A stretch of 22,667 nucleotides of DNA from a virus. Taxonomy: Duplodnaviria > Heunggongvirae > Uroviricota > Caudoviricetes. The notes under the pieces are model-generated. The model worked only from the letters and a program-made list of their open reading frames with translations. It had not been told where the DNA came from and ran no database searches. Location of the stretch: positions 1 to 22,667 of IMG/VR virus record IMGVR_UViG_2778261501_000002; one strand, written 5' to 3'. This document shows, one piece after another, positions 1 to 22,667 of the stretch. Positions within the stretch are counted from its first letter, which is position 1. Each line of letters begins with the position of its first letter. The translations under genes were made by a program, and so were the position numbers.

Positions 1-8490: not shown

Positions 8491-9530
8491 AGGCTGAAGC
8501 ATGGCGGGTCAGCAAACTTGGTGAAATACCTGATATAACGTTCGAGGAAGCGTGTGTCAGGTGGCTTGAAGAGAAAGCACATAAAAAATCGCTGGACGAT
8601 GACAAAAGCCGGATCGGATTCTGGCTTCAACATTTCGCAGGAATGCAACTAAGAGACATTACTGAATCAAAAATTTATTCAGCAATGCAGAAAATGACGA
8701 ACCGGCGTCATGAGGAAAACTGGAAACTCAGGGCAGAAGCATGCAGAAAAAAAGGGAAACCTGTTCCAGAATACACGCCAAAACCAGCGTCCGTTGCAAC
8801 GAAGGCTACGCATCTTTCATTTATAAAGGCCCTACTAAGAGCCGCAGAGCGTGAATGGAAAATGCTGGATAAGGCACCAATTATTAAAGTGCCTCAACCA
8901 AAGAATAAACGGATCCGCTGGCTGGAGCCCCATGAAGCACAAAGGCTGATTGATGAATGTCCGGAGCCATTAAAGTCTGTTGTTGAATTTGCACTGGCAA
9001 CAGGCTTAAGACGCTCGAACATCATCAACCTTGAATGGCAACAAATAGATATGCAGCGCCGGGTGGCATGGATAAACCCGGAAGAGAGTAAATCAAACCG
9101 CGCAATTGGCGTTGCGCTGAATGATACTGCATGTCGCGTATTGAAAAAACAAATCGGGAATCATCACCGTTGGGTATTTGTGTACAAGGAAAGCTGTACC
9201 AAACCAGACGGAACGAAAGCGCCAACAGTAAGGAAGATGCGGTATGACGCAAACACAGCCTGGAAAGCGGCGCTGAGACGGGCTGGTATTGATGATTTCA
9301 GATTTCACGACTTGAGACACACCTGGGCAAGTTGGCTGGTTCAAGCCGGAGTCCCGTTGTCAGTGTTACAGGAAATGGGAGGCTGGGAGTCTATCGAAAT
9401 GGTTCGTCGATATGCTCACCTTGCACCTAATCACCTTACCGAACACGCACGGCAAATAGACTCGATCCTGAACCCATCGGTCCCAAATTTGTCCCAGTCA
9501 AAAAATAAGGAAGGTACTAATGATGTGTAA
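8367..9530 (+). CDS. int: Tyrosine integrase (lambdoid P22/DLP12-type)
   Basis: 387-aa ORF, GAGGA SD 6 nt upstream of ATG 8367; conserved HDLRHTW and RRYAHL catalytic motifs; strong resemblance to enterobacterial prophage integrases as recalled. Confidence 0.92.
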
Positions 9531-9702
9531 CTTATTGATTTTAATGGTGCCGATAATAGGAGTGTAACACGCGATAAATCTTGTGTTCGGGTCTTCTTCT
9601 ACGACCTTCGCAACTACCTGATTTAACGATTTTTACGCACACTGATAATCTGGCATTCATCATGCACATGATAAACGCCCCTAAACTTTAACGGGGTGGA
9701 AA

Positions 9703-10926
9703 ATGAAATACAAGCCGGATCAATACATCATATCTGATAGTTACGGAGTTTATTACGTCAGGATTTCAATTCCTGTATGGCTTCGTAATGCATTTGGTGG
9801 AAGAAAAACTCTCGTCCGTAGTCTGAACACTTCCGATCTTCGTGTGGCTCGTAGGAAGCGTGATGTTATAGCCGACGAATTTCACCACATCAGGCAAATT
9901 GCAGAGCCGCCAAAACCGGACAGCTTGCAGGACACGATCAGCTTTTTAAAGAGCGTGGCTAAGTACGCGAAAGCTGCCCCGAAAGCATCAGCTCCGATTA
10001 TCTACCAATGCCCCTCTCTGAATAAGATGTTAGAGATTTACCTCACGCATAACGCTGATCGCCTGAAAATGGGAACATTAAGCAAGACCAGAAAAGCCGT
10101 TGAACTGTTCCTGAATTACCTGCGAAAGAAGGATGTTGAACTAAACGATATCAACCGTACCACCGTTACAGGCTGGCTTGATCATCTCCGAGAGACAAAG
10201 GCAGTCCAGACAGTGGCTAACTACCTATCAGCAATGGCAAACATTCTCGATCTTGCCTCTTCCCGATACCAGGACGCCCCACCGCTGGAAACTAACGTGT
10301 TCAGGGGGCATAAACTCAACACAGCGCAGAGCCGCCAGAGTTACGAGGCATTCACGGACGAAGAAATTACGAAGCTCATTAGCACGTTTAACAAGTTAGG
10401 AGAGGACGAATTAAGGGATGTGAGCGCCATCGCCGCTTATAGCGGAATGCGCATCAATGAAATAGCCAGTTTGAAATCTGACAATATCCGTGAAGTTGAG
10501 GGGGTGTTATGTTTCGAGGTGACGGAGGGTAAGACACGCAATGCGGCGCGGTTGGTTCCACTTCATAGTGCGATTAGAAAAATGGTTCTGGAACGCTGCC
10601 AGAAGCCGCACAACGGCTTTTTATTCTACCGTGCAAGTGTGACCAAGAGACAGGACGGCAAGCGCTCCTCATGGCACGTAAACCGCTTTGGACGGCTTAA
10701 ACGCGATATTCTCCCAGGGCAGGAAAACAAGGTGTTTCACTCGTACCGCCATGCAGTGATCAGTAAGCTAAACGCCGCCGGAGTGGATGAATCTCGTATT
10801 GCCTTGCTCGCGGGTCACTCATTTGGAGAAACTGAGTCTTTCAAGACGTATTCGAAGAGTGTTCCTGAGCGTATTATGAAGGAGTTAGCGGGGTATATTG
10901 AATTAATAAATTACAACGTCCAGTAA
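9703..10926 (+). CDS. Tyrosine recombinase/integrase (second, distinct integrase)
   Basis: 407-aa ORF; catalytic motifs MRINEIASL (box I Arg), HSYRH, GHSF, and Tyr in FKTYSK; unrelated in sequence to the upstream integrase. Confidence 0.85.
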   Translation: MKYKPDQYIISDSYGVYYVRISIPVWLRNAFGGRKTLVRSLNTSDLRVARRKRDVIADEFHHIRQIAEPPKPDSLQDTISFLKSVAKYAKAAPKASAPIIYQCPSLNKMLEIYLTHNADRLKMGTLSKTRKAVELFLNYLRKKDVELNDINRTTVTGWLDHLRETKAVQTVANYLSAMANILDLASSRYQDAPPLETNVFRGHKLNTAQSRQSYEAFTDEEITKLISTFNKLGEDELRDVSAIAAYSGMRINEIASLKSDNIREVEGVLCFEVTEGKTRNAARLVPLHSAIRKMVLERCQKPHNGFLFYRASVTKRQDGKRSSWHVNRFGRLKRDILPGQENKVFHSYRHAVISKLNAAGVDESRIALLAGHSFGETESFKTYSKSVPERIMKELAGYIELINYNVQ

Positions 10927-10931
10927 TTAAG

Positions 10932-10950
10932 GGGGGATTATACATCCCCC
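10932..10950. terminator. Hairpin between convergent genes (bidirectional terminator candidate)
   Basis: GGGGGAT-tatac-ATCCCCC, 7-bp stem, between the integrase stop (10926) and the 92-aa gene stop (10957); T-rich flank on the minus-strand side. Confidence 0.45.
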
Positions 10951-10956
10951 GATAAC

Positions 10957-11235
10957 TCATTTATTCCATTCGTTTTGAATTTGATTCTCAACTGCTGGCA
11001 AAAGGTTATACCAGGAAGCAGAGTTATTCTTAGCATCAACAACAATCAACTTATCATCGCTATCCATCGCTGCCCGAACTTTTCTGGCAGCCTCTTCAAC
11101 CGAATAATTCGAATTTACGTACCAGTTCGACTCGGTAACTTTTGCCCAGTTGCCCAAGGCCTTGATAGCATCATGCACAGCAGCATAATCTTTGGTTTTG
11201 ATCAAGTCATAGGTTACAAACAAGTTGTTAGCCAT
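10957..11235 (-). CDS. Hypothetical protein (92 aa)
   Basis: GGAGAG SD 6 nt upstream of ATG 11233-11235; alternating strand/helix pattern suggests a small alpha/beta fold; no family recognised. Confidence 0.5.
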   Translation of the reverse strand: MANNLFVTYDLIKTKDYAAVHDAIKALGNWAKVTESNWYVNSNYSVEEAARKVRAAMDSDDKLIVVDAKNNSASWYNLLPAVENQIQNEWNK

Positions 11236-11293
11236 TTAATTCTCTCCAGACATTCAAATGAATAAGCACCGCTATGGGCACTTTGAGATATTT

Positions 11294-11422
11294 TTATTTC
11301 TTAGCTTTCTTGGTAGGGATTTTGATAGTTTCAGTTATCGTAGTATCAGGATGTCGTTTAGCTTCAATGGGCTTAACAAACTGACCAGTTATCGCAGAAC
11401 GAACTACTGTTTTCTTAGCCAT
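11294..11422 (-). CDS. Hypothetical small basic protein (42 aa)
   Basis: GAGGTG SD 5 nt upstream of ATG 11420-11422; lysine-rich; not in the supplied track (under 60 aa). Confidence 0.35.
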   Translation of the reverse strand: MAKKTVVRSAITGQFVKPIEAKRHPDTTITETIKIPTKKAKK

Positions 11423-11573
11423 AAAAACACCTCATCTTGGAGATAAAGAGTGAACTGCTTACCCTTTTAAGGGTAAGGGACAAACGAAGCGGCGTCAAAG
11501 AAAAACACCACATATACACATCCTTTACAAACCGAGCGCAATATGTGGTATTCCCATGTGATTTACATCACAA

Positions 11574-13424
11574 TCATCCCCCTGTGGATGACTGACCGCT
11601 CAAGGCTGATAGCGTAAGGCTACGAGTGAATGAATCCGCACTCGCTTTTGCAGACCAGTCGATATAGTCAGACAATCGAGAAACATCACTTTGCAGAGTC
11701 AATCCCACTTGTGGATTCACTTGTAGGTTGAATATCGGGTTCAACGTGTACGCTGGCGCGTTGCTGCTGTTGAGCGACATTGCCGAAGCACGGAGATTTT
11801 CCCCTGAAAGGCTGTATTGATTAGTCGCTGTCCCTGCTTGCTGATTACCAACGCCCAACCAATCCATGATAGCCGGAGCCACTGAACGGGTATCAAACCC
11901 CGTTTTATCCTGAATCCAATCGGCCGTAGCATTCGCAGAGCCACCCACAGCACCATCATAAAGATTTTGAACAGCAGGTTTCTTAGTATCGCTAAACCAT
12001 TCAGGGTGTTGTTGGCGGAGAGTACTGTTAAGATCAGACACTACGCTGGAGATTTCTCCAACAAAGCCCGTCACCTGTTTAGCCAGGTCGCCTAATCCCT
12101 CTCCGAGCATACCAGCAGATTCTGTTATCACTTTGGTGTTCTTCACCAGGTCGTCACCACCATCAGCAAAGCCTTTCATAAAGCCTGTAAACATGCTGTT
12201 ATCAACGCCATTCATGAGATTACCCATCGCTACACTCAGATCACCATATGCAAGAGTTTGCTTGATCTGCTCCTCGTTAAGAGTTTGACCACTATCGACA
12301 AGCTGTTTCAGCGTCTTGTTATATTCTGCACCGTTGTTCATGAACATATCGGTGTAGTGCATCAGGTCATCACCTAAACTCTCTATAAGCGTACCAATCT
12401 GAGCCTGTGACATACCACGGCGTTGCCCTTCATTGGTAACTGCTTGAAGTAGATCAGCAGGACGATCCTGGAAGGATTTAATCTGTTCTTTGCCCCATCC
12501 AAACTTATTCATAATAGAAGTGATACCACCATCGCCGCCTTTCCATTCGCCATTTTTAAACTGGCTATCGTTCAGGGTCATAGCGATACGTTCACGTACA
12601 TCTTTGAAATTGTCCGTCACTTTATCGACATTGGCGCTATCAACTCCGTGTTGCTGCCCCCATGCCACCATCGTTTTAACTACGTTAGGATTAGTCTTAA
12701 CAAGTTCCGATTTTCTAACCAAGTCAAGATTTTCATTCCCTTTGTCAACAATTCGCTGCCCCACTCCGAGGGAGCCAGCCGTTAACGCAAGGCTTCCTAA
12801 TACCCCACCACCGACGATAGGAGCATTCCCGCCCTTCTGAGCCTTTAGCTTAGTGGCTGCTGCGGCATACTGGGTACGCTGTGCCTGTGTCACTTTCGCT
12901 TGTTGTGCGGCTTCTCTGCGTAACAGGGTTACACGCTCGCGTATAAGCGCATTCATACGTTGAGAGCTAATATTCCCCTTCGCAAACTCTTCGCTTTGCT
13001 GATGAATATAACGTAACGCTTCATACTGAGATTTAGGATCAAGCCCGTATTTACCTTTAATTCCTGACACTTGTAGCCCTGCATGGCGAAGTTTAAGCTC
13101 GGCTGTCTCTTGGCGCTTCTGTAGCTGCTGCTTCGCTTTCAGATTGGCCTTTTCATCCCTGGCTTTCTGCTTCTCCGCCGCACGTTGGGCTTTCATTTCC
13201 TTCGTATCACGAGGCTTATCATTAAAACGTGCATCATCGGCTTGTTGACGGGCTTTCTGTCTGCGCTGCTTCAGATCCTGGAAGCGAATCTTGGGATCGG
13301 CTATTTTCTGGAAGTGCTTTTGAAGGTTATCCGCTGCGGCCTTAGCCTCTGCAATACTCCCTTTGTCAACGGTGAAAGTTACGGTGTTGACGATCTTACT
13401 TGTATTAATCTCAAGCATCGCCAC
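11574..13424 (-). CDS. Phage tail tape-measure-like protein
   Basis: 616-aa ORF with a long charged coiled-coil N-terminal region and Gly-rich hydrophobic segments (GGGVLGSLALTAGSLGVGQ). Start is ambiguous: GTG 13424 or ATG 13418. Confidence 0.45.
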   Translation of the reverse strand: MAMLEINTSKIVNTVTFTVDKGSIAEAKAAADNLQKHFQKIADPKIRFQDLKQRRQKARQQADDARFNDKPRDTKEMKAQRAAEKQKARDEKANLKAKQQLQKRQETAELKLRHAGLQVSGIKGKYGLDPKSQYEALRYIHQQSEEFAKGNISSQRMNALIRERVTLLRREAAQQAKVTQAQRTQYAAAATKLKAQKGGNAPIVGGGVLGSLALTAGSLGVGQRIVDKGNENLDLVRKSELVKTNPNVVKTMVAWGQQHGVDSANVDKVTDNFKDVRERIAMTLNDSQFKNGEWKGGDGGITSIMNKFGWGKEQIKSFQDRPADLLQAVTNEGQRRGMSQAQIGTLIESLGDDLMHYTDMFMNNGAEYNKTLKQLVDSGQTLNEEQIKQTLAYGDLSVAMGNLMNGVDNSMFTGFMKGFADGGDDLVKNTKVITESAGMLGEGLGDLAKQVTGFVGEISSVVSDLNSTLRQQHPEWFSDTKKPAVQNLYDGAVGGSANATADWIQDKTGFDTRSVAPAIMDWLGVGNQQAGTATNQYSLSGENLRASAMSLNSSNAPAYTLNPIFNLQVNPQVGLTLQSDVSRLSDYIDWSAKASADSFTRSLTLSALSGQSSTGG

Positions 13425-13608
13425 CGCCTTTTTTACTCACCAGATAATTAAGTGCATCTGATACACTACGCCCACGATGTAATAACTGACGTAGATGACC
13501 GTGATCTATTTCAAGCACACGACACACTCCCGCCAGATTTAATAACTCTTCTGCTGTTTCAGCATTTACGGCGAGGTGAAGCCCCGCGCTTTTTACAATC
13601 ACTTGCAT
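13411..13608 (-). CDS. Hypothetical protein (65 aa)
   Basis: GAGGAA SD 6 nt upstream of ATG 13606-13608; stop overlaps the start of the tape-measure-like gene. Confidence 0.4.
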   Translation of the reverse strand: MQVIVKSAGLHLAVNAETAEELLNLAGVCRVLEIDHGHLRQLLHRGRSVSDALNYLVSKKGGGDA

Positions 13609-13630
13609 TTATCTTTCCTCATTCTGGAAA

Positions 13631-13665
13631 TAAAAAAGGGCGGGAACACTGGGGAGATGTTCCCA
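13631..13665 (-). terminator. Rho-independent terminator downstream of the capsid gene
   Basis: On the minus strand: GGGAACA stem with 10-nt loop, then GCCC and TTTTTTATTT. Confidence 0.5.
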
Positions 13666-13727
13666 ACGTTCACACGCCCTATTCAATAGCCTGATTATTT
13701 CCAGCGGGTCAGGCTCCCGCTTGCTCA

Positions 13728-14759
13728 TTAAGCAGTGATGGTGATCTTCACCTGCATACCTAACGCATGGTTCACTGGTAATGCGCTGTTTTCGTGCATA
13801 ACGTGGTAAGCATCGCCGCGCTCGCTCAGGTAGCCCCAAGAGTAGTATTCAGCAGGTGCAGCATCGATCAGCGCAAAGTTACCAGAGGCAGCGCCGTAGA
13901 TGTTCTGATAAGCATTTGTGCCTTTACTGAACACCGGAACCGCCACCATGTCAGCATCATCTGGCATCTGTGCAAGGATCAGCGGATCTGTCACTTTAAC
14001 AATGTCGATAGGCGCACCAGGTAGGCTAAACGTACTAACACCAGGGAGAAGCTCGTGACGCTGGTAGAATAGGTTACGGTCGTCATATGGCGCTACATAC
14101 TGGAACGCCTTAGACATACTGTCAGAGAAGCGAATCTGGCTAAATGCAGCAGGTTTAGCGAATACGATCACTCGTTCAATCTGTCCAGCCAATCCACCTG
14201 CGGCAGCCTGAACTTTGTCTAAGATCGCATCAAAATCCTGTGCCGCTGTCGCTGTGCTCACGCTGGCTGTCATTGGCACCACACCGAACAGTTCAGCATA
14301 AGAGATCAGTAGGTCATCAGTTGCAGGCGTATAAACTTCACCTTTGAACAGAGCACGGGCCAGGTAAGACTCACGGGTACGCAGATAAGCAATCTTATGT
14401 TTGCCAGTGTATTCGGTGTACAGGTCGGTAACGGTTTGCTCGTAGTCCGTTCCCTGCACTCTGCGGCCTTGTACGTCTACAGGTTTAAACTCATCTTCCC
14501 TTGCAAACCAAGGAATCTCGATAAGGTATTCTTTGCCATTCTGACGCGCGGTAGTGTCGTGGTTTGATGAATAACGGCTCTGCGGGGTGTTAAACAGGCT
14601 GTAGTTATCATCCAGAAGCTGTGTCACCACCACTTTCGGATTCTGAACACCTACCCCGTCGAATAGGTCGAGGGCATTCATAAGATAGTTACGTTCCGGC
14701 AGAGCCTGGAAGATTGGCGCTAAATCGACCATCTCACGCCCAATTGCGATTTTACTCAT
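13728..14759 (-). CDS. Phage major capsid protein, lambda gpE-like
   Basis: 343-aa ORF, AAGGAAG SD; size and C-terminal pattern (WGYLSERGDAYHVMHENSALP) resemble the lambda gpE family as recalled; preceded by a roughly 110-120-aa gene as in the lambda D-E arrangement. Confidence 0.5.
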   Translation of the reverse strand: MSKIAIGREMVDLAPIFQALPERNYLMNALDLFDGVGVQNPKVVVTQLLDDNYSLFNTPQSRYSSNHDTTARQNGKEYLIEIPWFAREDEFKPVDVQGRRVQGTDYEQTVTDLYTEYTGKHKIAYLRTRESYLARALFKGEVYTPATDDLLISYAELFGVVPMTASVSTATAAQDFDAILDKVQAAAGGLAGQIERVIVFAKPAAFSQIRFSDSMSKAFQYVAPYDDRNLFYQRHELLPGVSTFSLPGAPIDIVKVTDPLILAQMPDDADMVAVPVFSKGTNAYQNIYGAASGNFALIDAAPAEYYSWGYLSERGDAYHVMHENSALPVNHALGMQVKITITA

Positions 14760-14775
14760 TATTTATCTTCCTTGA

Positions 14776-15135
14776 TTAAGAGGTGAAGAATGGACGGCAT
14801 ACGAACCCTTTGGATTCGAGCGTGGTGATAGCTGCGGCGTGATTAGCTGCGTGCAGGTTGTCGGCTTTCAGTGCTACGAAGCTACCAACATTAGGCGCAC
14901 GTAGGACATTCACGGTTTTACCGTCGCCAGCACTCACGAAATCACTTACCACCACAAAGGCATCATCGCCGGAGGTGTATAGAGCGCCATCAGCGCCGAT
15001 AACATCGCCGCATTCAATATCTGCTGGCAGGTCGAAAACACGGCCTTCTACGACTGCAAAAGAATCAGTGGCGTAGCTCAATACGTCAGTGAAACTCTTA
15101 CGAATTGGGAAAAGTTCGGTTAGGTCTACAATCAT
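14776..15135 (-). CDS. Putative head decoration-like protein (119 aa)
   Basis: Position and size relative to the capsid gene; ATGA overlap with the upstream 71-aa gene. Assigned from gene order only. Confidence 0.3.
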   Translation of the reverse strand: MIVDLTELFPIRKSFTDVLSYATDSFAVVEGRVFDLPADIECGDVIGADGALYTSGDDAFVVVSDFVSAGDGKTVNVLRAPNVGSFVALKADNLHAANHAAAITTLESKGFVCRPFFTS

Positions 15136-15347
15136 TGTTGTTTGATTTCCTTGGATTTGATTGCGATCCGTTCCTGCATACTAAGTTGAGGTGTGTCCTC
15201 AGAAGGGAAATACTGGTCTACAGCTTTTTCTATTTCTTCAACGGTACATCCTGCCATTTCAGCCACTTTAGCTATTAACTCAGGATTAACTTGAATCACT
15301 TCGGATTTGTATTTTAGGATTCGGTCGCGATTGTTTATTAAGAACAT
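15132..15347 (-). CDS. Hypothetical protein (71 aa), first gene of the head-gene operon
   Basis: AAGGAA SD 7 nt upstream of ATG 15345-15347; translationally coupled to the next gene. Confidence 0.4.
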   Translation of the reverse strand: MFLINNRDRILKYKSEVIQVNPELIAKVAEMAGCTVEEIEKAVDQYFPSEDTPQLSMQERIAIKSKEIKQQ

Positions 15348-15415
15348 TGTGTTGTTCCTTCGCGTTATAACTGCGTTTATCCTTCCATTGATAACGGAAG
15401 TGTTACATGCAGATT

Positions 15416-15440
15416 GTTAAAAAGGGGCGATTAAGCCCCT
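15416..15440 (-). terminator. Rho-independent terminator candidate
   Basis: On the minus strand: AGGGGC-uuaauc-GCCCCU followed by UUUUAAC. Confidence 0.4.
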
Positions 15441-15732
15441 GGAGAATATGCCCTTGTTAGAAAGCATTCTGTTAAAATCATTTTCGTTTCGGAGGATTAT
15501 GATGTTAAAGAATGGCTTCTTGAAAAAATGAAGGGTGCAACTGTTACGAATAACAGAAGTAGGATCGCCCGTCATTGCTCCCACTTCAAAACAGAAGCCC
15601 TTCTGTCATGGCGAGAAGTGGGAATGGAATCTCAATATCACCACTGGAATAGTAATAAGAGATTGCCAGCCTGAACGTAACTACCGCTGACGGCGTTTAT
15701 TCAGTCTGACTACATTCATCCTAACGGAATGA

Positions 15733-15966
15733 ATGAGCAAAGAGCGAATGCCCTTTCTGAAAAAGTCGGAGATGCGCGGTGATTGCGATGCAATACCAAC
15801 ACAACGAGATATTACATCCCGCGCATTCCTTCGGAACAAACAAGACAAAGAACCAACACTTTCAGAAATAGCATTCAGAGGGAGAGAATGCCGCTATGGG
15901 AACGGCATTCTCAAGGAGTGCGTATTGACATACGAGGGTGAAGTGATTCGAATACTTACCCTATAA
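15733..15966 (+). CDS. Hypothetical ORF (77 aa), weakly supported
   Basis: Open frame with only a weak SD; convergent with the gene at 16014-16352. Confidence 0.2.
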   Translation: MSKERMPFLKKSEMRGDCDAIPTQRDITSRAFLRNKQDKEPTLSEIAFRGRECRYGNGILKECVLTYEGEVIRILTL

Positions 15967-16013
15967 CTCATTATGACACATATAGCACATAATGTCAAGA
16001 CATTTAGTAACTT

Positions 16014-16352
16014 TTATGTTATGGCGCATTCTTCCGCGATCTGGATGGAAAGCTCTCCGAGTTCAACGGTGATGTATTGCAGAGAGCAAGCAAGCTCCTC
16101 AAGGTCATTAGCTACACGCCACGCTTCTTCTGGTGTGATCGAACTGCCGTCACGCTGCACCAAACGAGCTACAGACGTTTGCAGATGTTCAAGGGCAGTG
16201 ATTGCCTGTTCAGTGTATTGCACCGCTTCCAGAAGCGCGGAGGGCGTTCTCTCACGCCACGCTGCATTAACAAGCTGTAAGGTTGGTAAATGCCAGTTGT
16301 CGTGGAAAGAGTTAATTAGGGTGTTCACTGTGTCCATAGTTTTATTATTCAT
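16014..16352 (-). CDS. Hypothetical protein (~112 aa)
   Basis: AGGAAAA SD upstream of ATG 16350-16352, which overlaps the stop of the upstream 127-aa gene; the track's longer 144-aa start at 16448 is less likely. Confidence 0.4.
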   Translation of the reverse strand: MNNKTMDTVNTLINSFHDNWHLPTLQLVNAAWRERTPSALLEAVQYTEQAITALEHLQTSVARLVQRDGSSITPEEAWRVANDLEELACSLQYITVELGELSIQIAEECAIT

Positions 16353-16728
16353 TGTTTTCCTTGTCGTCAAAGAGAATATCAAACTCTTGTGTGTGCTGGG
16401 ATAGCCCCCAGGTTTGACAATACCCAATATAATCGGCGTAATGTTCAAATCCTGCTATTTGCCATTTCTTGAGATGGCTACTATCTATAATATATTCGCG
16501 TCTGCGTCGTGGTTTGTAATAAACGTTATCCGTTGACGATAGAACATCCTGCAATAGTTCAAACTCTAATCCATTTGGTACTACTGCGGGATATTCTTTA
16601 ATAGTTGTCACCATCTCACCAGGAATAGACTCTCGTGCGAGGTCTTGTAGAGAAGAGGTGTATTTACGTTTGCTGATGCGTGTGGCTTTTTCGATTCTAA
16701 CAAGGTTACTTCGTTCTTTTCGTCCCAT
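16345..16728 (-). CDS. Hypothetical protein (127 aa)
   Basis: GAGGAA SD upstream of ATG 16726-16728; basic N-terminus. Confidence 0.45.
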   Translation of the reverse strand: MGRKERSNLVRIEKATRISKRKYTSSLQDLARESIPGEMVTTIKEYPAVVPNGLEFELLQDVLSSTDNVYYKPRRRREYIIDSSHLKKWQIAGFEHYADYIGYCQTWGLSQHTQEFDILFDDKENNE

Positions 16729-16832
16729 TCATTCCTCGTAGAGGGGAAACTCCTTGTCTGGTTATAACGTAAACGCCATAGAATATGGTGAACCACCATA
16801 AAGCAGTAATCATAAAAGTTTCCCGATTGTTG

Positions 16833-17294
16833 TTATTTAGTCGTAAGTGTAATGTCGCATCCTTTACCGCGACCAGGTTTGATTAACGTAGTAGTTAGAT
16901 AATCATTGCGGCGAAGCTTGCGAATCGCACTGGATACAGTTGCCACACTTATCCCCAACACTATCGCTATTGACTCCTGTTTCACATTTGTTAATGATGG
17001 CAGTGATTCGAGGTGCATTAATACCAGACGTTCCGAAGGAGACAGATTCTTATCGTGAAGATGTGGGGATGTCATTTTACATTCTATCTCTTTCGGTGGC
17101 TTCATCGCTGCATTGAATAGCGTAACAAGAGCATTAGCGTAACTTGATTCACCTCGCTCAGCGTAAACATCTACAAGTTCTTGCGCTTGTTCGAATGCAA
17201 CACCTCTTTCAACTTCTGGATTTAATAAACTGGCAAGATGGATGATGTTAAGATCACGTTCGTTGTATTGTTTGGGTATAACCGTTTTCAGCAT
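16833..17294 (-). CDS. HTH-domain protein (153 aa), putative regulator or replication-associated
   Basis: C-terminal winged-helix-like segment (VKQESIAIVLGISVATVSSAIRKLRRNDYL); start overlaps the upstream gene's stop. Confidence 0.5.
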   Translation of the reverse strand: MLKTVIPKQYNERDLNIIHLASLLNPEVERGVAFEQAQELVDVYAERGESSYANALVTLFNAAMKPPKEIECKMTSPHLHDKNLSPSERLVLMHLESLPSLTNVKQESIAIVLGISVATVSSAIRKLRRNDYLTTTLIKPGRGKGCDITLTTK

Positions 17295-18028
17295 AAATGT
17301 TCTATTTCCTCGTAGATTGGTTTAAGTTTTGGATTCTTCTCTGTGTCCAGGTATCCGTTAATAAGTAGCCATCTGATTTTCGGATGTTGTGAAACTGGTA
17401 GATTCTTTTCAGGATTCTCCCATTCATCCCGATAACCCTCAAGAAAGTTTAAATTAACTGGCTCTATCTTAATATCTTTAGCTGGAATGGAGGCGGGTTT
17501 CTTCGTAGGCATTTTCTTTGGCTTCTCCGGCTTCGGATCTGCTTTGGCCTCTTCTGGCACTGACTGCTGTTTTTCTTCCTCTGGCGCTACGTCTTCTTTA
17601 GCTTTGCCAAACACGGGATGTTTCAGACAATCTACCCATTCCGGCGCGGAATCACGTTCCATCGCATTACGATCACGTTCAAAGGTGAAGTTTTGCGGCG
17701 TGAGTGGCGTTATAGTCCATTGGTTAGAGCGCTTTGGCTTATTACTGGCGATCAGTCCGATTTTCTTCAACTTTGCAACAATACGTGTTGCCGTAGCCGA
17801 GCTGACACCAATACTTGCACCAAGTTGATCAATGTCATCGTAATAAGTACCGCCCAACTCTATCGCAAAGCGATAATAACGATGGCGCATTCTGACGTAA
17901 AACTGCTTATCAGCAGGAGACAGGGACTCTGTTACGCCTGTTTTAAGATTGGTGATCCTGGTGCATTCGTTAAATGCGTCTTCGGTGTTGGTGAAACTAA
18001 AAGCCTTACTGTTTATAATGTCAGTCAT
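17288..18028 (-). CDS. HTH-domain protein (246 aa) with K/E/P-rich linker, putative regulator or replication initiator-like
   Basis: HTH segment (IDQLGASIGVSSATATRIVAKLKKIGLI), low-complexity charged linker, then a C-terminal domain. Confidence 0.5.
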   Translation of the reverse strand: MTDIINSKAFSFTNTEDAFNECTRITNLKTGVTESLSPADKQFYVRMRHRYYRFAIELGGTYYDDIDQLGASIGVSSATATRIVAKLKKIGLIASNKPKRSNQWTITPLTPQNFTFERDRNAMERDSAPEWVDCLKHPVFGKAKEDVAPEEEKQQSVPEEAKADPKPEKPKKMPTKKPASIPAKDIKIEPVNLNFLEGYRDEWENPEKNLPVSQHPKIRWLLINGYLDTEKNPKLKPIYEEIEHLC

Positions 18029-18042
18029 GTTAGGGTGTATCC

Positions 18043-18219
18043 TTATTTGGTAGAACGTTCTCCGTTCTTAATTGATGTGGAAAGTGTGGTTGCAGCGTCA
18101 ATTAACATCTCCTGCACTGTTACGCCTCTCGCTCGCGCCTCTTTGAACAAAGTACTAAACACTTCATCCGGCAGTTTTACGAATGTTCCGGCTGGTTTCT
18201 TCTTCTGGATTTCGCTCAT
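18043..18219 (-). CDS. Small ribbon-helix-helix-like DNA-binding protein (58 aa)
   Basis: AGGAG SD 7 nt upstream of ATG 18217-18219; predicted strand then helices (GTFVKLPDEVFSTLFKEARARGVTVQEMLIDAA); not in the supplied track (under 60 aa). Confidence 0.45.
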   Translation of the reverse strand: MSEIQKKKPAGTFVKLPDEVFSTLFKEARARGVTVQEMLIDAATTLSTSIKNGERSTK

Positions 18220-18237
18220 TTGGTTTCTCCTTCTGGT

Positions 18238-18486
18238 TTATTCGTTGGTGGTGGTTTCAGCCTGTTCAGCTTTCCATTGATCGTAAAGTTCGATTCCTTT
18301 ACGCAATCTTTCAGCGTGTTCGAAATATCCTTGCCGTTGTGCGGCTGCTCGCTGGCTGTTTATTGCATTTCGCGTCTGGCTTCCGGCCTTTAAAGCCTCG
18401 AAGACAAGTTCTGGATTAAAATACTTAATTTTGGTTCTCCTTGCGTTAGAAACACAGAAACACCATCCAGGGAGAACGTTAATCAC
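18238..18486 (-). CDS. Hypothetical protein, start uncertain (GTG at 18486, or in-frame ATT at 18429 behind a strong SD)
   Basis: The only strong SD (AAGGAG, minus strand at 18442-18437) sits 7 nt upstream of an in-frame ATT codon; there is no ATG/GTG/TTG within reach of it. Confidence 0.3.
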   Translation of the reverse strand: MINVLPGWCFCVSNARRTKIKYFNPELVFEALKAGSQTRNAINSQRAAAQRQGYFEHAERLRKGIELYDQWKAEQAETTTNE

Positions 18487-19164
18487 GTTGCCTGATAGTG
18501 CGGTGTAAGTTGGATTGTTTGCGTTAGGCTGGATGCCTGAGATGAGGACGGGATGAATGCTTTCATTACCCTACATCATTTACTTTAACATGAAATGATT
18601 TAAATGTCAACACTTATTTAAATCCCTTTCAAATTATAGCGCATTTCCACGTTGTGATCAACTCATTCATGTCATCATAAAACGCGGTCTATCGCTTTCT
18701 AACAGGTTTGAAAGCCTGAGAGTTGCAATCCCCTCCCTATCCTCTCAAATTCGCTCTCAGCGCGTCTGGGGCGTTCCGTTTGCGTTACCGCCGCCCTCTG
18801 GCACTTACTCCCGAAACCAATAGCACAACTACTGAGGGATAACGTTAGTTATCAGGATAGTAGGTGATGGTATTGGATTGAGGCTGGATGAACTGGAGCC
18901 ATCAGCGACCAGTGAATCCTTAGCCGTGGGCTAACTTTGCATGGATGAATGCGGAGCATGGAAGACAGGCAGAAGTTATGCTGAAAGACATTGCGCACAC
19001 GGCGCATAGCTTCTGTGCCTCGTTTCACGAGGGCGAAGCCCTGGCACAATCACAGACAGATGCGCTACGCTGCGTCGTGAGCGGCTGACCGAGTAGCCCC
19101 CAAAGGCGAATCAGGTCACTTGCCAGGCGATACGCGCCAGCAAAGCGAATCTTTAACAAGATCT

Positions 19165-19291
19165 TCTAAAAGCTCTCTTTTAGAGATCGCTTTTAGAATC
19201 TCTTTGTATAGAACATCAATTTGATGTGTAGTTTGCCGATCCATACATCAATTTGATGCGTATCCCATGCATCTATACATCATTTTGATGT
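19165..19291. promoter_or_regulatory. Operator/iteron-like repeat cluster
   Basis: Perfect inverted repeat TCTAAAAG-ctct-CTTTTAGA (19165-19184); three 13-bp palindromic repeats CATCA(A/T)-T-TTGATG at 19214-19226, 19246-19258 and 19278-19290 with exact 32-bp phasing. Confidence 0.55.
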
Positions 19292-20050
19292 ATAACGCCC
19301 CCAACTAACTCTGATTCATCCATGCAACAACACTAAGAGTAACGAGAGGTTATTCCTATCAAAACAACACGATAATCATAGCTAAGCCTATCTTAAATGA
19401 CAGGTAAAGATTGCCGTTGTTACATGGGTAAAGTTGCCATAGTCAGCAAGATAGTAACCATCACTCACTTTGCGTAAAGCCTTGCGCCATGCGGCTCACA
19501 GCGATCATTGTCCACAATGAGGAGTTTCATGACAGGTGCAATGTGCTGAACGAGTTTTCTAAAATGAAACGATGTTTCTTTTTCATGCCAAAATCCACCA
19601 ATTGATTAGCATTCTAATCATTTCATTACACACTCAGTTTCAAGTGCATAAACTCCGCATAATTTGTGCATACAGGCAGGTTAGCCCCGCCCTCGCCTAA
19701 CAACCTTACATTTATCAGATTTAAATCAATGAGATAGACAATAACCACACACAAGCATTGGTAGTGTGATGTTCCGCTGTTGCCGCTGTTCTTCGTGCAG
19801 AGTTGAGGATTTGGCAATGTTCAAACACATGTTTATAAATGCCAACATCATGATTTTGTTCAAGATATTTAGAGGAGAAGAAATTTTCGATCTGGAGGCG
19901 GCCCTGGAGGTCGTTAAGCACTGGACGCAATCGCGCCATTTACCACACACAAGACAGTTCGATTTTTGATCATTTATATTGCAACTTACTGAAATTGATC
20001 ATATTGTTTGTTTCGTTGAGTTTAGATGTGTGTCTTTATGGGAGGGTAAA

Positions 20051-20611
20051 TTGAACAGAGCAGTAGTGTTAGACGAACAGCAAGCCAAAGCGATCAGGGA
20101 GTGGCTAAACGCTCATAACAAGAGCCTGATAGCTGACGTTACGTTAATGATGCAAGCCGCTGTACTGCGTGTGGGGGATGCCGTAGCGTTACGCTTCGAC
20201 GAAGTGATCAACGGTGAGATTGACATAGAAGAACAGAAGACAGGGAAGCGTAAAGCCCTCACTCTCCCTGCTCCAGTGGTGCAGATGATTGCTCGTCGCC
20301 GTGCTGAGTATCCGCATGATGTGCATGTGTTCAGAAGCCAGCGTAACCGATCAATGAACAAGCAAGCGCCTGTACGACGCGAAGAAGTGAGCAAGCAGAT
20401 CGCAGAGGCCGCTAAAGCTATCGGTATTCATGGCACTGTATCAGCTCACAGCTTCCGCAAAGCTGGCGGGAATGCCATCTACAAGCGTTCAGCAAACAAC
20501 ATCGCTTTAGCTATGACCGTGCTTAATCACAGCAACATCACTGACACCAGGCGCTATCTGGATTTAGACAAGCAAGCCGTTAGCCGTGTGATCAATGAGA
20601 TGGACTTATAA
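20051..20611 (+). CDS. Small tyrosine recombinase, catalytic domain only (~186 aa)
   Basis: GGAGGG SD 4 nt upstream of in-frame TTG 20051 (the track start at 19979 is also TTG); motifs LRVGDAVALRF (box I Arg), HSFRKAGG and TRRY (catalytic Tyr); no N-terminal arm/core-binding domain. Confidence 0.65.
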   Translation: MNRAVVLDEQQAKAIREWLNAHNKSLIADVTLMMQAAVLRVGDAVALRFDEVINGEIDIEEQKTGKRKALTLPAPVVQMIARRRAEYPHDVHVFRSQRNRSMNKQAPVRREEVSKQIAEAAKAIGIHGTVSAHSFRKAGGNAIYKRSANNIALAMTVLNHSNITDTRRYLDLDKQAVSRVINEMDL

Positions 20612-20621
20612 GGAGATACGC

Positions 20622-20819
20622 ATGAAACGCTTGCTTGTGCTGACGCTGACAGTAATGCCAGTCCTGGCGAATGCCGGACAGATAACCCTGATTCTCAGTG
20701 ACGAACAGGAGACAGACAACGCGAAGATTTGCGTTTATTCCAACGCCAACTTTACGGAGACAGTGACGCTCAGGCCGTCGCAGCAATGCCGCTACACAAT
20801 GACCTTTGAAGAGGAGTAA
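20622..20819 (+). CDS. Small secreted/periplasmic protein (65 aa) with signal peptide
   Basis: AGGAG SD 6 nt upstream of ATG 20622; N-terminal signal-like MKRLLVLTLTVMPVLANA; two Cys in the mature part. Confidence 0.5.
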   Translation: MKRLLVLTLTVMPVLANAGQITLILSDEQETDNAKICVYSNANFTETVTLRPSQQCRYTMTFEEE

Positions 20820-20877
20820 CAATTGAAGAAGGAAGACAAGCAGATAACCAGCGTGGTCTGGTGCGGTGTATAAGTAA

Positions 20878-21357
20878 TCACTGCTTGGAATCACGTAGGA
20901 TCAGAGACAATATCCACCACCAGCGACGACGCAGCCAACTAACATCACTGAACAGCTTCCCATCAGATGTAGTAACATACACCCCTCCGCGATGATGCAC
21001 CTTATTATGGTGAGCCTTATTGATGAATGGTACTTCTAAGATCATTTCATCACGGGCTTTTAATCGGCGTGGCAACATGGGGCTGATCATGTATTCATCA
21101 CAATGTTCGTTAGAACAATCGCTAAGGCGTCCGCTGGCGGTTACTATGCCCGCCGAACTTATCGTCACATCATGGGCGCTTTTGTTGGAAACATAAATTC
21201 TGTCTTCATACTGATCGCAACCTAAGAAAAGGCGTAGATCTGTTCTGGATTTTAATAGCTGGAAAATGGATAGTGCAAACCCAGCCCATGCGGCAAGCAT
21301 GGTCAGATTATCAACATTAAGCAACCAATCTATCAAAGTTCCATCCCTTGAGAGCAA
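20878..21357 (-). CDS. Hypothetical membrane protein, start uncertain
   Basis: One predicted TM helix (LTMLAAWAGFALSIFQLL); Trp/Arg-rich C-terminus; candidate starts are TTG 21357 or ATG 21300. Confidence 0.35.
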   Translation of the reverse strand: MLSRDGTLIDWLLNVDNLTMLAAWAGFALSIFQLLKSRTDLRLFLGCDQYEDRIYVSNKSAHDVTISSAGIVTASGRLSDCSNEHCDEYMISPMLPRRLKARDEMILEVPFINKAHHNKVHHRGGVYVTTSDGKLFSDVSWLRRRWWWILSLILRDSKQ

Positions 21358-21560
21358 AGATAATTAGCAATTCCTTGATGCTGTAAGTCAGTCAATTGGA
21401 AGTAGGAATCGAGTACGATTATGACTTGCGTGGCATTATCAGCATGAACAGAACCAGGGGTATCAGGAGGAAGCGAACCATCAAGGATGGCAGTAAAGTA
21501 ACCCGATGAGATAGAGACTTTCAGGAAGCAATTGGGTAAAAATTCGTAACGTTCACTCAT
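21333..21560 (-). CDS. Hypothetical protein (75 aa)
   Basis: GAGGTGG SD upstream of ATG 21558-21560 (MSERYEF...); the track's longer 104-aa start at 21647 is less likely. Confidence 0.4.
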   Translation of the reverse strand: MSERYEFLPNCFLKVSISSGYFTAILDGSLPPDTPGSVHADNATQVIIVLDSYFQLTDLQHQGIANYLCSQGMEL

Positions 21561-21723
21561 AACCACCTCATTTTCAGATTGTTTCTGCAAAGCGTACATT
21601 ACGAATTTTATTCTTTTACCGCATTTCAAACCAAATGACAATTCCATTGAATCAGTTGAGGATTTTAACCCTCACCGAAGATAACATAACCTCAAAATGT
21701 CTATCGCTTCATTGAGGAAATGT

Positions 21724-22497
21724 ATGTCTACTGAAAATTTTGTCACCTTCTGGTTAGCCAGAGCCGATCTTCCATACTTTCTTGAACCCCATGAATTTTA
21801 CGTTTCTGAGGCAAGGCGGCGGCTTCTCTCTCAGTTTGGTGATTTAGAACAAGAAGCAGAGAAGAGAGAACAACAGTTTTTGGAGACTACTGCTGAGTAT
21901 TTTGATCAAGATAACGATGACCCAATGGCGGCCTACGAGCAAGCCTATCATGAGGGAATTTATTATGTACGGTCGCTTCTGGAGATGCAAAATACCGTAT
22001 TGTTGGCGTTGACAGCAGGTATGTATCATCAGTTTGATAAAAAACTAAGAGAACATACTATCAAAGAGCTAAGTAATTGGTGTGAAAGAGAATTGATTAC
22101 CCCCATGATCTGGAATTTAACTTTCCATCAGCTAATTGATTTGCTCGAATGGATTGGCCTCACAATCAATGGAACCGAATACGGAGAAAGGATAAAAGCC
22201 TGTAACTTGGTGGTAAACGTATACAAGCATGGAGACGGCCCTGCACATCAAACACTATCAGTTGATCATCCTGAGTATTACCCAAACCCCACCGATGTTA
22301 GAGGCACGCAGATTGTCCCTAACCATGACGATTTACATGTCTCAGAAGATCAATTTGTAGATTTTGCTAACGCAATAACTGCTTTCTGGAACGCGGTTCC
22401 AGAAAATTGTTACTACTCAGATCTTAGAGAAGAACCCAAATGGTTGGATAGAGTTGTGACAAGATTCGAAAAAAAGCATAGGGGCAATAGGGGCTGA
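21724..22497 (+). CDS. Hypothetical protein (257 aa), AT-rich cargo gene
   Basis: GAGGAAA SD 4 nt upstream of ATG 21724 (ATG 21697 is an alternative); no family recognised. Confidence 0.5.
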   Translation: MSTENFVTFWLARADLPYFLEPHEFYVSEARRRLLSQFGDLEQEAEKREQQFLETTAEYFDQDNDDPMAAYEQAYHEGIYYVRSLLEMQNTVLLALTAGMYHQFDKKLREHTIKELSNWCERELITPMIWNLTFHQLIDLLEWIGLTINGTEYGERIKACNLVVNVYKHGDGPAHQTLSVDHPEYYPNPTDVRGTQIVPNHDDLHVSEDQFVDFANAITAFWNAVPENCYYSDLREEPKWLDRVVTRFEKKHRGNRG

Positions 22498-22505
22498 TTA
22501 GCCCC
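22490..22505. terminator. GC-rich hairpin between convergent genes
   Basis: GGGGCT-gatt-AGCCCC overlapping the stop of the 257-aa gene; no clear T-run on either strand. Confidence 0.3.
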
Positions 22506-22508
22506 ATC

Positions 22509-22667
22509 TCAAAACATCAAGTTTGCAGCTCGCGCCAACTTGATTTCCTCTCGCTCTTCCTGCTTCTTAGCAAGCCAGGCTTTCCCCTCTGGTGTTGCCA
22601 GGAATTTACGGGCGTGAATCTTACGGTTGTTGCGCTTCGTGGCTGCTTTTTGGTTAGCTTTTGACAT
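22509..22667 (-). CDS. Small basic protein ORF reaching the window edge (52 aa if the ATG at 22665-22667 is the true start)
   Basis: Open frame from the window edge to TGA at 22509-22511; lysine/arginine-rich; possibly 5'-truncated by the window. Confidence 0.3.
   Translation of the reverse strand: MSKANQKAATKRNNRKIHARKFLATPEGKAWLAKKQEEREEIKLARAANLMF

Follow-up and report, generated by a model that had tools for sequence, protein, structure and literature searches.

The gene pair, its transcription signals, and its host element

The stretch of DNA analyzed here, hereafter called the window, comprises 22,667 nucleotides of a Caudoviricetes record (IMGVR_UViG_2778261501_000002), and identical DNA is present in nine complete Escherichia coli chromosomes. 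Two small genes lie in tandem on its minus strand, a 42-aa gene at 11294..11422 and, downstream of it, a 92-aa gene at 10957..11235, both of which are labeled as hypothetical proteins in RefSeq. An initial annotation of the window, made without database searches, had described two small minus-strand genes with Shine-Dalgarno (SD) sequences here, and the ORFs, their coordinates, and the SD motifs were all found as claimed. As read from the sequence, the motif GAGG (11433–11430) lies 7 nt 5′ of the ATG of the 42-aa gene, and GGAG (11247–11244) lies 8 nt 5′ of that of the 92-aa gene. The 42-aa protein, which had been called basic, has a pI of 10.5, and the 92-aa protein is acidic, with a pI of 5.2 (family median, 6.1).

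Purifying selection acts on both small genes. When the 42-aa gene was compared with its Klebsiella copy (L004), the differences at the three codon positions numbered 5, 3, and 14, with a pN of 0.088 and a pS of 0.455. For the 92-aa gene, seven comparisons gave pN values of 0.11–0.21 and pS values of 0.66–0.95, that is, a pN/pS of about 0.14–0.26. A lack of conservation, for which the initial annotation had allowed, is thus not seen; both genes are strongly conserved. The plus-strand ORFs at 10975..11265 and 11258..11446 were rejected because the substitution pattern by codon position fits the minus-strand frames. No Rfam family was matched between 10700 and 11800 at E ≤ 1, indicating that no known type I or type III toxin-antitoxin (TA) RNA is located there.

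The pair had been placed between a tape-measure-like gene and a convergent integrase, and this arrangement was confirmed. The upstream neighbor, at 11574..13424 on the minus strand, encodes a 616-aa protein that matches phrog_16051, a tail length tape measure family (E = 2.4e-98); its RefSeq name is TolA. On the other side, a plus-strand gene at 9703..10926 encodes a 407-aa tyrosine integrase with a DUF6538 N-terminal domain and a Phage_integrase domain (PF00589, E = 2.2e-13; PF20172, E = 2.4e-11; phrog_1, E = 8.5e-36), which is convergent with the pair and is transcribed inward from the left end of the element. Beyond the integrase, at 9541..9568, a 28-nt direct repeat that copies the 3′ end of tRNA-Thr (thrW) forms the left att repeat. 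It is unique within the window. In the identical E. coli locus (L001), its partner, the tRNA-Thr 3′ end itself, is found at a distance of 13.7 kb, just outside the window on the right. The two repeats delimit a 13.7-kb element, so the slot that had been taken for the end of a prophage belongs instead to a satellite-like island at thrW, not to a full prophage. Deeper in the element are a lambda-E-type capsid gene, a replication-initiator-like gene, and a gene for a small second tyrosine recombinase. Such elements are uncommon: among 5,426 E. coli genomes, 14 gave a capsid match over the full length, and 13 of these 14 have the pair.

In the direction of transcription, the first signal ahead of the pair is a strong intrinsic terminator of the upstream capsid/616-aa operon, assigned from folding and conservation (minus strand, ~11497..11554). 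It consists of a stem of about 13 bp (ACCACATAT...ATATGTGGT) followed by TTTTTCTTT; the 141-nt region that contains it folds with a z of −3.68, and both stem and T-run are conserved in the related loci L004, L024, and L048. Next comes a putative sigma-70 promoter of the pair at 11470..11498 on the minus strand, read from the sequence, with a −35 element TTGACG (11498–11493), a 17-nt spacer, and a −10 element TACCCT (11475–11470). It scores below the threshold of the promoter scan (8 of 12), and the pattern TTGAC(G/A)-17-(T/C)AnnCT is conserved in the same three loci and in the Pectobacterium copies. Plus-strand sigma-70-like sites inside the 92-aa gene were rejected, as their number is within chance expectation.

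Two hairpins had been proposed to bound the pair, and both are present, but only one has kept its place in most relatives. The 20-nt near-perfect palindrome at 11458..11477 overlaps the −10 element and the transcription start. In relatives, it carries uncompensated changes in one arm only, which fall on the tolerant positions 3–4 of the −10 hexamer, and it is not conserved as a structure; it was therefore rejected as a conserved terminator or operator. Since it overlaps the conserved promoter-like TTGACG-17-TAnnCT, it is probably not a terminator at all. The second hairpin, at 10932..10950, is GC-rich (GGGGGAT-loop-ATCCCCC) and separates the stop codons of the convergent integrase and 92-aa genes, with a 7-bp G/C stem, a dG of −16.2 kcal/mol, and a z of −2.85 on folding. 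All 11 related loci that were folded have a GC-rich hairpin of other sequence at the same position; the hairpin downstream of the 92-aa gene is absent in the Pectobacterium brasiliense copy (L095). Considering that the position is kept across loci while the sequence differs, this hairpin is likely a bidirectional terminator.

A third hairpin, which like the upstream operon terminator (~11554–11497) had not been noted before, separates the two genes. This stem-loop with a T-rich tract, at 11264..11283 on the minus strand (11283–11264 in the direction of transcription), was found by the terminator scan and resembles a terminator-like attenuator, with the SD of the 92-aa gene downstream of it. 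Its GCGCC/GGCGC-type stem and T-run are conserved behind the 42-aa gene and also behind a gene for DUF3606, a 59-aa protein that occupies the same slot in other copies, and the intercistronic spacer stays at 48–58 nt with either gene upstream. In the window, the stem is weaker than in relatives owing to two G-U pairs. As there is no room for a promoter between this hairpin and the SD, we infer that expression of the 92-aa gene relies on attenuated read-through.

Fold and family of the two proteins

The 92-aa protein matched phrog_1090, a phage protein family of unknown function, over its full length (E = 6.4e-23; residues 3–91 against profile positions 2–89 of 90). Its large, uncharacterized family is carried by mobile elements; at E ≤ 1e-3, it was represented by 1,898 sequences, each standing for one 50%-identity cluster. 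The AF2 model, built with 48 homologues, reached a pLDDT of 90.7 and is ferredoxin-like with the expected order of elements; it includes an extra strand and a C-terminal helix that ends in a conserved Trp. The C-terminal third of the protein is mosaic among relatives. A Foldseek search of the PDB with this model placed Cas2, BPSL1038, and VapD-VapW on top, with probabilities of 0.85–1.0 and TM values of 0.5–0.6, at E values of only about 0.02.

At the sequence level, the protein scored 13.7 bits against Pfam Cas2 (PF09827), under the gathering cut-off of 23.8, and was also below threshold for Pfam DUF3884. Among 95 diverse family members, 15 matched Pfam Cas2 at E < 0.1 (best E, 8.6e-7) and 10 matched DUF3884. 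The family profile reached BPSL1038 with an E of 0.087 over residues 15–88, which is not significant on its own. In PADLOC-DB 2.0, the 42-aa protein had no match and the 92-aa protein none but Cas2d (E = 0.03), and NCBIfam had no VapD or Cas2 model at E ≤ 1 for the latter; scans of the 92-aa, 42-aa, DUF3606, integrase, and 616-aa proteins with these two libraries gave nothing useful. A PDB sequence search with the single 92-aa protein yielded chance matches only, and a fold search of BFVD only uncharacterized viral proteins.

Six residues (Y9, D10, G28, S36, Y39, and D61) are invariant among 48 close homologues. In the HMM register, D10 aligns with the position of the catalytic Asp of Cas2, and D10, at the end of strand 1, and S36 occupy the positions that are catalytic in VapD and BPSL1038. 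When 134 family representatives were compared, D61 was kept in 128 and G28 in 127, and the S36 position was S or T in 114; the strand-1 position was D in 97 (72%) and E in 13 (10%). In tandem two-domain members, the strand-1 Asp was missing from both copies in all four alignments read. Judged from the model together with the profiles, the 92-aa protein is recognizably a stand-alone member of the Cas2/VapD/BPSL1038 ferredoxin-fold superfamily. The earlier statement that neither protein was recognizable therefore holds only for the 42-aa protein, which belongs to an unannotated family.

VapD-like proteins act as toxins of TA systems whose antitoxins can be swapped, and about 50% of them occur solo; toxicity requires the Asp and the Ser, and the proteins induce SOS (PMC11980593). 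Like the 92-aa protein, the VapD of the VapXD, VapYD, and VapWD systems is a small (about 90-aa) stand-alone Cas2-fold protein on mobile DNA with a strand-1 Asp, catalytic in VapD, plus a Ser, and its systems share with the pair a small partner encoded upstream, which can be exchanged from lineage to lineage, and a family of which about half is solo. The Campylobacter jejuni VapD-VapW structure (9kan_D) matched the 92-aa model at E = 0.036 with a TM of 0.47 in Foldseek. However, the 92-aa protein is not a member of VapD at the sequence level and has no match to VapD-specific NCBIfam or Pfam models. The antitoxins of VapD are the SH3-fold VapX and VapY or the inactive VapD VapW, whereas the partner here is a β-β-α-β mini-protein or DUF3606; a terminator-like hairpin separates the two genes here, and toxicity is only predicted.

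BPSL1038 of Burkholderia pseudomallei (PDB 7vxr), a dsDNA endonuclease from a nuclease sub-family of Cas2/VapD (PMC10491678), is the closest relative with a solved structure and the sole Cas2-like solved structure that the family profile reached, and it ranked third in Foldseek against the 92-aa model (probability 0.99, TM 0.56). Both proteins are small (about 88 aa for BPSL1038), lie outside CRISPR loci, and have an extra C-terminal helix and an Asp...Ser/Thr-x-W-Y motif. The motifs are analogous but not identical, being D10-X25-S36 (within "TESNWY") in the 92-aa protein and D11-X20-SST in BPSL1038 (PMC10491678). BPSL1038 also differs in being a chromosomal hypothetical protein of seven genera with no partner gene reported (PMC10491678).

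CRISPR Cas2 shares with the 92-aa protein the ferredoxin-like fold, a strand 1 that ends in "YD(L/I)", a conserved Gly behind helix 1, a Ser in strand 3, and an Asp before strand 4, but it lacks the extra strand and C-terminal helix. The 92-aa locus also differs from a CRISPR locus in having neither cas1 nor other cas genes nor a CRISPR array nearby. Over 28 kb, no cas genes are annotated, and the neighbors of the 92-aa gene are the integrase and the tape-measure-like gene; a search for direct-repeat arrays across positions 11000–26600 of L001, covering the gene pair and the element, found none, and there is no second Cas2-like ORF in the window.

The 42-aa protein was modeled by AF2 as a β-β-α-β mini-fold with a pLDDT of 87.7. 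A profile search at E ≤ 1 retrieved 246 relatives, all devoid of Pfam domains, either as single-repeat forms of 38–50 aa or as double-repeat forms of 64–76 aa; they come from Proteobacteria, Bacteroidota-like, and candidate-phyla contigs and share the motif R-[SD]-A-x-T-G-x-F-[VI]...A-K-R-x-P-x-T-T-V-x-E-T. Neither a fold search nor a PDB search with the mini-protein profile found a significant solved relative. A match to the β-β-α finger of the Sda1 nuclease (E = 1.2 over 26 residues) was rejected as a supersecondary-structure coincidence, because the catalytic His and the metal ligands are not conserved in the 42-aa family. A PDB sequence search with DUF3606 likewise gave chance matches only. 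In the models and the fold and PDB searches, neither the 42-aa protein nor DUF3606 displayed a recognizable antitoxin DNA-binding fold.

Distribution of the cassette and of its separate genes

Close homologues of the 92-aa protein (at least 66% identity) all have a co-oriented small gene 48–58 nt upstream, which is either DUF3606 or of the 40–42-aa type; the hairpin and the SD region are homologous as well. The layout in Enterobacterales is a promoter, the small gene (42-aa type or DUF3606), the terminator-like hairpin, the 92-aa gene, and a GC hairpin. In four families of islands, this cassette is always convergent with a tyrosine integrase and lies 27–61 nt from the integrase stop codon. The integrases beside the other copies are only 27–35% identical to that of the window, and the 92-aa proteins are 67–82% identical.

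A version with DUF3606 occupies the Z/fun slot of P2-like phages, including R18C, P2-EC53 (AJ512682), and about 20 IMG/VR contigs. The R18C homologue of the 92-aa protein is 78% identical to that of the window, with the same hairpins and spacing, and ORF23/24 of R18C were given as morons of unknown function by their authors (PMC6823313). These P2 copies differ from the pair of the window in having DUF3606 rather than the 42-aa protein as partner and in lacking linkage to a functional integrase. Immediately behind the cassette, most of them retain 37 aa of an integrase C-terminus, so the phages obtained the cassette by capture from an island with a linked integrase. Three Pectobacterium species carry the pair intact and integrase-free between adh and thiM; the mini-protein gene hardly varies among these copies, while mosaicism affects the 3′ third of the Cas2-like gene and the hairpin downstream of it. 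As a self-contained cassette, the pair is mobile among islands with a linked integrase, the Z/fun slot of P2, and chromosomal sites that have no integrase. The suggestion of moron-type cargo thus agrees with its accessory-type build, with its own promoter-like site and flanking hairpins, and with the close homologues in the P2 moron slot; it does not fit the constancy of the pair within its element families, as in 13 of the 14 E. coli carriers.

The co-occurrence of the two genes, 100% in close homologues, is absent at 40–58% identity and in distant members of the mini-protein family. Homologues of 40–58% identity have no consistent partner gene and are typically lone genes, often opposed to their neighbors. 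They were found beside a P2 gpA-type nickase (a hotspot), after Zot in a filamentous phage, and beside a primase or a methyltransferase. Two small ColE1 plasmids also carry a distant homologue, in two settings: in one, it lies between an AbiD/PD-T4-5-like HEPN protein and a PIN_8 protein, and in the other, an RHH-like gene and a 100-aa gene come first and the homologue third. For the mini-protein, none of the four distant members examined (five loci) had an adjoining Cas2-like gene.

A possible conflict module and its alternatives

The fold class and the general logic of such gene pairs are already known; for the 92-aa family, the two partner types, and the constant position at the integrase side of a rare satellite-like island, no description was found in the libraries and literature searched. 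Of the readings considered, we favor, tentatively, with somewhat less than even confidence, and largely by analogy, the proposal that the cassette is a TA-like or phage-conflict module with a VapD/Cas2-like effector. In such a module, transcription would start at the cassette's own promoter and run through the 42-aa gene, the attenuator hairpin, and the 92-aa gene to the bidirectional terminator, if the promoter is used and the hairpin attenuates as predicted. The Cas2-like protein would act as a dimeric nuclease effector with presumed nuclease activity and toxicity. The small upstream protein, made in excess owing to the attenuator, may neutralize or regulate it, and DUF3606 would serve as an interchangeable alternative partner.

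Indirect support comes from the Cas2/VapD fold of the 92-aa protein, since every characterized stand-alone member of this fold is a TA toxin or a nuclease (PMC11980593, PMC10491678). A predicted transcription unit of two small co-oriented genes with its own promoter-like site is a generic TA trait, and the conflict-type contexts of homologues, namely phage hotspots, a filamentous phage, primase or methylase surroundings, and the Abi, PIN, and RHH-like neighbors on ColE1 plasmids, also count for it. So do the unity that the cassette keeps when it moves, the conserved residues of the 92-aa protein, and its mosaic C-terminal third. Against it stand the distant 92-aa homologues without a consistent partner and the distant 42-aa members without a Cas2-like neighbor, as well as the hairpin between the genes, which neither overlap nor are translationally coupled. 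An acidic protein is unusual for a nucleic-acid enzyme, and the strand-1 Asp is D in only 72% of the 134 representatives and missing in tandem forms. Furthermore, neither partner has a recognizable antitoxin-like DNA-binding fold, nothing matched in PADLOC and NCBIfam, the sequence matches to Cas2 and BPSL1038 are under curated thresholds, and the pair is constant, not variable, within element families. The non-universal pairing, the acidic effector, the dispensable Asp, and the lack of an antitoxin fold and of coupling are why we hold the proposal of a TA or conflict module no more firmly than this.

Several of these observations would suit genes that are functionally independent, with the 92-aa protein as a solo, non-toxic binder or inhibitor (for example, an anti-defense protein, or a mimic of Cas2 that disturbs host Cas1-Cas2 or some other complex) and an unrelated role for the mini-protein. 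Solo distant homologues, often on the strand opposite to their neighbors, are the classic arrangement of a single-gene moron; both families occur widely without each other, the 92-aa family is mostly acidic, its strand-1 Asp is dispensable in many members as well as in tandem forms, and a terminator-like hairpin lies between the two genes. But close homologues in at least five independent genomic contexts all keep a small partner at a fixed distance, and two unrelated partners, the 42-aa protein and DUF3606, fill exactly one slot. The missing promoter room behind the hairpin and the invariance of D10, S36, and D61 in the close family also argue against independence, which we regard as rather unlikely.

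It is improbable that the pair is an accessory of the integrase, acting as a recombination directionality or excision factor or regulating int by convergent transcription. Such a role would account for the position of the cassette in four element families, always convergent and 27–61 nt from the integrase stop codon, for its constancy within these elements, and for the strongly basic 42-aa protein, and the 92-aa proteins have stayed 67–82% identical beside integrases of 27–35% identity. However, the intact pair persists without an integrase in Pectobacterium chromosomes, the P2 Z/fun copies retain only a dead 37-aa integrase fragment, and homologues occur on ColE1 plasmids and in filamentous phages. 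The ferredoxin-like and β-β-α-β models contain no HTH or winged helix of known excisionases, and the hairpin insulates the cassette from int.

A more specific form of the binder idea seems very improbable, namely that the 92-aa family is a non-CRISPR lineage of Cas2 kept by phages, satellites, and plasmids, in which an acidic decoy would bind host Cas1 or another partner and block spacer acquisition against the element, with the mini-protein as its chaperone or regulator. If true, it would add an undescribed kind of anti-CRISPR, one that acts against adaptation. That the satellite-like element uses the two proteins as parts of its virion or tail or for assembly is hardly credible: the pair directly follows the capsid and tape-measure-like genes and shares their strand, but no homology to tail or assembly proteins, which the initial annotation had considered, was found in Pfam, PHROGs, NCBIfam, or PADLOC, a strong terminator and a separate promoter-like site divide the pair from the structural operon, and there are homologues on plasmids, in filamentous phages, and at bare sites of chromosomes. 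The structural and excisionase readings were thus rejected as poorly supported, considering the lack of a structural match, the lack of an HTH fold, and the integrase-free copies.

The cassette is best seen as a well-delimited candidate rather than a discovery. The analysis also points to thrW-type satellite-like islands, a small and rare family that has the cassette as a constant neighbor of the integrase. If the cassette is a working TA or conflict module, a large and so far unannotated branch of about 1,900 clusters would join Cas2 and VapD, together with two new partner types, a cross-phyla family of 42-residue mini-proteins and DUF3606, and the morons of R18C-type P2-like phages would gain a function. 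Cas2 is thought to descend from VapD-like toxins, so a third stand-alone lineage on mobile elements bears on the origins of the CRISPR adaptation module.

The thrW element and its neighbouring prophage

The element at the tRNA-Thr gene thrW is 13.7 kb long and fills the window from 9541 to its last position, 22667; in the identical E. coli locus (L001) it spans 12642-26372. It is bounded by 28-nt att repeats, and the tRNA-Thr at its far end lies just outside the window. Its genes encode an integrase, a tape-measure-like protein, a lambda-E-type capsid, a Rep-initiator-like protein and a small second tyrosine recombinase, and no portal or terminase was recognisable among them. Among 5,426 E. 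coli genomes, only 14 gave a full-length match to the capsid. The element appears to be a phage satellite or a mini-prophage whose type has not been described. Within it, a stretch of approximately 1.5 kb without annotated genes (18486-19979) contains an 18-nt palindrome, ACATCAATTTGATGTGTA, repeated three times at a spacing of 32 nt (19213-19294). These copies may serve as an operator or as origin iterons of the element.

The DNA on the left side of the att copy (window 1-9530) belongs to a degraded prophage with genes for tail sheath and tube, fragments of terminase, regulators of the XRE/HTH type and a P22/IntS-like integrase of 387 aa. This prophage and the 13.7-kb element are arranged in tandem and share one thrW site. 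At 5449-7835, the window is approximately 2 kb longer than strain AR_0128, which matches otherwise.

Tandem forms of the two cassette proteins

Both protein families of the cassette include duplicated forms. For the 92-aa Cas2-like protein, a sub-family of 207-262 aa carries two domains in tandem (P0135, P0143, P0148, P0189, P0216, and P0226), a two-domain form reminiscent of VapW-VapD fusions. The strand-1 Asp, the Cas2-type catalytic position (D10 in the 92-aa protein), was missing from both domains in all four aligned tandem members that were read (P0135, P0143, P0148, and P0189), and domain 1 of these same proteins carries a 5-residue insert in the region of the further conserved Asp, D61. 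Proteins of 64-76 aa (P0252, P0254, P0275, P0286, P0291, and P0301) contain the motif of the 42-aa mini-protein twice, in tandem. No Pfam model was found for any part of the mini-protein family, and at least one member bears the UniRef label 'Multidrug transporter'.

Cassette relatives on phages, plasmids and chromosomes

Some P2-like phages hold a cassette of DUF3606, the alternative small partner, and the 92-aa gene in the moron site known as the Z/fun slot; in most of them it is directly followed by a C-terminal fragment (~37 aa) of an island-type tyrosine integrase (L002, 3864-3974; L003, 85-195; L027-L046). In P2-EC53, this fragment overlaps the annotated 'left inverted repeat'.

Cas2-like homologues are also present on the small ColE1-type Klebsiella plasmids pC51_006 (5.2 kb; L094, 2090-4879) and pHNLW22-3 (4.2 kb; L093, 13-810). 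On one of them, the gene is flanked on one side by that for a HEPN protein of the AbiD/PD-T4-5-like kind and on the other by that for a PIN_8 protein of 574 aa. On the second plasmid, it comes third in a tight operon whose first two genes encode 72 aa (RHH-like) and 100 aa.

A 40-aa and 92-aa pair lies between adh and thiM at 3823-4279 in Pectobacterium polonicum, P. brasiliense and P. aroidearum (L022, L095, and L097), and no mobile-element genes were found around it in these three loci. The mini-protein gene is near-identical between the species, whereas the Cas2-like gene and its downstream hairpin are mosaic. This sequence pattern suggests that the Pectobacterium pair has recombined repeatedly with incoming copies.

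Follow-up and report, generated by a model that had tools for sequence, protein, structure and literature searches.

P4 has a genome of 11.6 kb, and in its immunity a leader RNA brings about premature termination. The helpers of capsid-forming PICIs (cf-PICIs) are temperate siphovirus-type phages, and the PLEs of Vibrio cholerae use a large serine recombinase. PLEs are satellites of the virulent myovirus ICP1 and assemble chimeric tails, for which they encode a tape measure and a hub protein (PMC12987554). In the definition used by SatelliteFinder, a cf-PICI has at least 9 of 11 core components (integrase, an AlpA/MerR regulator, primase-replicase, HNH, TerS, TerL, portal, protease, capsid, head-tail adaptor, as well as head-tail connector); tail genes are forbidden (PMC10085698). 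Classical PICIs are defined by an integrase, an AlpA/Stl regulator, a primase-replicase, a capsid-morphogenesis gene, and TerS. EPIPs of Mycolicibacterium are satellites that, as reported in a preprint, code for a major capsid protein as well as a tape measure protein (PMC12822802).

The locus compared with these systems lies in a 22,667-nucleotide stretch of viral DNA (IMGVR_UViG_2778261501_000002:1-22667), the whole of which is here called the window. It is part of Element B, a 13.7-kb island integrated at thrW that spans window position ~9564 to beyond 22667, its thrW end lying ~580 bp past the window end. The att repeat at the distal boundary (L001 14545 to 14564, where window position = L001 position - 5001) recurs at L001 28248 to 28267, the thrW 3' end. 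Read from the tRNA, cargo is followed by a small recombinase, a noncoding region with iterons, an exchangeable replication module, and p127/p112; then by a strong promoter, a structured leader with a terminator, p71, a gpD-like decoration gene, the major capsid protein (MCP) gene, and a terminator; and last by p65, the tape measure gene (joined in relatives by a tube initiator or cargo), and a large integrase (Table 1). The five-gene region to which the original prediction was confined (11574 to 15347) is the middle part of this element. Its layout was correctly called: all five ORFs lie on the minus strand, the 71-, 119-, and 343-aa genes forming a capsid operon with its own terminator and the 65- and 616-aa genes following downstream. 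The reported lack of portal, protease, terminase, tail tube, and lysis genes was borne out when all sizeable ORFs in Element B were scanned with Pfam, PHROGs, and PADLOC, and no portal or terminase gene was found inside the element in any relative locus inspected. Element B thus pairs its own integrase and att repeats with an incomplete virion gene set, as satellites in the generic sense do. In the adjoining prophage, Element A, the terminase, tail-assembly, and tail-fiber genes are partial pseudogenes in RefSeq.

Table 1. Features of Element B in the window, with positions counted from the first nucleotide of the window.
Feature	Position	Strand	Basis or remark
Distal att repeat, 20-bp copy of thrW 3' end	9544..9563		Left boundary of Element B
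Large tyrosine integrase, 407 aa, DUF6538 + Phage_integrase	9703..10926	+	Pfam
p92, accessory cargo in variable slot between tape measure and integrase	10957..11235	-	phrog_1090, E = 6e-23
Intrinsic terminator after tape measure gene	11489..11511	-	ΔG -10.7, z -3.6
Tape measure homologue, 616 aa	11574..13424	-	phrog_16051, E = 2e-98
p65, small protein, 65 aa	13411..13608	-	14-nt overlap with 616-aa ORF; position conserved in most loci
Intrinsic terminator after capsid gene	13641..13665	-	9-bp stem + CCCTTTTTT at 13665-13641; ΔG -11.4, z -3.35
MCP, 343 aa, Phage_cap_E, HK97 fold family	13728..14759	-	Pfam PF03864
p119, gpD-like capsid decoration (cement) protein, 119 aa	14776..15135	-	gpD-type fold
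p71, first capsid-operon gene	15132..15347	-	ORF call; precedes p119 in most loci
Structured noncoding leader	15348..15969	-	Hairpins T1 (15570-15533) and T2 (15440-15423 + U-tract)
Sigma-70 promoter of capsid operon, near-consensus TTGACA-17-TG-CATAAT	15970..15998	-	11/12 matches
p127 + p112, conserved core genes, end of early operon	16014..16728	-	In 31/41 and 29/41 loci, respectively
Replication/regulation module: HTH_36 protein (153 aa), DUF6945 replication-initiator-like protein (246 aa), p58, p82	16833..18486	-	Pfam/PHROGs
Iteron-like array, 3 x 18 nt, spacing 32 bp, ACATCAATTTGATGTGTA	19213..19294		Candidate origin or operator
Small tyrosine recombinase, catalytic domain only (186-210 aa), + p74	19979..20819	+	tRNA-proximal side
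Variable tRNA-proximal cargo: 159, 104, and 266 aa + partial ORF	20878..22667		Gene content differs among relatives

Element B and its relatives share with P4 the tRNA integration, small genome, variable hotspots with defense genes, and a capsid decoration protein (Psu in P4). P4, however, encodes neither a capsid protein nor a tape measure and reshapes the P2 capsid with Sid, and none of the P4-type markers Psu, Sid, Delta/Ogr, alpha primase-helicase, and epsilon was detected in Element B. Psu and Ogr_Delta were seen only in a separate island neighboring the L003 element. Like cf-PICIs such as EcCIEDL933, Element B is an enterobacterial island of similar size with its own HK97-fold capsid protein and would depend on helper tails. 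The cf-PICIs have a full head and packaging module together with AlpA and primase-replicase modules, whereas Element B has only capsid, cement, and the small p71; across all ORFs, Pfam and PHROG searches found only the integrase and capsid protein among the core components, and tail genes are present (the tape measure in Element B, a tube initiator in 22 of 41 relatives). Matches of the classical PICI kind (AlpA, TerS, or Cpm type) were not found either, the replication proteins being DUF6945/HTH_36 or DEAD helicase. EPIPs, compared by description, differ in also having TerS, scaffold, adaptor, and stopper genes, a serine integrase, a temperate siphovirus helper, and hosts of an unrelated phylum.

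The likeness to PLEs is functional, lies in a tape measure together with a hub-proximal protein, and is drawn from published work (PMC12987554); architecture sets PLEs apart. Both are small integrated islands with defense cargo and a large virulent myovirus as helper (putatively so for the Element B family). In both, the tape measure is shorter than that of the helper, and a baseplate-proximal partner (the tube initiator in many Element B relatives, BhuB in PLEs) is far more similar to its helper counterpart than the tape measure is, with identities of 52 to 74% versus 23 to 36% here and 41% versus 20% in PLEs (PMC12987554). PLEs take over the capsid protein of ICP1 and, by means of the scaffold TcaP, form a smaller shell, whereas members of the Element B family encode their own capsid and cement proteins. 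They also differ from PLEs in having tyrosine rather than serine recombinases, unrelated replication genes, hosts of another clade, and no recognized tail assembly chaperone.

The original prediction would have fallen had the 343-aa product not been a capsid protein, but this protein covers the Pfam model PF03864 over its full length (55.1 bits against a cutoff of 22.9; E = 8e-15; residues 10 to 340 on model positions 2 to 328 of 329). PF03864 was present in every MCP homologue among the matches listed; the family comprises 46 clusters, with nearly all full-length members between 341 and 357 aa and identity down to 41%. The description of the head as lambda-like holds at the level of fold and Pfam family only. 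Searched against PDB sequences, the MCP profile matched the 9zbi, phi92, PhiTE, 9ncf, and Sf14 capsid proteins but not lambda gpE, and the closest named solved relative was the phi92 capsid protein (gp124). More remote matches grade into Phapecoctavirus-type MCPs. Compared with the MCP of the putative helper, BLASTP similarity was not significant and the HMM match had an E value of 2.6e-16; among 50,697 phage records there was no close MCP relative or shared DNA. The 119-aa protein has a gpD-type fold and adjoins the capsid gene, as a gpD-like decoration protein would. Its start and the p71 stop overlap by 4 nt, and the MCP gene begins 16 nt past the p119 stop. A small scaffold or adaptor role for p71 is only a guess.

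The call of the 616-aa protein as a tape measure was upheld. It aligns end to end with the tape measure of Phapecoctavirus anhysbys (E = 6e-90), with conserved N and C termini, and matches Phi92_gp134 (PDB 21vq; E = 3e-70); given this homology, the ejection or pilot protein offered as an alternative is unneeded. PDB 21vq also contains gp135, the tube-initiator homologue, and in the phages the tape measure gene is flanked by those for the tail chaperone and tube initiator. End-to-end homology, gene context, and the status of the homologue as a virion protein are those of a phi92/phAPEC8-like tape measure with a putative length-setting role. The true start is probably the ATG at 13418, giving 614 aa, because RefSeq annotates it so and the phage homologue begins MLEIN. 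The window tape measure matched 134 phage records, every one of them listed as a large myovirus and named as Phapecoctavirus, Justusliebigvirus, or a relative; a diverged allele (L004) also matched 134 such records, and the Pantoea-type allele (L003) matched only two Klebsiella phages of 137 to 141 kb. The phage relatives of the 616-aa protein are exclusively strictly virulent, nonlysogenizing myoviruses of 140 to 160 kb. Tape measures of the family are 608 to 640 aa long, versus 659 to 662 aa in the phages. The phage counterpart of the tube initiator lies directly 3' of the phage tape measure gene and corresponds to phi92 gp135, and where the family has tape measure and tube-initiator pairs, these are full length with both termini kept. 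Pantoea-type members also encode a homologue of the phage head-tail adaptor gp261 (38% identical). No match to phage structural proteins was found for p65, which can only be guessed to act as a tail chaperone or like Rta.

By sequence comparison, then, the tail-type genes are homologous to those for virion proteins of virulent phi92/phAPEC8-like myoviruses (Stephanstirmvirinae). The island shares with phi92, phAPEC8, and anhysbys homologous proteins and the local orders decoration to MCP and tape measure to tube initiator. In contrast to the island, these are virulent phages of 145 to 150 kb with complete virion modules; the island MCP and cement proteins are only remote relatives of theirs, and the island tape measure is 20 to 50 aa shorter.

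The capsid operon is preceded by the strong promoter, in which nearly every aligned locus keeps the -35 element, and then by the leader. The leader is more conserved than the flanking coding DNA, contains no conserved ORF across the aligned loci, and had no match in Rfam. Its structure has 72 pairs, with 96.9% pairing versus 40 to 54% in slid controls, and 23 pairs covary (0 of 500 shuffles); its terminator T2 has a ΔG of -11.5 and a z score of -3.9. The leader RNA of P4 is a possible analogy. Promoter-like sites also occur near the replication module (18661 to 18582), and the iteron-like array is a candidate origin or operator.

The same architecture was found in ~50 loci distributed over at least 10 genera of enterobacteria, including Escherichia, Klebsiella, Enterobacter, Citrobacter, Cronobacter, Pantoea, Kluyvera, Buttiauxella, Scandinavium, and Pseudenterobacter, and family size was constant at 13.5 to 14.2 kb in loci with both ends seen. 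Insertion sites are thrW and tRNA-Leu(caa). The large integrase occupies the same end in 34 of 41 loci, its alleles are 33 to 95% identical and paired with different att sites, and this divergence probably points to further insertion sites. The small recombinase and p74 occur in 21 and 15 of 41 greedy gene sets, respectively, at a constant relative position where present. The p127 family has 165 clusters, with this architecture in every case checked; for p127/p112, the AF2 model was poor (pLDDT 55). All core genes have dN/dS values of 0.05 to 0.38 (MCP, 0.05 to 0.08; tape measure, 0.15 to 0.20) and zero stop codons, indicating purifying selection. Around this core the family is modular: tape measure alleles are shuffled relative to capsid alleles (L010 has 97% MCP but 53% tape measure identity), and replication modules and cargo slots are exchangeable, a DEAD/DEAH helicase module standing in L044 and other loci. 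In the window, p92 is 78% identical to ORFs of P2-EC53 and phage R18C, and its slot holds in relatives a tube initiator, an EAL protein, a protein with weak HEPN-like similarity (under Pfam cutoffs), or Kiwa. The tRNA-proximal cargo had no PADLOC or Pfam match, its 266-aa protein matching phrog_19541. Family members often stand in tandem with P4- or PICI-like islands.

We consider it reasonably likely that Element B is an intact member of an integrative phage-satellite-like family of Enterobacterales that makes a capsid shell of its own and chimeric tails of the PLE type. The family is widespread and, as far as searches show, apparently undescribed, and most likely it parasitizes large virulent phi92/phAPEC8-type phages. 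The satellite-like, helper-hijacking part of the earlier suggestion of a capsid-encoding island is supported by anatomy and comparison, whereas the cf-PICI definition does not fit (the island lacks TerS, TerL, portal, protease, and connector and has a tail gene). Several observations count against a satellite. Neither a packaging signal nor a small terminase was found, and the noncoding regions have no similarity to phage DNA. The MCP is so remote from that of the putative helper that coassembly with the helper portal, scaffold, and protease is a real question. In the L006/L007 lineage, Kiwa occupies the tape measure slot, and the tape measure is therefore dispensable for the family. Scans including Pfam and PHROGs assigned no function to p71, p65, p112, or p127, and the 10- to 14-kb metagenome contigs checked were integrated copies, with no circles. 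The element is rare in Escherichia coli (24 of 5,426 complete genomes), and some family copies are disrupted by IS.

An unlikely alternative is that the island is a defense island, itself unpackaged, whose capsid, cement, and tape measure homologues act mainly as poison or decoy subunits against the assembly of an infecting phage. Kiwa and the weakly HEPN-like protein in the cargo slots would suit this, as would the undetected packaging function and an MCP too far from that of the helper for obvious coassembly, and islands are known to block tail assembly, as with Tai (PMC11364771) and Rta of PLE11 (PMC12987554). A complete MCP and cement pair under strong purifying selection, however, is more in keeping with a functional shell than with a poison subunit, and the tape measure and tube-initiator pairs are retained at full length. 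Integrases, a replication module, and iterons are all present on the island itself, and its tightly conserved size is what would be expected if capsid capacity limits such islands. Interference and transfer are moreover compatible; PLEs do both.

It is improbable that Element B is a divergent or truncated member of a described family (cf-PICI, PICI, P4-like, or PLE). It has an own capsid protein like cf-PICIs and a tape measure like PLEs, predicted tmp genes have been reported in some cf-PICIs (PMC12987554), and tandem arrangement with P4- or PICI-like islands is frequent. Against this, 9 of 11 cf-PICI core components were undetected and the forbidden tail gene is there, the P4 hallmarks and the PICI hallmarks AlpA and TerS are missing, and both the tyrosine integrase and the own MCP set it apart from PLEs.

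Plain decay, also entertained in the original prediction, would make the locus a deletion remnant of a lambda-like or myovirus prophage with no current function. Most virion genes are indeed missing, a truly decayed prophage adjoins the island, and a few relatives are IS disrupted. We nevertheless reject decay as very improbable, given that the genes are intact and under strong purifying selection, that loci in different genera and at different att sites share the same reduced gene set and size, that the tail genes have their nearest phage relatives in virulent, nonintegrating phages, and that the phage records searched hold no shared DNA or close MCP. A self-sufficient minimal virus-like or gene-transfer-agent-like particle, to which the own shell, cement protein, replication, and integration functions might point, is scarcely credible, as portal, terminase, tube, sheath, baseplate, and lysis genes are absent and, with no tail tube, a tape measure would serve no purpose.

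If Element B is the satellite-like island we favor, infection by a phi92/phAPEC8-type phage would lead it to excise and replicate from its own origin, and transcription from the capsid promoter would pass the leader terminator through antitermination or altered folding of the leader RNA. The island capsid and cement proteins would then form a small shell for ~14 kb, with portal, protease, and terminase supplied by the helper, and the island tape measure would displace that of the helper in tails otherwise built of helper parts, as in PLE-type chimeric tails. The resulting particles would transfer the island, and the helper would lose progeny.

The window lies in the E. coli chromosome and is 99.97 to 99.99% identical to strain AR_0128 across two blocks; the ~2 kb between these blocks, within Element A, is absent from AR_0128. 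The tRNA-Thr gene thrW and proA adjoin the window, with thrW itself ~580 bp past its right end, and the tandem islands, Elements A and B, are bounded by copies of the thrW 3′ end. AR_0128 has an additional 40-bp thrW repeat upstream of the window, which implies several islands in tandem at thrW. Genuine decay is seen in the prophage Element A, with the terminase large and small subunit, tail-assembly, and tail-fibre-assembly genes annotated in RefSeq as partial pseudogenes and the sheath and tube genes intact. Element A thus provides a comparison from within the window for Element B, which had no megablast match to phage DNA.

Features of the window discussed in the text (positions in window coordinates)
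Feature	Position	Strand	Description
Element A	1-9530		Decayed prophage
Strain indel in Element A	5783-7766		Missing in AR_0128
Element A integrase	8367-9530		Element A's own integrase
thrW 3′-end copy	9544-9563		20 bp
Element B	~9564 to thrW		13.7 kb
p92 gene	10957-11235		92 aa, phrog_1090; next to integrase
Second terminator	11511-11489	minus	Beyond the end of the 616-aa gene
Virion-type genes	11574-15347	minus	Middle third of Element B
616-aa gene, probable start	13418	minus	Tape measure
Capsid-operon terminator	13665-13641	minus	Intrinsic; dG -11.4, z -3.35
Structured leader	15348-15998	minus	Includes promoter; ~620 nt gene-free, ends at p71 start
Capsid-operon promoter	15998-15970	minus	Near-consensus sigma-70 after p112; 11/12 matches plus extended -10 TG
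Gene train	~18660 to 11490	minus	Single train
Iteron-like array	19213-19294		Three 18-nt partly palindromic units, ACATCAATTTGATGTGTA, spaced exactly 32 bp, in 1.5-kb gene-free region
Conserved block	~19465-19595		Contains palindrome CATTGTGGACAATG
Small tyrosine recombinase	19979-20611		Catalytic domain only

A total of ~50 loci were fetched for comparison of gene order, and the same order recurred in all of them. From the tRNA end, it comprises the tRNA, variable cargo, and a small recombinase with only a catalytic domain; a gene-free stretch of 1.5 to 2 kb, the replication module, and the small genes p127 and p112; a further 0.7 kb without genes; the virion-type genes (p71, the cement protein, the capsid protein, and then p65 and the tape measure); and a variable slot followed finally by a large DUF6538 integrase. 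Wherever both ends were visible, the island measured 13.5 to 14.2 kb. The copy in the window is integrated at thrW and others at tRNA-Leu(caa), and integrase alleles are only 33 to 53% identical between such copies. Carrier strains of E. coli include AR_0128, Ecol_224, and XYEH3934. No portal or terminase gene was found inside the element in any of the ~50 loci. Compared with moderately diverged relatives, dN/dS was 0.05 to 0.08 for the capsid gene, 0.15 to 0.20 for the tape measure, 0.11 to 0.24 for the integrase, and 0.11 to 0.38 for the small core genes, and no stop codons occurred.

The original prediction had left room for plain decay, but the recurring architecture, constant size, low dN/dS, and lack of stop codons speak against it, and we reject a decayed prophage with high confidence. 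Nor do the data show the deletion derivative with inactivating mutations that had been named as evidence against a satellite. Insertion sequences were seen inside the tape measure or capsid region of some Enterobacter-type copies (L046 to L048), so single copies do decay despite selection on the family. Two Pantoea-type copies (L006 and L007) were considered as circular excised contigs; they are integrated copies, as their ends do not overlap and each starts within the tRNA.

The five minus-strand ORFs first described (71, 119, 343, 65, and 616 aa) are all present. p71 and p119, the gene for the gpD-like cement protein, overlap by 4 nt, the capsid gene begins 16 nt past p119, and the operon ends, as claimed, in its own good terminator. 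p65 extends past the start of the 616-aa gene, for which the tabulated start corrects an earlier note. Accessions are WP_060614978 for the capsid protein, WP_058685495 for the cement protein, and WP_060614977 for the tape measure. The absence of portal, protease, terminase, tail tube, and lysis genes was confirmed: no Element B ORF matched these families, or the sheath family, in Pfam, PHROGs, or PADLOC.

The 343-aa protein is indeed a capsid protein, matching Pfam Phage_cap_E across its whole length (55 bits versus a cutoff of 22.9). Among solved structures, its family profile retrieved first 9zbi and then the phi92 gp124, PhiTE, 9ncf, and Sf14 capsid proteins; lambda gpE was not retrieved at E ≤ 0.01, and the label "lambda-like" holds at the level of family and fold but not beyond it. 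The family is small (334 matches among 1.84 billion representative proteins, 34 at E ≤ 1e-30), and its remote profile matches grade into proteins resembling the Phapecoctavirus capsid protein. Homologues fell into 46 clusters, from Enterobacterales throughout, with identities down to 41% and nearly all full-length ones between 341 and 357 aa. With BLASTP, neither the island capsid protein nor p119 significantly matched the phage major capsid and decoration proteins; their relation to phage head genes is visible with profiles and folds only.

The prediction of a tape-measure-like gene was borne out by a match of the 616-aa protein to the PHROG tape-measure family (E = 2e-98). This protein can be aligned over its full length, conserved N and C termini included, with a 662-aa protein of Phapecoctavirus anhysbys, the gene for which has the tail chaperone gene on one side and the next tail gene on the other. 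Its sole PDB match is phi92 gp134, from the same entry as gp135, and its RefSeq label "TolA" stems from a charged helical middle. The alignments show the predicted tape measure to be homologous to that of virulent phi92/phAPEC8-like phages. It matched 134 phage records, those listed being Phapecoctavirus, Justusliebigvirus, and relatives, which are virulent myoviruses of 140 to 160 kb (Stephanstirmvirinae). The diverged allele of L004 also matched 134 such records, and the Pantoea-type allele of L003 matched only two, Klebsiella phages of 137 to 141 kb. In 22 of 41 loci, the gene after the tape measure encodes a Dit-like protein, 52 to 74% identical to anhysbys gp253, the gene for which likewise directly follows the phage tape measure; further matches of the Dit-like protein are phi92 gp135 and the "tube initiator" of PhiTE. 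Pantoea-type members encode a homologue of phage gp261 (38% identical), assigned to PF26075, the PhiTE adaptor family, in a precomputed Pfam table; our own Pfam scan gave no family at E ≤ 0.01. Phapecoctavirus-type phages do not lysogenise, which rules out a prophage of this kind as the source of these tail genes. All links to a putative helper point to one phage group, of the Stephanstirmvirinae type.

Capsid and tape-measure alleles are reassorted among loci: identity is 97% for the capsid and 53% for the tape measure in L010, and 55% and 90%, respectively, in L014. Tape-measure dS is several-fold that of the capsid gene within the same pair. Both patterns would be expected of a module that matches a helper. 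Full-length island tape measures (608 to 640 aa) are in every case shorter than those of the phages (659 to 662 aa). Family hidden Markov models of p65, p71, p112, p127, p74, and p82 found nothing significant among annotated proteins and six-frame ORFs of the Phapecoctavirus structural region, nor did that of p58 among its annotated proteins. The predicted structure of p127 had a pLDDT of 55.

Promoter-like sites lie upstream of p82 in the minus-strand gene train, in addition to the promoter of the capsid operon. The leader that follows the latter is better conserved than the adjoining coding DNA, and candidate ORFs in this 660-bp gap were ruled out as genes by stop codons and frameshifts in relatives. 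Its fold has 72 pairs, of which 96.9% are paired across relatives, compared with 40 to 54% when partners are slid, and compensatory changes occur in 23 pairs, compared with 3 to 9 in the slid controls; one 17-bp helix has nine covarying pairs. None of 500 shuffles attained the observed values on four of five measures. A terminator hairpin with a U-tract (dG -11.5, z -3.9) lies 69 nt before the p71 start, with a weaker hairpin upstream. A permissive-threshold Rfam search of Element B, leader included, gave no match. We regard the leader as a candidate new cis-regulatory RNA, acting by antitermination or by immunity like that of P4 CI RNA. Because a strong promoter is followed by a terminator, capsid expression would need read-through, and a processive antiterminator would presumably also pass the post-capsid terminator and reach the tape measure.

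Neither of the two noncoding regions matched phages by blastn, and thus neither gave any sign of a borrowed pac or cos site. The repeats in the 1.5-kb gene-free region are likely iterons or operators of the exchangeable replication module. Conservation of this array is poor across the loci compared; the replication genes of the window are missing from most of these loci. The nearby conserved block, 74 to 90% identical in ~20 loci, is the most conserved part of this region. It showed no covariation, which makes a putative protein-binding site more likely than an RNA.

The interval between tape measure and integrase, beside the tape-measure slot, is a cargo hotspot; it has P2-hotspot-type genes and, in some relatives, encodes an EAL-domain protein or a weakly HEPN-like one (below Pfam cutoffs). 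The p92 protein encoded here shares 78% identity with one ORF from P2-EC53, in a 2.2-kb record, and with one from phage R18C, and looks like cargo common to P2-type phages and the island. PADLOC found no match among cargo and small ORFs. In the Pantoea-type lineage, Kiwa (KwaA/KwaB) occupies the tape-measure slot on the opposite strand (L006, 9566 to 11108; L007, 9541 to 11083), which indicates that the tail gene is not indispensable. The small recombinase (186 to 210 aa in the window and relatives) is paired with a ~70-aa gene; the two occur in 21 and 15 of 41 gene sets, respectively, on the tRNA-proximal side where present. The small recombinase may act as a resolvase, directionality factor, or regulator. 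A P4-type integrase gene lies directly beyond the island in at least 10 loci, so that different satellites stand in tandem beside it, downstream of the same tRNA site. In L004 (15544 to 21032) the P4-type integrase gene precedes AlpA and primase genes, PICI- or P4-like; in L003 a SIR2/STAND defence gene comes next, ahead of Psu and Ogr/Delta; in L022, L026, and L028 the P4-type integrase gene likewise lies beyond the large integrase.

To our knowledge, a satellite either remodels the capsid of its helper, as P4, PICI, and PLE do, or brings an entire head and packaging module, as cf-PICIs do. Element B has no P4 or classical PICI markers. To count as a cf-PICI, an element must have 9 or more of 11 core components, among them TerS, TerL, portal, protease, adaptor, and connector, and no tail genes (PMC10085698); Element B, with 2 of 11 and a tail gene, is thereby ruled out, although it resembles cf-PICIs in owning its shell protein. 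Its tail strategy and virulent myovirus helper, both deduced here from genes, resemble those of PLE. It is a member of neither group. Chimeric tails have been demonstrated for Vibrio cholerae PLE, where identity to the ICP1 counterpart is 20% for TAC, 20% for the tape measure, and 41% for BhuB and where tails are ~10 nm shorter, and some cf-PICIs have predicted tmp genes (PMC12987554). According to a December 2025 preprint on mycobacterial EPIPs, satellite tape measures were unknown apart from EPIPs and PLE11 (PMC12822802). Our literature search, incomplete for subscription journals, returned no description of the Element B family or of satellites of Stephanstirmvirinae or rV5-like phages; an earlier description is possible.

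Element B is an intact, selected, and modular integrative element with its own capsid shell and cement proteins. That it is satellite-like and hijacks helper components, as originally suggested, is well supported by anatomy and comparison, from which we infer it. In order of falling confidence, we propose that Element B would be a satellite of phi92/phAPEC8-like phages; that its tape measure, together with the tube initiator in relatives, would replace the helper's in otherwise helper-built tails; that its capsid and cement proteins would assemble on the helper portal into a small shell, which would hold the 13.7-kb genome and be filled by the helper terminase; and that leader RNA and terminator would gate late expression until infection. 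The weakest link is the use of helper portal and packaging machinery, given how remote the island's shell protein is from that of the helper. Taken jointly, the reading is tentative, and we give it somewhat less than an even chance: an unrecognised Enterobacterales satellite family on virulent phi92/phAPEC8-type myoviruses, with its own small shell on stolen portal and packaging functions, chimeric tails around its own tape measure (plus, in some lineages, an island-encoded tube initiator or adaptor), and a capsid operon held off by a new leader RNA and terminator until helper infection.

A satellite with only shell, cement, and tape measure would represent a new, intermediate architecture and would reveal which components of a virion a satellite has to encode itself and which can be taken from a helper. 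Chimeric tails, demonstrated only in 2025 to 2026 and in Vibrio PLEs, would extend to E. coli, Klebsiella, Enterobacter, and Citrobacter, where they are genetically easy to test. Phages of the putative helper groups, Phapecoctavirus and Justusliebigvirus, are often included in collections for therapy and biocontrol. By exploiting or blocking such phages, resident islands could explain strain-specific failure, and they could also spread defence cargo, such as Kiwa.

Follow-up and report, generated by a model that had tools for sequence, protein, structure and literature searches.

Evidence for a large structured RNA upstream of the capsid genes in an enterobacterial island family

In phage lambda, the order Q-PR'-6S-tR'-late genes places a small gene directly upstream of a strong promoter, whose terminated RNA, the 194-nt 6S, is followed by structural genes behind the terminator. 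The window analysed here (the whole stretch of DNA under study, 22,667 nucleotides of IMG/VR record IMGVR_UViG_2778261501_000002) appears to have a parallel layout, which we take as a lead only. Two small genes, p127 and p112, lie directly upstream of a strong, constitutive-looking promoter, the predicted RNA ends at terminators, and structural genes follow behind them. The promoter spacer exists in several mosaic versions, as do Q-binding sites. In contrast to 6S, the RNA is about 546 nt long and elaborately folded. Further differences from lambda are that no Q-family domain is found in p112 or p127, that no convincing -10-like pause element is seen by eye in the first 25 nt, and that the element is a small island with only capsid, decoration-like and tape-measure-like proteins.

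A second comparison is with the lambdoid nut and rrn boxA elements. The word CGCUCUUUA of the alignment consensus (GCUCUUUG in the window) matches CGCUCUU(U)A, which we take to be the boxA consensus, and is located upstream of the terminators. The boxA-like word is present in the consensus and in most variants, where it is also the pairing partner of a segment of the RNA termed B. A hairpin with a conserved loop (15732-15716, minus strand) follows 2-6 nt after the word, with the terminators downstream, and the N terminus of p127 is arginine/lysine-rich, reminiscent of the N/Nus system. However, the hairpin has a stem of 9-10 bp and a GUUA tetraloop, whereas known boxB hairpins have 5 bp and a GNRA-like pentaloop, and neither p127 nor p112 shows an N-family match or homology. 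The boxA-like word, the GUUA hairpin and the basic N terminus of p127 are hints of antitermination that serve as leads only.

The P4 CI and P1/P7 c4 RNAs also reside in satellite or prophage elements and combine a constitutive promoter, a structured leader, and premature termination that silences downstream genes. These RNAs are ~70-80 nt long, pair with repeated targets in their own transcript, and control replication or antirepressor genes. The window RNA, in contrast, has no Rfam C4 match and no complementary repeats of its CCUCC loop. ROOL and GOLLD RNAs resemble it in being several hundred nucleotides long, in having many covarying helices, in residing in mobile or phage-related DNA, and in that their function is not known. 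They share no sequence or structure similarity with the window RNA (Rfam negative), which is confined to Enterobacteriaceae islands at a fixed, leader-like position before the capsid operon. The trp-type leader-peptide attenuators share a short ORF with a strong Shine-Dalgarno sequence near a terminator, but the ORF of the window lies on the wrong strand, lacks regulatory codons, and encodes a peptide without conservation. The window RNA appears to work most like a terminated late-operon leader, and it cannot be shown to belong to the Q, N/nut, P4 CI/c4, ROOL/GOLLD, or leader-peptide families.

The island and its homologues

The window contains part of an Escherichia coli chromosomal island adjoining proA/thrW. 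Among 5,426 complete E. coli genomes, 14 contain the query segment taken from window positions 15100-16000. All genes around the region flagged by the original prediction (15348-15732), including the capsid operon, are on the minus strand. In the direction of transcription, they are p82, p58, a RepO-like initiator (17288-18028), an HTH protein, p127 (16345-16728), p112 (16014-16352), a gap, p71 (15132-15347), p119, an E-type major capsid protein (MCP; 13728-14759), p65, and a tape-measure-like protein (11574-13424). p71, with its ATG at 15347-15345, is the first gene of the capsid operon. The integrase gene (9703-10926) is on the plus strand.

The MCP matches the Pfam family Phage_cap_E (E = 8e-15) and has a single relative, of 27% identity, among 50,697 phage records. 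Its family seems to be confined to these Enterobacteriaceae islands. The islands encode an integrase, a replication initiator, a capsid protein without close relative in that phage collection, a decoration-like protein, and a tape-measure-like protein. In the window island, the annotation of the stretch from the integrase to the tRNA-Thr shows no portal, protease or terminase. The island family matches none of the satellite families known to us.

No Pfam, PHROG or PDB sequence match was obtained for p112 or p127, nor did they show an antiterminator domain of the Q, N or any other type. p127 is always located two genes upstream of the structured RNA. Its N terminus is conserved and arginine/lysine-rich (MGRKERN..RIE.A.R..KRK) and has no known domain. 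The AlphaFold model of p127 is of low confidence (pLDDT 57, pTM 0.24) and unreliable.

Two other parts of the window were noted. A stretch of ~1.5 kb without annotated genes (18487-19979) lies upstream of p82 and contains three 18-nt palindromic repeats, ACATCAATTTGATGTGTA, at 19213-19294 with 32 bp spacing. The repeats, which are near the RepO-like gene, look like iterons or operators and may represent the origin of the island. Positions 1-9600 constitute a separate, degraded prophage remnant with tail sheath and tube genes, truncated terminase genes, YmfL, an XRE repressor, and a second integrase. As the remnant directly adjoins the island, thrW is occupied by a tandem array of elements.

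The original prediction described an intergenic region of 385 bp upstream of the head genes. The region is indeed non-coding, but the gene-free gap upstream of p71 is larger, spanning 666 bp (15348-16013), and has no RefSeq (PGAP) annotation along its entire length. The plus-strand ORF that bounded the shorter interval (15733-15966, 77 aa) has no family or Pfam match and is absent from the PGAP annotation. It is frame-shifted in L002, a Pseudenterobacter island of 95% identity, and is not retained as a reading frame in homologues. Being unannotated, frame-shifted and not maintained, it is not counted as a gene.

Twelve reference-genome loci, including those of Pseudenterobacter, Kluyvera, Scandinavium, Buttiauxella, Citrobacter, and Enterobacter, were fetched via the capsid protein family. 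The gap stays at ~660 bp also in loci with a capsid protein identity of only 55-59%. A 20-base pattern taken from the most conserved hairpin of the RNA (P2) retrieved 65 metagenome loci, of which ~55 are true homologues. Forty-six full-length copies, less than 97% identical pairwise, were aligned with MAFFT on sequence only; the aligned sequences are related and mosaic. A scan of viral contigs with a 14-base pattern returned mostly chance matches and a single homologous locus (L132). The leader DNA has no match in the 50,697-record phage collection.

The order p127-p112-RNA-p71-p119-MCP-p65-tape-measure gene is invariant in all loci with enough flanking sequence. Synteny is also kept where the cassette of p71, decoration and capsid genes has diverged beyond tblastn detection. 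The comparison indicates that head genes are exchanged as modules relative to the leader. At locus L136 (973-2700) and similar loci, a head cassette encoding proteins of 74, 125 and 345 aa, beyond tblastn detection, lies behind the same RNA. In the Pseudenterobacter island L002, an isrN Hfq-binding sRNA (Rfam RF01396, 149 bits) is found at 11814-11956, inside an insertion that splits the region of the tape-measure-like gene.

Structure of the minus-strand RNA

A conserved, structured RNA is very probably encoded on the minus strand of the gap. It extends for ~546 nt (15418-15963), from the predicted transcription start to the U-run of the second of two terminators (T2). The sense fold of 15963-15405 has a minimum free energy (MFE) of -190.9 kcal/mol (z = -8.97), compared with -162.6 kcal/mol (z = -3.78) for its reverse complement. 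RNAalifold yields -164.3 kcal/mol on the sense strand versus -135.1 on the antisense strand, and in 38 of the 46 sequences the sense strand has the lower MFE. The predicted pairs contain 605 G-U cells versus 165 A-C cells. This 3.7-fold excess assigns the RNA to the minus strand.

The helices are conserved by compensatory changes. In a 131-pair consensus structure, whose contrast with slid controls is inflated because it was predicted from the same alignment used for the pair counts, 89.7% of the cells of the 46 homologues are paired, compared with 44-50% when partners are slid by 1-3 columns; changes on both sides occur in 40 pairs and 330 cells, compared with 21-29 pairs and 62-127 cells; and covariation scores 0.214, versus no more than 0.085. 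The observed values were not attained in any of 500 shuffles. A separate, more conservative consensus fold contains compensatory changes in 19 of 49 pairs. The covariation is also visible by eye, as whole hairpins are swapped for other sequences of the same shape.

The region has the properties of a structured non-coding RNA, namely compensatory pairs, strand-specific G-U pairs, and folding energies below those of shuffled controls. No ORF is conserved within it on either strand among homologues. Rfam 15, including the C4, ROOL, GOLLD, HEARO, and RAGATH motifs, gave no match to the window or to the leaders of 10 homologous loci, and a sensitive Rfam search yielded only chance-level matches (E > 1). 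No description of the island type or of the RNA was found in the literature. The RNA is large, conserved, and previously unannotated. The original prediction had placed regulatory features upstream of the head genes, and a structured, regulatory-type RNA is found there with the capsid operon downstream on the minus strand. Its "small RNA" is ~546 nt long and runs 230 nt beyond the flagged stretch, which represents the 3' two-thirds.

A predicted, near-consensus sigma-70 promoter, TTGACA-17-(TG)tCATAAT (15998-15970, minus strand), begins 15 nt past the stop codon of p112. It scores 11/12 in a promoter scan and has an extended TG. Transcription is predicted to start near 15963. The hexamers, the spacer and the conserved position are those of a sigma-70 promoter; among the 46 homologues, the site scores at least 9/12 in 42, the spacer is 17 nt long in 40, and the extended TG is present in 33.

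The RNA begins with hairpin P1 (15962-15935, helix 1), which contains the block UCGAAUCAC. Seven of the nine positions of the block (T15 and A18-C23) are invariant in all 46 sequences, and C16 and G17 are at least 90% conserved. Hairpin P2, GAGAAUGCCG-UUCCCAUAG-CGGCAUUCUC (15910-15886, helix 4), is 99.8% paired, its invariance being partly by construction as the metagenome search pattern sits inside it. P2 is also present in five loci that were found via the capsid protein, independent of the search pattern.

The following domain (15877-15747) is closed by an 18-bp helix between segments A (15877-15859) and B (15766-15747). The domain encloses a GCGCGG/CCGCGC helix and a hypervariable, covarying hairpin (15829-15768). 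Double changes are found in six pairs of helix 5 and six pairs of helix 9. The mean duplex energy of A:B is -20.6 kcal/mol, compared with -4.1 with a shuffled partner. A long-range closing helix between A and the downstream segment C, present in one alignment, gave way to A:B, which shows compensatory changes and forms a far more stable duplex than A:C (-7.5 kcal/mol).

Segment X (15746-15739), the boxA-like word described above, has two possible pairing partners, the 3' part of B and the AAGGGC of segment C. The energies of B:X and X:C are -9.5 and -6.9 kcal/mol, respectively, compared with -3.5 and -2.7 with shuffled partners. None of the alternative pairings among A, B, X, and C overlaps a terminator stem of T1 or T2. 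Thus, a riboswitch-type mechanism is not claimed.

The GUUA hairpin (helix 11) is composed of a CC-GUUA-GG top, conserved in all but four of the 46 sequences as counted from the variant list, and a covarying lower stem with three double-change pairs. Two stem-loops follow, formed by 15710-15699 with 15676-15665 and by 15662-15654 with 15639-15632. They belong to the group of helices 12-15, are 93-99% paired, and hold conserved G-U pairs, such as a UG present in 45 of 46 sequences. The nested stem-loop recognized by the original prediction is also present (15628-15580, helix 16). Its outer stem, CCCACTTC/GAAGTGGG (15622-15615/15587-15580), and its inner hairpin, with a CAGAA/UUCUG stem, are separated by a UCGCCAUGA-type internal loop. 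Double changes occur in five of the seven outer-stem pairs, and at least five sequence versions with compensatory changes have the same architecture. Both this stem-loop and T2 are far beyond chance expectation.

The terminator-like element T1 (15576-15523, helices 17-19) is located ~100 nt before T2. It is a three-tier stem of AAUG/CAUU, GGGCG/CACCC, and CUGUUA/UAACAG, directly followed by six U residues. In other variants, CCCCCG/CGGGGG replaces GGGCG/CGCCC; the window copy has one C-A mismatch. All five pairs of helix 19 display double changes.

Between the two terminators lies a long hairpin of ~18 bp (15514-15465, helices 20-22) that is 88-95% paired. It exposes CCUCC in the apical loop, and its 5' arm reads UUAAC(A/U)UCAU. 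The UG/GU pairs of this hairpin are specific to the sense strand. Two candidate functions of sequences in the RNA were discarded. The CCUCC loop could form 6 of 7 bp with the Shine-Dalgarno sequence of p71 in the window, but no covariation between the two was seen by eye among the variants. The other candidate, an RfaH ops-like word (AGCGGTAGTTAC), falls within an apical loop that varies, and shows no conservation. Segment C, GCUUUCUAACAAGGGCAUAUUC (15466-15445), 5-8 nt upstream of T2, nearly repeats segment B and shows high conservation.

T2 (15440-15419) is an intrinsic, Rho-independent terminator by direct reading, as the original prediction had recognized. Its stem is formed by AGGGGC (15440-15435) and GCCCCU (15428-15423), with UUAAUC as the loop and a run of five U residues at 15423-15419. 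A GC-rich hairpin with a U-rich tract is present at this position in 45 of 46 sequences and involves at least three different stems with compensatory changes. A consensus terminator scan did not flag T2, as the A-U closing pair of the stem leaves four U in the 8-base window.

The spacer between T2 and p71 is 44-83 nt long in homologues, and p71 of the window starts 72 nt after the U-run. The spacer (15412-15345) is sequentially composed of a hairpin, CUGCAU...ACGCAG (15412-15371), a conserved Shine-Dalgarno block, AACGCGAAGGAA (15366-15355), and the start codon of p71. L005-type sequences retain the hairpin stem with a U-G pair. The promoter scan revealed no promoter-like site in the spacer. 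The original prediction had assigned a GTTATC-N8-GATAAC dyad to a head-operon promoter. The actual sequence is TTTATC-N8-GATAAC (15376-15395; 5/6 matching), which occurs only in some variants and lies in the loop of the spacer hairpin, and the conserved promoter is the one at 15998-15970.

Role of the RNA

The most likely role of the RNA, to which we give about an even chance from the sequence comparisons, is that of a structured 5' leader whose terminators T1 and T2 gate transcription of the capsid genes. In a resting island, polymerases starting from the strong promoter would stop at T1 and T2 and release the folded RNA. The capsid genes would be expressed only when termination is overridden, probably via processive antitermination set up on the leader by a factor of the helper phage or the island. 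The spacer contains a conserved RNA hairpin and no promoter-like site, so the operon would most simply be transcribed by read-through. Read-through, in turn, would make the RNA a leader and the terminators a gate. The promoter, the two terminators, the covariation on the minus strand, and the invariant synteny all support this role.

A more distant island shows the same plan. In another E. coli strain (locus L009), where the capsid protein is 52% identical to that of the window, ~990 bp at the same position are free of ORFs (5403-6394), and a 945-nt stretch folds with z = -7.7. A promoter, TTTGCA-18-TATAAT, immediately follows the upstream gene, and the first head-operon gene is closely preceded by a hairpin whose tail is T-rich. 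No sequence similarity is detectable between the L009 region and the window RNA, which argues for selection of the arrangement and not only of the sequence of the window RNA.

Several points weigh against a terminator gate. The start, the ends, and the read-through are all predictions. To our knowledge, ~550 nt and ~15 helices far exceed the needs of any known antitermination or attenuation leader. None of the alternative pairings provides an antiterminator that overlaps T1 or T2, p112 and p127 lack an antiterminator domain with the p127 model being of low confidence, and the boxA-like word is also explained by its pairing with segment B. In addition, a strong constitutive-looking promoter combined with good terminators fits a stand-alone RNA gene equally well.

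Such a gene is the main and serious rival, which we consider possible though somewhat doubtful. T1 and T2 would then be true 3' ends of a large non-coding RNA acting in trans or as a structural particle, and a separate, helper-activated promoter in the spacer between T2 and p71 would serve the capsid operon. Possible functions are an immunity or regulatory RNA like P4 CI or P1 c4, a decoy for a helper-phage protein, a component of capsid assembly or packaging like phi29 pRNA, and a self-assembling RNA like ROOL or GOLLD. The strong conserved promoter and conserved terminators are in line with this idea, as are the large size and the many helices, with the conserved loops (UCGAAUCAC, GUUA, and CCUCC) suggesting recognition surfaces. 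The linkage of the RNA to capsid genes is also constant and holds where diverged versions have taken their place. The spacer, however, has no reported promoter-like site, varies in sequence and length, and holds a conserved hairpin. Being exposed, the CCUCC loop might base-pair in trans with Shine-Dalgarno sequences, but a search of 45 islands for a second complement of the loop and its arm returned only the 3' arm of the same hairpin. Nor is the RNA similar to C4, ROOL, GOLLD, or any other Rfam model. A stand-alone RNA and a leader with terminators are not mutually exclusive. Lambda 6S and P4 CI are each both a leader and a discrete RNA.

In a further reading, which we likewise find possible though somewhat doubtful, the RNA would represent an undescribed class of large, ornate RNA specific to this capsid-encoding family of enterobacterial islands, with ~550 nt in the window type and up to ~950 nt in the second island type, as judged from the single locus L009. 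Such a class would have a function beyond the gating of transcription, for example as a sensor of helper phage, a decoy, or a component of capsid assembly or packaging, and its alleles would be exchanged as modules between islands. If confirmed, the RNA would add a large structured RNA to the well-studied genera Escherichia, Klebsiella, Enterobacter, and Citrobacter, in which few unannotated RNAs of such size are expected. It would also tie an RNA to the control of capsid genes in this island family. The promoter, the RNA, and the two terminators offer a concrete handle on how the islands might sense a helper phage, and the modular, mosaic hairpins provide natural compensatory variants for structure-function work.

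Explanations at the DNA and protein level

A DNA element, such as a cos/pac packaging site, a replication origin or an operator array, is very unlikely to account for the conservation of the gap. A satellite needs a packaging site, none has been identified, and the region is conserved and non-coding. However, its conservation follows base-pairing with compensatory changes, and the strand-specific G-U excess of 3.7-fold over A-C would be meaningless for duplex DNA. A promoter and terminators bracket the region, and an iteron-like repeat array exists elsewhere, at 19213-19294.

The original prediction proposed that a ten-codon leader peptide, translated from a GGAGG Shine-Dalgarno sequence, controls a nearby attenuator. 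The sequence elements exist: GGAGG is found at 15491-15495 and is followed on the plus strand by ATGATGTTAAAGAATGGCTTCTTGAAAAAATGA (15499-15531), which encodes MMLKNGFLKK. The Shine-Dalgarno-like sequence and the ATG are retained in 45 of 46 homologues. Yet the ORF runs opposite to the operon, the covarying RNA and the two terminators, and we judge that it is not a conserved coding gene. Among the 46 sequences, the peptide takes 26 distinct forms of 7-77 aa, and a 1-nt indel changes the reading frame beyond codon 3. Of the mini-ORF and the stems that were expected to be conserved, the stems are kept with covariation and the peptide is not. GGAGG lies only 1-3 nt from the first ATG, a spacing that is too short or variable for a tuned initiation site. 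No plus-strand promoter near the ORF was found in the promoter scan, and none was convincing by eye in two variants. On these grounds, control by a leader peptide is extremely unlikely.

The conserved elements of the mini-ORF are accounted for by the hairpin at 15514-15465 on the opposite strand. GGAGG is the complement of its CCUCC apical loop, ATG-ATG-TTA-AAG-AAT is the complement of its 5' arm, and the remaining codons are the complement of a spacer and of the U-run of T1. The Shine-Dalgarno sequence and the ATG are conserved because the sense-strand hairpin is conserved, and the G-U pairs of the hairpin are specific to the sense strand. The mini-ORF is most likely a by-product, or shadow, of this hairpin.

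Almost no credence is given to unannotated protein genes as the cause of the conservation (the 77-aa plus-strand ORF at 15733-15966 and 55-aa minus-strand ORFs), since the 40-100% identical stretches that tblastn finds in many loci with the 77-aa ORF simply reflect nucleotide conservation, that ORF is frame-shifted in L002 and has neither a Pfam match nor a PGAP annotation, and the longest ORF here ranges from 18 to 67 aa among homologues, with none kept on either strand.

One natural disruption of the RNA was observed. In E. coli CFSAN051542 (NZ_CP020835.1, 3778315-3780008), an IS1 element is inserted in the homologous leader, making this strain a natural disruption mutant.

Follow-up and report, generated by a model that had tools for sequence, protein, structure and literature searches.

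The 22,667-nt stretch of DNA analysed here (the window) carries six open reading frames that lie on the minus strand and read in the same direction from 18486 to 16014, according to the ORF list with translations. They form a six-gene operon that extends from 18429 or 18486, depending on the start assigned to ORF1, to 16014 (Table 1). ORF1 and ORF2 are separated by 18 nt and ORF2 and ORF3 by 14 nt, ORF3 and ORF4 overlap by 7 nt, ORF4 and ORF5 are 104 nt apart, and ORF5 and ORF6 overlap by 8 nt; four of the five junctions are thus tight and one is loose. The operon described in an earlier note on this DNA does exist.

The island in the window has its host site at thrW in E. coli. The islands of this family are small, integrated at tRNA genes of enterobacteria, and carry a capsid gene. 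About 50 related islands were used for comparison: 52 loci for the start codon, 50 loci (39 leader haplotypes) for the leader, and 40 haplotypes for the Shine-Dalgarno (SD) sequence and the promoters. The promoters, the leader hairpin and ORF1 are constant among islands in which ORF2, Rep, ori and the accessory genes are exchanged.

Table 1. Coordinates of the genes and sequence features of the operon and its upstream region
Feature	Position	Strand	Description
ORF1	18238..18429	-	63 aa from ATT; 18238-18486 (82 aa, PGAP) from GTG
ORF2	18043..18219	-	58 aa; ribbon-helix-helix (RHH) by AF2 and Foldseek
ORF3	17288..18028	-	246 aa; N-terminal winged helix (DUF6945-like), charged linker, exchangeable C-terminal domain
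ORF4	16833..17294	-	153 aa; HTH_36 (PF13730), 34.6 bits (cut-off 25), residues 82-133
ORF5	16345..16728	-	127 aa; kept in relatives as 128-129-aa homologues at the same position
ORF6	16014..16352	-	112 aa; PGAP start ATG 16352; overlaps ORF5 stop by 8 nt
Promoter P2 (predicted)	18633..18661	-	TTGATC, 17 nt, TATAAT; consensus scan, 10/12 matches
Promoter P1 (predicted)	18582..18610	-	TTGACA, 17 nt, TAAAGT, TG extension; consensus scan
Leader	18430..18575	-	~146 nt; non-coding; conservation equal to that of coding sequence
Leader hairpin	18460..18501	-	outer stem GCACUAUC-AGG / CCUGGAUGGUGU; inner stem AACGU/ACGUU
U-rich tract	18448..18459	-	3' of hairpin; interrupted in the window (UUUCUGUGUUUCU)
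SD of ORF1	18436..18442	-	AAGGAGA; unsubstituted in all 40 haplotypes
Proposed ORF1 initiation codon	18427..18429	-	ATT; in frame, 7 nt after GGAG
Palindromic 18-nt iterons	19213-19230, 19245-19262, 19277-19294		three copies (ACATCAAWTTGATGT), exactly 32 nt apart
AT-rich inverted repeat	19150..19212		GATC sites; repeat I1; candidate DNA-unwinding region

Among the proteins of the module, ORF1 is the most conserved one, with 13, 3 and 37 variable columns at the first, second and third codon positions, respectively. Its AF2 model (pLDDT 88) predicts a three-helix protein (helices at residues 6-15, 20-32 and 36-61) for which no fold match was obtained in the PDB and no family in Pfam, PHROG or NCBIfam. 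For its part, ORF2 was modelled with a pLDDT of 80.8 as an extended segment (residues 11-17) followed by two helices (18-31 and 35-51), and all 50 of the 50 PDB matches listed by Foldseek were RHH proteins or domains (NikA, Arc, CopG, PutA, MatP and antitoxins), with probabilities of up to 0.95 and E values of 0.28 or worse. The small RHH-like protein of the earlier note is therefore borne out at the level of the fold. At the level of sequence, ORF2 of the window gave no Pfam, PHROG or NCBIfam match, including none to a Pfam RHH model; one of nine relatives matched TacA1 (0.0044), and a profile search against the PDB reached RHH antitoxins only at E values of 0.4 to 1.3. Neither ORF5 (Pfam, PHROG, NCBIfam) nor ORF6 yielded a match in family searches.

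Promoters and untranslated leader

Upstream of ORF1, two tandem and conserved sigma-70 promoters that had been missed in the earlier note, P2 and P1, were predicted. The position and hexamers of P2 are kept in the relatives, and two distant loci, L054 and L055, also show a tandem arrangement. In P1, the first five bases of the -35 box (TTGAC) are invariant in the 40 haplotypes, the sixth being A or T, and the -10 box is TA(A/T/G)AGT. Transcription from P1 would start near 18575.

The resulting leader is non-coding. Its indels are not multiples of three, the 39 haplotypes being evenly distributed among the three length classes (13/13/13 for length modulo 3), and it shows no codon periodicity (heterozygosity by codon position of 1.33/0.73/1.15, versus 2.77/0.80/8.68 in ORF1 from the ATT onward). 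No Rfam match was found for it. Although the whole leader folds no better than shuffled sequences (z = -1.18), it contains a hairpin with a dG of -17.7 kcal/mol and a z score of -3.1 (range -2.5 to -4.2). Across 36 close relatives the stems of this hairpin hardly vary: four stem columns have single-sequence mismatches, and most of the variation is at loop and bulge positions. There is no covariation within the close clade; compensatory changes occur at three pairs in L054 and L055, the structure having been derived from the same sequences. Hairpin cells were paired in 92.8% of cases, compared with at most 48% in slid controls. UUUUUUGUAUCUUUUU comes after the stem in L054, and the U-tract is clear both in this locus (UUUUUU) and in L055. 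A simple terminator scan did not report the hairpin. Altogether, it is a terminator-like structure and a candidate attenuator or terminator, which the earlier note had not recorded.

Two ATTTAAAT palindromes had been pointed out in the promoter region. The second of them lies at 18598-18605 rather than 18597-18604. The window contains three copies of this motif versus 0.75 expected, a number reached by 5 of 100 shuffles, and the promoter-region copy reads ATTGAAAT, CTTTGAAAT or ATTTGAAT in the relatives. Since the copies are neither conserved nor significant, a regulatory role for them is unsupported.

Start codon of ORF1

The strong SD followed 7 nt later by an in-frame ATT, noticed previously together with the lack of a canonical start nearby, was confirmed in the window, where the spacer between both elements is about 6 to 7 nt and GTG 18486 is the only in-frame canonical start upstream. 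Among the 40 haplotypes, the sole variant of the SD is a 1-nt insertion, AAGGAAGA, in L014 and L017. The length of the spacer is kept except for one locus with 6 nt, whereas its sequence is hypervariable (heterozygosity of 0.38, 0.43 and 0.30 at positions -5, -3 and -1, respectively). An invariant SD at the ideal distance combined with a hypervariable spacer is the signature expected of a primary initiation site. The ribosome-binding site is also a near-duplicate of that of ORF2 (AAGGAGAACCAAAATT versus AAGGAGAAACCAAATG, repeat D5).

The codon at the proposed start is ATT in 46 of the 52 loci, ATC in one and GTT in five, the latter forming one successful lineage in which ORF1 is intact. ATG, GTG or TTG occurs at this codon in no locus of the close clade. 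Nor is there any in-frame ATG, GTG or TTG in the transcribed leader of 27 of the 39 haplotypes (36 of the 50 loci). The frame in phase with the ATT is open for 44 to 50 codons upstream in most haplotypes. Frame-breaking indels lie upstream of the ATT, one of them within the spacer (L004), and protein-level constraint starts at this codon. Two distant homologues, P0164 and P0166, encoded in the syntenic islands L054 and L055, have TTG at the equivalent codon, preceded by AAGGAGA and AAAGGAGGA; P0164, detected by HMMER with 39% identity and beginning with 'MKYFN...', has its first residue aligned with the first of ORF1. L055 offers an alternative start, an in-frame ATG located six codons upstream.

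Taken together, the comparison of about 50 islands indicates, with good support, that ORF1 begins at a rare AUU behind a conserved ribosome-binding site, in agreement with the possible non-canonical start raised in the earlier note. Such a start would explain the three different models given for ORF1 by annotation pipelines (82 aa, 51 aa and uncalled).

Three other readings of ORF1 were weighed against the same data. According to the PGAP model (WP_060614981), ORF1 would encode 82 aa from GTG 18486, possibly coupled to a 27-codon leader ORF, and the ATT would be an internal Ile codon. This GTG is in frame, the leader ORF of the window (ATG at ~18566) terminates in a GTGA that overlaps it, and the ATT/ATC/GTT spectrum at 18429 is also that expected of an internal Ile/Val codon. 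Nevertheless, no more than 5 of the 39 haplotypes have GTG 18486, the others having GTT or GTA at this codon, and the GTG is placed in the inner stem of the conserved hairpin with only a weak AGG four nucleotides upstream. Furthermore, the 19 codons between it and the ATT show no coding periodicity and contain frame-breaking indels in L004, L011, L014 and L017, the ATG of the leader ORF is replaced by GAG in L008 and L009, and the distant homologues start at the ATT-equivalent codon. We thus regard the PGAP start as very unlikely.

Translation of ORF1 without direct AUU initiation is somewhat easier to accept, but still unlikely. It might proceed, for example, by re-initiation after a short upstream ORF (such as an invariant ATG-GTG mini-ORF in the hairpin arm), from another upstream near-cognate codon or by a frameshift out of the leader ORF. 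The mini-ORF (ATGGTGTTT...) stops in many haplotypes at a TAA overlapping the ATT (CATTAAG), the upstream frame is often open, and the GTT lineage keeps ORF1 intact although the site lacks a near-cognate codon. On the other hand, the mini-ORF lacks an SD, sits within the hairpin stem and ends at positions that vary with the haplotype (TCTAACGC or CATTAAG); no upstream frame or start is conserved, and both the invariant, ideally spaced SD with its hypervariable spacer and the canonical TTG of the distant homologues point to the ATT position itself. Finally, the absence of a canonical start and of a family match, together with the nucleotide-level conservation of the adjoining leader, might be read as a structured RNA or DNA element with an incidental SD-like sequence and no functional gene. 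This we consider extremely improbable given the strong third-position bias of ORF1 in both variable columns and heterozygosity, the retention of its reading frame and syntenic position in homologues with 39 to 41% identity, and its confident structural model.

Initiation at the AUU of ORF1 is thus the preferred reading. To our knowledge, only infC and pcnB have been experimentally confirmed as AUU-initiated genes in E. coli. Similarly to infC (IF3) and pcnB [poly(A) polymerase I], ORF1 has an AUU at a normal, functional distance from the SD, kept for the most part in close relatives, and no usable canonical start. The exchange among its relatives is start-like in the 46 loci with ATT and the two distant homologues with TTG, as opposed to the five with GTT and the one with ATC. 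Unlike those genes, ORF1 occupies the first position in the operon of a mobile element, has a GUU lineage and distant UUG versions, and its initiation is deduced from comparison alone. AUU is a near-cognate start with about 1 to 2% of the efficiency of AUG, confirmed for infC and pcnB (bioRxiv 10.1101/063800).

Proposed replication initiator and iterons

The 246-aa and 153-aa HTH proteins announced in the earlier note were corroborated by family searches, which assign winged-helix and HTH domains to ORF3 and ORF4. ORF3 scored 27.9 bits against Pfam DUF6945 (PF22182), 0.1 below the gathering cut-off of 28.0, and several of its relatives pass this threshold and are named DUF6945 proteins. Its PHROG matches were phrog_8102 'replication initiation protein' (5e-10), also matched by 16 of 18 relatives, and phrog_391 'O-like' (4e-5). 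The best matches among solved structures were the hypothetical protein 4ro3 and, weakly, RepA (4pta; E = 0.19), and no relatives were found in phage or plasmid collections. The start of ORF4 overlaps the ORF3 stop (ATGCTGA). In all 12 loci with a C1-type C terminus of ORF3 the 153-aa ORF4 comes next, and the other C types precede a 92- to 93-aa gene; ORF4 is accordingly proposed from the sequences as a partner of the ORF3 C-terminal domain. This pairing could also be mere physical linkage.

The repeats located at 19165-19291 in the earlier note are real (8 matches versus 0.29 expected, 0 of 100 shuffles), but their placement was revised to three palindromic iterons at 19213-19294. Four copies are present in the relatives, at spacings of 42/43, 32/33 and 32 nt, and relatives that share the same spacing display four different half-site types. 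The AT-rich GATC block adjoins the iterons and is conserved across islands with different iterons. In 30 of 31 loci, the class of the ORF3 N-domain corresponds one to one with that of the iterons, even though ORF3 is separated from the iterons by the leader, ORF1 and ORF2. The C-domain type of ORF3 and the type of ORF2, of which there are at least four, assort independently of the iteron class. Hence, the action of the RHH protein on these repeats, implied earlier, is unsupported. We propose that ORF3 is an iteron-binding replication initiator and the iteron block the origin.

The earlier note had left the choice between lysogeny and replication control; the latter is favoured because the N-domain of ORF3 matches phage initiator families and co-varies with the upstream iterons, and no repressor-type gene was identified. 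In a lysogeny or immunity switch of the Cro/repressor type, ORF3 and ORF4 would act as transcription factors, with the palindromes at 19213-19294 as operators. Relatives of ORF3 are indeed named ArsR or MarR family regulators in source databases, the repeats are palindromic, as operators usually are, and are found next to a divergent recombinase gene, ~600 nt further upstream than the promoters, and the operon has no helicase, primase or polymerase gene. We find such a switch rather unlikely, since the best family matches of ORF3 are initiators of phage replication, lambda O-like and DnaD-like families among them, and its architecture (DNA-binding N-domain, charged linker, swappable C-domain) is initiator-like. 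In addition, the repeats are helically phased, adjoin the conserved AT-rich block and stand clear of P1 and P2, and L040 carries a different Rep-like gene with its own direct-iteron array and AT-rich stretch.

Proposed mechanism and known systems

The best explanation of the region, which we hold with moderate confidence, mechanism included, is that it is the early/replication operon of a family of ~13-kb tRNA-integrated islands of Enterobacteriaceae. The tandem promoters P2 and P1 would produce an mRNA with a conserved untranslated leader, whose hairpin, located ~20 nt before the first ribosome-binding site, probably attenuates read-through. ORF1 would be translated from AUU 18429 behind the invariant AAGGAGA, GTG 18486 being unused, and the combination of a strong SD with a weak start, which is AUU here and UUG in the distant relatives, would keep its output low. 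AUU starts of the infC/pcnB type are expected to give low, IF3-sensitive translation, and by analogy the start of ORF1 may be IF3-sensitive. ORF2 would be an RHH DNA-binding protein, possibly a CopG-like regulator in front of the rep gene. The winged-helix N-domain of ORF3 would bind the phased palindromic iterons next to the AT-rich block, and its exchangeable C-domain would act together with ORF4, as lambda O does with P. ORF5 and ORF6 would be conserved proteins with no role assigned in this scheme.

As in lambda O/P and iteron plasmids, the putative initiator has a winged-helix N-domain, a flexible linker, a proposed C-terminal partner-binding domain and an overlapping next gene, and four phased repeats lie next to an AT-rich block, with the specificity domain and the repeats changing together. 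In contrast to those modules, the repeats are palindromes 32 nt apart and ~0.8 kb upstream of the operon, beyond the promoters, rather than within the initiator gene; ORF4, a small HTH_36 protein, is not homologous to lambda P, and the system has no sequence relative among deposited phages and plasmids. Similarly to CopG-RepB of the pMV158 family and Arc/Mnt, an RHH protein of 55 to 59 aa is located immediately upstream of the rep gene and co-transcribed with it, and the structural neighbours of ORF2 include Arc, CopG, ORF56 and RHH antitoxins. The differences from CopG-RepB are that no operator was identified, that the promoter region shows no obvious change to match the four ORF2 types and that the additional ORF1 precedes.

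The islands also resemble phage satellites (PICI/SaPI, cfPICI and P4) in being small, tRNA-integrated and integrase-bearing, with their own iteron replicon, few phage-structural homologues and a long leader; the alpha operon of P4 is controlled by termination in the leader. They differ in the absence, judged by family names, of alpA, pri-rep, terminase, portal, Sid/Psu/Delta and cos markers. The element encodes integrases, a gpE-family capsid protein, a phrog_16051 protein annotated as 'tape measure' and unassigned proteins, its only structural genes being those for the gpE-family protein and for one of 614 aa with relatives among Phapecoctavirus proteins. We know of no helper phage for this family. 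It is a rather doubtful possibility that the promoter, leader-hairpin and ORF1 cassette is the master induction switch of undescribed capsid-gene-carrying satellites of Enterobacteriaceae, maybe parasitising virulent Phapecoctavirus-like myophages; through the weak AUU/UUG start and the leader terminator, ORF1 and with it the replication of the island would then react to shifts in initiation fidelity or termination that helper infection brings about.

ORF1 would be a third AUU candidate, with a natural allelic series (AUU, AUC, GUU and UUG) behind one SD that is convenient for work on start-codon selection and IF3 discrimination. For the islands themselves, the analysis defines a modular replicon, in which the initiator N-domain would go with the iterons and the C-domain with the partner gene, and a conserved, putatively regulatory leader in a widespread and undescribed family.

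Start codon of the first gene

The six ORFs that the earlier note had described, with their junctions, the Shine-Dalgarno sequence (SD) and the in-frame ATT, were all borne out from the sequence; the ribosome-binding site of ORF1 is a near-copy of that of ORF2 (repeat D5). The GTG at 18486 is the sole in-frame canonical start in the window and is the one used by PGAP, and annotation pipelines rendered three different gene models for ORF1.

Features of the operon and its surroundings
Feature	Position	Strand	Remarks
P2	18661-18633	minus	TTGATC-17-TATAAT, sigma-70-type
P1	18610-18582	minus	TTGACA-17-TAAAGT, TG extension, sigma-70-type
Leader hairpin	18501-18460	minus	dG -17.7 kcal/mol, z = -3.1
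SD AAGGAGA	18442-18436	minus	upstream of ATT
ATT	18429-18427	minus	proposed ORF1 start
ORF2	18043-18219	minus	58 aa
ORF3	17288-18028	minus	246 aa
ORF4	16833-17294	minus	153 aa
ORF5	16345-16728	minus	127 aa
ORF6	16014-16352	minus	112 aa
Iterons	19213-19294, upstream of promoters		three palindromic 18-nt repeats ACATCAAWTTGATGT, 32 nt apart
Integrase	9703-10926		407 aa; element B, one flank of operon
614-aa protein	11574-13418		phrog_16051 match; same flank as the integrase
Capsid protein	13728-14759		lambda-gpE family (PF03864); same flank as the integrase
Non-coding stretch			~1.5 kb; opposite flank
Short tyrosine recombinase	20051-20611	plus	186 aa; opposite flank

The region spanning promoters, leader and ORF1 was aligned, with 13 loci at first and then with 40 distinct haplotypes from 52 loci. 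Protein-like evolution begins at the ATT: from there on, variable columns number 13, 3 and 37 at the first, second and third codon positions, and summed heterozygosities are 2.77, 0.80 and 8.68, respectively. This periodicity was absent upstream of the ATT, where indels of 1, 4 and 22 nt occur in the leader, its length modulo 3 is distributed 13/13/13 (39 haplotypes), and the spacer between SD and ATT has lost 1 nt at one locus (L004). None of the seven SD bases was substituted in any haplotype, a 1-nt insertion in one variant (L014 and L017) giving AAGGAAGA. Of the six spacer positions, three rank among the most variable of the region, and the codons ATT-AAG-TAT that follow are nearly invariant. 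An invariant SD, a variable spacer and a near-constant ATT-AAG-TAT form the pattern that would be expected of a real initiation site.

As for initiation at a canonical codon, in-frame ATG, GTG and TTG are absent from the whole transcribed leader in 27 of the 39 haplotypes (36 of the 50 loci), and the GTG of the window is present in 5 haplotypes of 39, being otherwise GTT or GTA. A conserved leader peptide (MKAF...) was also considered and ruled out: in L008 and L009 a GAG takes the place of its ATG, and both its length and its frame vary. That ATG had seemed to be kept in frame because the loci were chosen via gene-caller products, an ascertainment bias. The main caveat to an AUU start is the codon spectrum of the close clade, with ATT at 46 loci, ATC at 1 and GTT at 5, and never ATG, GTG or TTG. 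GUU, with two mismatches to AUG, is expected to be a very poor start, so that the GTT lineage would either make very little ORF1 or initiate in some other way. An exhaustive HMMER search rendered two distant ORF1 homologues (39 to 41% identity), both located in syntenic, far more divergent islands. In each of them, the codon equivalent to the ATT is TTG, preceded by AAGGAGA or AAAGGAGGA, and the homologous protein P0164 aligns with ORF1 from residue 1 to residue 1 ('MKYFN' versus 'IKYFN'). AUU is a documented near-cognate start, at about 1 to 2% of AUG, and has been confirmed for infC and pcnB of Escherichia coli (bioRxiv 10.1101/063800). On these comparisons, we consider that ORF1 probably initiates at AUU.

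Promoters and leader hairpin

P1 and P2 are kept across the clade, and the tandem layout is also found in the distant islands L054 and L055. Judged by eye, the P2-P1 sequence did not vary in step with ORF2 type. The ATTTAAAT palindromes previously pointed out in the promoter region, one of them placed at 18597-18604 (18598-18605 is the correct coordinate), showed neither significant enrichment nor conservation among relatives. Similarly, TAACGTTA was dropped as an enriched operator motif, with 13 matches in the window versus 7.6 expected, a nonsignificant difference.

The hairpin lies in the second half of the leader, which shows less variation per site (0.045) than ORF1 does at third codon positions (0.138). 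Its stems are nearly constant in 36 close relatives, variation falling mostly in unpaired parts (loop, bulge and internal loop), and RNAalifold found no covariation within this clade because the stems are almost unchanged there. The outer stem persists in L054 and L055 through three compensated pairs, a short loop takes the place of the inner stem, and UUUUUUGUAUCUUUUU or AUUUUUAUUAU comes after the hairpin; paired cells reached 92.8% in this comparison, versus at most 48% in slid controls. Two invariant G-U pairs favor a sense-strand RNA hairpin over a symmetric DNA operator, and we tentatively regard the hairpin as a candidate attenuator. The whole leader folded as RNA gave a nonsignificant z of -1.18, and an Rfam search of 15200-20200 rendered nothing above noise. 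Sequestration of the SD by an anti-SD GUUCUCC in the hairpin was dropped, the motif being missing from L054 and L055.

The palindrome CTAACGTTAG lies within the P1 spacer of both distant islands (L054, 4880-4910; L055, 912-940), and in the window clade the inner stem of the hairpin (18474-18490) is built from two AACGTT copies; CTAACGTTAG/AACGTT could be a shared operator motif, but showed no enrichment over the window in its entirety.

Operon proteins and proposed replication origin

For ORF1, the AF2 model shows three helices with good confidence (pLDDT 88) and has no neighbor in the PDB. ORF2 occurs as at least four sequence types, all with a strand-helix-helix pattern, and matched no curated sequence model. 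The small protein regarded as RHH-like in the earlier note would indeed be of this kind, since all PDB neighbors listed by Foldseek for the AF2 model of ORF2 (pLDDT 80.8) are proteins or domains of the ribbon-helix-helix fold; their E-values are weak, which is normal at about 45 residues. ORF3 matched DUF6945 slightly below threshold. It also matched PHROG replication-initiator families (phrog_8102 at 5e-10, and O-like), and so did 16 of 18 relatives; no match was found in phage and plasmid collections. ORF4 scored above the HTH_36 threshold. Single-sequence searches of the PDB with ORF3 and ORF4 gave nothing significant. ORF5 and ORF6 are conserved and had no family match.

Where the window has three iterons, relatives carry four, spaced 42/43, 32/33 and 32 nt apart. 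The iterons are adjoined by an AT-rich inverted repeat that contains GATC sites and is conserved. Four half-site classes were distinguished among the islands (CATCA, CCCTC, GGTGTC/GGCACC and ACGGG), at constant spacing. In 30 of 31 loci, iteron class is matched by the class of the N-terminal 115 residues of ORF3, with identities of 83 to 97% within and 43 to 78% between classes. The sole exception, L040, has an extra direct-repeat array and a different Rep-like gene. ORF2 type and ORF3 C-domain type are independent of iteron class, although ORF2, like ORF1 and the leader, stands between the iterons and ORF3 on the map. This indicates that the RHH protein is probably not the iteron binder and runs against its implied action at the 19165-19291 repeats. 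A C1-type C-domain is followed by the 153-aa ORF4 in 12 of 12 loci and the other types by a gene of 92 to 93 aa, an association that could be explained by physical linkage. Together, the initiator-family matches, the iteron/N-domain match and the C-domain/ORF4 association indicate a lambda O/P-like modular replicon, with ORF3 as its putative iteron-binding initiator. Of the 'lysogeny or replication control' previously proposed, replication is favored by the family matches and the iteron covariation.

Several further observations concern this region. The site near 19319-19336, where a fourth iteron would be expected, is degenerate in the window. The iterons and AT-rich block are enclosed between the two arms of a perfect 14-nt inverted repeat (TTGCATGGATGAAT / ATTCATCCATGCAA, at 18937-18950 and 19314-19327, 363 nt apart). 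A block of about 100 nt between origin and promoters (18792-18893), with the inverted repeat GATAAC-TAAC-GTTATC, is nearly invariant across islands differing in iterons, Rep and ORF2, and may serve in packaging, encode a small RNA or be recognized by a host factor. The 117-aa ORF called opposite the origin in L002 was judged spurious, its tblastn similarity reflecting DNA conservation. L040 contains a second origin-like array, of five to six direct repeats TACCCCTATCAA, with an AT-rich stretch (~660-800), and a different 200-aa winged-helix gene (1996-2599) replaces ORF3; other islands have still other Rep-like genes (196 to 278 aa) behind the common promoter-leader-ORF1 cassette. Protein P0013 (109 aa) has an N-terminal domain unrelated to ORF1, possibly a winged helix, and its C-terminal 25 residues (HAERLRKGIELYDQWKAEQAETTTN) are identical to those of ORF1 relatives, which suggests that some islands have had a domain exchanged where ORF1 stands. 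The 104 nt separating ORF4 from ORF5 are occupied by a 35-codon hydrophobic ORF (MITALWWFTIFYGVYVITRQ..., 16706-16813, minus strand); in L011 only a few nucleotides separate the two genes, so that this sequence could have been inserted.

The island and its setting

The window is matched with 100% identity in the E. coli AR_0128 chromosome and in eight further complete genomes, and lies in an array of islands adjoining tRNA-Thr (thrW) and proA. The gene order of element B, the tRNA-integrated island carrying the operon, was found again in tRNA-Gly islands of other E. coli strains, in Enterobacter, Citrobacter, Buttiauxella and Phytobacter, and in many metagenome contigs.

Besides its integrase, the whole island (window 9703-20611; also L009, 6156-20147) has an iteron replicon of its own, the capsid protein of the gpE family and the 614-aa protein, with no terminase, portal or tail genes, and looks like an undescribed phage-satellite-like element. 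Over two thirds of its length, the 614-aa protein shares about 40% identity with proteins of virulent Phapecoctavirus/Justusliebigvirus myophages of about 150 kb. A short tyrosine recombinase of 175 to 192 aa, comprising the catalytic domain only (also L002, 3798-4325, and L004, 3816-4376), is kept beyond the origin in every island examined, besides the full-length integrase at the opposite end, and may be an enzyme of multimer resolution or inversion. Directly after the ORF6 stop there is a near-consensus promoter (TTGACA, 17 nt, CATAAT, with TG; 15970-15998, minus strand), followed by about 620 nt without annotated genes and then by a cluster of 71-aa, 119-aa and capsid genes; the stretch 15348-16013 is possibly a second long leader controlling late genes. 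Literature searches on DUF6945, on a Phapecoctavirus satellite, or on a satellite with capsid, iteron and Klebsiella rendered no relevant paper. From the searches made, the island family appears to be undescribed, and no part of the operon appears to be a sequence member of any characterized family.

The operon would thus serve a mobile island as its early or replication module, and all of the parts are of known kinds. It resembles cop-rep operons in having an RHH regulator ahead of rep, known winged-helix initiators in pairing such a protein with iterons, P4 in its candidate leader terminator, and infC and pcnB in its probable non-AUG start. The AUU start, raised as a possibility in the earlier note and favored here by several independent comparative lines, would be the most noteworthy element of the operon.

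Follow-up and report, generated by a model that had tools for sequence, protein, structure and literature searches.

The host DNA of the window analysed here (the whole stretch of 22,667 nt) is E. coli chromosome, and the region under study lies inside a 13.7-kb element integrated at thrW. Direct repeats that each comprise 20 nt of the thrW 3' end delimit this element, one at 9544-9563 and the other just past the right end of the window; in a relative (L002), the element-end repeat consists of 24 nt of glyU. Since the element is bounded by these repeats, and none of them falls within 18487-19978, the att site that a sequence-only reading had considered for this region does not lie there. The element's genes include one for a lambda-E-like capsid and a tape-measure-like one; annotation, Pfam and PHROG searches revealed neither terminase nor portal among them, and Pfam and PHROG revealed no recognisable helicase, primase or loader. 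Using tblastn against 50,697 phage records, the capsid protein and the proposed Rep protein (see below) gave one remote capsid match and zero Rep matches, and a literature search returned nothing on DUF6945 or on a satellite family matching the element. A check for circular contigs gave no terminal overlaps that would indicate episomes; the tRNA-end repeats at the ends of one 13.7-kb Logan contig (L053) are compatible with either state. The element apparently belongs to a family of Enterobacteriaceae integrative elements, not described so far, that encode a capsid but neither portal nor terminase.

About 1.56 kb of the element are devoid of annotated or conserved ORFs, and RefSeq places zero CDS between 18486 and 20051. 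The ORFs of 63-74 aa that do occur were looked for in an 80%-identical relative and are not conserved as proteins, in agreement with the earlier statement that the region has no convincing ORFs; a hidden or decayed gene in the gap was ruled out on the same grounds. A small gene for a 186-aa tyrosine recombinase flanks the region. In Klebsiella and Scandinavium relatives the right half is filled by a dam methylase gene, of which the last 18 codons remain in L002, L005 and L008 and are gone from the window copy. The comparisons described below made use of 53 related loci from seven genera, many of them near-identical. The following features were delineated:

17288-18028, minus strand: 246-aa winged-helix initiator-like protein, the proposed Rep (DUF6945), from PHROG, Pfam and fold
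18582-18610, minus strand: predicted sigma-70-type promoter of the leftward operon (consensus scan, 10/12)
18795-18925, plus strand: domain A of the putative structured RNA (model R1, alignment A6)
18926-18989, plus strand: variable middle of the RNA (alignment A4, RNAalifold)
18990-19152, plus strand: domain C of the putative structured RNA (model R2, alignment A8)
19160-19206: near-invariant 47-bp block GATCTTCTAAAAGCTCTCTTTTAGAGATCGCTTTTAGAATCTCTTTG, a proposed DNA-unwinding element, from conservation
19213-19230: iteron 1, ACATCAATTTGATGTGTA
19245-19262: iteron 2, ACATCAATTTGATGCGTA
19277-19294: iteron 3, ACATCATTTTGATGTATA
19505-19520: 16-bp dyad TCATTGT-CC-ACAATGA, in a conserved right-hand island (19454-19625)
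19566-19583, plus strand: weak hairpin GAAAC-GAU-GUUUC, then T5

The 13-mer CATCAATTTGATG is present exactly at 19214-19226 and 19246-19258, and a third copy at 19278-19290, CATCATTTTGATG, carries one mismatch, yet forms a perfect 7/3/7 dyad (TACATCA-TTT-TGATGTA). The start-to-start distances are 32 and 32 bp. Of the three phased 13-bp palindromes initially described, the exact spacing and the first two copies therefore stand, whereas the third is inexact, and the true repeat unit is 18 nt (ACATCAwTTTGATGyrTA), longer than the 13 bp noted. Because they are spaced by three helical turns, the repeats should all lie on one DNA face. Allowing up to two mismatches, the 13-mer has 10 strand-matches in the window compared to 0.95 expected, a number reached in 0 of 100 shuffles, and a genome search for further palindrome copies (41.6 kb, identical genome) confirmed that the motif is confined to the cluster at 19213-19294. 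The cluster is situated in noncoding DNA 1.1-1.2 kb upstream of the winged-helix protein gene; ~730 bp separate it from where the rep operon starts, and ~760 bp from the gene for the recombinase. In relatives, 3-5 copies occur at spacings of 32/32-33/42-44 bp, the fourth copy, present in most of them, following 42-44 bp further on; the window lineage has 3 copies at 32/32 and, compared to L002 and L004, has lost the fourth repeat together with ~90 bp.

To the left of the repeats, the 47-bp block comprises three tandem ~13-bp units starting near 19171, 19184 and 19197, with GATC at 19160 and 19185 and a third GATC in the first iteron spacer. The perfect 8/4/8 inverted repeat seen from the letters alone, TCTAAAAG-CTCT-CTTTTAGA, is indeed found at 19165-19184 and, if one bulge is allowed, can be prolonged to a stem of 12 bp (GATCTTCTAAAAG/CTTTTAGAGATC). 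Read as RNA, the block would be a 12-bp hairpin followed by GCUUUUAG, a 3' hairpin and U-run that we regard as terminator-like only. In loci from E. coli, Klebsiella, Phytobacter, Enterobacter, Buttiauxella and Scandinavium, the block shows 96-100% identity, compared to 70-85% for its flanks, and it is conserved beyond any gene of the element across these six genera. The most divergent version, in Kluyvera (L008), keeps three ATCTCTTTCTwww 13-mers, but not the hairpin. With a GC content of 34%, the block lies inside an 80-bp low-stability zone and is not the least stable DNA of the region.

The leftward operon encodes an 82-aa protein, a 58-aa protein, the proposed Rep and, downstream of Rep, an HTH_36 protein without loader signature; a ribbon-helix-helix reading of the 58-aa protein, made by eye, found no support in Pfam or PHROG. 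The predicted promoter is composed of a -35 TTGACA (18610-18605), a 17-nt spacer and a -10 TAAAGT (18587-18582), and its -35 plus spacer (GAAATGATTTnAAwGTCAA) is conserved in 19 of the 28 representatives checked. A neighbouring half-iteron, TACATCATTT (18572-18581), was considered as a rep autoregulatory site and dropped as a general feature, its hexamer not following the iteron class.

According to a modular alignment, Rep is built of three parts: a DNA-binding domain at its N terminus, a linker rich in Pro, Glu and Lys, and a C-terminal domain that is exchangeable. It matched phrog_8102 ('replication initiation protein', 5e-10) and phrog_391 ('O-like', 4e-5) in PHROG, as well as DUF6945 in Pfam (2.5e-6, 27.9 bits, 0.1 under the cut-off of 28), and gave no match to Pfam RepA_N. 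The AF2 model of the N-domain has a pLDDT of 70-94 over residues 11-140 and resembles 4ro3 (Foldseek 1e-4; profile HMM 2.7e-6), followed in Foldseek by the RepA_N initiators 4pta, 4pt7 and 5kbj (E-values of 0.02-0.1) and the DnaD N-domain 2v79 (0.12); the E-values obtained for MarR, DtxR and SmtB repressors are similar to those for the initiators, and NCBI names Rep homologues as ArsR/MarR regulators.

In the right half of the region, the 16-bp dyad retains its arms among ~20 relatives and varies at its centre (CC, GG, GA, CG), and is probably an operator. Near the iterons no conserved DnaA box (TTATCCACA-like) was found; the candidate TTGTCCACA at 19508 (one mismatch) was rejected, being not conserved and falling at the centre of this dyad with its variable middle. 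At the site of the weak hairpin (19566-19583), relatives have different hairpins plus a T-run, and the window hairpin scores below the terminator-scan threshold; it is possibly, and tentatively, an intrinsic terminator for rightward transcription. The motif GGCGAGGGCGGGGC (minus strand, 19684-19697), which may resemble a lambda- or P2-like cos motif, is present in a subset of relatives only.

We then compared the repeats to the protein across the related loci. In a glyU-integrated relative, ~80% identical over the region, the positions and flanks of the repeats are kept and the core is altered from ACATCAATTTGATGT to TACGGGTTTTTCCCGTA. Across the 53 loci, at least five repeat-core classes occupy the same position with 32/32/42-44-bp spacing and 3-5 copies. 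The repeat-core class equals the class of the wHTH recognition helix in 35 of the 35 loci, many near-identical, where both could be read: helix SSATATRIVAKL is paired with the core CATCAwTTTGATG, KYDAASDALKKL with CGGGTTTTTCCCG, and SKSTtLRcL with GTGCCAnnnTGACAC. The C-terminal type of Rep is independent of the repeat-core class. RNA variants located between the repeats and the rep gene are mixed among the classes (v1 with A, B, C and D; v2 with A, B and C), and because these intervening variants are shuffled, the match between core and helix is not mere clonal descent; since many of the 53 loci are near-identical, few independent events, perhaps 6-10, stand behind it.

In one locus (L056) the RNA is kept, and the initiator, the 47-bp block and the repeats have been replaced together. 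The replacement is a different HTH_36 protein, which matches five PHROG replication-initiator families along with one DnaD-like loader and one HTH DNA-binding family; an unrelated 56-nt AT-rich stretch takes the place of the block, and the repeats are four copies of TATCAnnnnTGATAGGGGTA. In lambdoid phages, repressor-operator cassettes likewise swap as modules, and the class match and the cassette swap therefore show a cognate protein-site pair, not an origin.

The sequence-only reading had proposed tripartite repressor operators or an iteron origin. Class matching, the adjoining 13-mer block and the cassette swap favour the latter, and we consider it reasonably likely from the sequence comparison that the region is an iteron-type origin with a 13-mer unwinding block; with a similar degree of confidence, we regard it as the replication-control hub of the 13.7-kb capsid-encoding satellite-like element at thrW. 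In the mechanism that we infer for binding, unwinding and origin activity, the 246-aa winged-helix protein would bind the three dyad repeats (19213-19294), probably as dimers, and the resulting nucleoprotein complex would open the AT-rich block (19160-19206) with its three ~13-bp repeats and GATC sites, where host or helper replication proteins would be loaded. The conserved promoter at 18582-18610 would drive the rep operon leftward, and the ~360-nt structured RNA would be transcribed toward the origin, probably from the plus strand.

The operator part of the earlier proposal fits less well, the repeats being ~700 bp from the flanking genes and overlapping no conserved promoter. According to this alternative, the winged-helix protein would serve as an immunity factor or transcriptional repressor that binds the repeats cooperatively, as at lambda OR/OL, controlling transcription to the right or to the left, such as that of the RNA or of the element's lytic programme. 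The sites are dyad-symmetric, as used by dimeric repressors, the Rep homologues bear regulator names, the fold matches to MarR, DtxR and SmtB are on a par with those to initiators, specificity classes and cassette swaps are typical of phage immunity regions, and the second conserved dyad in the right half indicates that the region does carry regulatory sites. It is nevertheless an unlikely explanation, in view of the ~730 and ~760 bp that separate the repeats from the rep operon start and the recombinase gene, and of a consensus scan that found no promoter-like site in 19160-19300; none is conserved there across the core classes, and the conserved promoter closest to the repeats is the one at 18582-18610. 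Promoters of the form TTGATG-N17-TACATC between successive repeats were found in class A only and dropped as a family feature. Moreover, two unrelated modules both pair their repeats with an abutting AT-rich stretch of ~50 nt, for which an operator has no need, both Rep and its L056 substitute match several PHROG initiator families, and the half-repeat beside the rep promoter does not vary in step with the repeat class.

The iteron-type origin that we favour is adjoined on its left side by the putative structured RNA. Domain A begins with an invariant 5' CCUCUGGCAC and folds as a long interrupted helix around a GAUAAC-GUUA-GUUAUC hairpin, including a kink-turn-like module (GGCU, 4-nt bulge, GA, hairpin, GA, AGCC). 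The middle part has hairpins that differ in length and sequence among relatives and a conserved GAAGUUA loop, with compensatory pairs at columns 188-212 and 221-233 (A4, RNAalifold). Domain C contains a UGCGC/GCGCA hairpin, a long-range helix around GGCUGACC...GGUCA..GCC and, at about 19020-19052, a three-way junction (GUGCC / UCG-UUUCA-CGA / GGGC-GAA-GCCC / GGCAC). In alignments A6 and A8, which were fitted to the proposed structures and consist of related sequences, domain A has 34 pairs with 90.6% of cells paired and 19 of the 34 changed on both sides, and domain C has 36 pairs with 89.8% paired and 18 of the 36 changed on both sides, so that 37 of the 70 modelled pairs show compensatory changes. 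Covariation amounted to 0.221 compared to 0.088 in shuffles for domain A, and to 0.259 compared to 0.099 for domain C (0/500 in each case). In slid controls, which preserve relatedness and in which the partners were shifted by 1-3 columns, 23-45% (domain A) and 29-40% (domain C) of cells were paired, the maximum for both domains being 0.082 for covariation and 45% for pairing. RNAalifold on a sequence-only MAFFT alignment returned 19 compensatory pairs.

As regards the strand, domain A has 46 G-U as opposed to 4 A-C pairs and purine-rich loops, which favours the plus strand, and the base-pair counts of domain C show no clear preference; the RNA at 18795-19152 is thus probably encoded by the plus strand and read toward the origin. 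No consistent sigma-70 -35/-10 was found for it among the relatives, and a TTAAAA/TTTAAA-like hexamer is conserved ~40-55 nt upstream of CCUCUGGCAC. Against the 4227 models of Rfam, the window gave 0 matches at the gathering score and, at E <=5, only a spurious miRNA model on the inverted repeat; the divergent Klebsiella homologue L009 gave 0 matches at E <=1. As sampled, the RNA is known only from this Enterobacteriaceae element family and is always adjacent to the origin.

These results make it highly probable that 18795-19152 specifies a real, uncatalogued structured RNA, of which we infer the strand and the ends, as well as any function. Replication control or priming is a guess as to its role, and that it represents a new, element-specific class of large structured ncRNA, working together with the initiator, in cis, at the neighbouring origin, is a tentative proposal with the balance of probability against it. 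The opposing view, in which there is no RNA and the covariation is an artefact of protein-binding DNA or of a decayed gene, draws on the fitting of the alignments to the structures and the relatedness of the sequences, a caveat that the shuffle control shares, and on the undefined promoter and the ambiguous strand signal of domain C. We judge it improbable, as 90-91% of cells are paired compared to 23-45% in the slid controls, which retain the relatedness, more than half of the pairs are doubly changed (the 37 of 70 above), and the 19 compensatory pairs emerged already from the sequence-based alignment. In addition, several helices occur in three or four Watson-Crick versions (e.g. UGACC/GGUCA, CAGCC/GGCUG and UGUCC/GGACA), whole hairpins are swapped for different hairpins at the same site, and a conserved ORF is absent.

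Partial direct repeats, also remarked upon in the earlier reading, are real (TTGGATTG at 18510-18517 and 18873-18880; (A)GGCTGGATG at 18526-18535 and 18881-18890), but are limited to window-like lineages and are no family feature. That the RNA would pair in trans with the rep mRNA leader at these repeats (18 complementary nt) was considered and rejected; because of this limited distribution, such pairing is probably not functional.

In another reading, the 47-bp block, with or without the repeats, would be a packaging signal (pac/cos) or a recombination site, recognised by the terminase of a helper phage or by the 186-aa tyrosine recombinase, with the helper machinery dictating its conservation. 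A block better conserved than any element gene in six genera, a capsid gene without terminase or portal, which implies that packaging functions must be borrowed, and the adjoining small recombinase gene are all in line with this reading, which we consider very unlikely all the same. The block is identical also in loci that have no small recombinase within 3-4 kb or one of only 42% identity, the 4-bp spacer is too short for the core site of a tyrosine recombinase, the exchange of the block together with the initiator in L056 ties it to replication and not to a helper, and the capsid and Rep proteins are, apart from the remote capsid match, without similarity in phage records, so that no known helper comes forward. 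That the palindromes would act as hairpins, in the form of stem-loops of a read-through RNA or of ssDNA initiation signals, and that their core swaps are compensatory changes preserving the stems, is barely credible: both arms do change together between classes, the adjacent DNA encodes a structured RNA pointing at the repeats, and the class C arm mismatch (C/A on the plus strand) would be a G-U wobble on the minus strand, but a hairpin predicts no match between core class and recognition helix, as was seen in every readable locus, the stems have only 5-7 bp with class A centres of 1-3 nt, and the conserved asymmetric flanks (TA..GTATA) and exact helical phasing suit a protein array.

Overall, the protein, repeats and unwinding block constitute a candidate replicon, cheap to test, for a family widespread in E. 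coli, Klebsiella, Enterobacter and relatives, and this replicon offers a way in to the helper phage and life cycle of small capsid-encoding elements. The repeat classes, at least five on a conserved scaffold, amount to a natural specificity-swap series for the winged-helix domain, useful for understanding how DNA-binding specificity evolves, and may, if PLE and the phage nuclease Odn are taken as a guide, be the footprint of an origin-targeting arms race. Should the reading of the RNA be true, replication of the satellite would need both a swappable protein-iteron pair and a conserved RNA, which could be a pre-primer, an R-loop former or a copy-number sensor; with covariation support comparable to that of curated families, a new RNA tied to an origin would be of interest to RNA biologists.

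Among the systems proven by experiment, the RepA/ori module of the Vibrio PLE satellite comes closest. PLE satellites have three semi-palindromic iterons of ~30 bp in a noncoding region, and their RepA_N domain covaries with the ori, only cognate pairs having been shown experimentally to replicate (PMC8263062). The element described here is likewise an integrative element of the satellite type: its putative origin occupies a large noncoding region close to the rep gene, its roughly three semi-palindromic repeats recur with a ~30-bp period, and the N-terminal DNA-binding domain covaries with the repeats as the rest of the protein recombines independently. An invariant block of 13-mers and a structured RNA alongside it are features that PMC8263062 does not describe for PLE. 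The element further differs in its host clade and gene content (here a lambda-E-like capsid and a tape-measure-like gene) and in having at least five specificity classes, where PLE has two. The fold of the Rep N-domain weakly resembles RepA_N initiators; however, Rep has no detectable RepA_N sequence membership, its best relative being the uncharacterised 4ro3/DUF6945.

In the lambda ori, initiator dimers bind dyad-symmetric iterons that adjoin an AT-rich segment, and lambda O consists of an N-terminal DNA-binding domain, a linker with recombination and a C-terminal partner-binding domain. Dyad repeats beside an AT-rich block and a putative initiator with the same order of DNA-binding domain, linker and C-terminal domain are found here as well, and there is a weak PHROG 'O-like' match (4e-5). 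In contrast to lambda, in which the ori is inside the O gene, the repeats are 1.1-1.2 kb upstream of the gene and outside ORFs, their period is 32 bp and no P-like loader was recognised. Phased sites for a putative initiator, abutting tandem T-rich 13-mers with GATC, are a feature shared with pSC101, RK2 oriV, P1 oriR and oriC, and the dam methylase beside the origin in some relatives recalls P1 oriR and oriC, both of which are methylation-dependent. Unlike in iteron plasmids, the repeats are internally palindromic and not simple direct repeats, with a period of 32 bp compared to ~22 bp, and, unlike in iteron plasmids and oriC, there is no conserved DnaA box and the initiator family is unrelated.

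A structured RNA of several hundred nt that is probably directed toward the origin and would end beside it, its orientation being deduced from G-U/A-C counts and loop composition, resembles ColE1 RNA II and pAMbeta1-type theta replicons. It differs from ColE1 in that neither a sequence or Rfam relationship nor an RNA I-like antisense partner was found and in that an initiator and iterons are present; that it might prime replication as in ColE1 is pure conjecture. Finally, with its many helices, its length above 300 nt, strong covariation, a kink-turn-like motif and a phage-related carrier, the RNA resembles the large structured bacterial ncRNAs of mobile elements in Rfam, among them ROOL, GOLLD, HEARO and raiA, and is set apart from these by the lack of an Rfam match and, in the loci sampled, by its invariable position beside the putative origin of one Enterobacteriaceae element family.

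The palindromic repeats lie in element B, integrated at thrW, and the E. coli AR_0128 chromosome and six other genomes match the window at 100% identity. Of 5426 complete E. coli genomes, 22 contain a 1.65-kb query taken around the gene-poor gap, each time on the chromosome. A 20-nt direct repeat of the tRNA-Thr (thrW) 3' end is present at 9544-9563 and again just past the right end of the window, and the element is therefore ~13.7 kb long; the earlier suggestion that the gap may contain the att site proved wrong, since these repeats sit at the element ends. RefSeq annotation agrees with the description of the region as gene-poor.

Organization of element B (window coordinates)
9544-22667, extending to ~23266 outside the window: host element (relatives: L002, integrated at glyU, 2939-17005; L053, whole)
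9703-10926: integrase, first gene of the element
after the integrase: tape-measure-like protein, 616 aa (phrog_16051, 2e-98)
after the tape-measure-like gene: major capsid protein, lambda-E-type (PF03864)
after the capsid gene: several small ORFs
after the small ORFs, before the 246-aa gene: HTH_36 protein
17288-18028 (- strand), after the HTH_36 gene: winged-helix protein, 246 aa, putative Rep (DUF6945; PHROG 'replication initiation' matches)
between the 246-aa gene and the gap: 58-aa and 82-aa proteins
between 18486 and 20051: 1.56-kb gap, no RefSeq CDS
20051-20611: tyrosine recombinase, 186 aa, beyond the gap, then cargo genes

No terminase, portal, helicase, primase or loader was recognizable among these genes, and a tblastn search of 50,697 phage records found no sequenced phage with a capsid or Rep homologue, apart from one remote capsid match. 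Other E. coli strains have a syntenic relative (~80% identical) integrated at glyU, and the family comprises 13-15-kb integrative elements in E. coli, Klebsiella, Enterobacter, Citrobacter, Phytobacter, Kluyvera and Buttiauxella, which encode a lambda-E-like capsid and a tape-measure-like protein (in L053 also a Dit-like protein) and lack terminase, portal, protease and lysis genes. No matching phage record or paper was found; element B looks like an undescribed satellite-type element, possibly representing an undescribed phage-satellite family. The same thrW site carries in tandem a second, degraded prophage-like element (element A, 1-9563; tail sheath and tube, truncated terminase, XRE repressor and its own integrase at 8367-9530), with nothing but the 20-nt att repeat between it and element B.

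The phased palindromes reported by the sequence-only reading are present and non-random: exact copies of CATCAATTTGATG start at 19214 and 19246, a third, CATCATTTTGATG, starts at 19278, the full repeat unit is 18 nt with spacings of 32 and 32 bp, and the palindrome count was approached by 0 of 100 dinucleotide-preserving shuffles. The perfect 8/4/8 inverted repeat was likewise recovered, at 19165-19184, whereas the partial direct repeats exist but are confined to window-like lineages. In every locus of its class the palindrome motif occurs only in this cluster. The window has a single further near-match, with one mismatch (CATCACTTTGATG, 6020-6032, - strand); it lies isolated in element A and is probably due to chance.

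Genomes, viral contigs and metagenomes together yielded 53 loci, whose repeats can be sorted into five classes, each with 3-5 copies at successive spacings of 32, 32-33 and 42-44 bp.

Repeat classes
class A: CATCAwTTTGATG
class A2: CCTCAwTTTGAGG
class B: CGGGTTTTTCCCG
class C: GTGCCAnnnTGACAC
class D: the Kluyvera class

The window lineage has lost a distal fourth copy. In the glyU relative, the repeats are the same as in the window in position, spacing and flanks, with the dyad core ACATCAATTTGATGT changed to TACGGGTTTTTCCCGTA, and the 47-bp block just upstream is identical. Identity of this block (GATCTTCTAAAAGCTCTCTTTTAGAGATCGCTTTTAGAATCTCTTTG) is 96-100% across E. coli, Klebsiella, Phytobacter, Enterobacter, Buttiauxella and Scandinavium, and its sequence is built of some three 13-bp units in tandem, with GATC sites. 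Because the divergent Kluyvera version keeps the 13-mer periodicity (ATCTCTTTCTwww x3) rather than the inverted repeat, the block fits a DNA-unwinding element, as known from oriC and plasmids, better than a hairpin. It is not the least stable DNA of the region, which holds no conserved DnaA box. A dam-type methyltransferase gene (PF05869, C-terminal HTH) converging on the iterons occupies the right side in Klebsiella and Scandinavium relatives, and lies at 7826-8494 in L009 and 2449-3120 in L007; only its last 18 codons persist in L002 (12997-13050), L005 and L008, and the window has no trace of it. This gene and the GATC sites of the 13-mers hint at methylation-controlled initiation.

Rep is modular: behind an N-terminal winged helix come a PEWVDCLKHPVFG segment, which is conserved, and a linker of low complexity, and the C-terminal domain is of at least two unrelated types. 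AF2 models the N-domain with confidence (pLDDT 70-94, residues 11-140), and the domain matches 4ro3, an uncharacterized domain of V. cholerae (Foldseek 1e-4; profile 2.7e-6), with weaker matches to RepA_N initiators and the DnaD N-domain beside generic MarR-type folds. Its recognition helix and wing also occur in classes, and in every locus where both are readable the repeat class corresponds to the helix class. The RNA variants located physically between the repeats and the rep gene are shuffled among classes, and the C-terminal type is independent of repeat class (the window and L004 are alike in repeats and helix, unlike in C-domain), which argues that the repeat/helix match, as read from these sequences, is kept by function and not by descent alone. 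The C-domain type and the downstream gene both vary (16833-18028 compared with 10555-11629 in L002; a 153-aa HTH_36 protein here, 93 aa in L002), and may form a covarying pair, as lambda O and P do.

The locus L056 (~8561-10700) retains the neighbouring RNA, while protein, block and repeats have been exchanged together: the 246-aa protein has given way to a different HTH_36 protein, which matches five PHROG replication-initiator families, one DnaD-like loader family and one HTH DNA-binding family, the block is replaced by another AT-rich 56-mer, and the repeats are four TATCAnnnnTGATAGGGGTA units, a new iteron class. L056 also holds relic class D and class A2 copies, and L009, L014 and L019 carry class C relics next to functional class A repeats; such relics are fossils of successive specificity swaps.

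That two unrelated cassettes share one grammar (AT-rich stretch, phased dyad repeats, winged-helix protein) points to an origin with its initiator. Together with the repeat/helix match, the swap makes the iteron origin the better supported of the two readings first proposed for the dyads, and repeats and block probably constitute an iteron-type replication origin with Rep as putative initiator. The main rival, operators of a repressor, draws on the fact that cassettes of repressor and operators are swapped likewise; it is unlikely, as the repeats, which no promoter overlaps, are ~700 bp away from either flanking gene, the only conserved promoter (TTGACA-17-TAAAGT, 18610-18582), which serves the rep operon, sits elsewhere, and a half-repeat close to it does not follow repeat class. 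Between this promoter and the 82-aa ORF, the leader has a small hairpin at 18526-18538 (AGGC-UGGAU-GCCU in the window, mostly AGGCA-GAA-UGCCU in relatives) that may act in the mRNA as a regulatory stem-loop.

The 360 nt between rep promoter and block (18795-19152), which unexpectedly turned out to encode a probable structured RNA, are the best-conserved noncoding stretch, second only to the block, and their variation is compensatory (alignments A3, A4, A5 and A7). Versions of three hairpins (CUGG/CCAG, CCGU/ACGG and CUUGC/GUAAG; UCG/CGA, CCG/CGG, CUGAC/GUCAG and ACCUG/CAGGU; GGGC-GAA-GCCC, UGGC-AAA-GCCA and AAAC-GAA-GUUU) and of a long-range helix (UGACC/GGUCA, CAGCC/GGCUG, UGUCC/GGACA) were found, and RNAalifold on a plain MAFFT alignment gave 19 compensatory pairs. 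Two covariance models were built and 34 loci realigned to them.

Covariation in the two RNA domains
domain A, 18795-18925: 34 pairs modelled, 90.6% of cells paired, 19 pairs with double changes; covariation score 0.221, shuffled 0.088 (0/500 reach observed); slid-partner controls 23-45% paired
domain C, 18990-19152: 36 pairs modelled, 89.8% of cells paired, 18 pairs with double changes; covariation score 0.259, shuffled 0.099 (0/500); slid-partner controls 29-40% paired

An invariant CCUCUGGCAC is present in domain A, as is a kink-turn-like module (18889-18925; C-stem GGCU/AGCC, 4-nt bulge, tandem G-A/A-G pairs beside a hairpin), whose tandem GA is invariant in 34/34 loci and whose enclosed hairpin varies in sequence and length by lineage; in L034, L026 and L052 the module is duplicated, one copy nested in the other. 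Domain A shows 46 G-U against 4 A-C cells, with loops purine-rich on the + strand only, and domain C gives no clear strand signal, most A-C cells coming from hairpins the model misaligned; the RNA is thus likely on the + strand, reading toward the origin. Folding z-scores were -3.0 (+ strand) and -2.1 (- strand). Neither the window nor a divergent homologue matched anything in Rfam 15, and no promoter of the RNA was definable. Its 3' end may be a 12-bp hairpin with GCUUUUAG inside the block, or the weak hairpin and T-run of a possible terminator at 19566-19583. Position and orientation beside the origin are fixed in 34/34 loci, including L056 with its foreign replicon cassette, which suggests, as a conjecture, a role in replication control or priming.

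The right half (19300-20050) is noncoding, with islands at 19454-19625 and 19806-19873 conserved family-wide, which comprise the possible terminator and the two dyads and CACACACA motifs described next. A 16-bp dyad (19505-19520, TCATTGT-CC-ACAATGA; arms conserved, centre variable) and a second dyad (ATTAGCATTCTAAT, ~19606-19619; TTGAGAATAATTCTCAA in other lineages) are probably operators, with the conserved 58-aa protein as candidate regulator. Three CACACACA motifs precede the small recombinase gene, whose product has a catalytic domain only, without the N-terminal core-binding domain. Three CCACACACAAG-like motifs, kept in L002, flank the start of this gene (19745-19755 and 19943-19953, direct; 20027-20036, inverted), and could be recombinase binding sites or a resolution site. 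GGCGAGGGCGGGGC (19684-19697, - strand; 9/53 loci) resembles the G+C-rich cohesive ends of P2/P4 and lambda, and could serve a helper terminase as a cos-like site.

Overall, the proposed origin is a variant of an already known kind of system, and the greatest novelty lies in the RNA beside it. The closest proven analogue of the repeats and Rep is the Vibrio satellite PLE, in which three ~30-bp semi-palindromic iterons lie in a noncoding region and the RepA_N domain covaries with the ori, replication being supported by cognate pairs only (PMC8263062).

Follow-up and report, generated by a model that had tools for sequence, protein, structure and literature searches.

The window (the whole stretch of DNA analysed, 22.7 kb) carries a gene for a tyrosine recombinase of only 186 aa which consists of the catalytic domain alone. 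The gene is intact and under strong purifying selection, and it belongs to the core of a 13.7-kb island which is integrated at E. coli tRNA-Thr. Related loci show that it forms one portable module (19456-20611) with the non-coding DNA that precedes it over about 600 bp. Within this DNA, two copies of a short direct repeat are conserved, the first as part of a 27-bp imperfect palindrome, which is a candidate crossover or nick site (Table 1). Our preferred explanation, offered tentatively, is a self-contained pair of site and enzyme which would resolve or circularise copies of the element.

Table 1. Features of the recombinase gene and its upstream region (window coordinates)
Feature	Position	Strand	Remarks
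Left end of module	19456-19602	.	contains palindrome ATTGTCCACAAT at 19507-19518
Conserved palindrome TGATTAGcattCTAATCA	19603-19620	.	at least 90% conservation, 23 unique sequences
Three GCATA repeats	19644-19670	.	spacing about 11 bp; at least 90% conservation, 23 unique sequences
GC-rich element AGGTTAGCCCCGCCCTCGCCTAAC	19678-19701	.	at least 90% conservation, 23 unique sequences
Invariant block ATCAATGAGATAGAC	19725-19739	+	directly 5' of the 27-bp palindrome
Candidate crossover or nick site	19744-19770	+	27-bp imperfect palindrome: ACCACACACA (copy 1), 7-bp centre, GTAGTGTGAT
"Cys-rich small ORF"	19766 (GTG) or 19769 (ATG) to 19969	+	not a gene
Repeat copy 2	19942-19953	+	lone half-site without inverted partner; ends 25 bp 5' of -35
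Promoter-like block	19967-20005	+	TGATCA 19967-19972; -35 TTGCAA 19979-19984; TGATCA overlapping -10 CATATT, 19996-20005
Ribosome-binding site GGGAGGG	20040-20046	+	4 nt 5' of the TTG start; assigned from sequence
Tyrosine recombinase gene	20051-20611	+	TTG start, TAA stop, 186 aa; catalytic domain only

An intact gene restricted to the catalytic domain

A program-generated ORF list calls a longer frame of 210 aa (19979-20611), starting from an upstream TTG. The true start is the TTG at 20051. It is preceded by GGGAGGG at a distance of 4 nt, and relatives have an ATG at exactly the same position (L004, L007, and L014 to L020); their ribosome-binding site is kept as GGAGG or GGAGA.

The match to Pfam PF00589 scores 59.7 bits (curated cut-off 27.1) and extends from residue 6 to residue 175, or from position 2 to position 171 of the 172-position profile; just about five residues precede the catalytic domain. 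A core-binding (SAM-like) N-terminal domain is absent: the 186-aa protein has no Phage_int_SAM match, unlike the island's own 407-aa integrase, where such matches are present. A Pfam scan of three small ORFs of the island did not reveal a separate core-binding-like protein either. The AlphaFold2 model is a single catalytic-domain fold (pLDDT 92.7), and its best Foldseek matches are the catalytic domains of XerH, XerA, IntI, and lambda Int (probability 1.0, query TM-score 0.66-0.76). The catalytic pentad (R40, K63/K66, H133, R136, and H160) and the tyrosine nucleophile Y169 are invariant among 15 sequences down to 26% identity, and the motifs H133-x-x-R136 and R167-R168-Y169 are invariant across the family. 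The initial annotation, which had described a catalytic-domain-only enzyme of about 186 aa with R, H-x-x-R, and RRY motifs, is thus confirmed.

It had also named the alternative that the ORF is a pseudogene, left over as the 3' part of a full-length integrase after its disruption. The short length is the one feature which would suit this. It is opposed by a dN/dS of 0.02-0.06, by the invariant active site, by the conservation of start codon, ribosome-binding site, and promoter, and by upstream DNA that consists of conserved non-coding blocks with indels breaking every frame. The length itself is a family trait: nearly all homologues, which range from 27 to 97% identity, have 185-199 aa, and the 446 clusters (50% identity) obtained at E<1e-30 from phages, phage-plasmids, and plasmids, hundreds of them independent, mostly fall at about 180-200 aa. 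We thus consider the pseudogene refuted, with a negligible residual probability.

Homologues with 25-32% identity were found by tblastn (E<=1e-3) in 186 phage records (phage-plasmids included) and in 827 plasmid records, and the recombinase matches PHROG 216 (E=5e-27). PADLOC returned no match for the recombinase and its neighbouring ORFs, and the idea of defence-system cargo was rejected.

The host island and the upstream module

Besides the minimal recombinase, the island encodes a full-length integrase, a capsid protein, a tape-measure-like protein, and a replication initiator with iterons. Its att repeat is located at 9544-9563 and past the window end. Sequenced phages contain hardly any relatives of the capsid gene, and the island appears to be undescribed. 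Across the loci compared, the whole island diverges together.

The module boundary was placed by comparison with loci in which a DEAD-helicase replication module takes the place of DUF6945. Homology with these starts at 19456-19461 and continues through the recombinase gene, and the iterons to the left of the module differ according to Rep type. The left-end block is 80-84% identical (blastn) even where the recombinase is just 43% identical, and the conserved elements between 19603 and 19701 are partly kept in divergent subfamilies. The invariant block ATCAATGAGATAGAC, which we take to bear a partial resemblance to an IHF site, recurs with 14 of 15 positions at 20591-20605, within the 3' end of the gene.

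The block at 19967-20005 is a putative promoter. Its TTGCAA/TTGTAA and (T)GATCATAAT elements are kept in the aligned subfamilies, with the exception of L020, which is devoid of GATC; a consensus promoter scan instead put a weaker promoter at 19951-19980.

Several further candidates in this region were rejected. At gathering thresholds, the non-coding region contains no known RNA family, and a miRNA match on an AT-rich palindrome was dismissed as meaningless. The frames of minus-strand ORFs in the interval 19766-19969 and of short ORFs at 19456-19600 are not conserved. An 11-mer common to the upstream region and oriT1 of pIGRK (CCGCCCTCGCC) was judged to be due to chance, and this part of oriT1 is dispensable according to the authors who described it. 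The Cys-rich small ORF, initially reported at 19770-19969 (with the start off by one), is not a gene: it is frameshifted or truncated in three relatives (L002, L010, and L003), its cysteines are not conserved, its substitutions lack a synonymous bias, and it carries no annotation in RefSeq.

The direct repeat and the candidate site

The 12-bp direct repeat reported in the initial annotation was confirmed. ACCACACACAAG occurs at 19744-19755 (copy 1) and 19942-19953 (copy 2), with a start-to-start distance of 198 bp, and is otherwise absent from the window. It can be extended to 17 nt at 88% identity, and the 11-mer ACCACACACAA is found at just these two places when both strands of the window are searched. 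Across the family, conservation of the repeat extends over 11 bp, the twelfth base being G, C, or T and varying independently between the copies. Taken alone, the repeat is weak evidence: among 400-bp stretches of the same composition, about 1% should by chance carry two exact direct copies of a 12-mer within 300 bp, and about 27% of random windows of 22.7-kb size have at least one such repeat anywhere. It is the conservation across loci which leads us to regard the repeat as real, and both copies are probably protein-binding sites.

This conservation was assessed in 28 loci retrieved by a motif which spans copy 2 and the promoter. All 28 keep both copies, with a spacing of 197-198 bp in 27 of them and of 243 bp in one. 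The presence of copy 2 in all window-type loci reflects ascertainment, since the pattern used for the search included it; it is also kept in genome loci fetched independently. Copy 1 was outside that pattern, and it is likewise kept in all of the 19 metagenome contigs found via copy 2.

The strongest conservation surrounds copy 1. In 22 unique sequences, 18 of the 20 arm positions of the 27-bp palindrome are invariant, compared with 2 of 7 in its centre and a background of 46%, and the two arms are the two longest invariant runs across 312 bp. A 10-7-10 palindrome with invariant arms and a free centre would be built like the crossover core of a tyrosine recombinase; the same pattern would fit a nick-site hairpin equally well. 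As an inverted partner is present at copy 1 only, copies 1 and 2 are not equivalent as crossover sites.

The candidate site is present once per genome and solely in 18 of 5,426 E. coli genomes, which are those with the recombinase gene; chromosomes, plasmids, and prophages of these 18 genomes contain no second copy. A single site per genome that is tied to the gene fits a site which recombines with copies of itself. A pseudo-att site, as initially considered, is unlikely given this distribution and the position of the att repeat. Arm-type sites of the main integrase were dismissed because the att repeat is more than 3 kb away from the repeats. DnaA boxes, which have a similar CCACA core, were rejected by inspection, as the TTAT part varies while the 3' CACAA is kept.

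Related loci carry altered motifs. In L007-type loci, ACATCACA is found at both repeat positions, which is a concerted change. The loci of type L015/16/17/20, in which the recombinase is 43% identical, have AATGTGAGAT twice upstream at a distance of 264-267 bp (with one mismatch in the second copy of L020), and the proximal copy is again located just 5' of -35. Further plus-strand matches to AATGTGAGAT with at most one mismatch are absent from L015, L016, and L020, and L017 has one additional 1-mismatch match elsewhere. L014 is a chimera with one copy of each motif type.

Search for rearranged forms

According to the initial annotation, the repeats might be the substrate of a deletion or inversion switch, i.e. 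equivalent crossover sites between which the 198-bp segment is deleted or inverted in a FimB/FimE-like manner. The minimal architecture of the enzyme matches that of FimB, and the segment is located between the distal site and the gene promoter. A direct orientation of the repeats would lead to irreversible deletion, yet every locus has retained both copies. The 18 E. coli genomes and the 19 metagenome contigs are all collinear, and each full-length relative aligns as a single piece in one orientation. A deletion-junction pattern search of IMG/VR gave no match and none of the loci compared has the segment inverted, with the proviso that assemblies could miss rare rearranged subpopulations. As, in addition, the inverted partner is found at copy 1 only and models for FimB/FimE are unmatched, we consider such a switch highly improbable.

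Possible functions of the recombinase and its candidate site

As our tentative choice, we return to resolution or circularisation of element copies by the recombinase at its own site, copy 2 being a feedback site. The island would either excise and replicate from its iteron origin or enter in the form of DNA that is concatemeric or terminally redundant; core sites in tandem copies would then be paired by the enzyme and recombined into monomer circles, in a resolution or cyclisation reaction of the Cre/lox or Xer/cer type. Occupancy of copy 2 would exert feedback on the recombinase's own promoter. Binding of the motifs by the enzyme, recombination as opposed to nicking alone, and the biological role are inferred. 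In favour of resolution are the domain content and active site, the purifying selection and the family-wide length of the enzyme, the behaviour of gene and upstream DNA as one module, the anatomy of the candidate site, the concerted change of the repeat, the single site tied to the gene, the packaging genes near relatives, and the capacity of FimB, with an equally minimal architecture, for full recombination. Several observations argue against resolution. The symmetry of the palindrome is confined to the outer 7 bp (6 of 7), an obvious inverted arm equivalent was not found at the distal copy in the divergent L015-type loci, and the mixed motifs of L014 suggest that the two copies may not have to match. 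The enzyme has no core-binding domain to clamp the candidate site, and an integrated island would require resolution after induction only.

The position of copy 2 relative to -35 is also usual for an activator or repressor. The repeats may thus be operators of another regulator, encoded by island or host, which controls the recombinase promoter, while the enzyme acts elsewhere, e.g. as an accessory to the island integrase or on helper-phage DNA. The mixed motif types in L014 are compatible with this, and due to the co-divergence of the whole island the co-variation of motif and recombinase is not specific to the recombinase. However, the motif is unchanged when the replication/HTH module is swapped, gene and site show strict 1:1 linkage with no second site in the 18 genomes, and the conservation of the palindrome resembles a recombination core more than a simple operator. 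We consider operators of this kind rather unlikely.

The main rival to resolution is a MOB_M-type enzyme, a relaxase or nickase which resembles a tyrosine recombinase. The upstream DNA would then be an oriT or rolling-circle origin, with one strand nicked at or near the palindrome, and either a co-resident conjugative element could mobilise the island or rolling-circle replication could precede packaging. The relaxases MobK (pIGRK), TcpM (pCW3), and MpsA (SGI1) are likewise described as orphan catalytic domains without arm- or core-binding domains; they are found on small mobile elements and islands, their oriT is located just 5' of gene and promoter and combines two direct repeats with inverted ones, and autoregulation is considered possible for MobK (PMC8152469, PMC6414798). 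In a 2026 preprint, MOB_M relaxases are the commonest chromosomal ones, are often annotated as integrases, and are near an integrase in 96% of cases (10.64898/2026.01.13.699239); the island described here also has an integrase. The overall layout is the same, including a GC-rich element and inverted repeats upstream. Against this, a specific sequence relationship to MobK (BLASTP, hhalign) or TcpM (hhalign) was not detected, and genes for an MpsB-like partner, for a coupling protein, or for transfer are absent from the island. Many family members reside in ordinary temperate phages, in which one would not expect a relaxase for conjugation. A MOB_M-like function is, in our judgement, of rather low probability.

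A packaging context is seen among relatives in the four records examined: the relative in a Vibrio plasmid adjoins PacB, that in an E. coli plasmid adjoins HNH, and those in two streptococcal prophages adjoin HNH or terminase genes. In P1, cre/loxP is likewise near pacAB. It is conceivable, if unlikely, that the island is phage-satellite-like and that recombinase and upstream region provide it with a second, independent module for mobility or processing. Under this scheme, the module would be either a relaxase/oriT pair or a nickase/recombinase which makes the packaged form from replicated island DNA.

Short tyrosine recombinases restricted to the catalytic domain are abundant and are routinely labelled "integrase". 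In the literature searched, a function has been assigned only to FimB/FimE and to three atypical relaxases, neither group being specifically related to the 186-aa recombinase, and no functional study was found for phiCD38-2 or for the homologues from lactococcal plasmids. The locus is an unusually clean handle: a strongly constrained single gene has a 1:1 linkage to a 27-bp candidate site, a second site is near its own promoter, and natural variants have a changed motif pair. This combination makes the distinction between recombinase and nickase directly testable. If a relaxase/oriT pair is present, a capsid-encoding satellite could travel by conjugation too. If the gene belongs to a second module, this would be the first function for a large family of recombinases devoid of the core-binding domain, which adjoins packaging genes in temperate phages and phage-plasmids.

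Comparison with known systems

The initial comparison to FimB/FimE-type recombinases holds for the architecture and fails for family membership. FimB and FimE also have about 200 aa and a complete active site, and they consist essentially of the catalytic domain, extended briefly at the N-terminus; in FimB, this minimal architecture suffices for full recombination. By hhalign, recombinase residues 25-170 align to FimB 32-177 with 95.8% probability and 23% identity over 139 columns. However, the curated NCBIfam model for tyrosine-type DNA invertases is not matched at E<=0.01, and just weak Xer and integron models are hit, far under their cut-offs. There is a single gene rather than a pair, the repeats are direct rather than inverted repeats bounding an invertible segment, and the setting is a mobile island near a replication origin, not a fimbrial operon. 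By these comparisons, the 186-aa recombinase is not a member of FimB/FimE.

With MOB_M relaxases, the recombinase shares the orphan catalytic domain and a repeat-rich region directly upstream, a layout which parallels oriT1 of pIGRK. MobK is not matched by BLASTP and reaches only 5% probability over 44 columns in hhalign; TcpM reaches 76%, a generic catalytic-domain match which is weaker than that to FimB. The protein is also shorter (186 aa vs 242 and 266), lacks the extra C-terminal helices of MobK and an MpsB-like partner, and has relatives in true phages.

The Cre/loxP and Xer/cer systems combine one enzyme with one short palindromic core that has a variable centre, as the recombinase and its candidate site would. 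In such systems, ResD/rfsF included, two inverted arms bound by the enzyme flank a freely varying centre of 6-8 bp. They are adjacent to replication functions, and relatives of the recombinase are found beside pacB or terminase genes of circular replicons. Cre and Xer differ in that they clamp DNA by a core-binding domain, and the candidate palindrome is only weakly symmetric.

A parallel in size is provided by the short integrases of the INT_C_like / PHROG 216 type from Gram-positive plasmids and temperate phages, which have equal length and the same single domain; an example is the 195-aa protein of pRC12/pRC18, classed as INT_C_like_3 (PMC7117683). The recombinase described here represents an enterobacterial branch, just 27-32% identical to these, and is distinguished by its location on a chromosomal, capsid-encoding island and by a definable candidate site.

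The short recombinase gene and its protein

The description of the short recombinase as a catalytic-domain-only enzyme with the active-site motifs was borne out. The best start of its ORF is TTG at position 20051, which results in 186 aa; GGGAGGG is located 4 nt 5' of this codon, whose exact position is occupied by ATG in more distant relatives. Pfam domain PF00589 spans residues 6-175, which is nearly the whole profile, and the AlphaFold2 model (pLDDT 92.7) is one compact catalytic domain. Among solved structures, it best matches the corresponding domains of XerH, XerA, integron integrase, and lambda Int, all of which are larger proteins. The active-site residues R40, K63/K66, H133, R136, H160, and Y169 are invariant family-wide.

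We rejected the possibility that the ORF is the 3' fragment of a disrupted integrase, because homologues are nearly always 185-199 aa long (at 97% down to 26% identity), an exhaustive profile search returned 446 clusters with E<1e-30, most of them 180-200 aa in length, and dN/dS is 0.02-0.06 in comparison with five relatives whose upstream DNA diverges by 14-21%.

The host island and the recombinase module

Nine E. coli strains, e.g., AR_0128, have a chromosomal sequence 100% identical to the 1.6-kb recombinase region. Despite this identity, the window is from another strain, as about 2 kb of its neighbouring prophage remnant is missing from AR_0128. The gene resides on a 13.7-kb island which is bounded by a 20-bp direct repeat identical to the tRNA-Thr 3' end. 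With the degraded prophage to its left, the island forms a tandem of two elements at one tRNA-Thr. Neither portal nor terminase was found in the island, and the only relative of its capsid protein in 50,697 phage records is a weak match in a Curvibacter phage. Neither DUF6538 nor DUF6945 is mentioned in the literature searched. The islands appear to form an undescribed family of satellite-like elements, and the same architecture occurs in Enterobacter, Leclercia, Citrobacter, Kluyvera, Buttiauxella, and other genera (recombinases 43-98% identical). The 65-aa ORF directly after the recombinase gene is not conserved in related islands, and the cargo, which varies between them, gave no matches to defence systems.

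Coordinates of the island features and of related loci (window positions unless a locus is named)
Feature	Position	Strand	Remarks
Degraded prophage	1-9530		Left of island; own integrase 8367-9530
Segment missing from AR_0128	about 5450-7834		~2 kb
Island-bounding repeat ATGGTGCCGATAATAGGAGT	9544-9563; ~23247		Partner beyond window end (23848-23867 in L001, the AR_0128 locus)
Island integrase			Full-length; DUF6538, SAM-like, and catalytic domains
615-aa protein	11574-13424	-	Tape-measure PHROG match (2.5e-98); adjoins capsid gene
Major capsid protein	13728-14759	-	Lambda-E-type; Pfam Phage_cap_E
Small conserved ORFs
HTH protein, DUF6945/O-like initiator
Noncoding stretch			1.5 kb; then short recombinase, then variable cargo
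Iterons ACATCAATTTGATGTGTA	19213-19294		Three 18-bp palindromic units, exactly 32 bp apart; iteron region 19150-19294
Conserved noncoding block	19456-19602
Palindrome ATTGTCCACAAT	19507-19518
ATCAATGAGATAGAC pair	19725-19739; 20591-20605		Second copy 14/15
Repeat ACCACACACAAG, copies 1 and 2	19744-19755; 19942-19953		12-mer
TGATCA (Dam GATC)	19967-19972; 19996-20001		29 bp apart
Short recombinase	20051-20611	+
65-aa ORF	20622-20819	+	Signal-peptide-like N-terminus MKRLLVLTLTVMPVLANAG; hypothetical in RefSeq
Variable cargo	20878-22667
Iterons, divergent island L015	9023-9179		Five, 17 bp, unrelated; same 32-bp spacing
Iterons, E. coli plasmid L043	2257-2390		Four; 22-55 bp spacing
Chimeric region, L014 (Citrobacter sp. 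NCU1 contig_23)	~1150-1570
Homologue, pneumococcal prophage			Just 5' of HNH and terminase genes
Homologue, Streptococcus phage Javan371			Before terminase large subunit and portal
Homologue, phiCD38-2			Near right end
Homologue, Vibrio campbellii plasmid L068	4014-7573		Just after PacB
Homologue, E. coli plasmid L043	3836-4988		Just before HNH gene, after 1.6-kb iteron-bearing noncoding stretch
Distant homologues, L067 and L035	L035 9977-13431		Beside packaging genes (PacB, or HNH and terminase)

Homology between islands with different replication modules begins at 19456-19461 and continues through the recombinase gene, so that ~600 bp of noncoding DNA and this gene behave as one module. The first block of this DNA may serve as an operator or packaging signal or encode an RNA; it is 80-84% identical between island subfamilies with recombinases of only 43% identity. 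The central CC of palindrome ATTGTCCACAAT is flipped to GG in loci L003 and L007, a change that preserves the arms. The left part of the noncoding stretch, with its iterons and an adjoining AT-rich 29-nt inverted repeat, is most likely the vegetative origin. The iteron sets of the window, of L015, and of L043, which has a homologous recombinase, are probably replication origins matched to each initiator.

The repeats and a candidate recombination site

The direct repeat upstream of the gene is present as initially annotated and stretches to 17 nt at 88%; its 11-mer core does not recur on either strand of the whole window. Such a repeat is found by chance in ~1% of 400-bp stretches of the same composition, and ~27% of random window-size sequences hold one; taken alone, it is only mildly unusual. 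The Cys-rich small ORF placed between the copies could not be maintained as a gene, being interrupted in three comparison loci (L002, L010, L003), with unconserved cysteines and no RefSeq annotation.

In an alignment of 22 unique sequences, 46% of the background columns (19630-19941) are invariant, the two longest stretches without variation being 19746-19754 and 19765-19774. The candidate site consists of an arm (ACCACACACA), the centre AGCATTG, and a second arm (GTAGTGTGAT), with 18/20 arm positions invariant and 2/7 in the centre. Its eight variants differ almost only in the centre, and over their outer 7 bp the arms match as inverted repeats at 6/7. Among the 5,426 complete genomes of E. 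coli, only the 18 that carry the recombinase gene contain the 57-bp segment with the palindrome, each of them a single time, and these 18 have no separate target copy.

Invariant arms with a drifting centre are what one would expect of a tyrosine-recombinase core, in which the arms are read by the protein and the crossover region can drift. The main rival reading, a nickase or relaxase with its origin, would produce a similar pattern through a hairpin at the nick site. Known tyrosine-recombinase-like relaxases share with the short recombinase a domain-less architecture and a repeat-rich cis site upstream (PMC8152469, PMC6414798), and such MOB_M relaxases are reported to be common in islands near integrases (2026 preprint, 10.64898/2026.01.13.699239). 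However, MobK, for which pIGRK was recovered via its published oriT sequence, gave no BLASTP match to the short recombinase and 5% in hhalign, and the match to TcpM (76%) is generic only. We consider this rival rather unlikely.

Copy 2 has no inverted partner and ends 25 bp upstream of the conserved -35 TTGCAA. That another regulator binds the repeats is plausible, at a similarly low probability. Two TGATCA sequences lie on either side of the -35. The GATC of the one overlapping the -10 is conserved in all aligned subfamilies but L020, which hints that expression may be coupled to replication or methylation state. The ATCAATGAGATAGAC pair, whose second member falls inside the 3'-terminal codons of the recombinase ORF, brackets candidate site, promoter, and gene; it may be due to chance or mark a cassette boundary.

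In other subfamilies, the repeat motif is altered in concert at its positions. L007-type loci have ACATCACA at both, while L015/16/17/20-type loci have AATGTGAGAT twice upstream, 264-267 bp apart (one mismatch in the second copy of L020), the proximal one again just 5' of the -35. Allowing <=1 mismatch, the plus strand has no further match in L015, L016, or L020, and one more (1 mismatch) elsewhere in L017. The upstream region of L014 is chimeric, with one copy of each motif type: the 200 bp nearest the promoter belong to the window type and contain a degenerate ACCACACATAG; the distal part, which has one AATGTGAGAT, and the recombinase belong to the divergent type. A window-type island (L012) resides in the same genome, which suggests recombination between islands.

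The suggested deletion or inversion switch

The initial annotation, which was right in its observation and partly so in its interpretation, had raised, as one possibility, a FimB/FimE-like switch with the two direct repeats as deletion or inversion substrate. A search pattern of copy 2 plus promoter, with copy 1 outside the pattern, matched 19 metagenome contigs, and loci from genomes and IMG/VR brought the total to 28. Copy 1 is present upstream in 28/28, at a spacing of 197-198 bp in 27 and 243 bp in one. The deletion-junction pattern found nothing in IMG/VR, and 19456-20611 aligned as one collinear piece in all full-length relatives. If the enzyme recombined the two direct copies, deletions, which are irreversible, would be expected in many loci, and none was seen. 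FimB has the same architecture and is the best profile match (95.8% probability), but curated FimB/FimE models do not match and the site geometry is unsuited to inversion. The repeats are thus conserved, and we consider it most improbable that they form such a switch.

The wider family and comparison with known systems

Relatives at 25-32% identity were found by tblastn in 186 phage records (mostly Streptococcus, C. difficile, Bacillus) and 827 plasmid records (mostly Enterococcus, Bacillus, Clostridium, Listeria, lactic acid bacteria). Among the records inspected, the homologue is usually located at the boundary with packaging genes; one carrier, the C. difficile phage phiCD38-2, is maintained as a plasmid. 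In P1, cre/loxP has a comparable position near pacAB and acts in cyclisation and dimer resolution. No functional study of this family was found in the literature searched. A 195-aa plasmid homologue is classed only as "INT_C_like_3" integrase (PMC7117683). Because FimB/FimE models are silent, MobK lacks specific similarity, and the TcpM match is generic, membership in either characterised group is not supported; the enzyme may nevertheless function in the manner of one of them. The short recombinase adds a new enterobacterial, island-borne member to a family that is catalogued but has no assigned function.

We tentatively favour, as a possibility short of even odds, a self-contained module of site and enzyme. 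It would convert tandem or terminally redundant island copies into monomer circles, with promoter-proximal copy 2 serving as a feedback site. The value of the locus is that it offers a defined, testable candidate substrate.

Follow-up and report, generated by a model that had tools for sequence, protein, structure and literature searches.

HepS, encoded by the Gifsy-1 prophage, is a single HEPN abortive-infection protein that resides in a prophage accessory locus (PMC13043305; PDB 9oik), and its trigger is the tail-tip protein J (PMC13043305). HEPN-MNT toxins (SO_3166, PDB 5yep; 7ae2; 8xdj) are proteins of ~130–140 aa that carry the Rx4H motif and are partnered by an MNT nucleotidyltransferase antitoxin. 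In P2 and P4, short intervals with conserved flanks vary in content between similar elements: the gpA–gpQ interval of P2 is a defence hotspot, and the P2/P4 hotspots hold small anti-phage systems (PMC9122126). Here we compare these systems with the right-hand end of the window – the whole 22,667-nt stretch of DNA that we analysed – where an earlier note had suggested an AT-rich, horizontally acquired accessory module, for example one for phage defence, superinfection exclusion or toxin/immunity. We refer to its five genes by the length of their products: p65, p152, p75, p257 and p52.

A rare satellite-like island integrated at thrW

The segment forms the end of a 13.7-kb phage-like island that occupies positions 9541–22667 of the window, with its final ~600 nt lying outside. 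A pair of 28-nt direct repeats (9642–9669 and 23345–23372 in L001) bounds the island, and one copy forms the 3′ end of tRNA-Thr (thrW), the site of integration; in window coordinates the left attachment repeat lies at 9541–9568, and the right repeat and the tRNA are found just past the window end. Its genes include an integrase (9703–10926), a gpE-family capsid protein (PF03864) and a tape-measure-like protein (phrog_16051). The island segment is present in nine of 5,426 complete E. coli genomes, and in all nine carriers the five cargo ORFs are intact and 100% identical. All five ORFs that the earlier note had placed here are indeed present, and in the RefSeq annotation of the E. coli AR_0128 chromosome, which is identical, they are listed as hypothetical proteins. 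We conclude that the island is a rare, thrW-integrated, capsid-gene-bearing, satellite-like element of E. coli. A search for a third copy of the attachment site found none, so we rejected the idea that the cargo is the remnant of an older element set off by such a copy. An Rfam scan of the window returned no RNA family.

The description of the cargo as uniformly AT-rich was overstated, for the segment is no more than mildly so: its GC content is 0.436, that of the island as a whole 0.453 and that of the entire window 0.468, and the individual genes range from 0.42 (p75 and p257) through 0.45 (p152) and 0.49 (p52) to 0.51 (p65).

A variable hotspot between conserved flanks

Directly upstream of p65, at 20051–20611 on the plus strand, lies a gene for a small tyrosine recombinase of 186 aa that comprises the catalytic domain only (PF00589, E=3.9e-16, residues 6–175; phrog_216 integrase, E=5e-27). 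This gene is the conserved left flank: the protein is 96–99% identical in six other loci (L002, L003, L014–L017), which carry five different cargos downstream of it, and DNA identity to the relatives ends at the recombinase stop codon or just past p65. On the far side p52 is kept in three loci (L002, L014 and L004), at the same position and with 73% identity. The segment is a variable cargo hotspot between a conserved recombinase and a conserved 52-aa gene by the attachment site. The suggestion that the genes were acquired horizontally beside a recombinase is therefore well founded, given the 28-nt repeats at tRNA-Thr, the restriction to nine genomes and the exchange of cargo in relatives.

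The right flank, p52 (22509–22667, minus strand), encodes a small, very basic protein of 52 aa (pI 10.8). Contrary to the earlier reading that this ORF continues past the window, it is complete: its ATG is formed by the last three nucleotides of the window, a ribosome-binding site (GGAGGGG) lies 6 nt upstream in the flanking genome, and RefSeq annotates the same 52-aa CDS (WP_060614984.1). Just 11 codons beyond the ATG, the open frame could reach a TTG. Its conservation marks p52 as an island backbone gene, the conserved right flank of the hotspot.

Two ways in which the recombinase or the gene array might act were considered and rejected. An invertible switch operated by the small recombinase was rejected because nothing spoke for it: the upstream conserved DNA has the same orientation in all seven loci, and the sole long-range inverted repeat, 17 nt at 88%, is unremarkable. 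An integron-like cassette array was rejected because attC-like repeats are absent, and the genes lie in both orientations; between 18300 and 22667 the genes are not bordered by any recurrent repeat, direct or inverted, and the only pairs there are short and probably due to chance.

The hotspot resembles those of P2 and P4 in being a short interval with conserved flanks whose content varies between similar elements, although the element is neither P2 nor P4 and its flanks are the 186-aa recombinase and the 52-aa gene. A further difference is in what it holds. The PADLOC candidate PDC-S67 (E=4e-27), which occupies the same hotspot in the related element L003, is the only candidate defence gene recognised among the relatives examined; nine other cargo proteins of relatives, when scanned with PADLOC, gave no significant match and one weak, probably spurious match to Cas8b. 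Several of the relatives' cargos have no evident link to defence and look metabolic or envelope-related: among them are a YecR lipoprotein, a GNAT protein, several signal-peptide proteins and two further proteins that, judged from sequence only, are glyoxalase-like and TauE-like.

The cargo genes look protein-coding and form a mosaic

The genes are ordered p65 (+), p152 (−), p75 (−), p257 (+) and p52 (−), that is, in convergent, divergent and again convergent pairs, as had been described. Homologues elsewhere were found for every one of the five, and substitutions relative to orthologues concentrate in the third codon position: the counts at positions 1/2/3 are 50/19/125 for p257, 23/8/53 for p152, 7/4/20 for p65 and 7/6/17 for p52, with a weaker bias for p75 (12/9/17). 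Because of the homologues and the third-position bias, the five cargo genes look protein-coding rather than chance ORFs.

The earlier note had not recognised any of these proteins, and profile libraries do not recognise them either. Pfam and NCBIfam match none of the five cargo proteins, and PADLOC-DB v2.0 (2023), which we used for the defence-model scans, has no component model at E<=1 for the six proteins (the recombinase plus the five cargo proteins) and nothing at E<=0.1 for ten distant p152 and p257 relatives. Taken together, when the six proteins were scanned with Pfam, PHROGs, PADLOC and NCBIfam, the sole matches were to the recombinase domain and to two PHROGs that have no assigned function, and no paper in the literature searched mentions the six RefSeq protein accessions.

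The first gene, p65 (20622–20819, plus strand), starts 10 nt past the recombinase stop codon and is preceded by a ribosome-binding site (AAGGAG). It encodes a small, two-cysteine protein of 65 aa, probably periplasmic. The N-terminus (MKRLLVLTLTVMPVLANA/GQ, the slash marking the cleavage site) reads on inspection as a Sec signal peptide with the layout MKR-LLVLTLTVMPVL-ANA/G – a basic region, a hydrophobic core with a hydropathy of 1.64 over residues 5–23 and an AxA cleavage site – in agreement with the signal peptide called earlier; the signal region has no lipobox Cys. p65 matches phrog_4641 (E=7e-15), and it also directly follows the recombinase in loci L015–L019. We regard p65 as a predicted secreted protein linked to the recombinase. 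Homologues of up to 48% identity occur in 136 phage records, mostly of the lytic Phapecoctavirus, and a role that benefits a phage would therefore suit p65 as well as one in host defence.

By these comparisons, and those of the remaining genes below, the cargo of five intact genes is best described as a mosaic and not a single system: the evidence resolves it into three or more modules that can occur apart, together with a single backbone gene, and the view of the cluster as one module does not hold.

A two-gene operon encoding an acidic protein and a membrane-anchored protein

p75 (21333–21560, minus strand), a predicted small acidic cytosolic protein of 75 aa (pI 4.2), and p152 (20878–21336, minus strand), a predicted membrane-anchored protein of 152 aa (pI 8.5), are the upstream and downstream genes of a two-gene operon in which the end of p75 and the beginning of p152 share 4 nt. 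As noted earlier, p152 has a single hydrophobic, putatively transmembrane, helix at its N-terminus and a Trp/Arg-rich tail; between them lies a beta-rich middle domain, and the tail (WLRRRWWWILSLIL) is a C-terminal helix. Since the AF2 model of p152 is poor (pLDDT 46), we used only its secondary-structure layout and omitted a fold search. The family is narrow: 32 clusters, with 25 representatives of ~145–180 aa at E<=1e-3 among 1.84 billion proteins. It is characterised by the conserved motifs NxSPHAVT and GRxGxY. In a P2-like prophage, one distant homologue adjoins gpQ, the portal gene, on the side that corresponds to the gpA–gpQ hotspot of P2, with no gpA seen in that locus; another lies immediately downstream of AbiTii. 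Neither p75 nor p257 partners were found near the distant p152 homologues in the loci inspected.

Small membrane-anchored phage exclusion or abortive proteins form a general class to which p152 may be likened: it, too, is small, single-pass and encoded in accessory loci of prophages or satellites, with some relatives beside Abi genes. It differs in having no sequence or structural link to a named member, and the two motifs and the Arg/Trp tail set it apart as a family of its own.

The p75 family comprises nine homologue clusters, all of 75 aa except for one longer gene call and one fragment. Both promoters presumably lie in the intergenic region between p75 and the divergent p257 (21561–21723). 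The p75 start is spanned by an imperfect inverted repeat of 19 nt (21539–21557 and 21591–21609, 84% complementary); promoter-like matches in this region do not exceed the frequency seen in shuffled sequence and so do not fix the promoter positions.

p257 has a HEPN-like fold without the HEPN-diagnostic motif

p257 (21724–22497, plus strand) encodes a solitary all-alpha protein of 257 aa. Its structure model is confident (pLDDT 92), and structure comparison recognises in it the four-helix up-down bundle core of the HEPN type, elaborated by extra helices and a beta-hairpin. The family alignment of 39 sequences has 21 invariant residues, which include the motif N165-V-Y-K-H-G-x-G172. The canonical Rx4-6H motif is absent from this alignment: H169 is invariant, but residues 162–164 are L/V/V, and Arg161, at x7 spacing to H169, is only the majority residue in the family and is Asn in the window protein. 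We consider p257 a candidate abortive-infection effector and a plausible new anti-phage gene.

One of the 39 family members weakly matches Pfam HEPN (PF05168, E=0.005, below the gathering threshold), and this match does not come from the ten most divergent members; the window protein itself yielded only noise against Pfam at E<=1. A sequence-profile search of the PDB returned no HEPN protein and a single irrelevant weak match, and Foldseek searches of the PDB and BFVD gave nothing below E=0.02. Despite the PHROG match of p257, tblastn against 50,697 phage records found nothing.

Like HepS, p257 is a single, predicted cytosolic protein (the two fall within ~220–260 aa) whose helical fold is of the HEPN type; both genes stand alone, lacking a conserved partner, in the accessory locus of a phage-like element that has integrated. 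The two share no detectable sequence similarity, however, and HepS has the canonical R100-x4-H105, whereas p257 has NVYKHGxG and no Arg at the Rx4-6H spacing. From the HEPN-MNT toxins p257 differs in being twice as long, with its extra helices and beta-hairpin, and in having no MNT neighbour and no Rx4H.

We inspected eight contexts of p257 homologues, and every one is a mobile element: the sites include the end of a prophage, past its tail-fibre genes, a lambdoid prophage (in the Q region), an integrase/AlpA island and plasmids. Two of the homologues lie amid AbiJ, AAA_15/21 ATPases, UvrD, GmrSD and a type I R-M system. Close relatives (≥70% identity) adjoin p75, and those inspected at ≤56% identity are solitary and share no neighbour, with neither an MNT gene nor any other conserved gene beside them.

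What the cargo may do

We put the probability at about 0.5 that, as a whole, the segment is a variable cargo hotspot of the thrW island whose separable modules serve mainly to protect the lysogen and the island from other phages. An anti-phage role is the most likely one for the main modules, judging by their relatives and predicted features. The defence, exclusion or toxin-immunity function originally suggested is plausible: the HEPN-like fold of p257, its neighbours in defence islands, the p152 kin near AbiTii and gpQ and the presence of PDC-S67 in the hotspot of a relative speak for it, and the want of any PADLOC, Pfam or NCBIfam match to the cargo proteins or their distant relatives, the missing Rx4-6H motif of p257 and the non-defence cargo of relatives against it.

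If HepS and other solo HEPN abortive-infection proteins are a guide, p257 would probably be an inactive oligomer until a phage-derived cue activates it; once active, it would cut RNA, either tRNA or mRNA, and so halt phage production. The active site would be formed by the invariant N165-x-Y-K-H169-G-x-G together with H102/K106/R109 and H23/R33, replacing the canonical Rx4-6H. p152, with its transmembrane helix, beta-sandwich-like domain and amphipathic Arg/Trp tail, would be an exclusion or abortive effector at the inner membrane, the acidic p75 its modulator or antidote, and p65 would be periplasmic and co-transcribed with the recombinase.

Among the alternatives, the one that survives best is that p257, p75 and p152 are a single integrated system, with p257 as the effector and the three genes co-regulated from the divergent promoter region, for instance as a membrane sensor controlling a cytosolic nuclease. 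It draws on Raoultella, where the block p52-p257-p75-p152 is syntenic at 73–85% amino acid identity although the recombinase (33%) and capsid protein (27%) of the same island are far more diverged, and on a third context, the actS/xdhA site (L031), where a p75 homologue (51%) is again divergent to a p257 homologue (71%). However, the p75–p152 pairing, which Raoultella and Serratia both keep, occurs in Serratia without p257; the inspected p257 homologues of ≤56% identity stand alone, as do distant p152 homologues from both partners; and neighbouring cargo can be co-transferred without any functional link. We consider such a system unlikely, if worth keeping in view. Its boldest form – that p257 is a catalytically distinct branch of the HEPN-fold defence nucleases, with an invariant N-x-Y-K-H-G-x-G centre in place of Rx4-6H, and that in the Enterobacterales clade it belongs with the divergent p75–p152 to a three-part system absent from PADLOC-DB v2.0 (2023), a cytosolic nuclease joined to a membrane-anchored protein that senses or executes – is a speculation that we hold to be quite unlikely.

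It is similarly quite improbable that the genes are host-fitness or envelope 'morons', akin to Bor/Lom-type prophage cargo, with effects on the cell surface, on stress tolerance or on colonisation. The predicted secretion of p65 and membrane anchoring of p152 would suit such a role, as would the YecR lipoprotein, signal-peptide, GNAT, glyoxalase-like and TauE-like proteins in the relatives' hotspot; it fits poorly with a cytosolic, HEPN-like p257 found in defence islands, with p152 kin beside AbiTii and the P2-like portal gene, and with p65 homologues in strictly lytic phages, where host colonisation makes little sense.

Slimmer still are the chances of addiction modules that mainly stabilise the island in the chromosome, with p75–p152 as a toxin-antitoxin-like pair and p257 as a toxin-like nuclease. 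The operon does fit a type II toxin-antitoxin layout, its small co-transcribed genes being acidic upstream and basic downstream with a stop/start overlap, but no known toxin or antitoxin family matches it in Pfam, PADLOC or NCBIfam, p75 has no recognisable DNA-binding domain and is not retained with distant p152 homologues, and p257 lacks an MNT gene or other conserved neighbour.

Satellite interference genes often resemble defence genes, and the island, with its capsid and tape-measure-like genes, looks like a satellite; the cargo might accordingly help it to exploit a helper phage, for instance through interference with helper assembly or lysis timing. This we regard as highly improbable: the cargo genes are missing from islands that are nearly identical in all else, L002 and L015 among them, and are therefore not core island functions, and homologues occur on plasmids and ordinary prophages. 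Finally, we see next to no chance that the ORFs are decaying or spurious and without function, for although no library annotates a function and the third-position bias of p75 is weak, the ORFs are intact at 100% identity in nine genomes, keep their lengths across genera and show strong third-position bias in four of five cases, with p257 adding its pLDDT of 92 and its 21 invariant residues across 39 sequences.

If p257, as the anti-phage reading has it, is an active nuclease, it adds a stand-alone HEPN-fold family without the HEPN-diagnostic motif, the kind of protein that escapes defence finders based on motifs or HMMs. Members of the p152 family are very scarce, with ~25 sequence clusters in 1.8 billion representatives, but are found repeatedly beside Abi genes; the family is thus a compact candidate for exclusion at the level of the membrane. 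With its defined variable hotspot, the capsid-encoding 13.7-kb island would add to the satellite-like platforms by which small accessory genes move among Enterobacterales.

Gene content and integrity of the segment

The window is part of an E. coli chromosome: positions 19900–22667 are found at 100% identity in 9 complete E. coli genomes (e.g. AR_0128) and are missing from the other 5,417. In the AR_0128 annotation of the segment, a gene for a tyrosine-type recombinase precedes five genes for hypothetical proteins, with tRNA-Thr (thrW) and proA located ~600 nt past the window end. Every ORF that an earlier note had claimed for 20622–22667 was found in its place; we name them by length: p65 (20622–20819, plus strand, 65 aa), p152 (20878–21336, minus, 152 aa), p75 (21333–21560, minus, 75 aa), p257 (21724–22497, plus, 257 aa) and p52 (22509–22667, minus, 52 aa). 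The observation is thus real, with two corrections. The supposed AT-richness is mild only (GC 43.6%, where the island has 45.3% and the window as a whole 46.8%; 49–51% for the p65 and p52 genes), and the very basic p52 (pI 10.8), thought to continue past the window, is complete: its ATG is the window's last codon, GGAGGGG lies just upstream in the flanking genome, and the longest possible extension of the open frame is 11 codons, to a TTG. Pseudogenisation, which would have spoken against the earlier note, is not seen in any of the five ORFs: each has homologues, and substitutions relative to orthologues favour the third codon position (positions 1/2/3: p257, 50/19/125; p152, 23/8/53; p65, 7/4/20; p52, 7/6/17). 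This bias is weaker for p75 (12/9/17), the complete homologues of which all keep exactly 75 codons.

A variable cargo hotspot in a thrW-integrated island

The 186-aa recombinase (20051–20611, plus strand) recurs at 96–99% amino acid identity in six other loci of E. coli, Citrobacter, Pseudenterobacter and Buttiauxella, which sit at thrW, tRNA-Leu or other sites. DNA identity extends over the recombinase gene and the ~650 nt that precede it, ending at the recombinase stop codon or just after p65; downstream, the cargo differs from locus to locus. In one variant a coiled-coil zinc-ribbon protein is joined by a YecR lipoprotein and by a secreted protein, and in another, secreted proteins come after a p65 homologue. 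A TauE-like membrane protein accompanies an HTH regulator in a further variant, and a GNAT protein accompanies a glyoxalase-like protein in yet another (the TauE-like and glyoxalase-like labels being our reading of the translated sequences); one locus (L003) has the PADLOC candidate PDC-S67. p52 is kept at the far side in three loci. As a constant recombinase and a retained p52 surround changing genes, these two are the flanks of an interval with exchangeable cargo, which supports the proposed horizontally acquired accessory module. We consider it close to 90% probable that this segment is the hotspot for variable cargo in a satellite-like island integrated at thrW. In three loci the gene directly after the recombinase encodes the coiled-coil protein of 134–136 aa with its C-terminal zinc ribbon (L002, 12685–13095; L014, 7556–7966; L003, 12710–13114); downstream of it in L003 comes the 202-aa protein matching PDC-S67 (E=4e-27).

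The island itself is delimited by a 28-nt direct repeat, present at the tRNA-Thr 3′ end and just left of the integrase gene, yielding a 13.7-kb element (window 9541 to ~23271). It encodes a 407-aa integrase, a 614-aa tape-measure-like protein (phrog_16051; RefSeq label ‘TolA’), a major capsid protein of the lambda gpE family (PF03864), and HTH/DUF6945-type and replication-type proteins; neither terminase nor portal was recognised in it. The capsid protein has a single distant match (27% identity) among 50,697 phage records. The element looks like a phage satellite, matching no kind that we could name, and may represent an undescribed type. To its left (window 1–9540) lies a second, decayed prophage with its own integrase (8412–9530) and with genes for the tail sheath and tube; its terminase, tail-assembly and ymfL genes are truncated pseudogenes. 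thrW here thus holds a tandem array of elements.

The 186-aa recombinase, distinct from the island's integrase, consists of the tyrosine-recombinase catalytic domain alone, without the N-terminal DNA-binding domain. A repeat search and comparison of upstream DNA across loci gave no sign of an invertible segment or of cassette repeats. Between the replication-type genes and the recombinase is a 1.5-kb stretch (18487–20050) with no credible ORF and no Rfam match. Within it an 18-nt palindromic unit, ACATCAATTTGATGTGTA, occurs three times at a spacing of exactly 32 bp (19213–19294); the copies look like iterons or operators. The ~650 nt upstream of the recombinase (~19400–20050), also ORF-free, are 85–89% conserved in the six other loci, in constant orientation.

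The cargo is a mosaic

The view of the cluster as one module does not hold: p65, p75-p152 and p257 are separable by their distributions. p65 accompanies the recombinase in loci L015–L019; the p75-p152 operon is found again in Raoultella and also in a different Serratia element, which lacks p257; homologues of p257 with ≤56% identity are solitary in the contexts inspected. In the Raoultella island (L004, 6582–8459) the block p52-p257-p75-p152 shares 73–85% amino acid identity with window 20878–22667, as against 33% for the recombinases and 27% for the capsid proteins of the same pair. The att-proximal cargo seems to have been exchanged between unrelated islands sharing the thrW site. The divergent arrangement of a p75 and a p257 homologue is seen again at a third site. 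Since the modules occur together in close relatives, a functional link among p257, p75 and p152 is conceivable within that clade.

p65, confirmed as a small signal-peptide protein, begins with a classic Sec signal sequence (MKR-LLVLTLTVMPVL-ANA|G) and has two cysteines. It belongs to phrog_4641, a family present in 136 phage records, mostly of lytic Phapecoctavirus.

Candidate functions of p75-p152 and p257

For p257 and p75-p152, an anti-phage role is the function with the best support, judged by fold similarity and neighbourhood rather than by a family match. The same hotspot in relatives also holds non-defence cargo, and we give the defence explanation overall roughly even odds.

As had been described, p152 combines a single hydrophobic helix at its N-terminus with a Trp/Arg-rich tail, WLRRRWWWILSLIL. 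Its family is very small: a search of 1.84 billion proteins yielded 25 representatives at E≤1e-3, which are 145–180 aa long except for three short fragments and one weak match to a 1,782-aa repeat protein. Shared features are the TM helix, a beta-rich domain that bears the motifs NxSPHAVT and GRxGxY, and a helix with RRxWW. Pfam and PADLOC gave no match, and the predicted structure was too poor for use. One distant homologue directly adjoins the portal gene of a P2-like prophage, on the side where the gpA–gpQ interval of P2 is a documented defence hotspot (PMC9122126); no gpA was seen at this locus, and the genes on the other side are of host type. Another is immediately downstream of an AbiTii gene. 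The acidic p75 (pI 4.2), the stop codon of which overlaps the p152 start, has no counterpart at either locus, which argues that it is an accessory to p152 and not an obligate antitoxin.

The p257 family comprises 57 clusters, all unnamed, from Enterobacterales, Burkholderiales and others. An alignment of 39 sequences has 21 invariant residues, including H23, R33, H102, K106, R109 and the run N165-V-Y-K-H-G-x-G172. The AlphaFold2 model is all-alpha and confident (pLDDT 91.7, pTM 0.86). Foldseek searches of PDB and BFVD with it found nothing; the lower ranks of the structure-comparison list contain Csm6, AbiA, Las1, sacsin, LsoA, Csx1 and HepS, and one family member weakly matches Pfam HEPN (E=0.005). 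The predicted fold of p257 is HEPN-like, and the protein may work like a HEPN nuclease. We stop short of assigning it to the HEPN family as an established member because the defining Rx4-6H motif is absent: hydrophobic residues occupy positions −4 to −6 relative to H169, and an Arg at −8 lacks conservation. Its closest functional precedent is HepS, a single HEPN protein from an accessory locus of the Gifsy-1 prophage, an inactive tetramer at rest; a phage tail-tip protein triggers it, and it cleaves tRNAs in the anticodon loop (PMC13043305).

All p257 homologue contexts inspected are mobile elements: a Moellerella prophage end, after tail-fibre genes; the Q region of a lambdoid prophage; an integrase/AlpA island; plasmids; and two defence islands. 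Neighbours in the first of these islands are AbiJ, two AAA_15/21 pairs and UvrD; those in the second are GmrSD, a type I R-M system and AAA_15. The 291-aa Enterobacter asburiae homologue (P0026) has a ~30-aa C-terminal extension (…IKSIARRYGLSRAEVSRIISD) that looks like a helix-turn-helix and probably accounts for the sole HTH_28 match among family members.

Taken as a whole, the finding amounts to a set of candidates of moderate interest, of which p257, a HEPN-like protein without the HEPN motif, is most worth testing.
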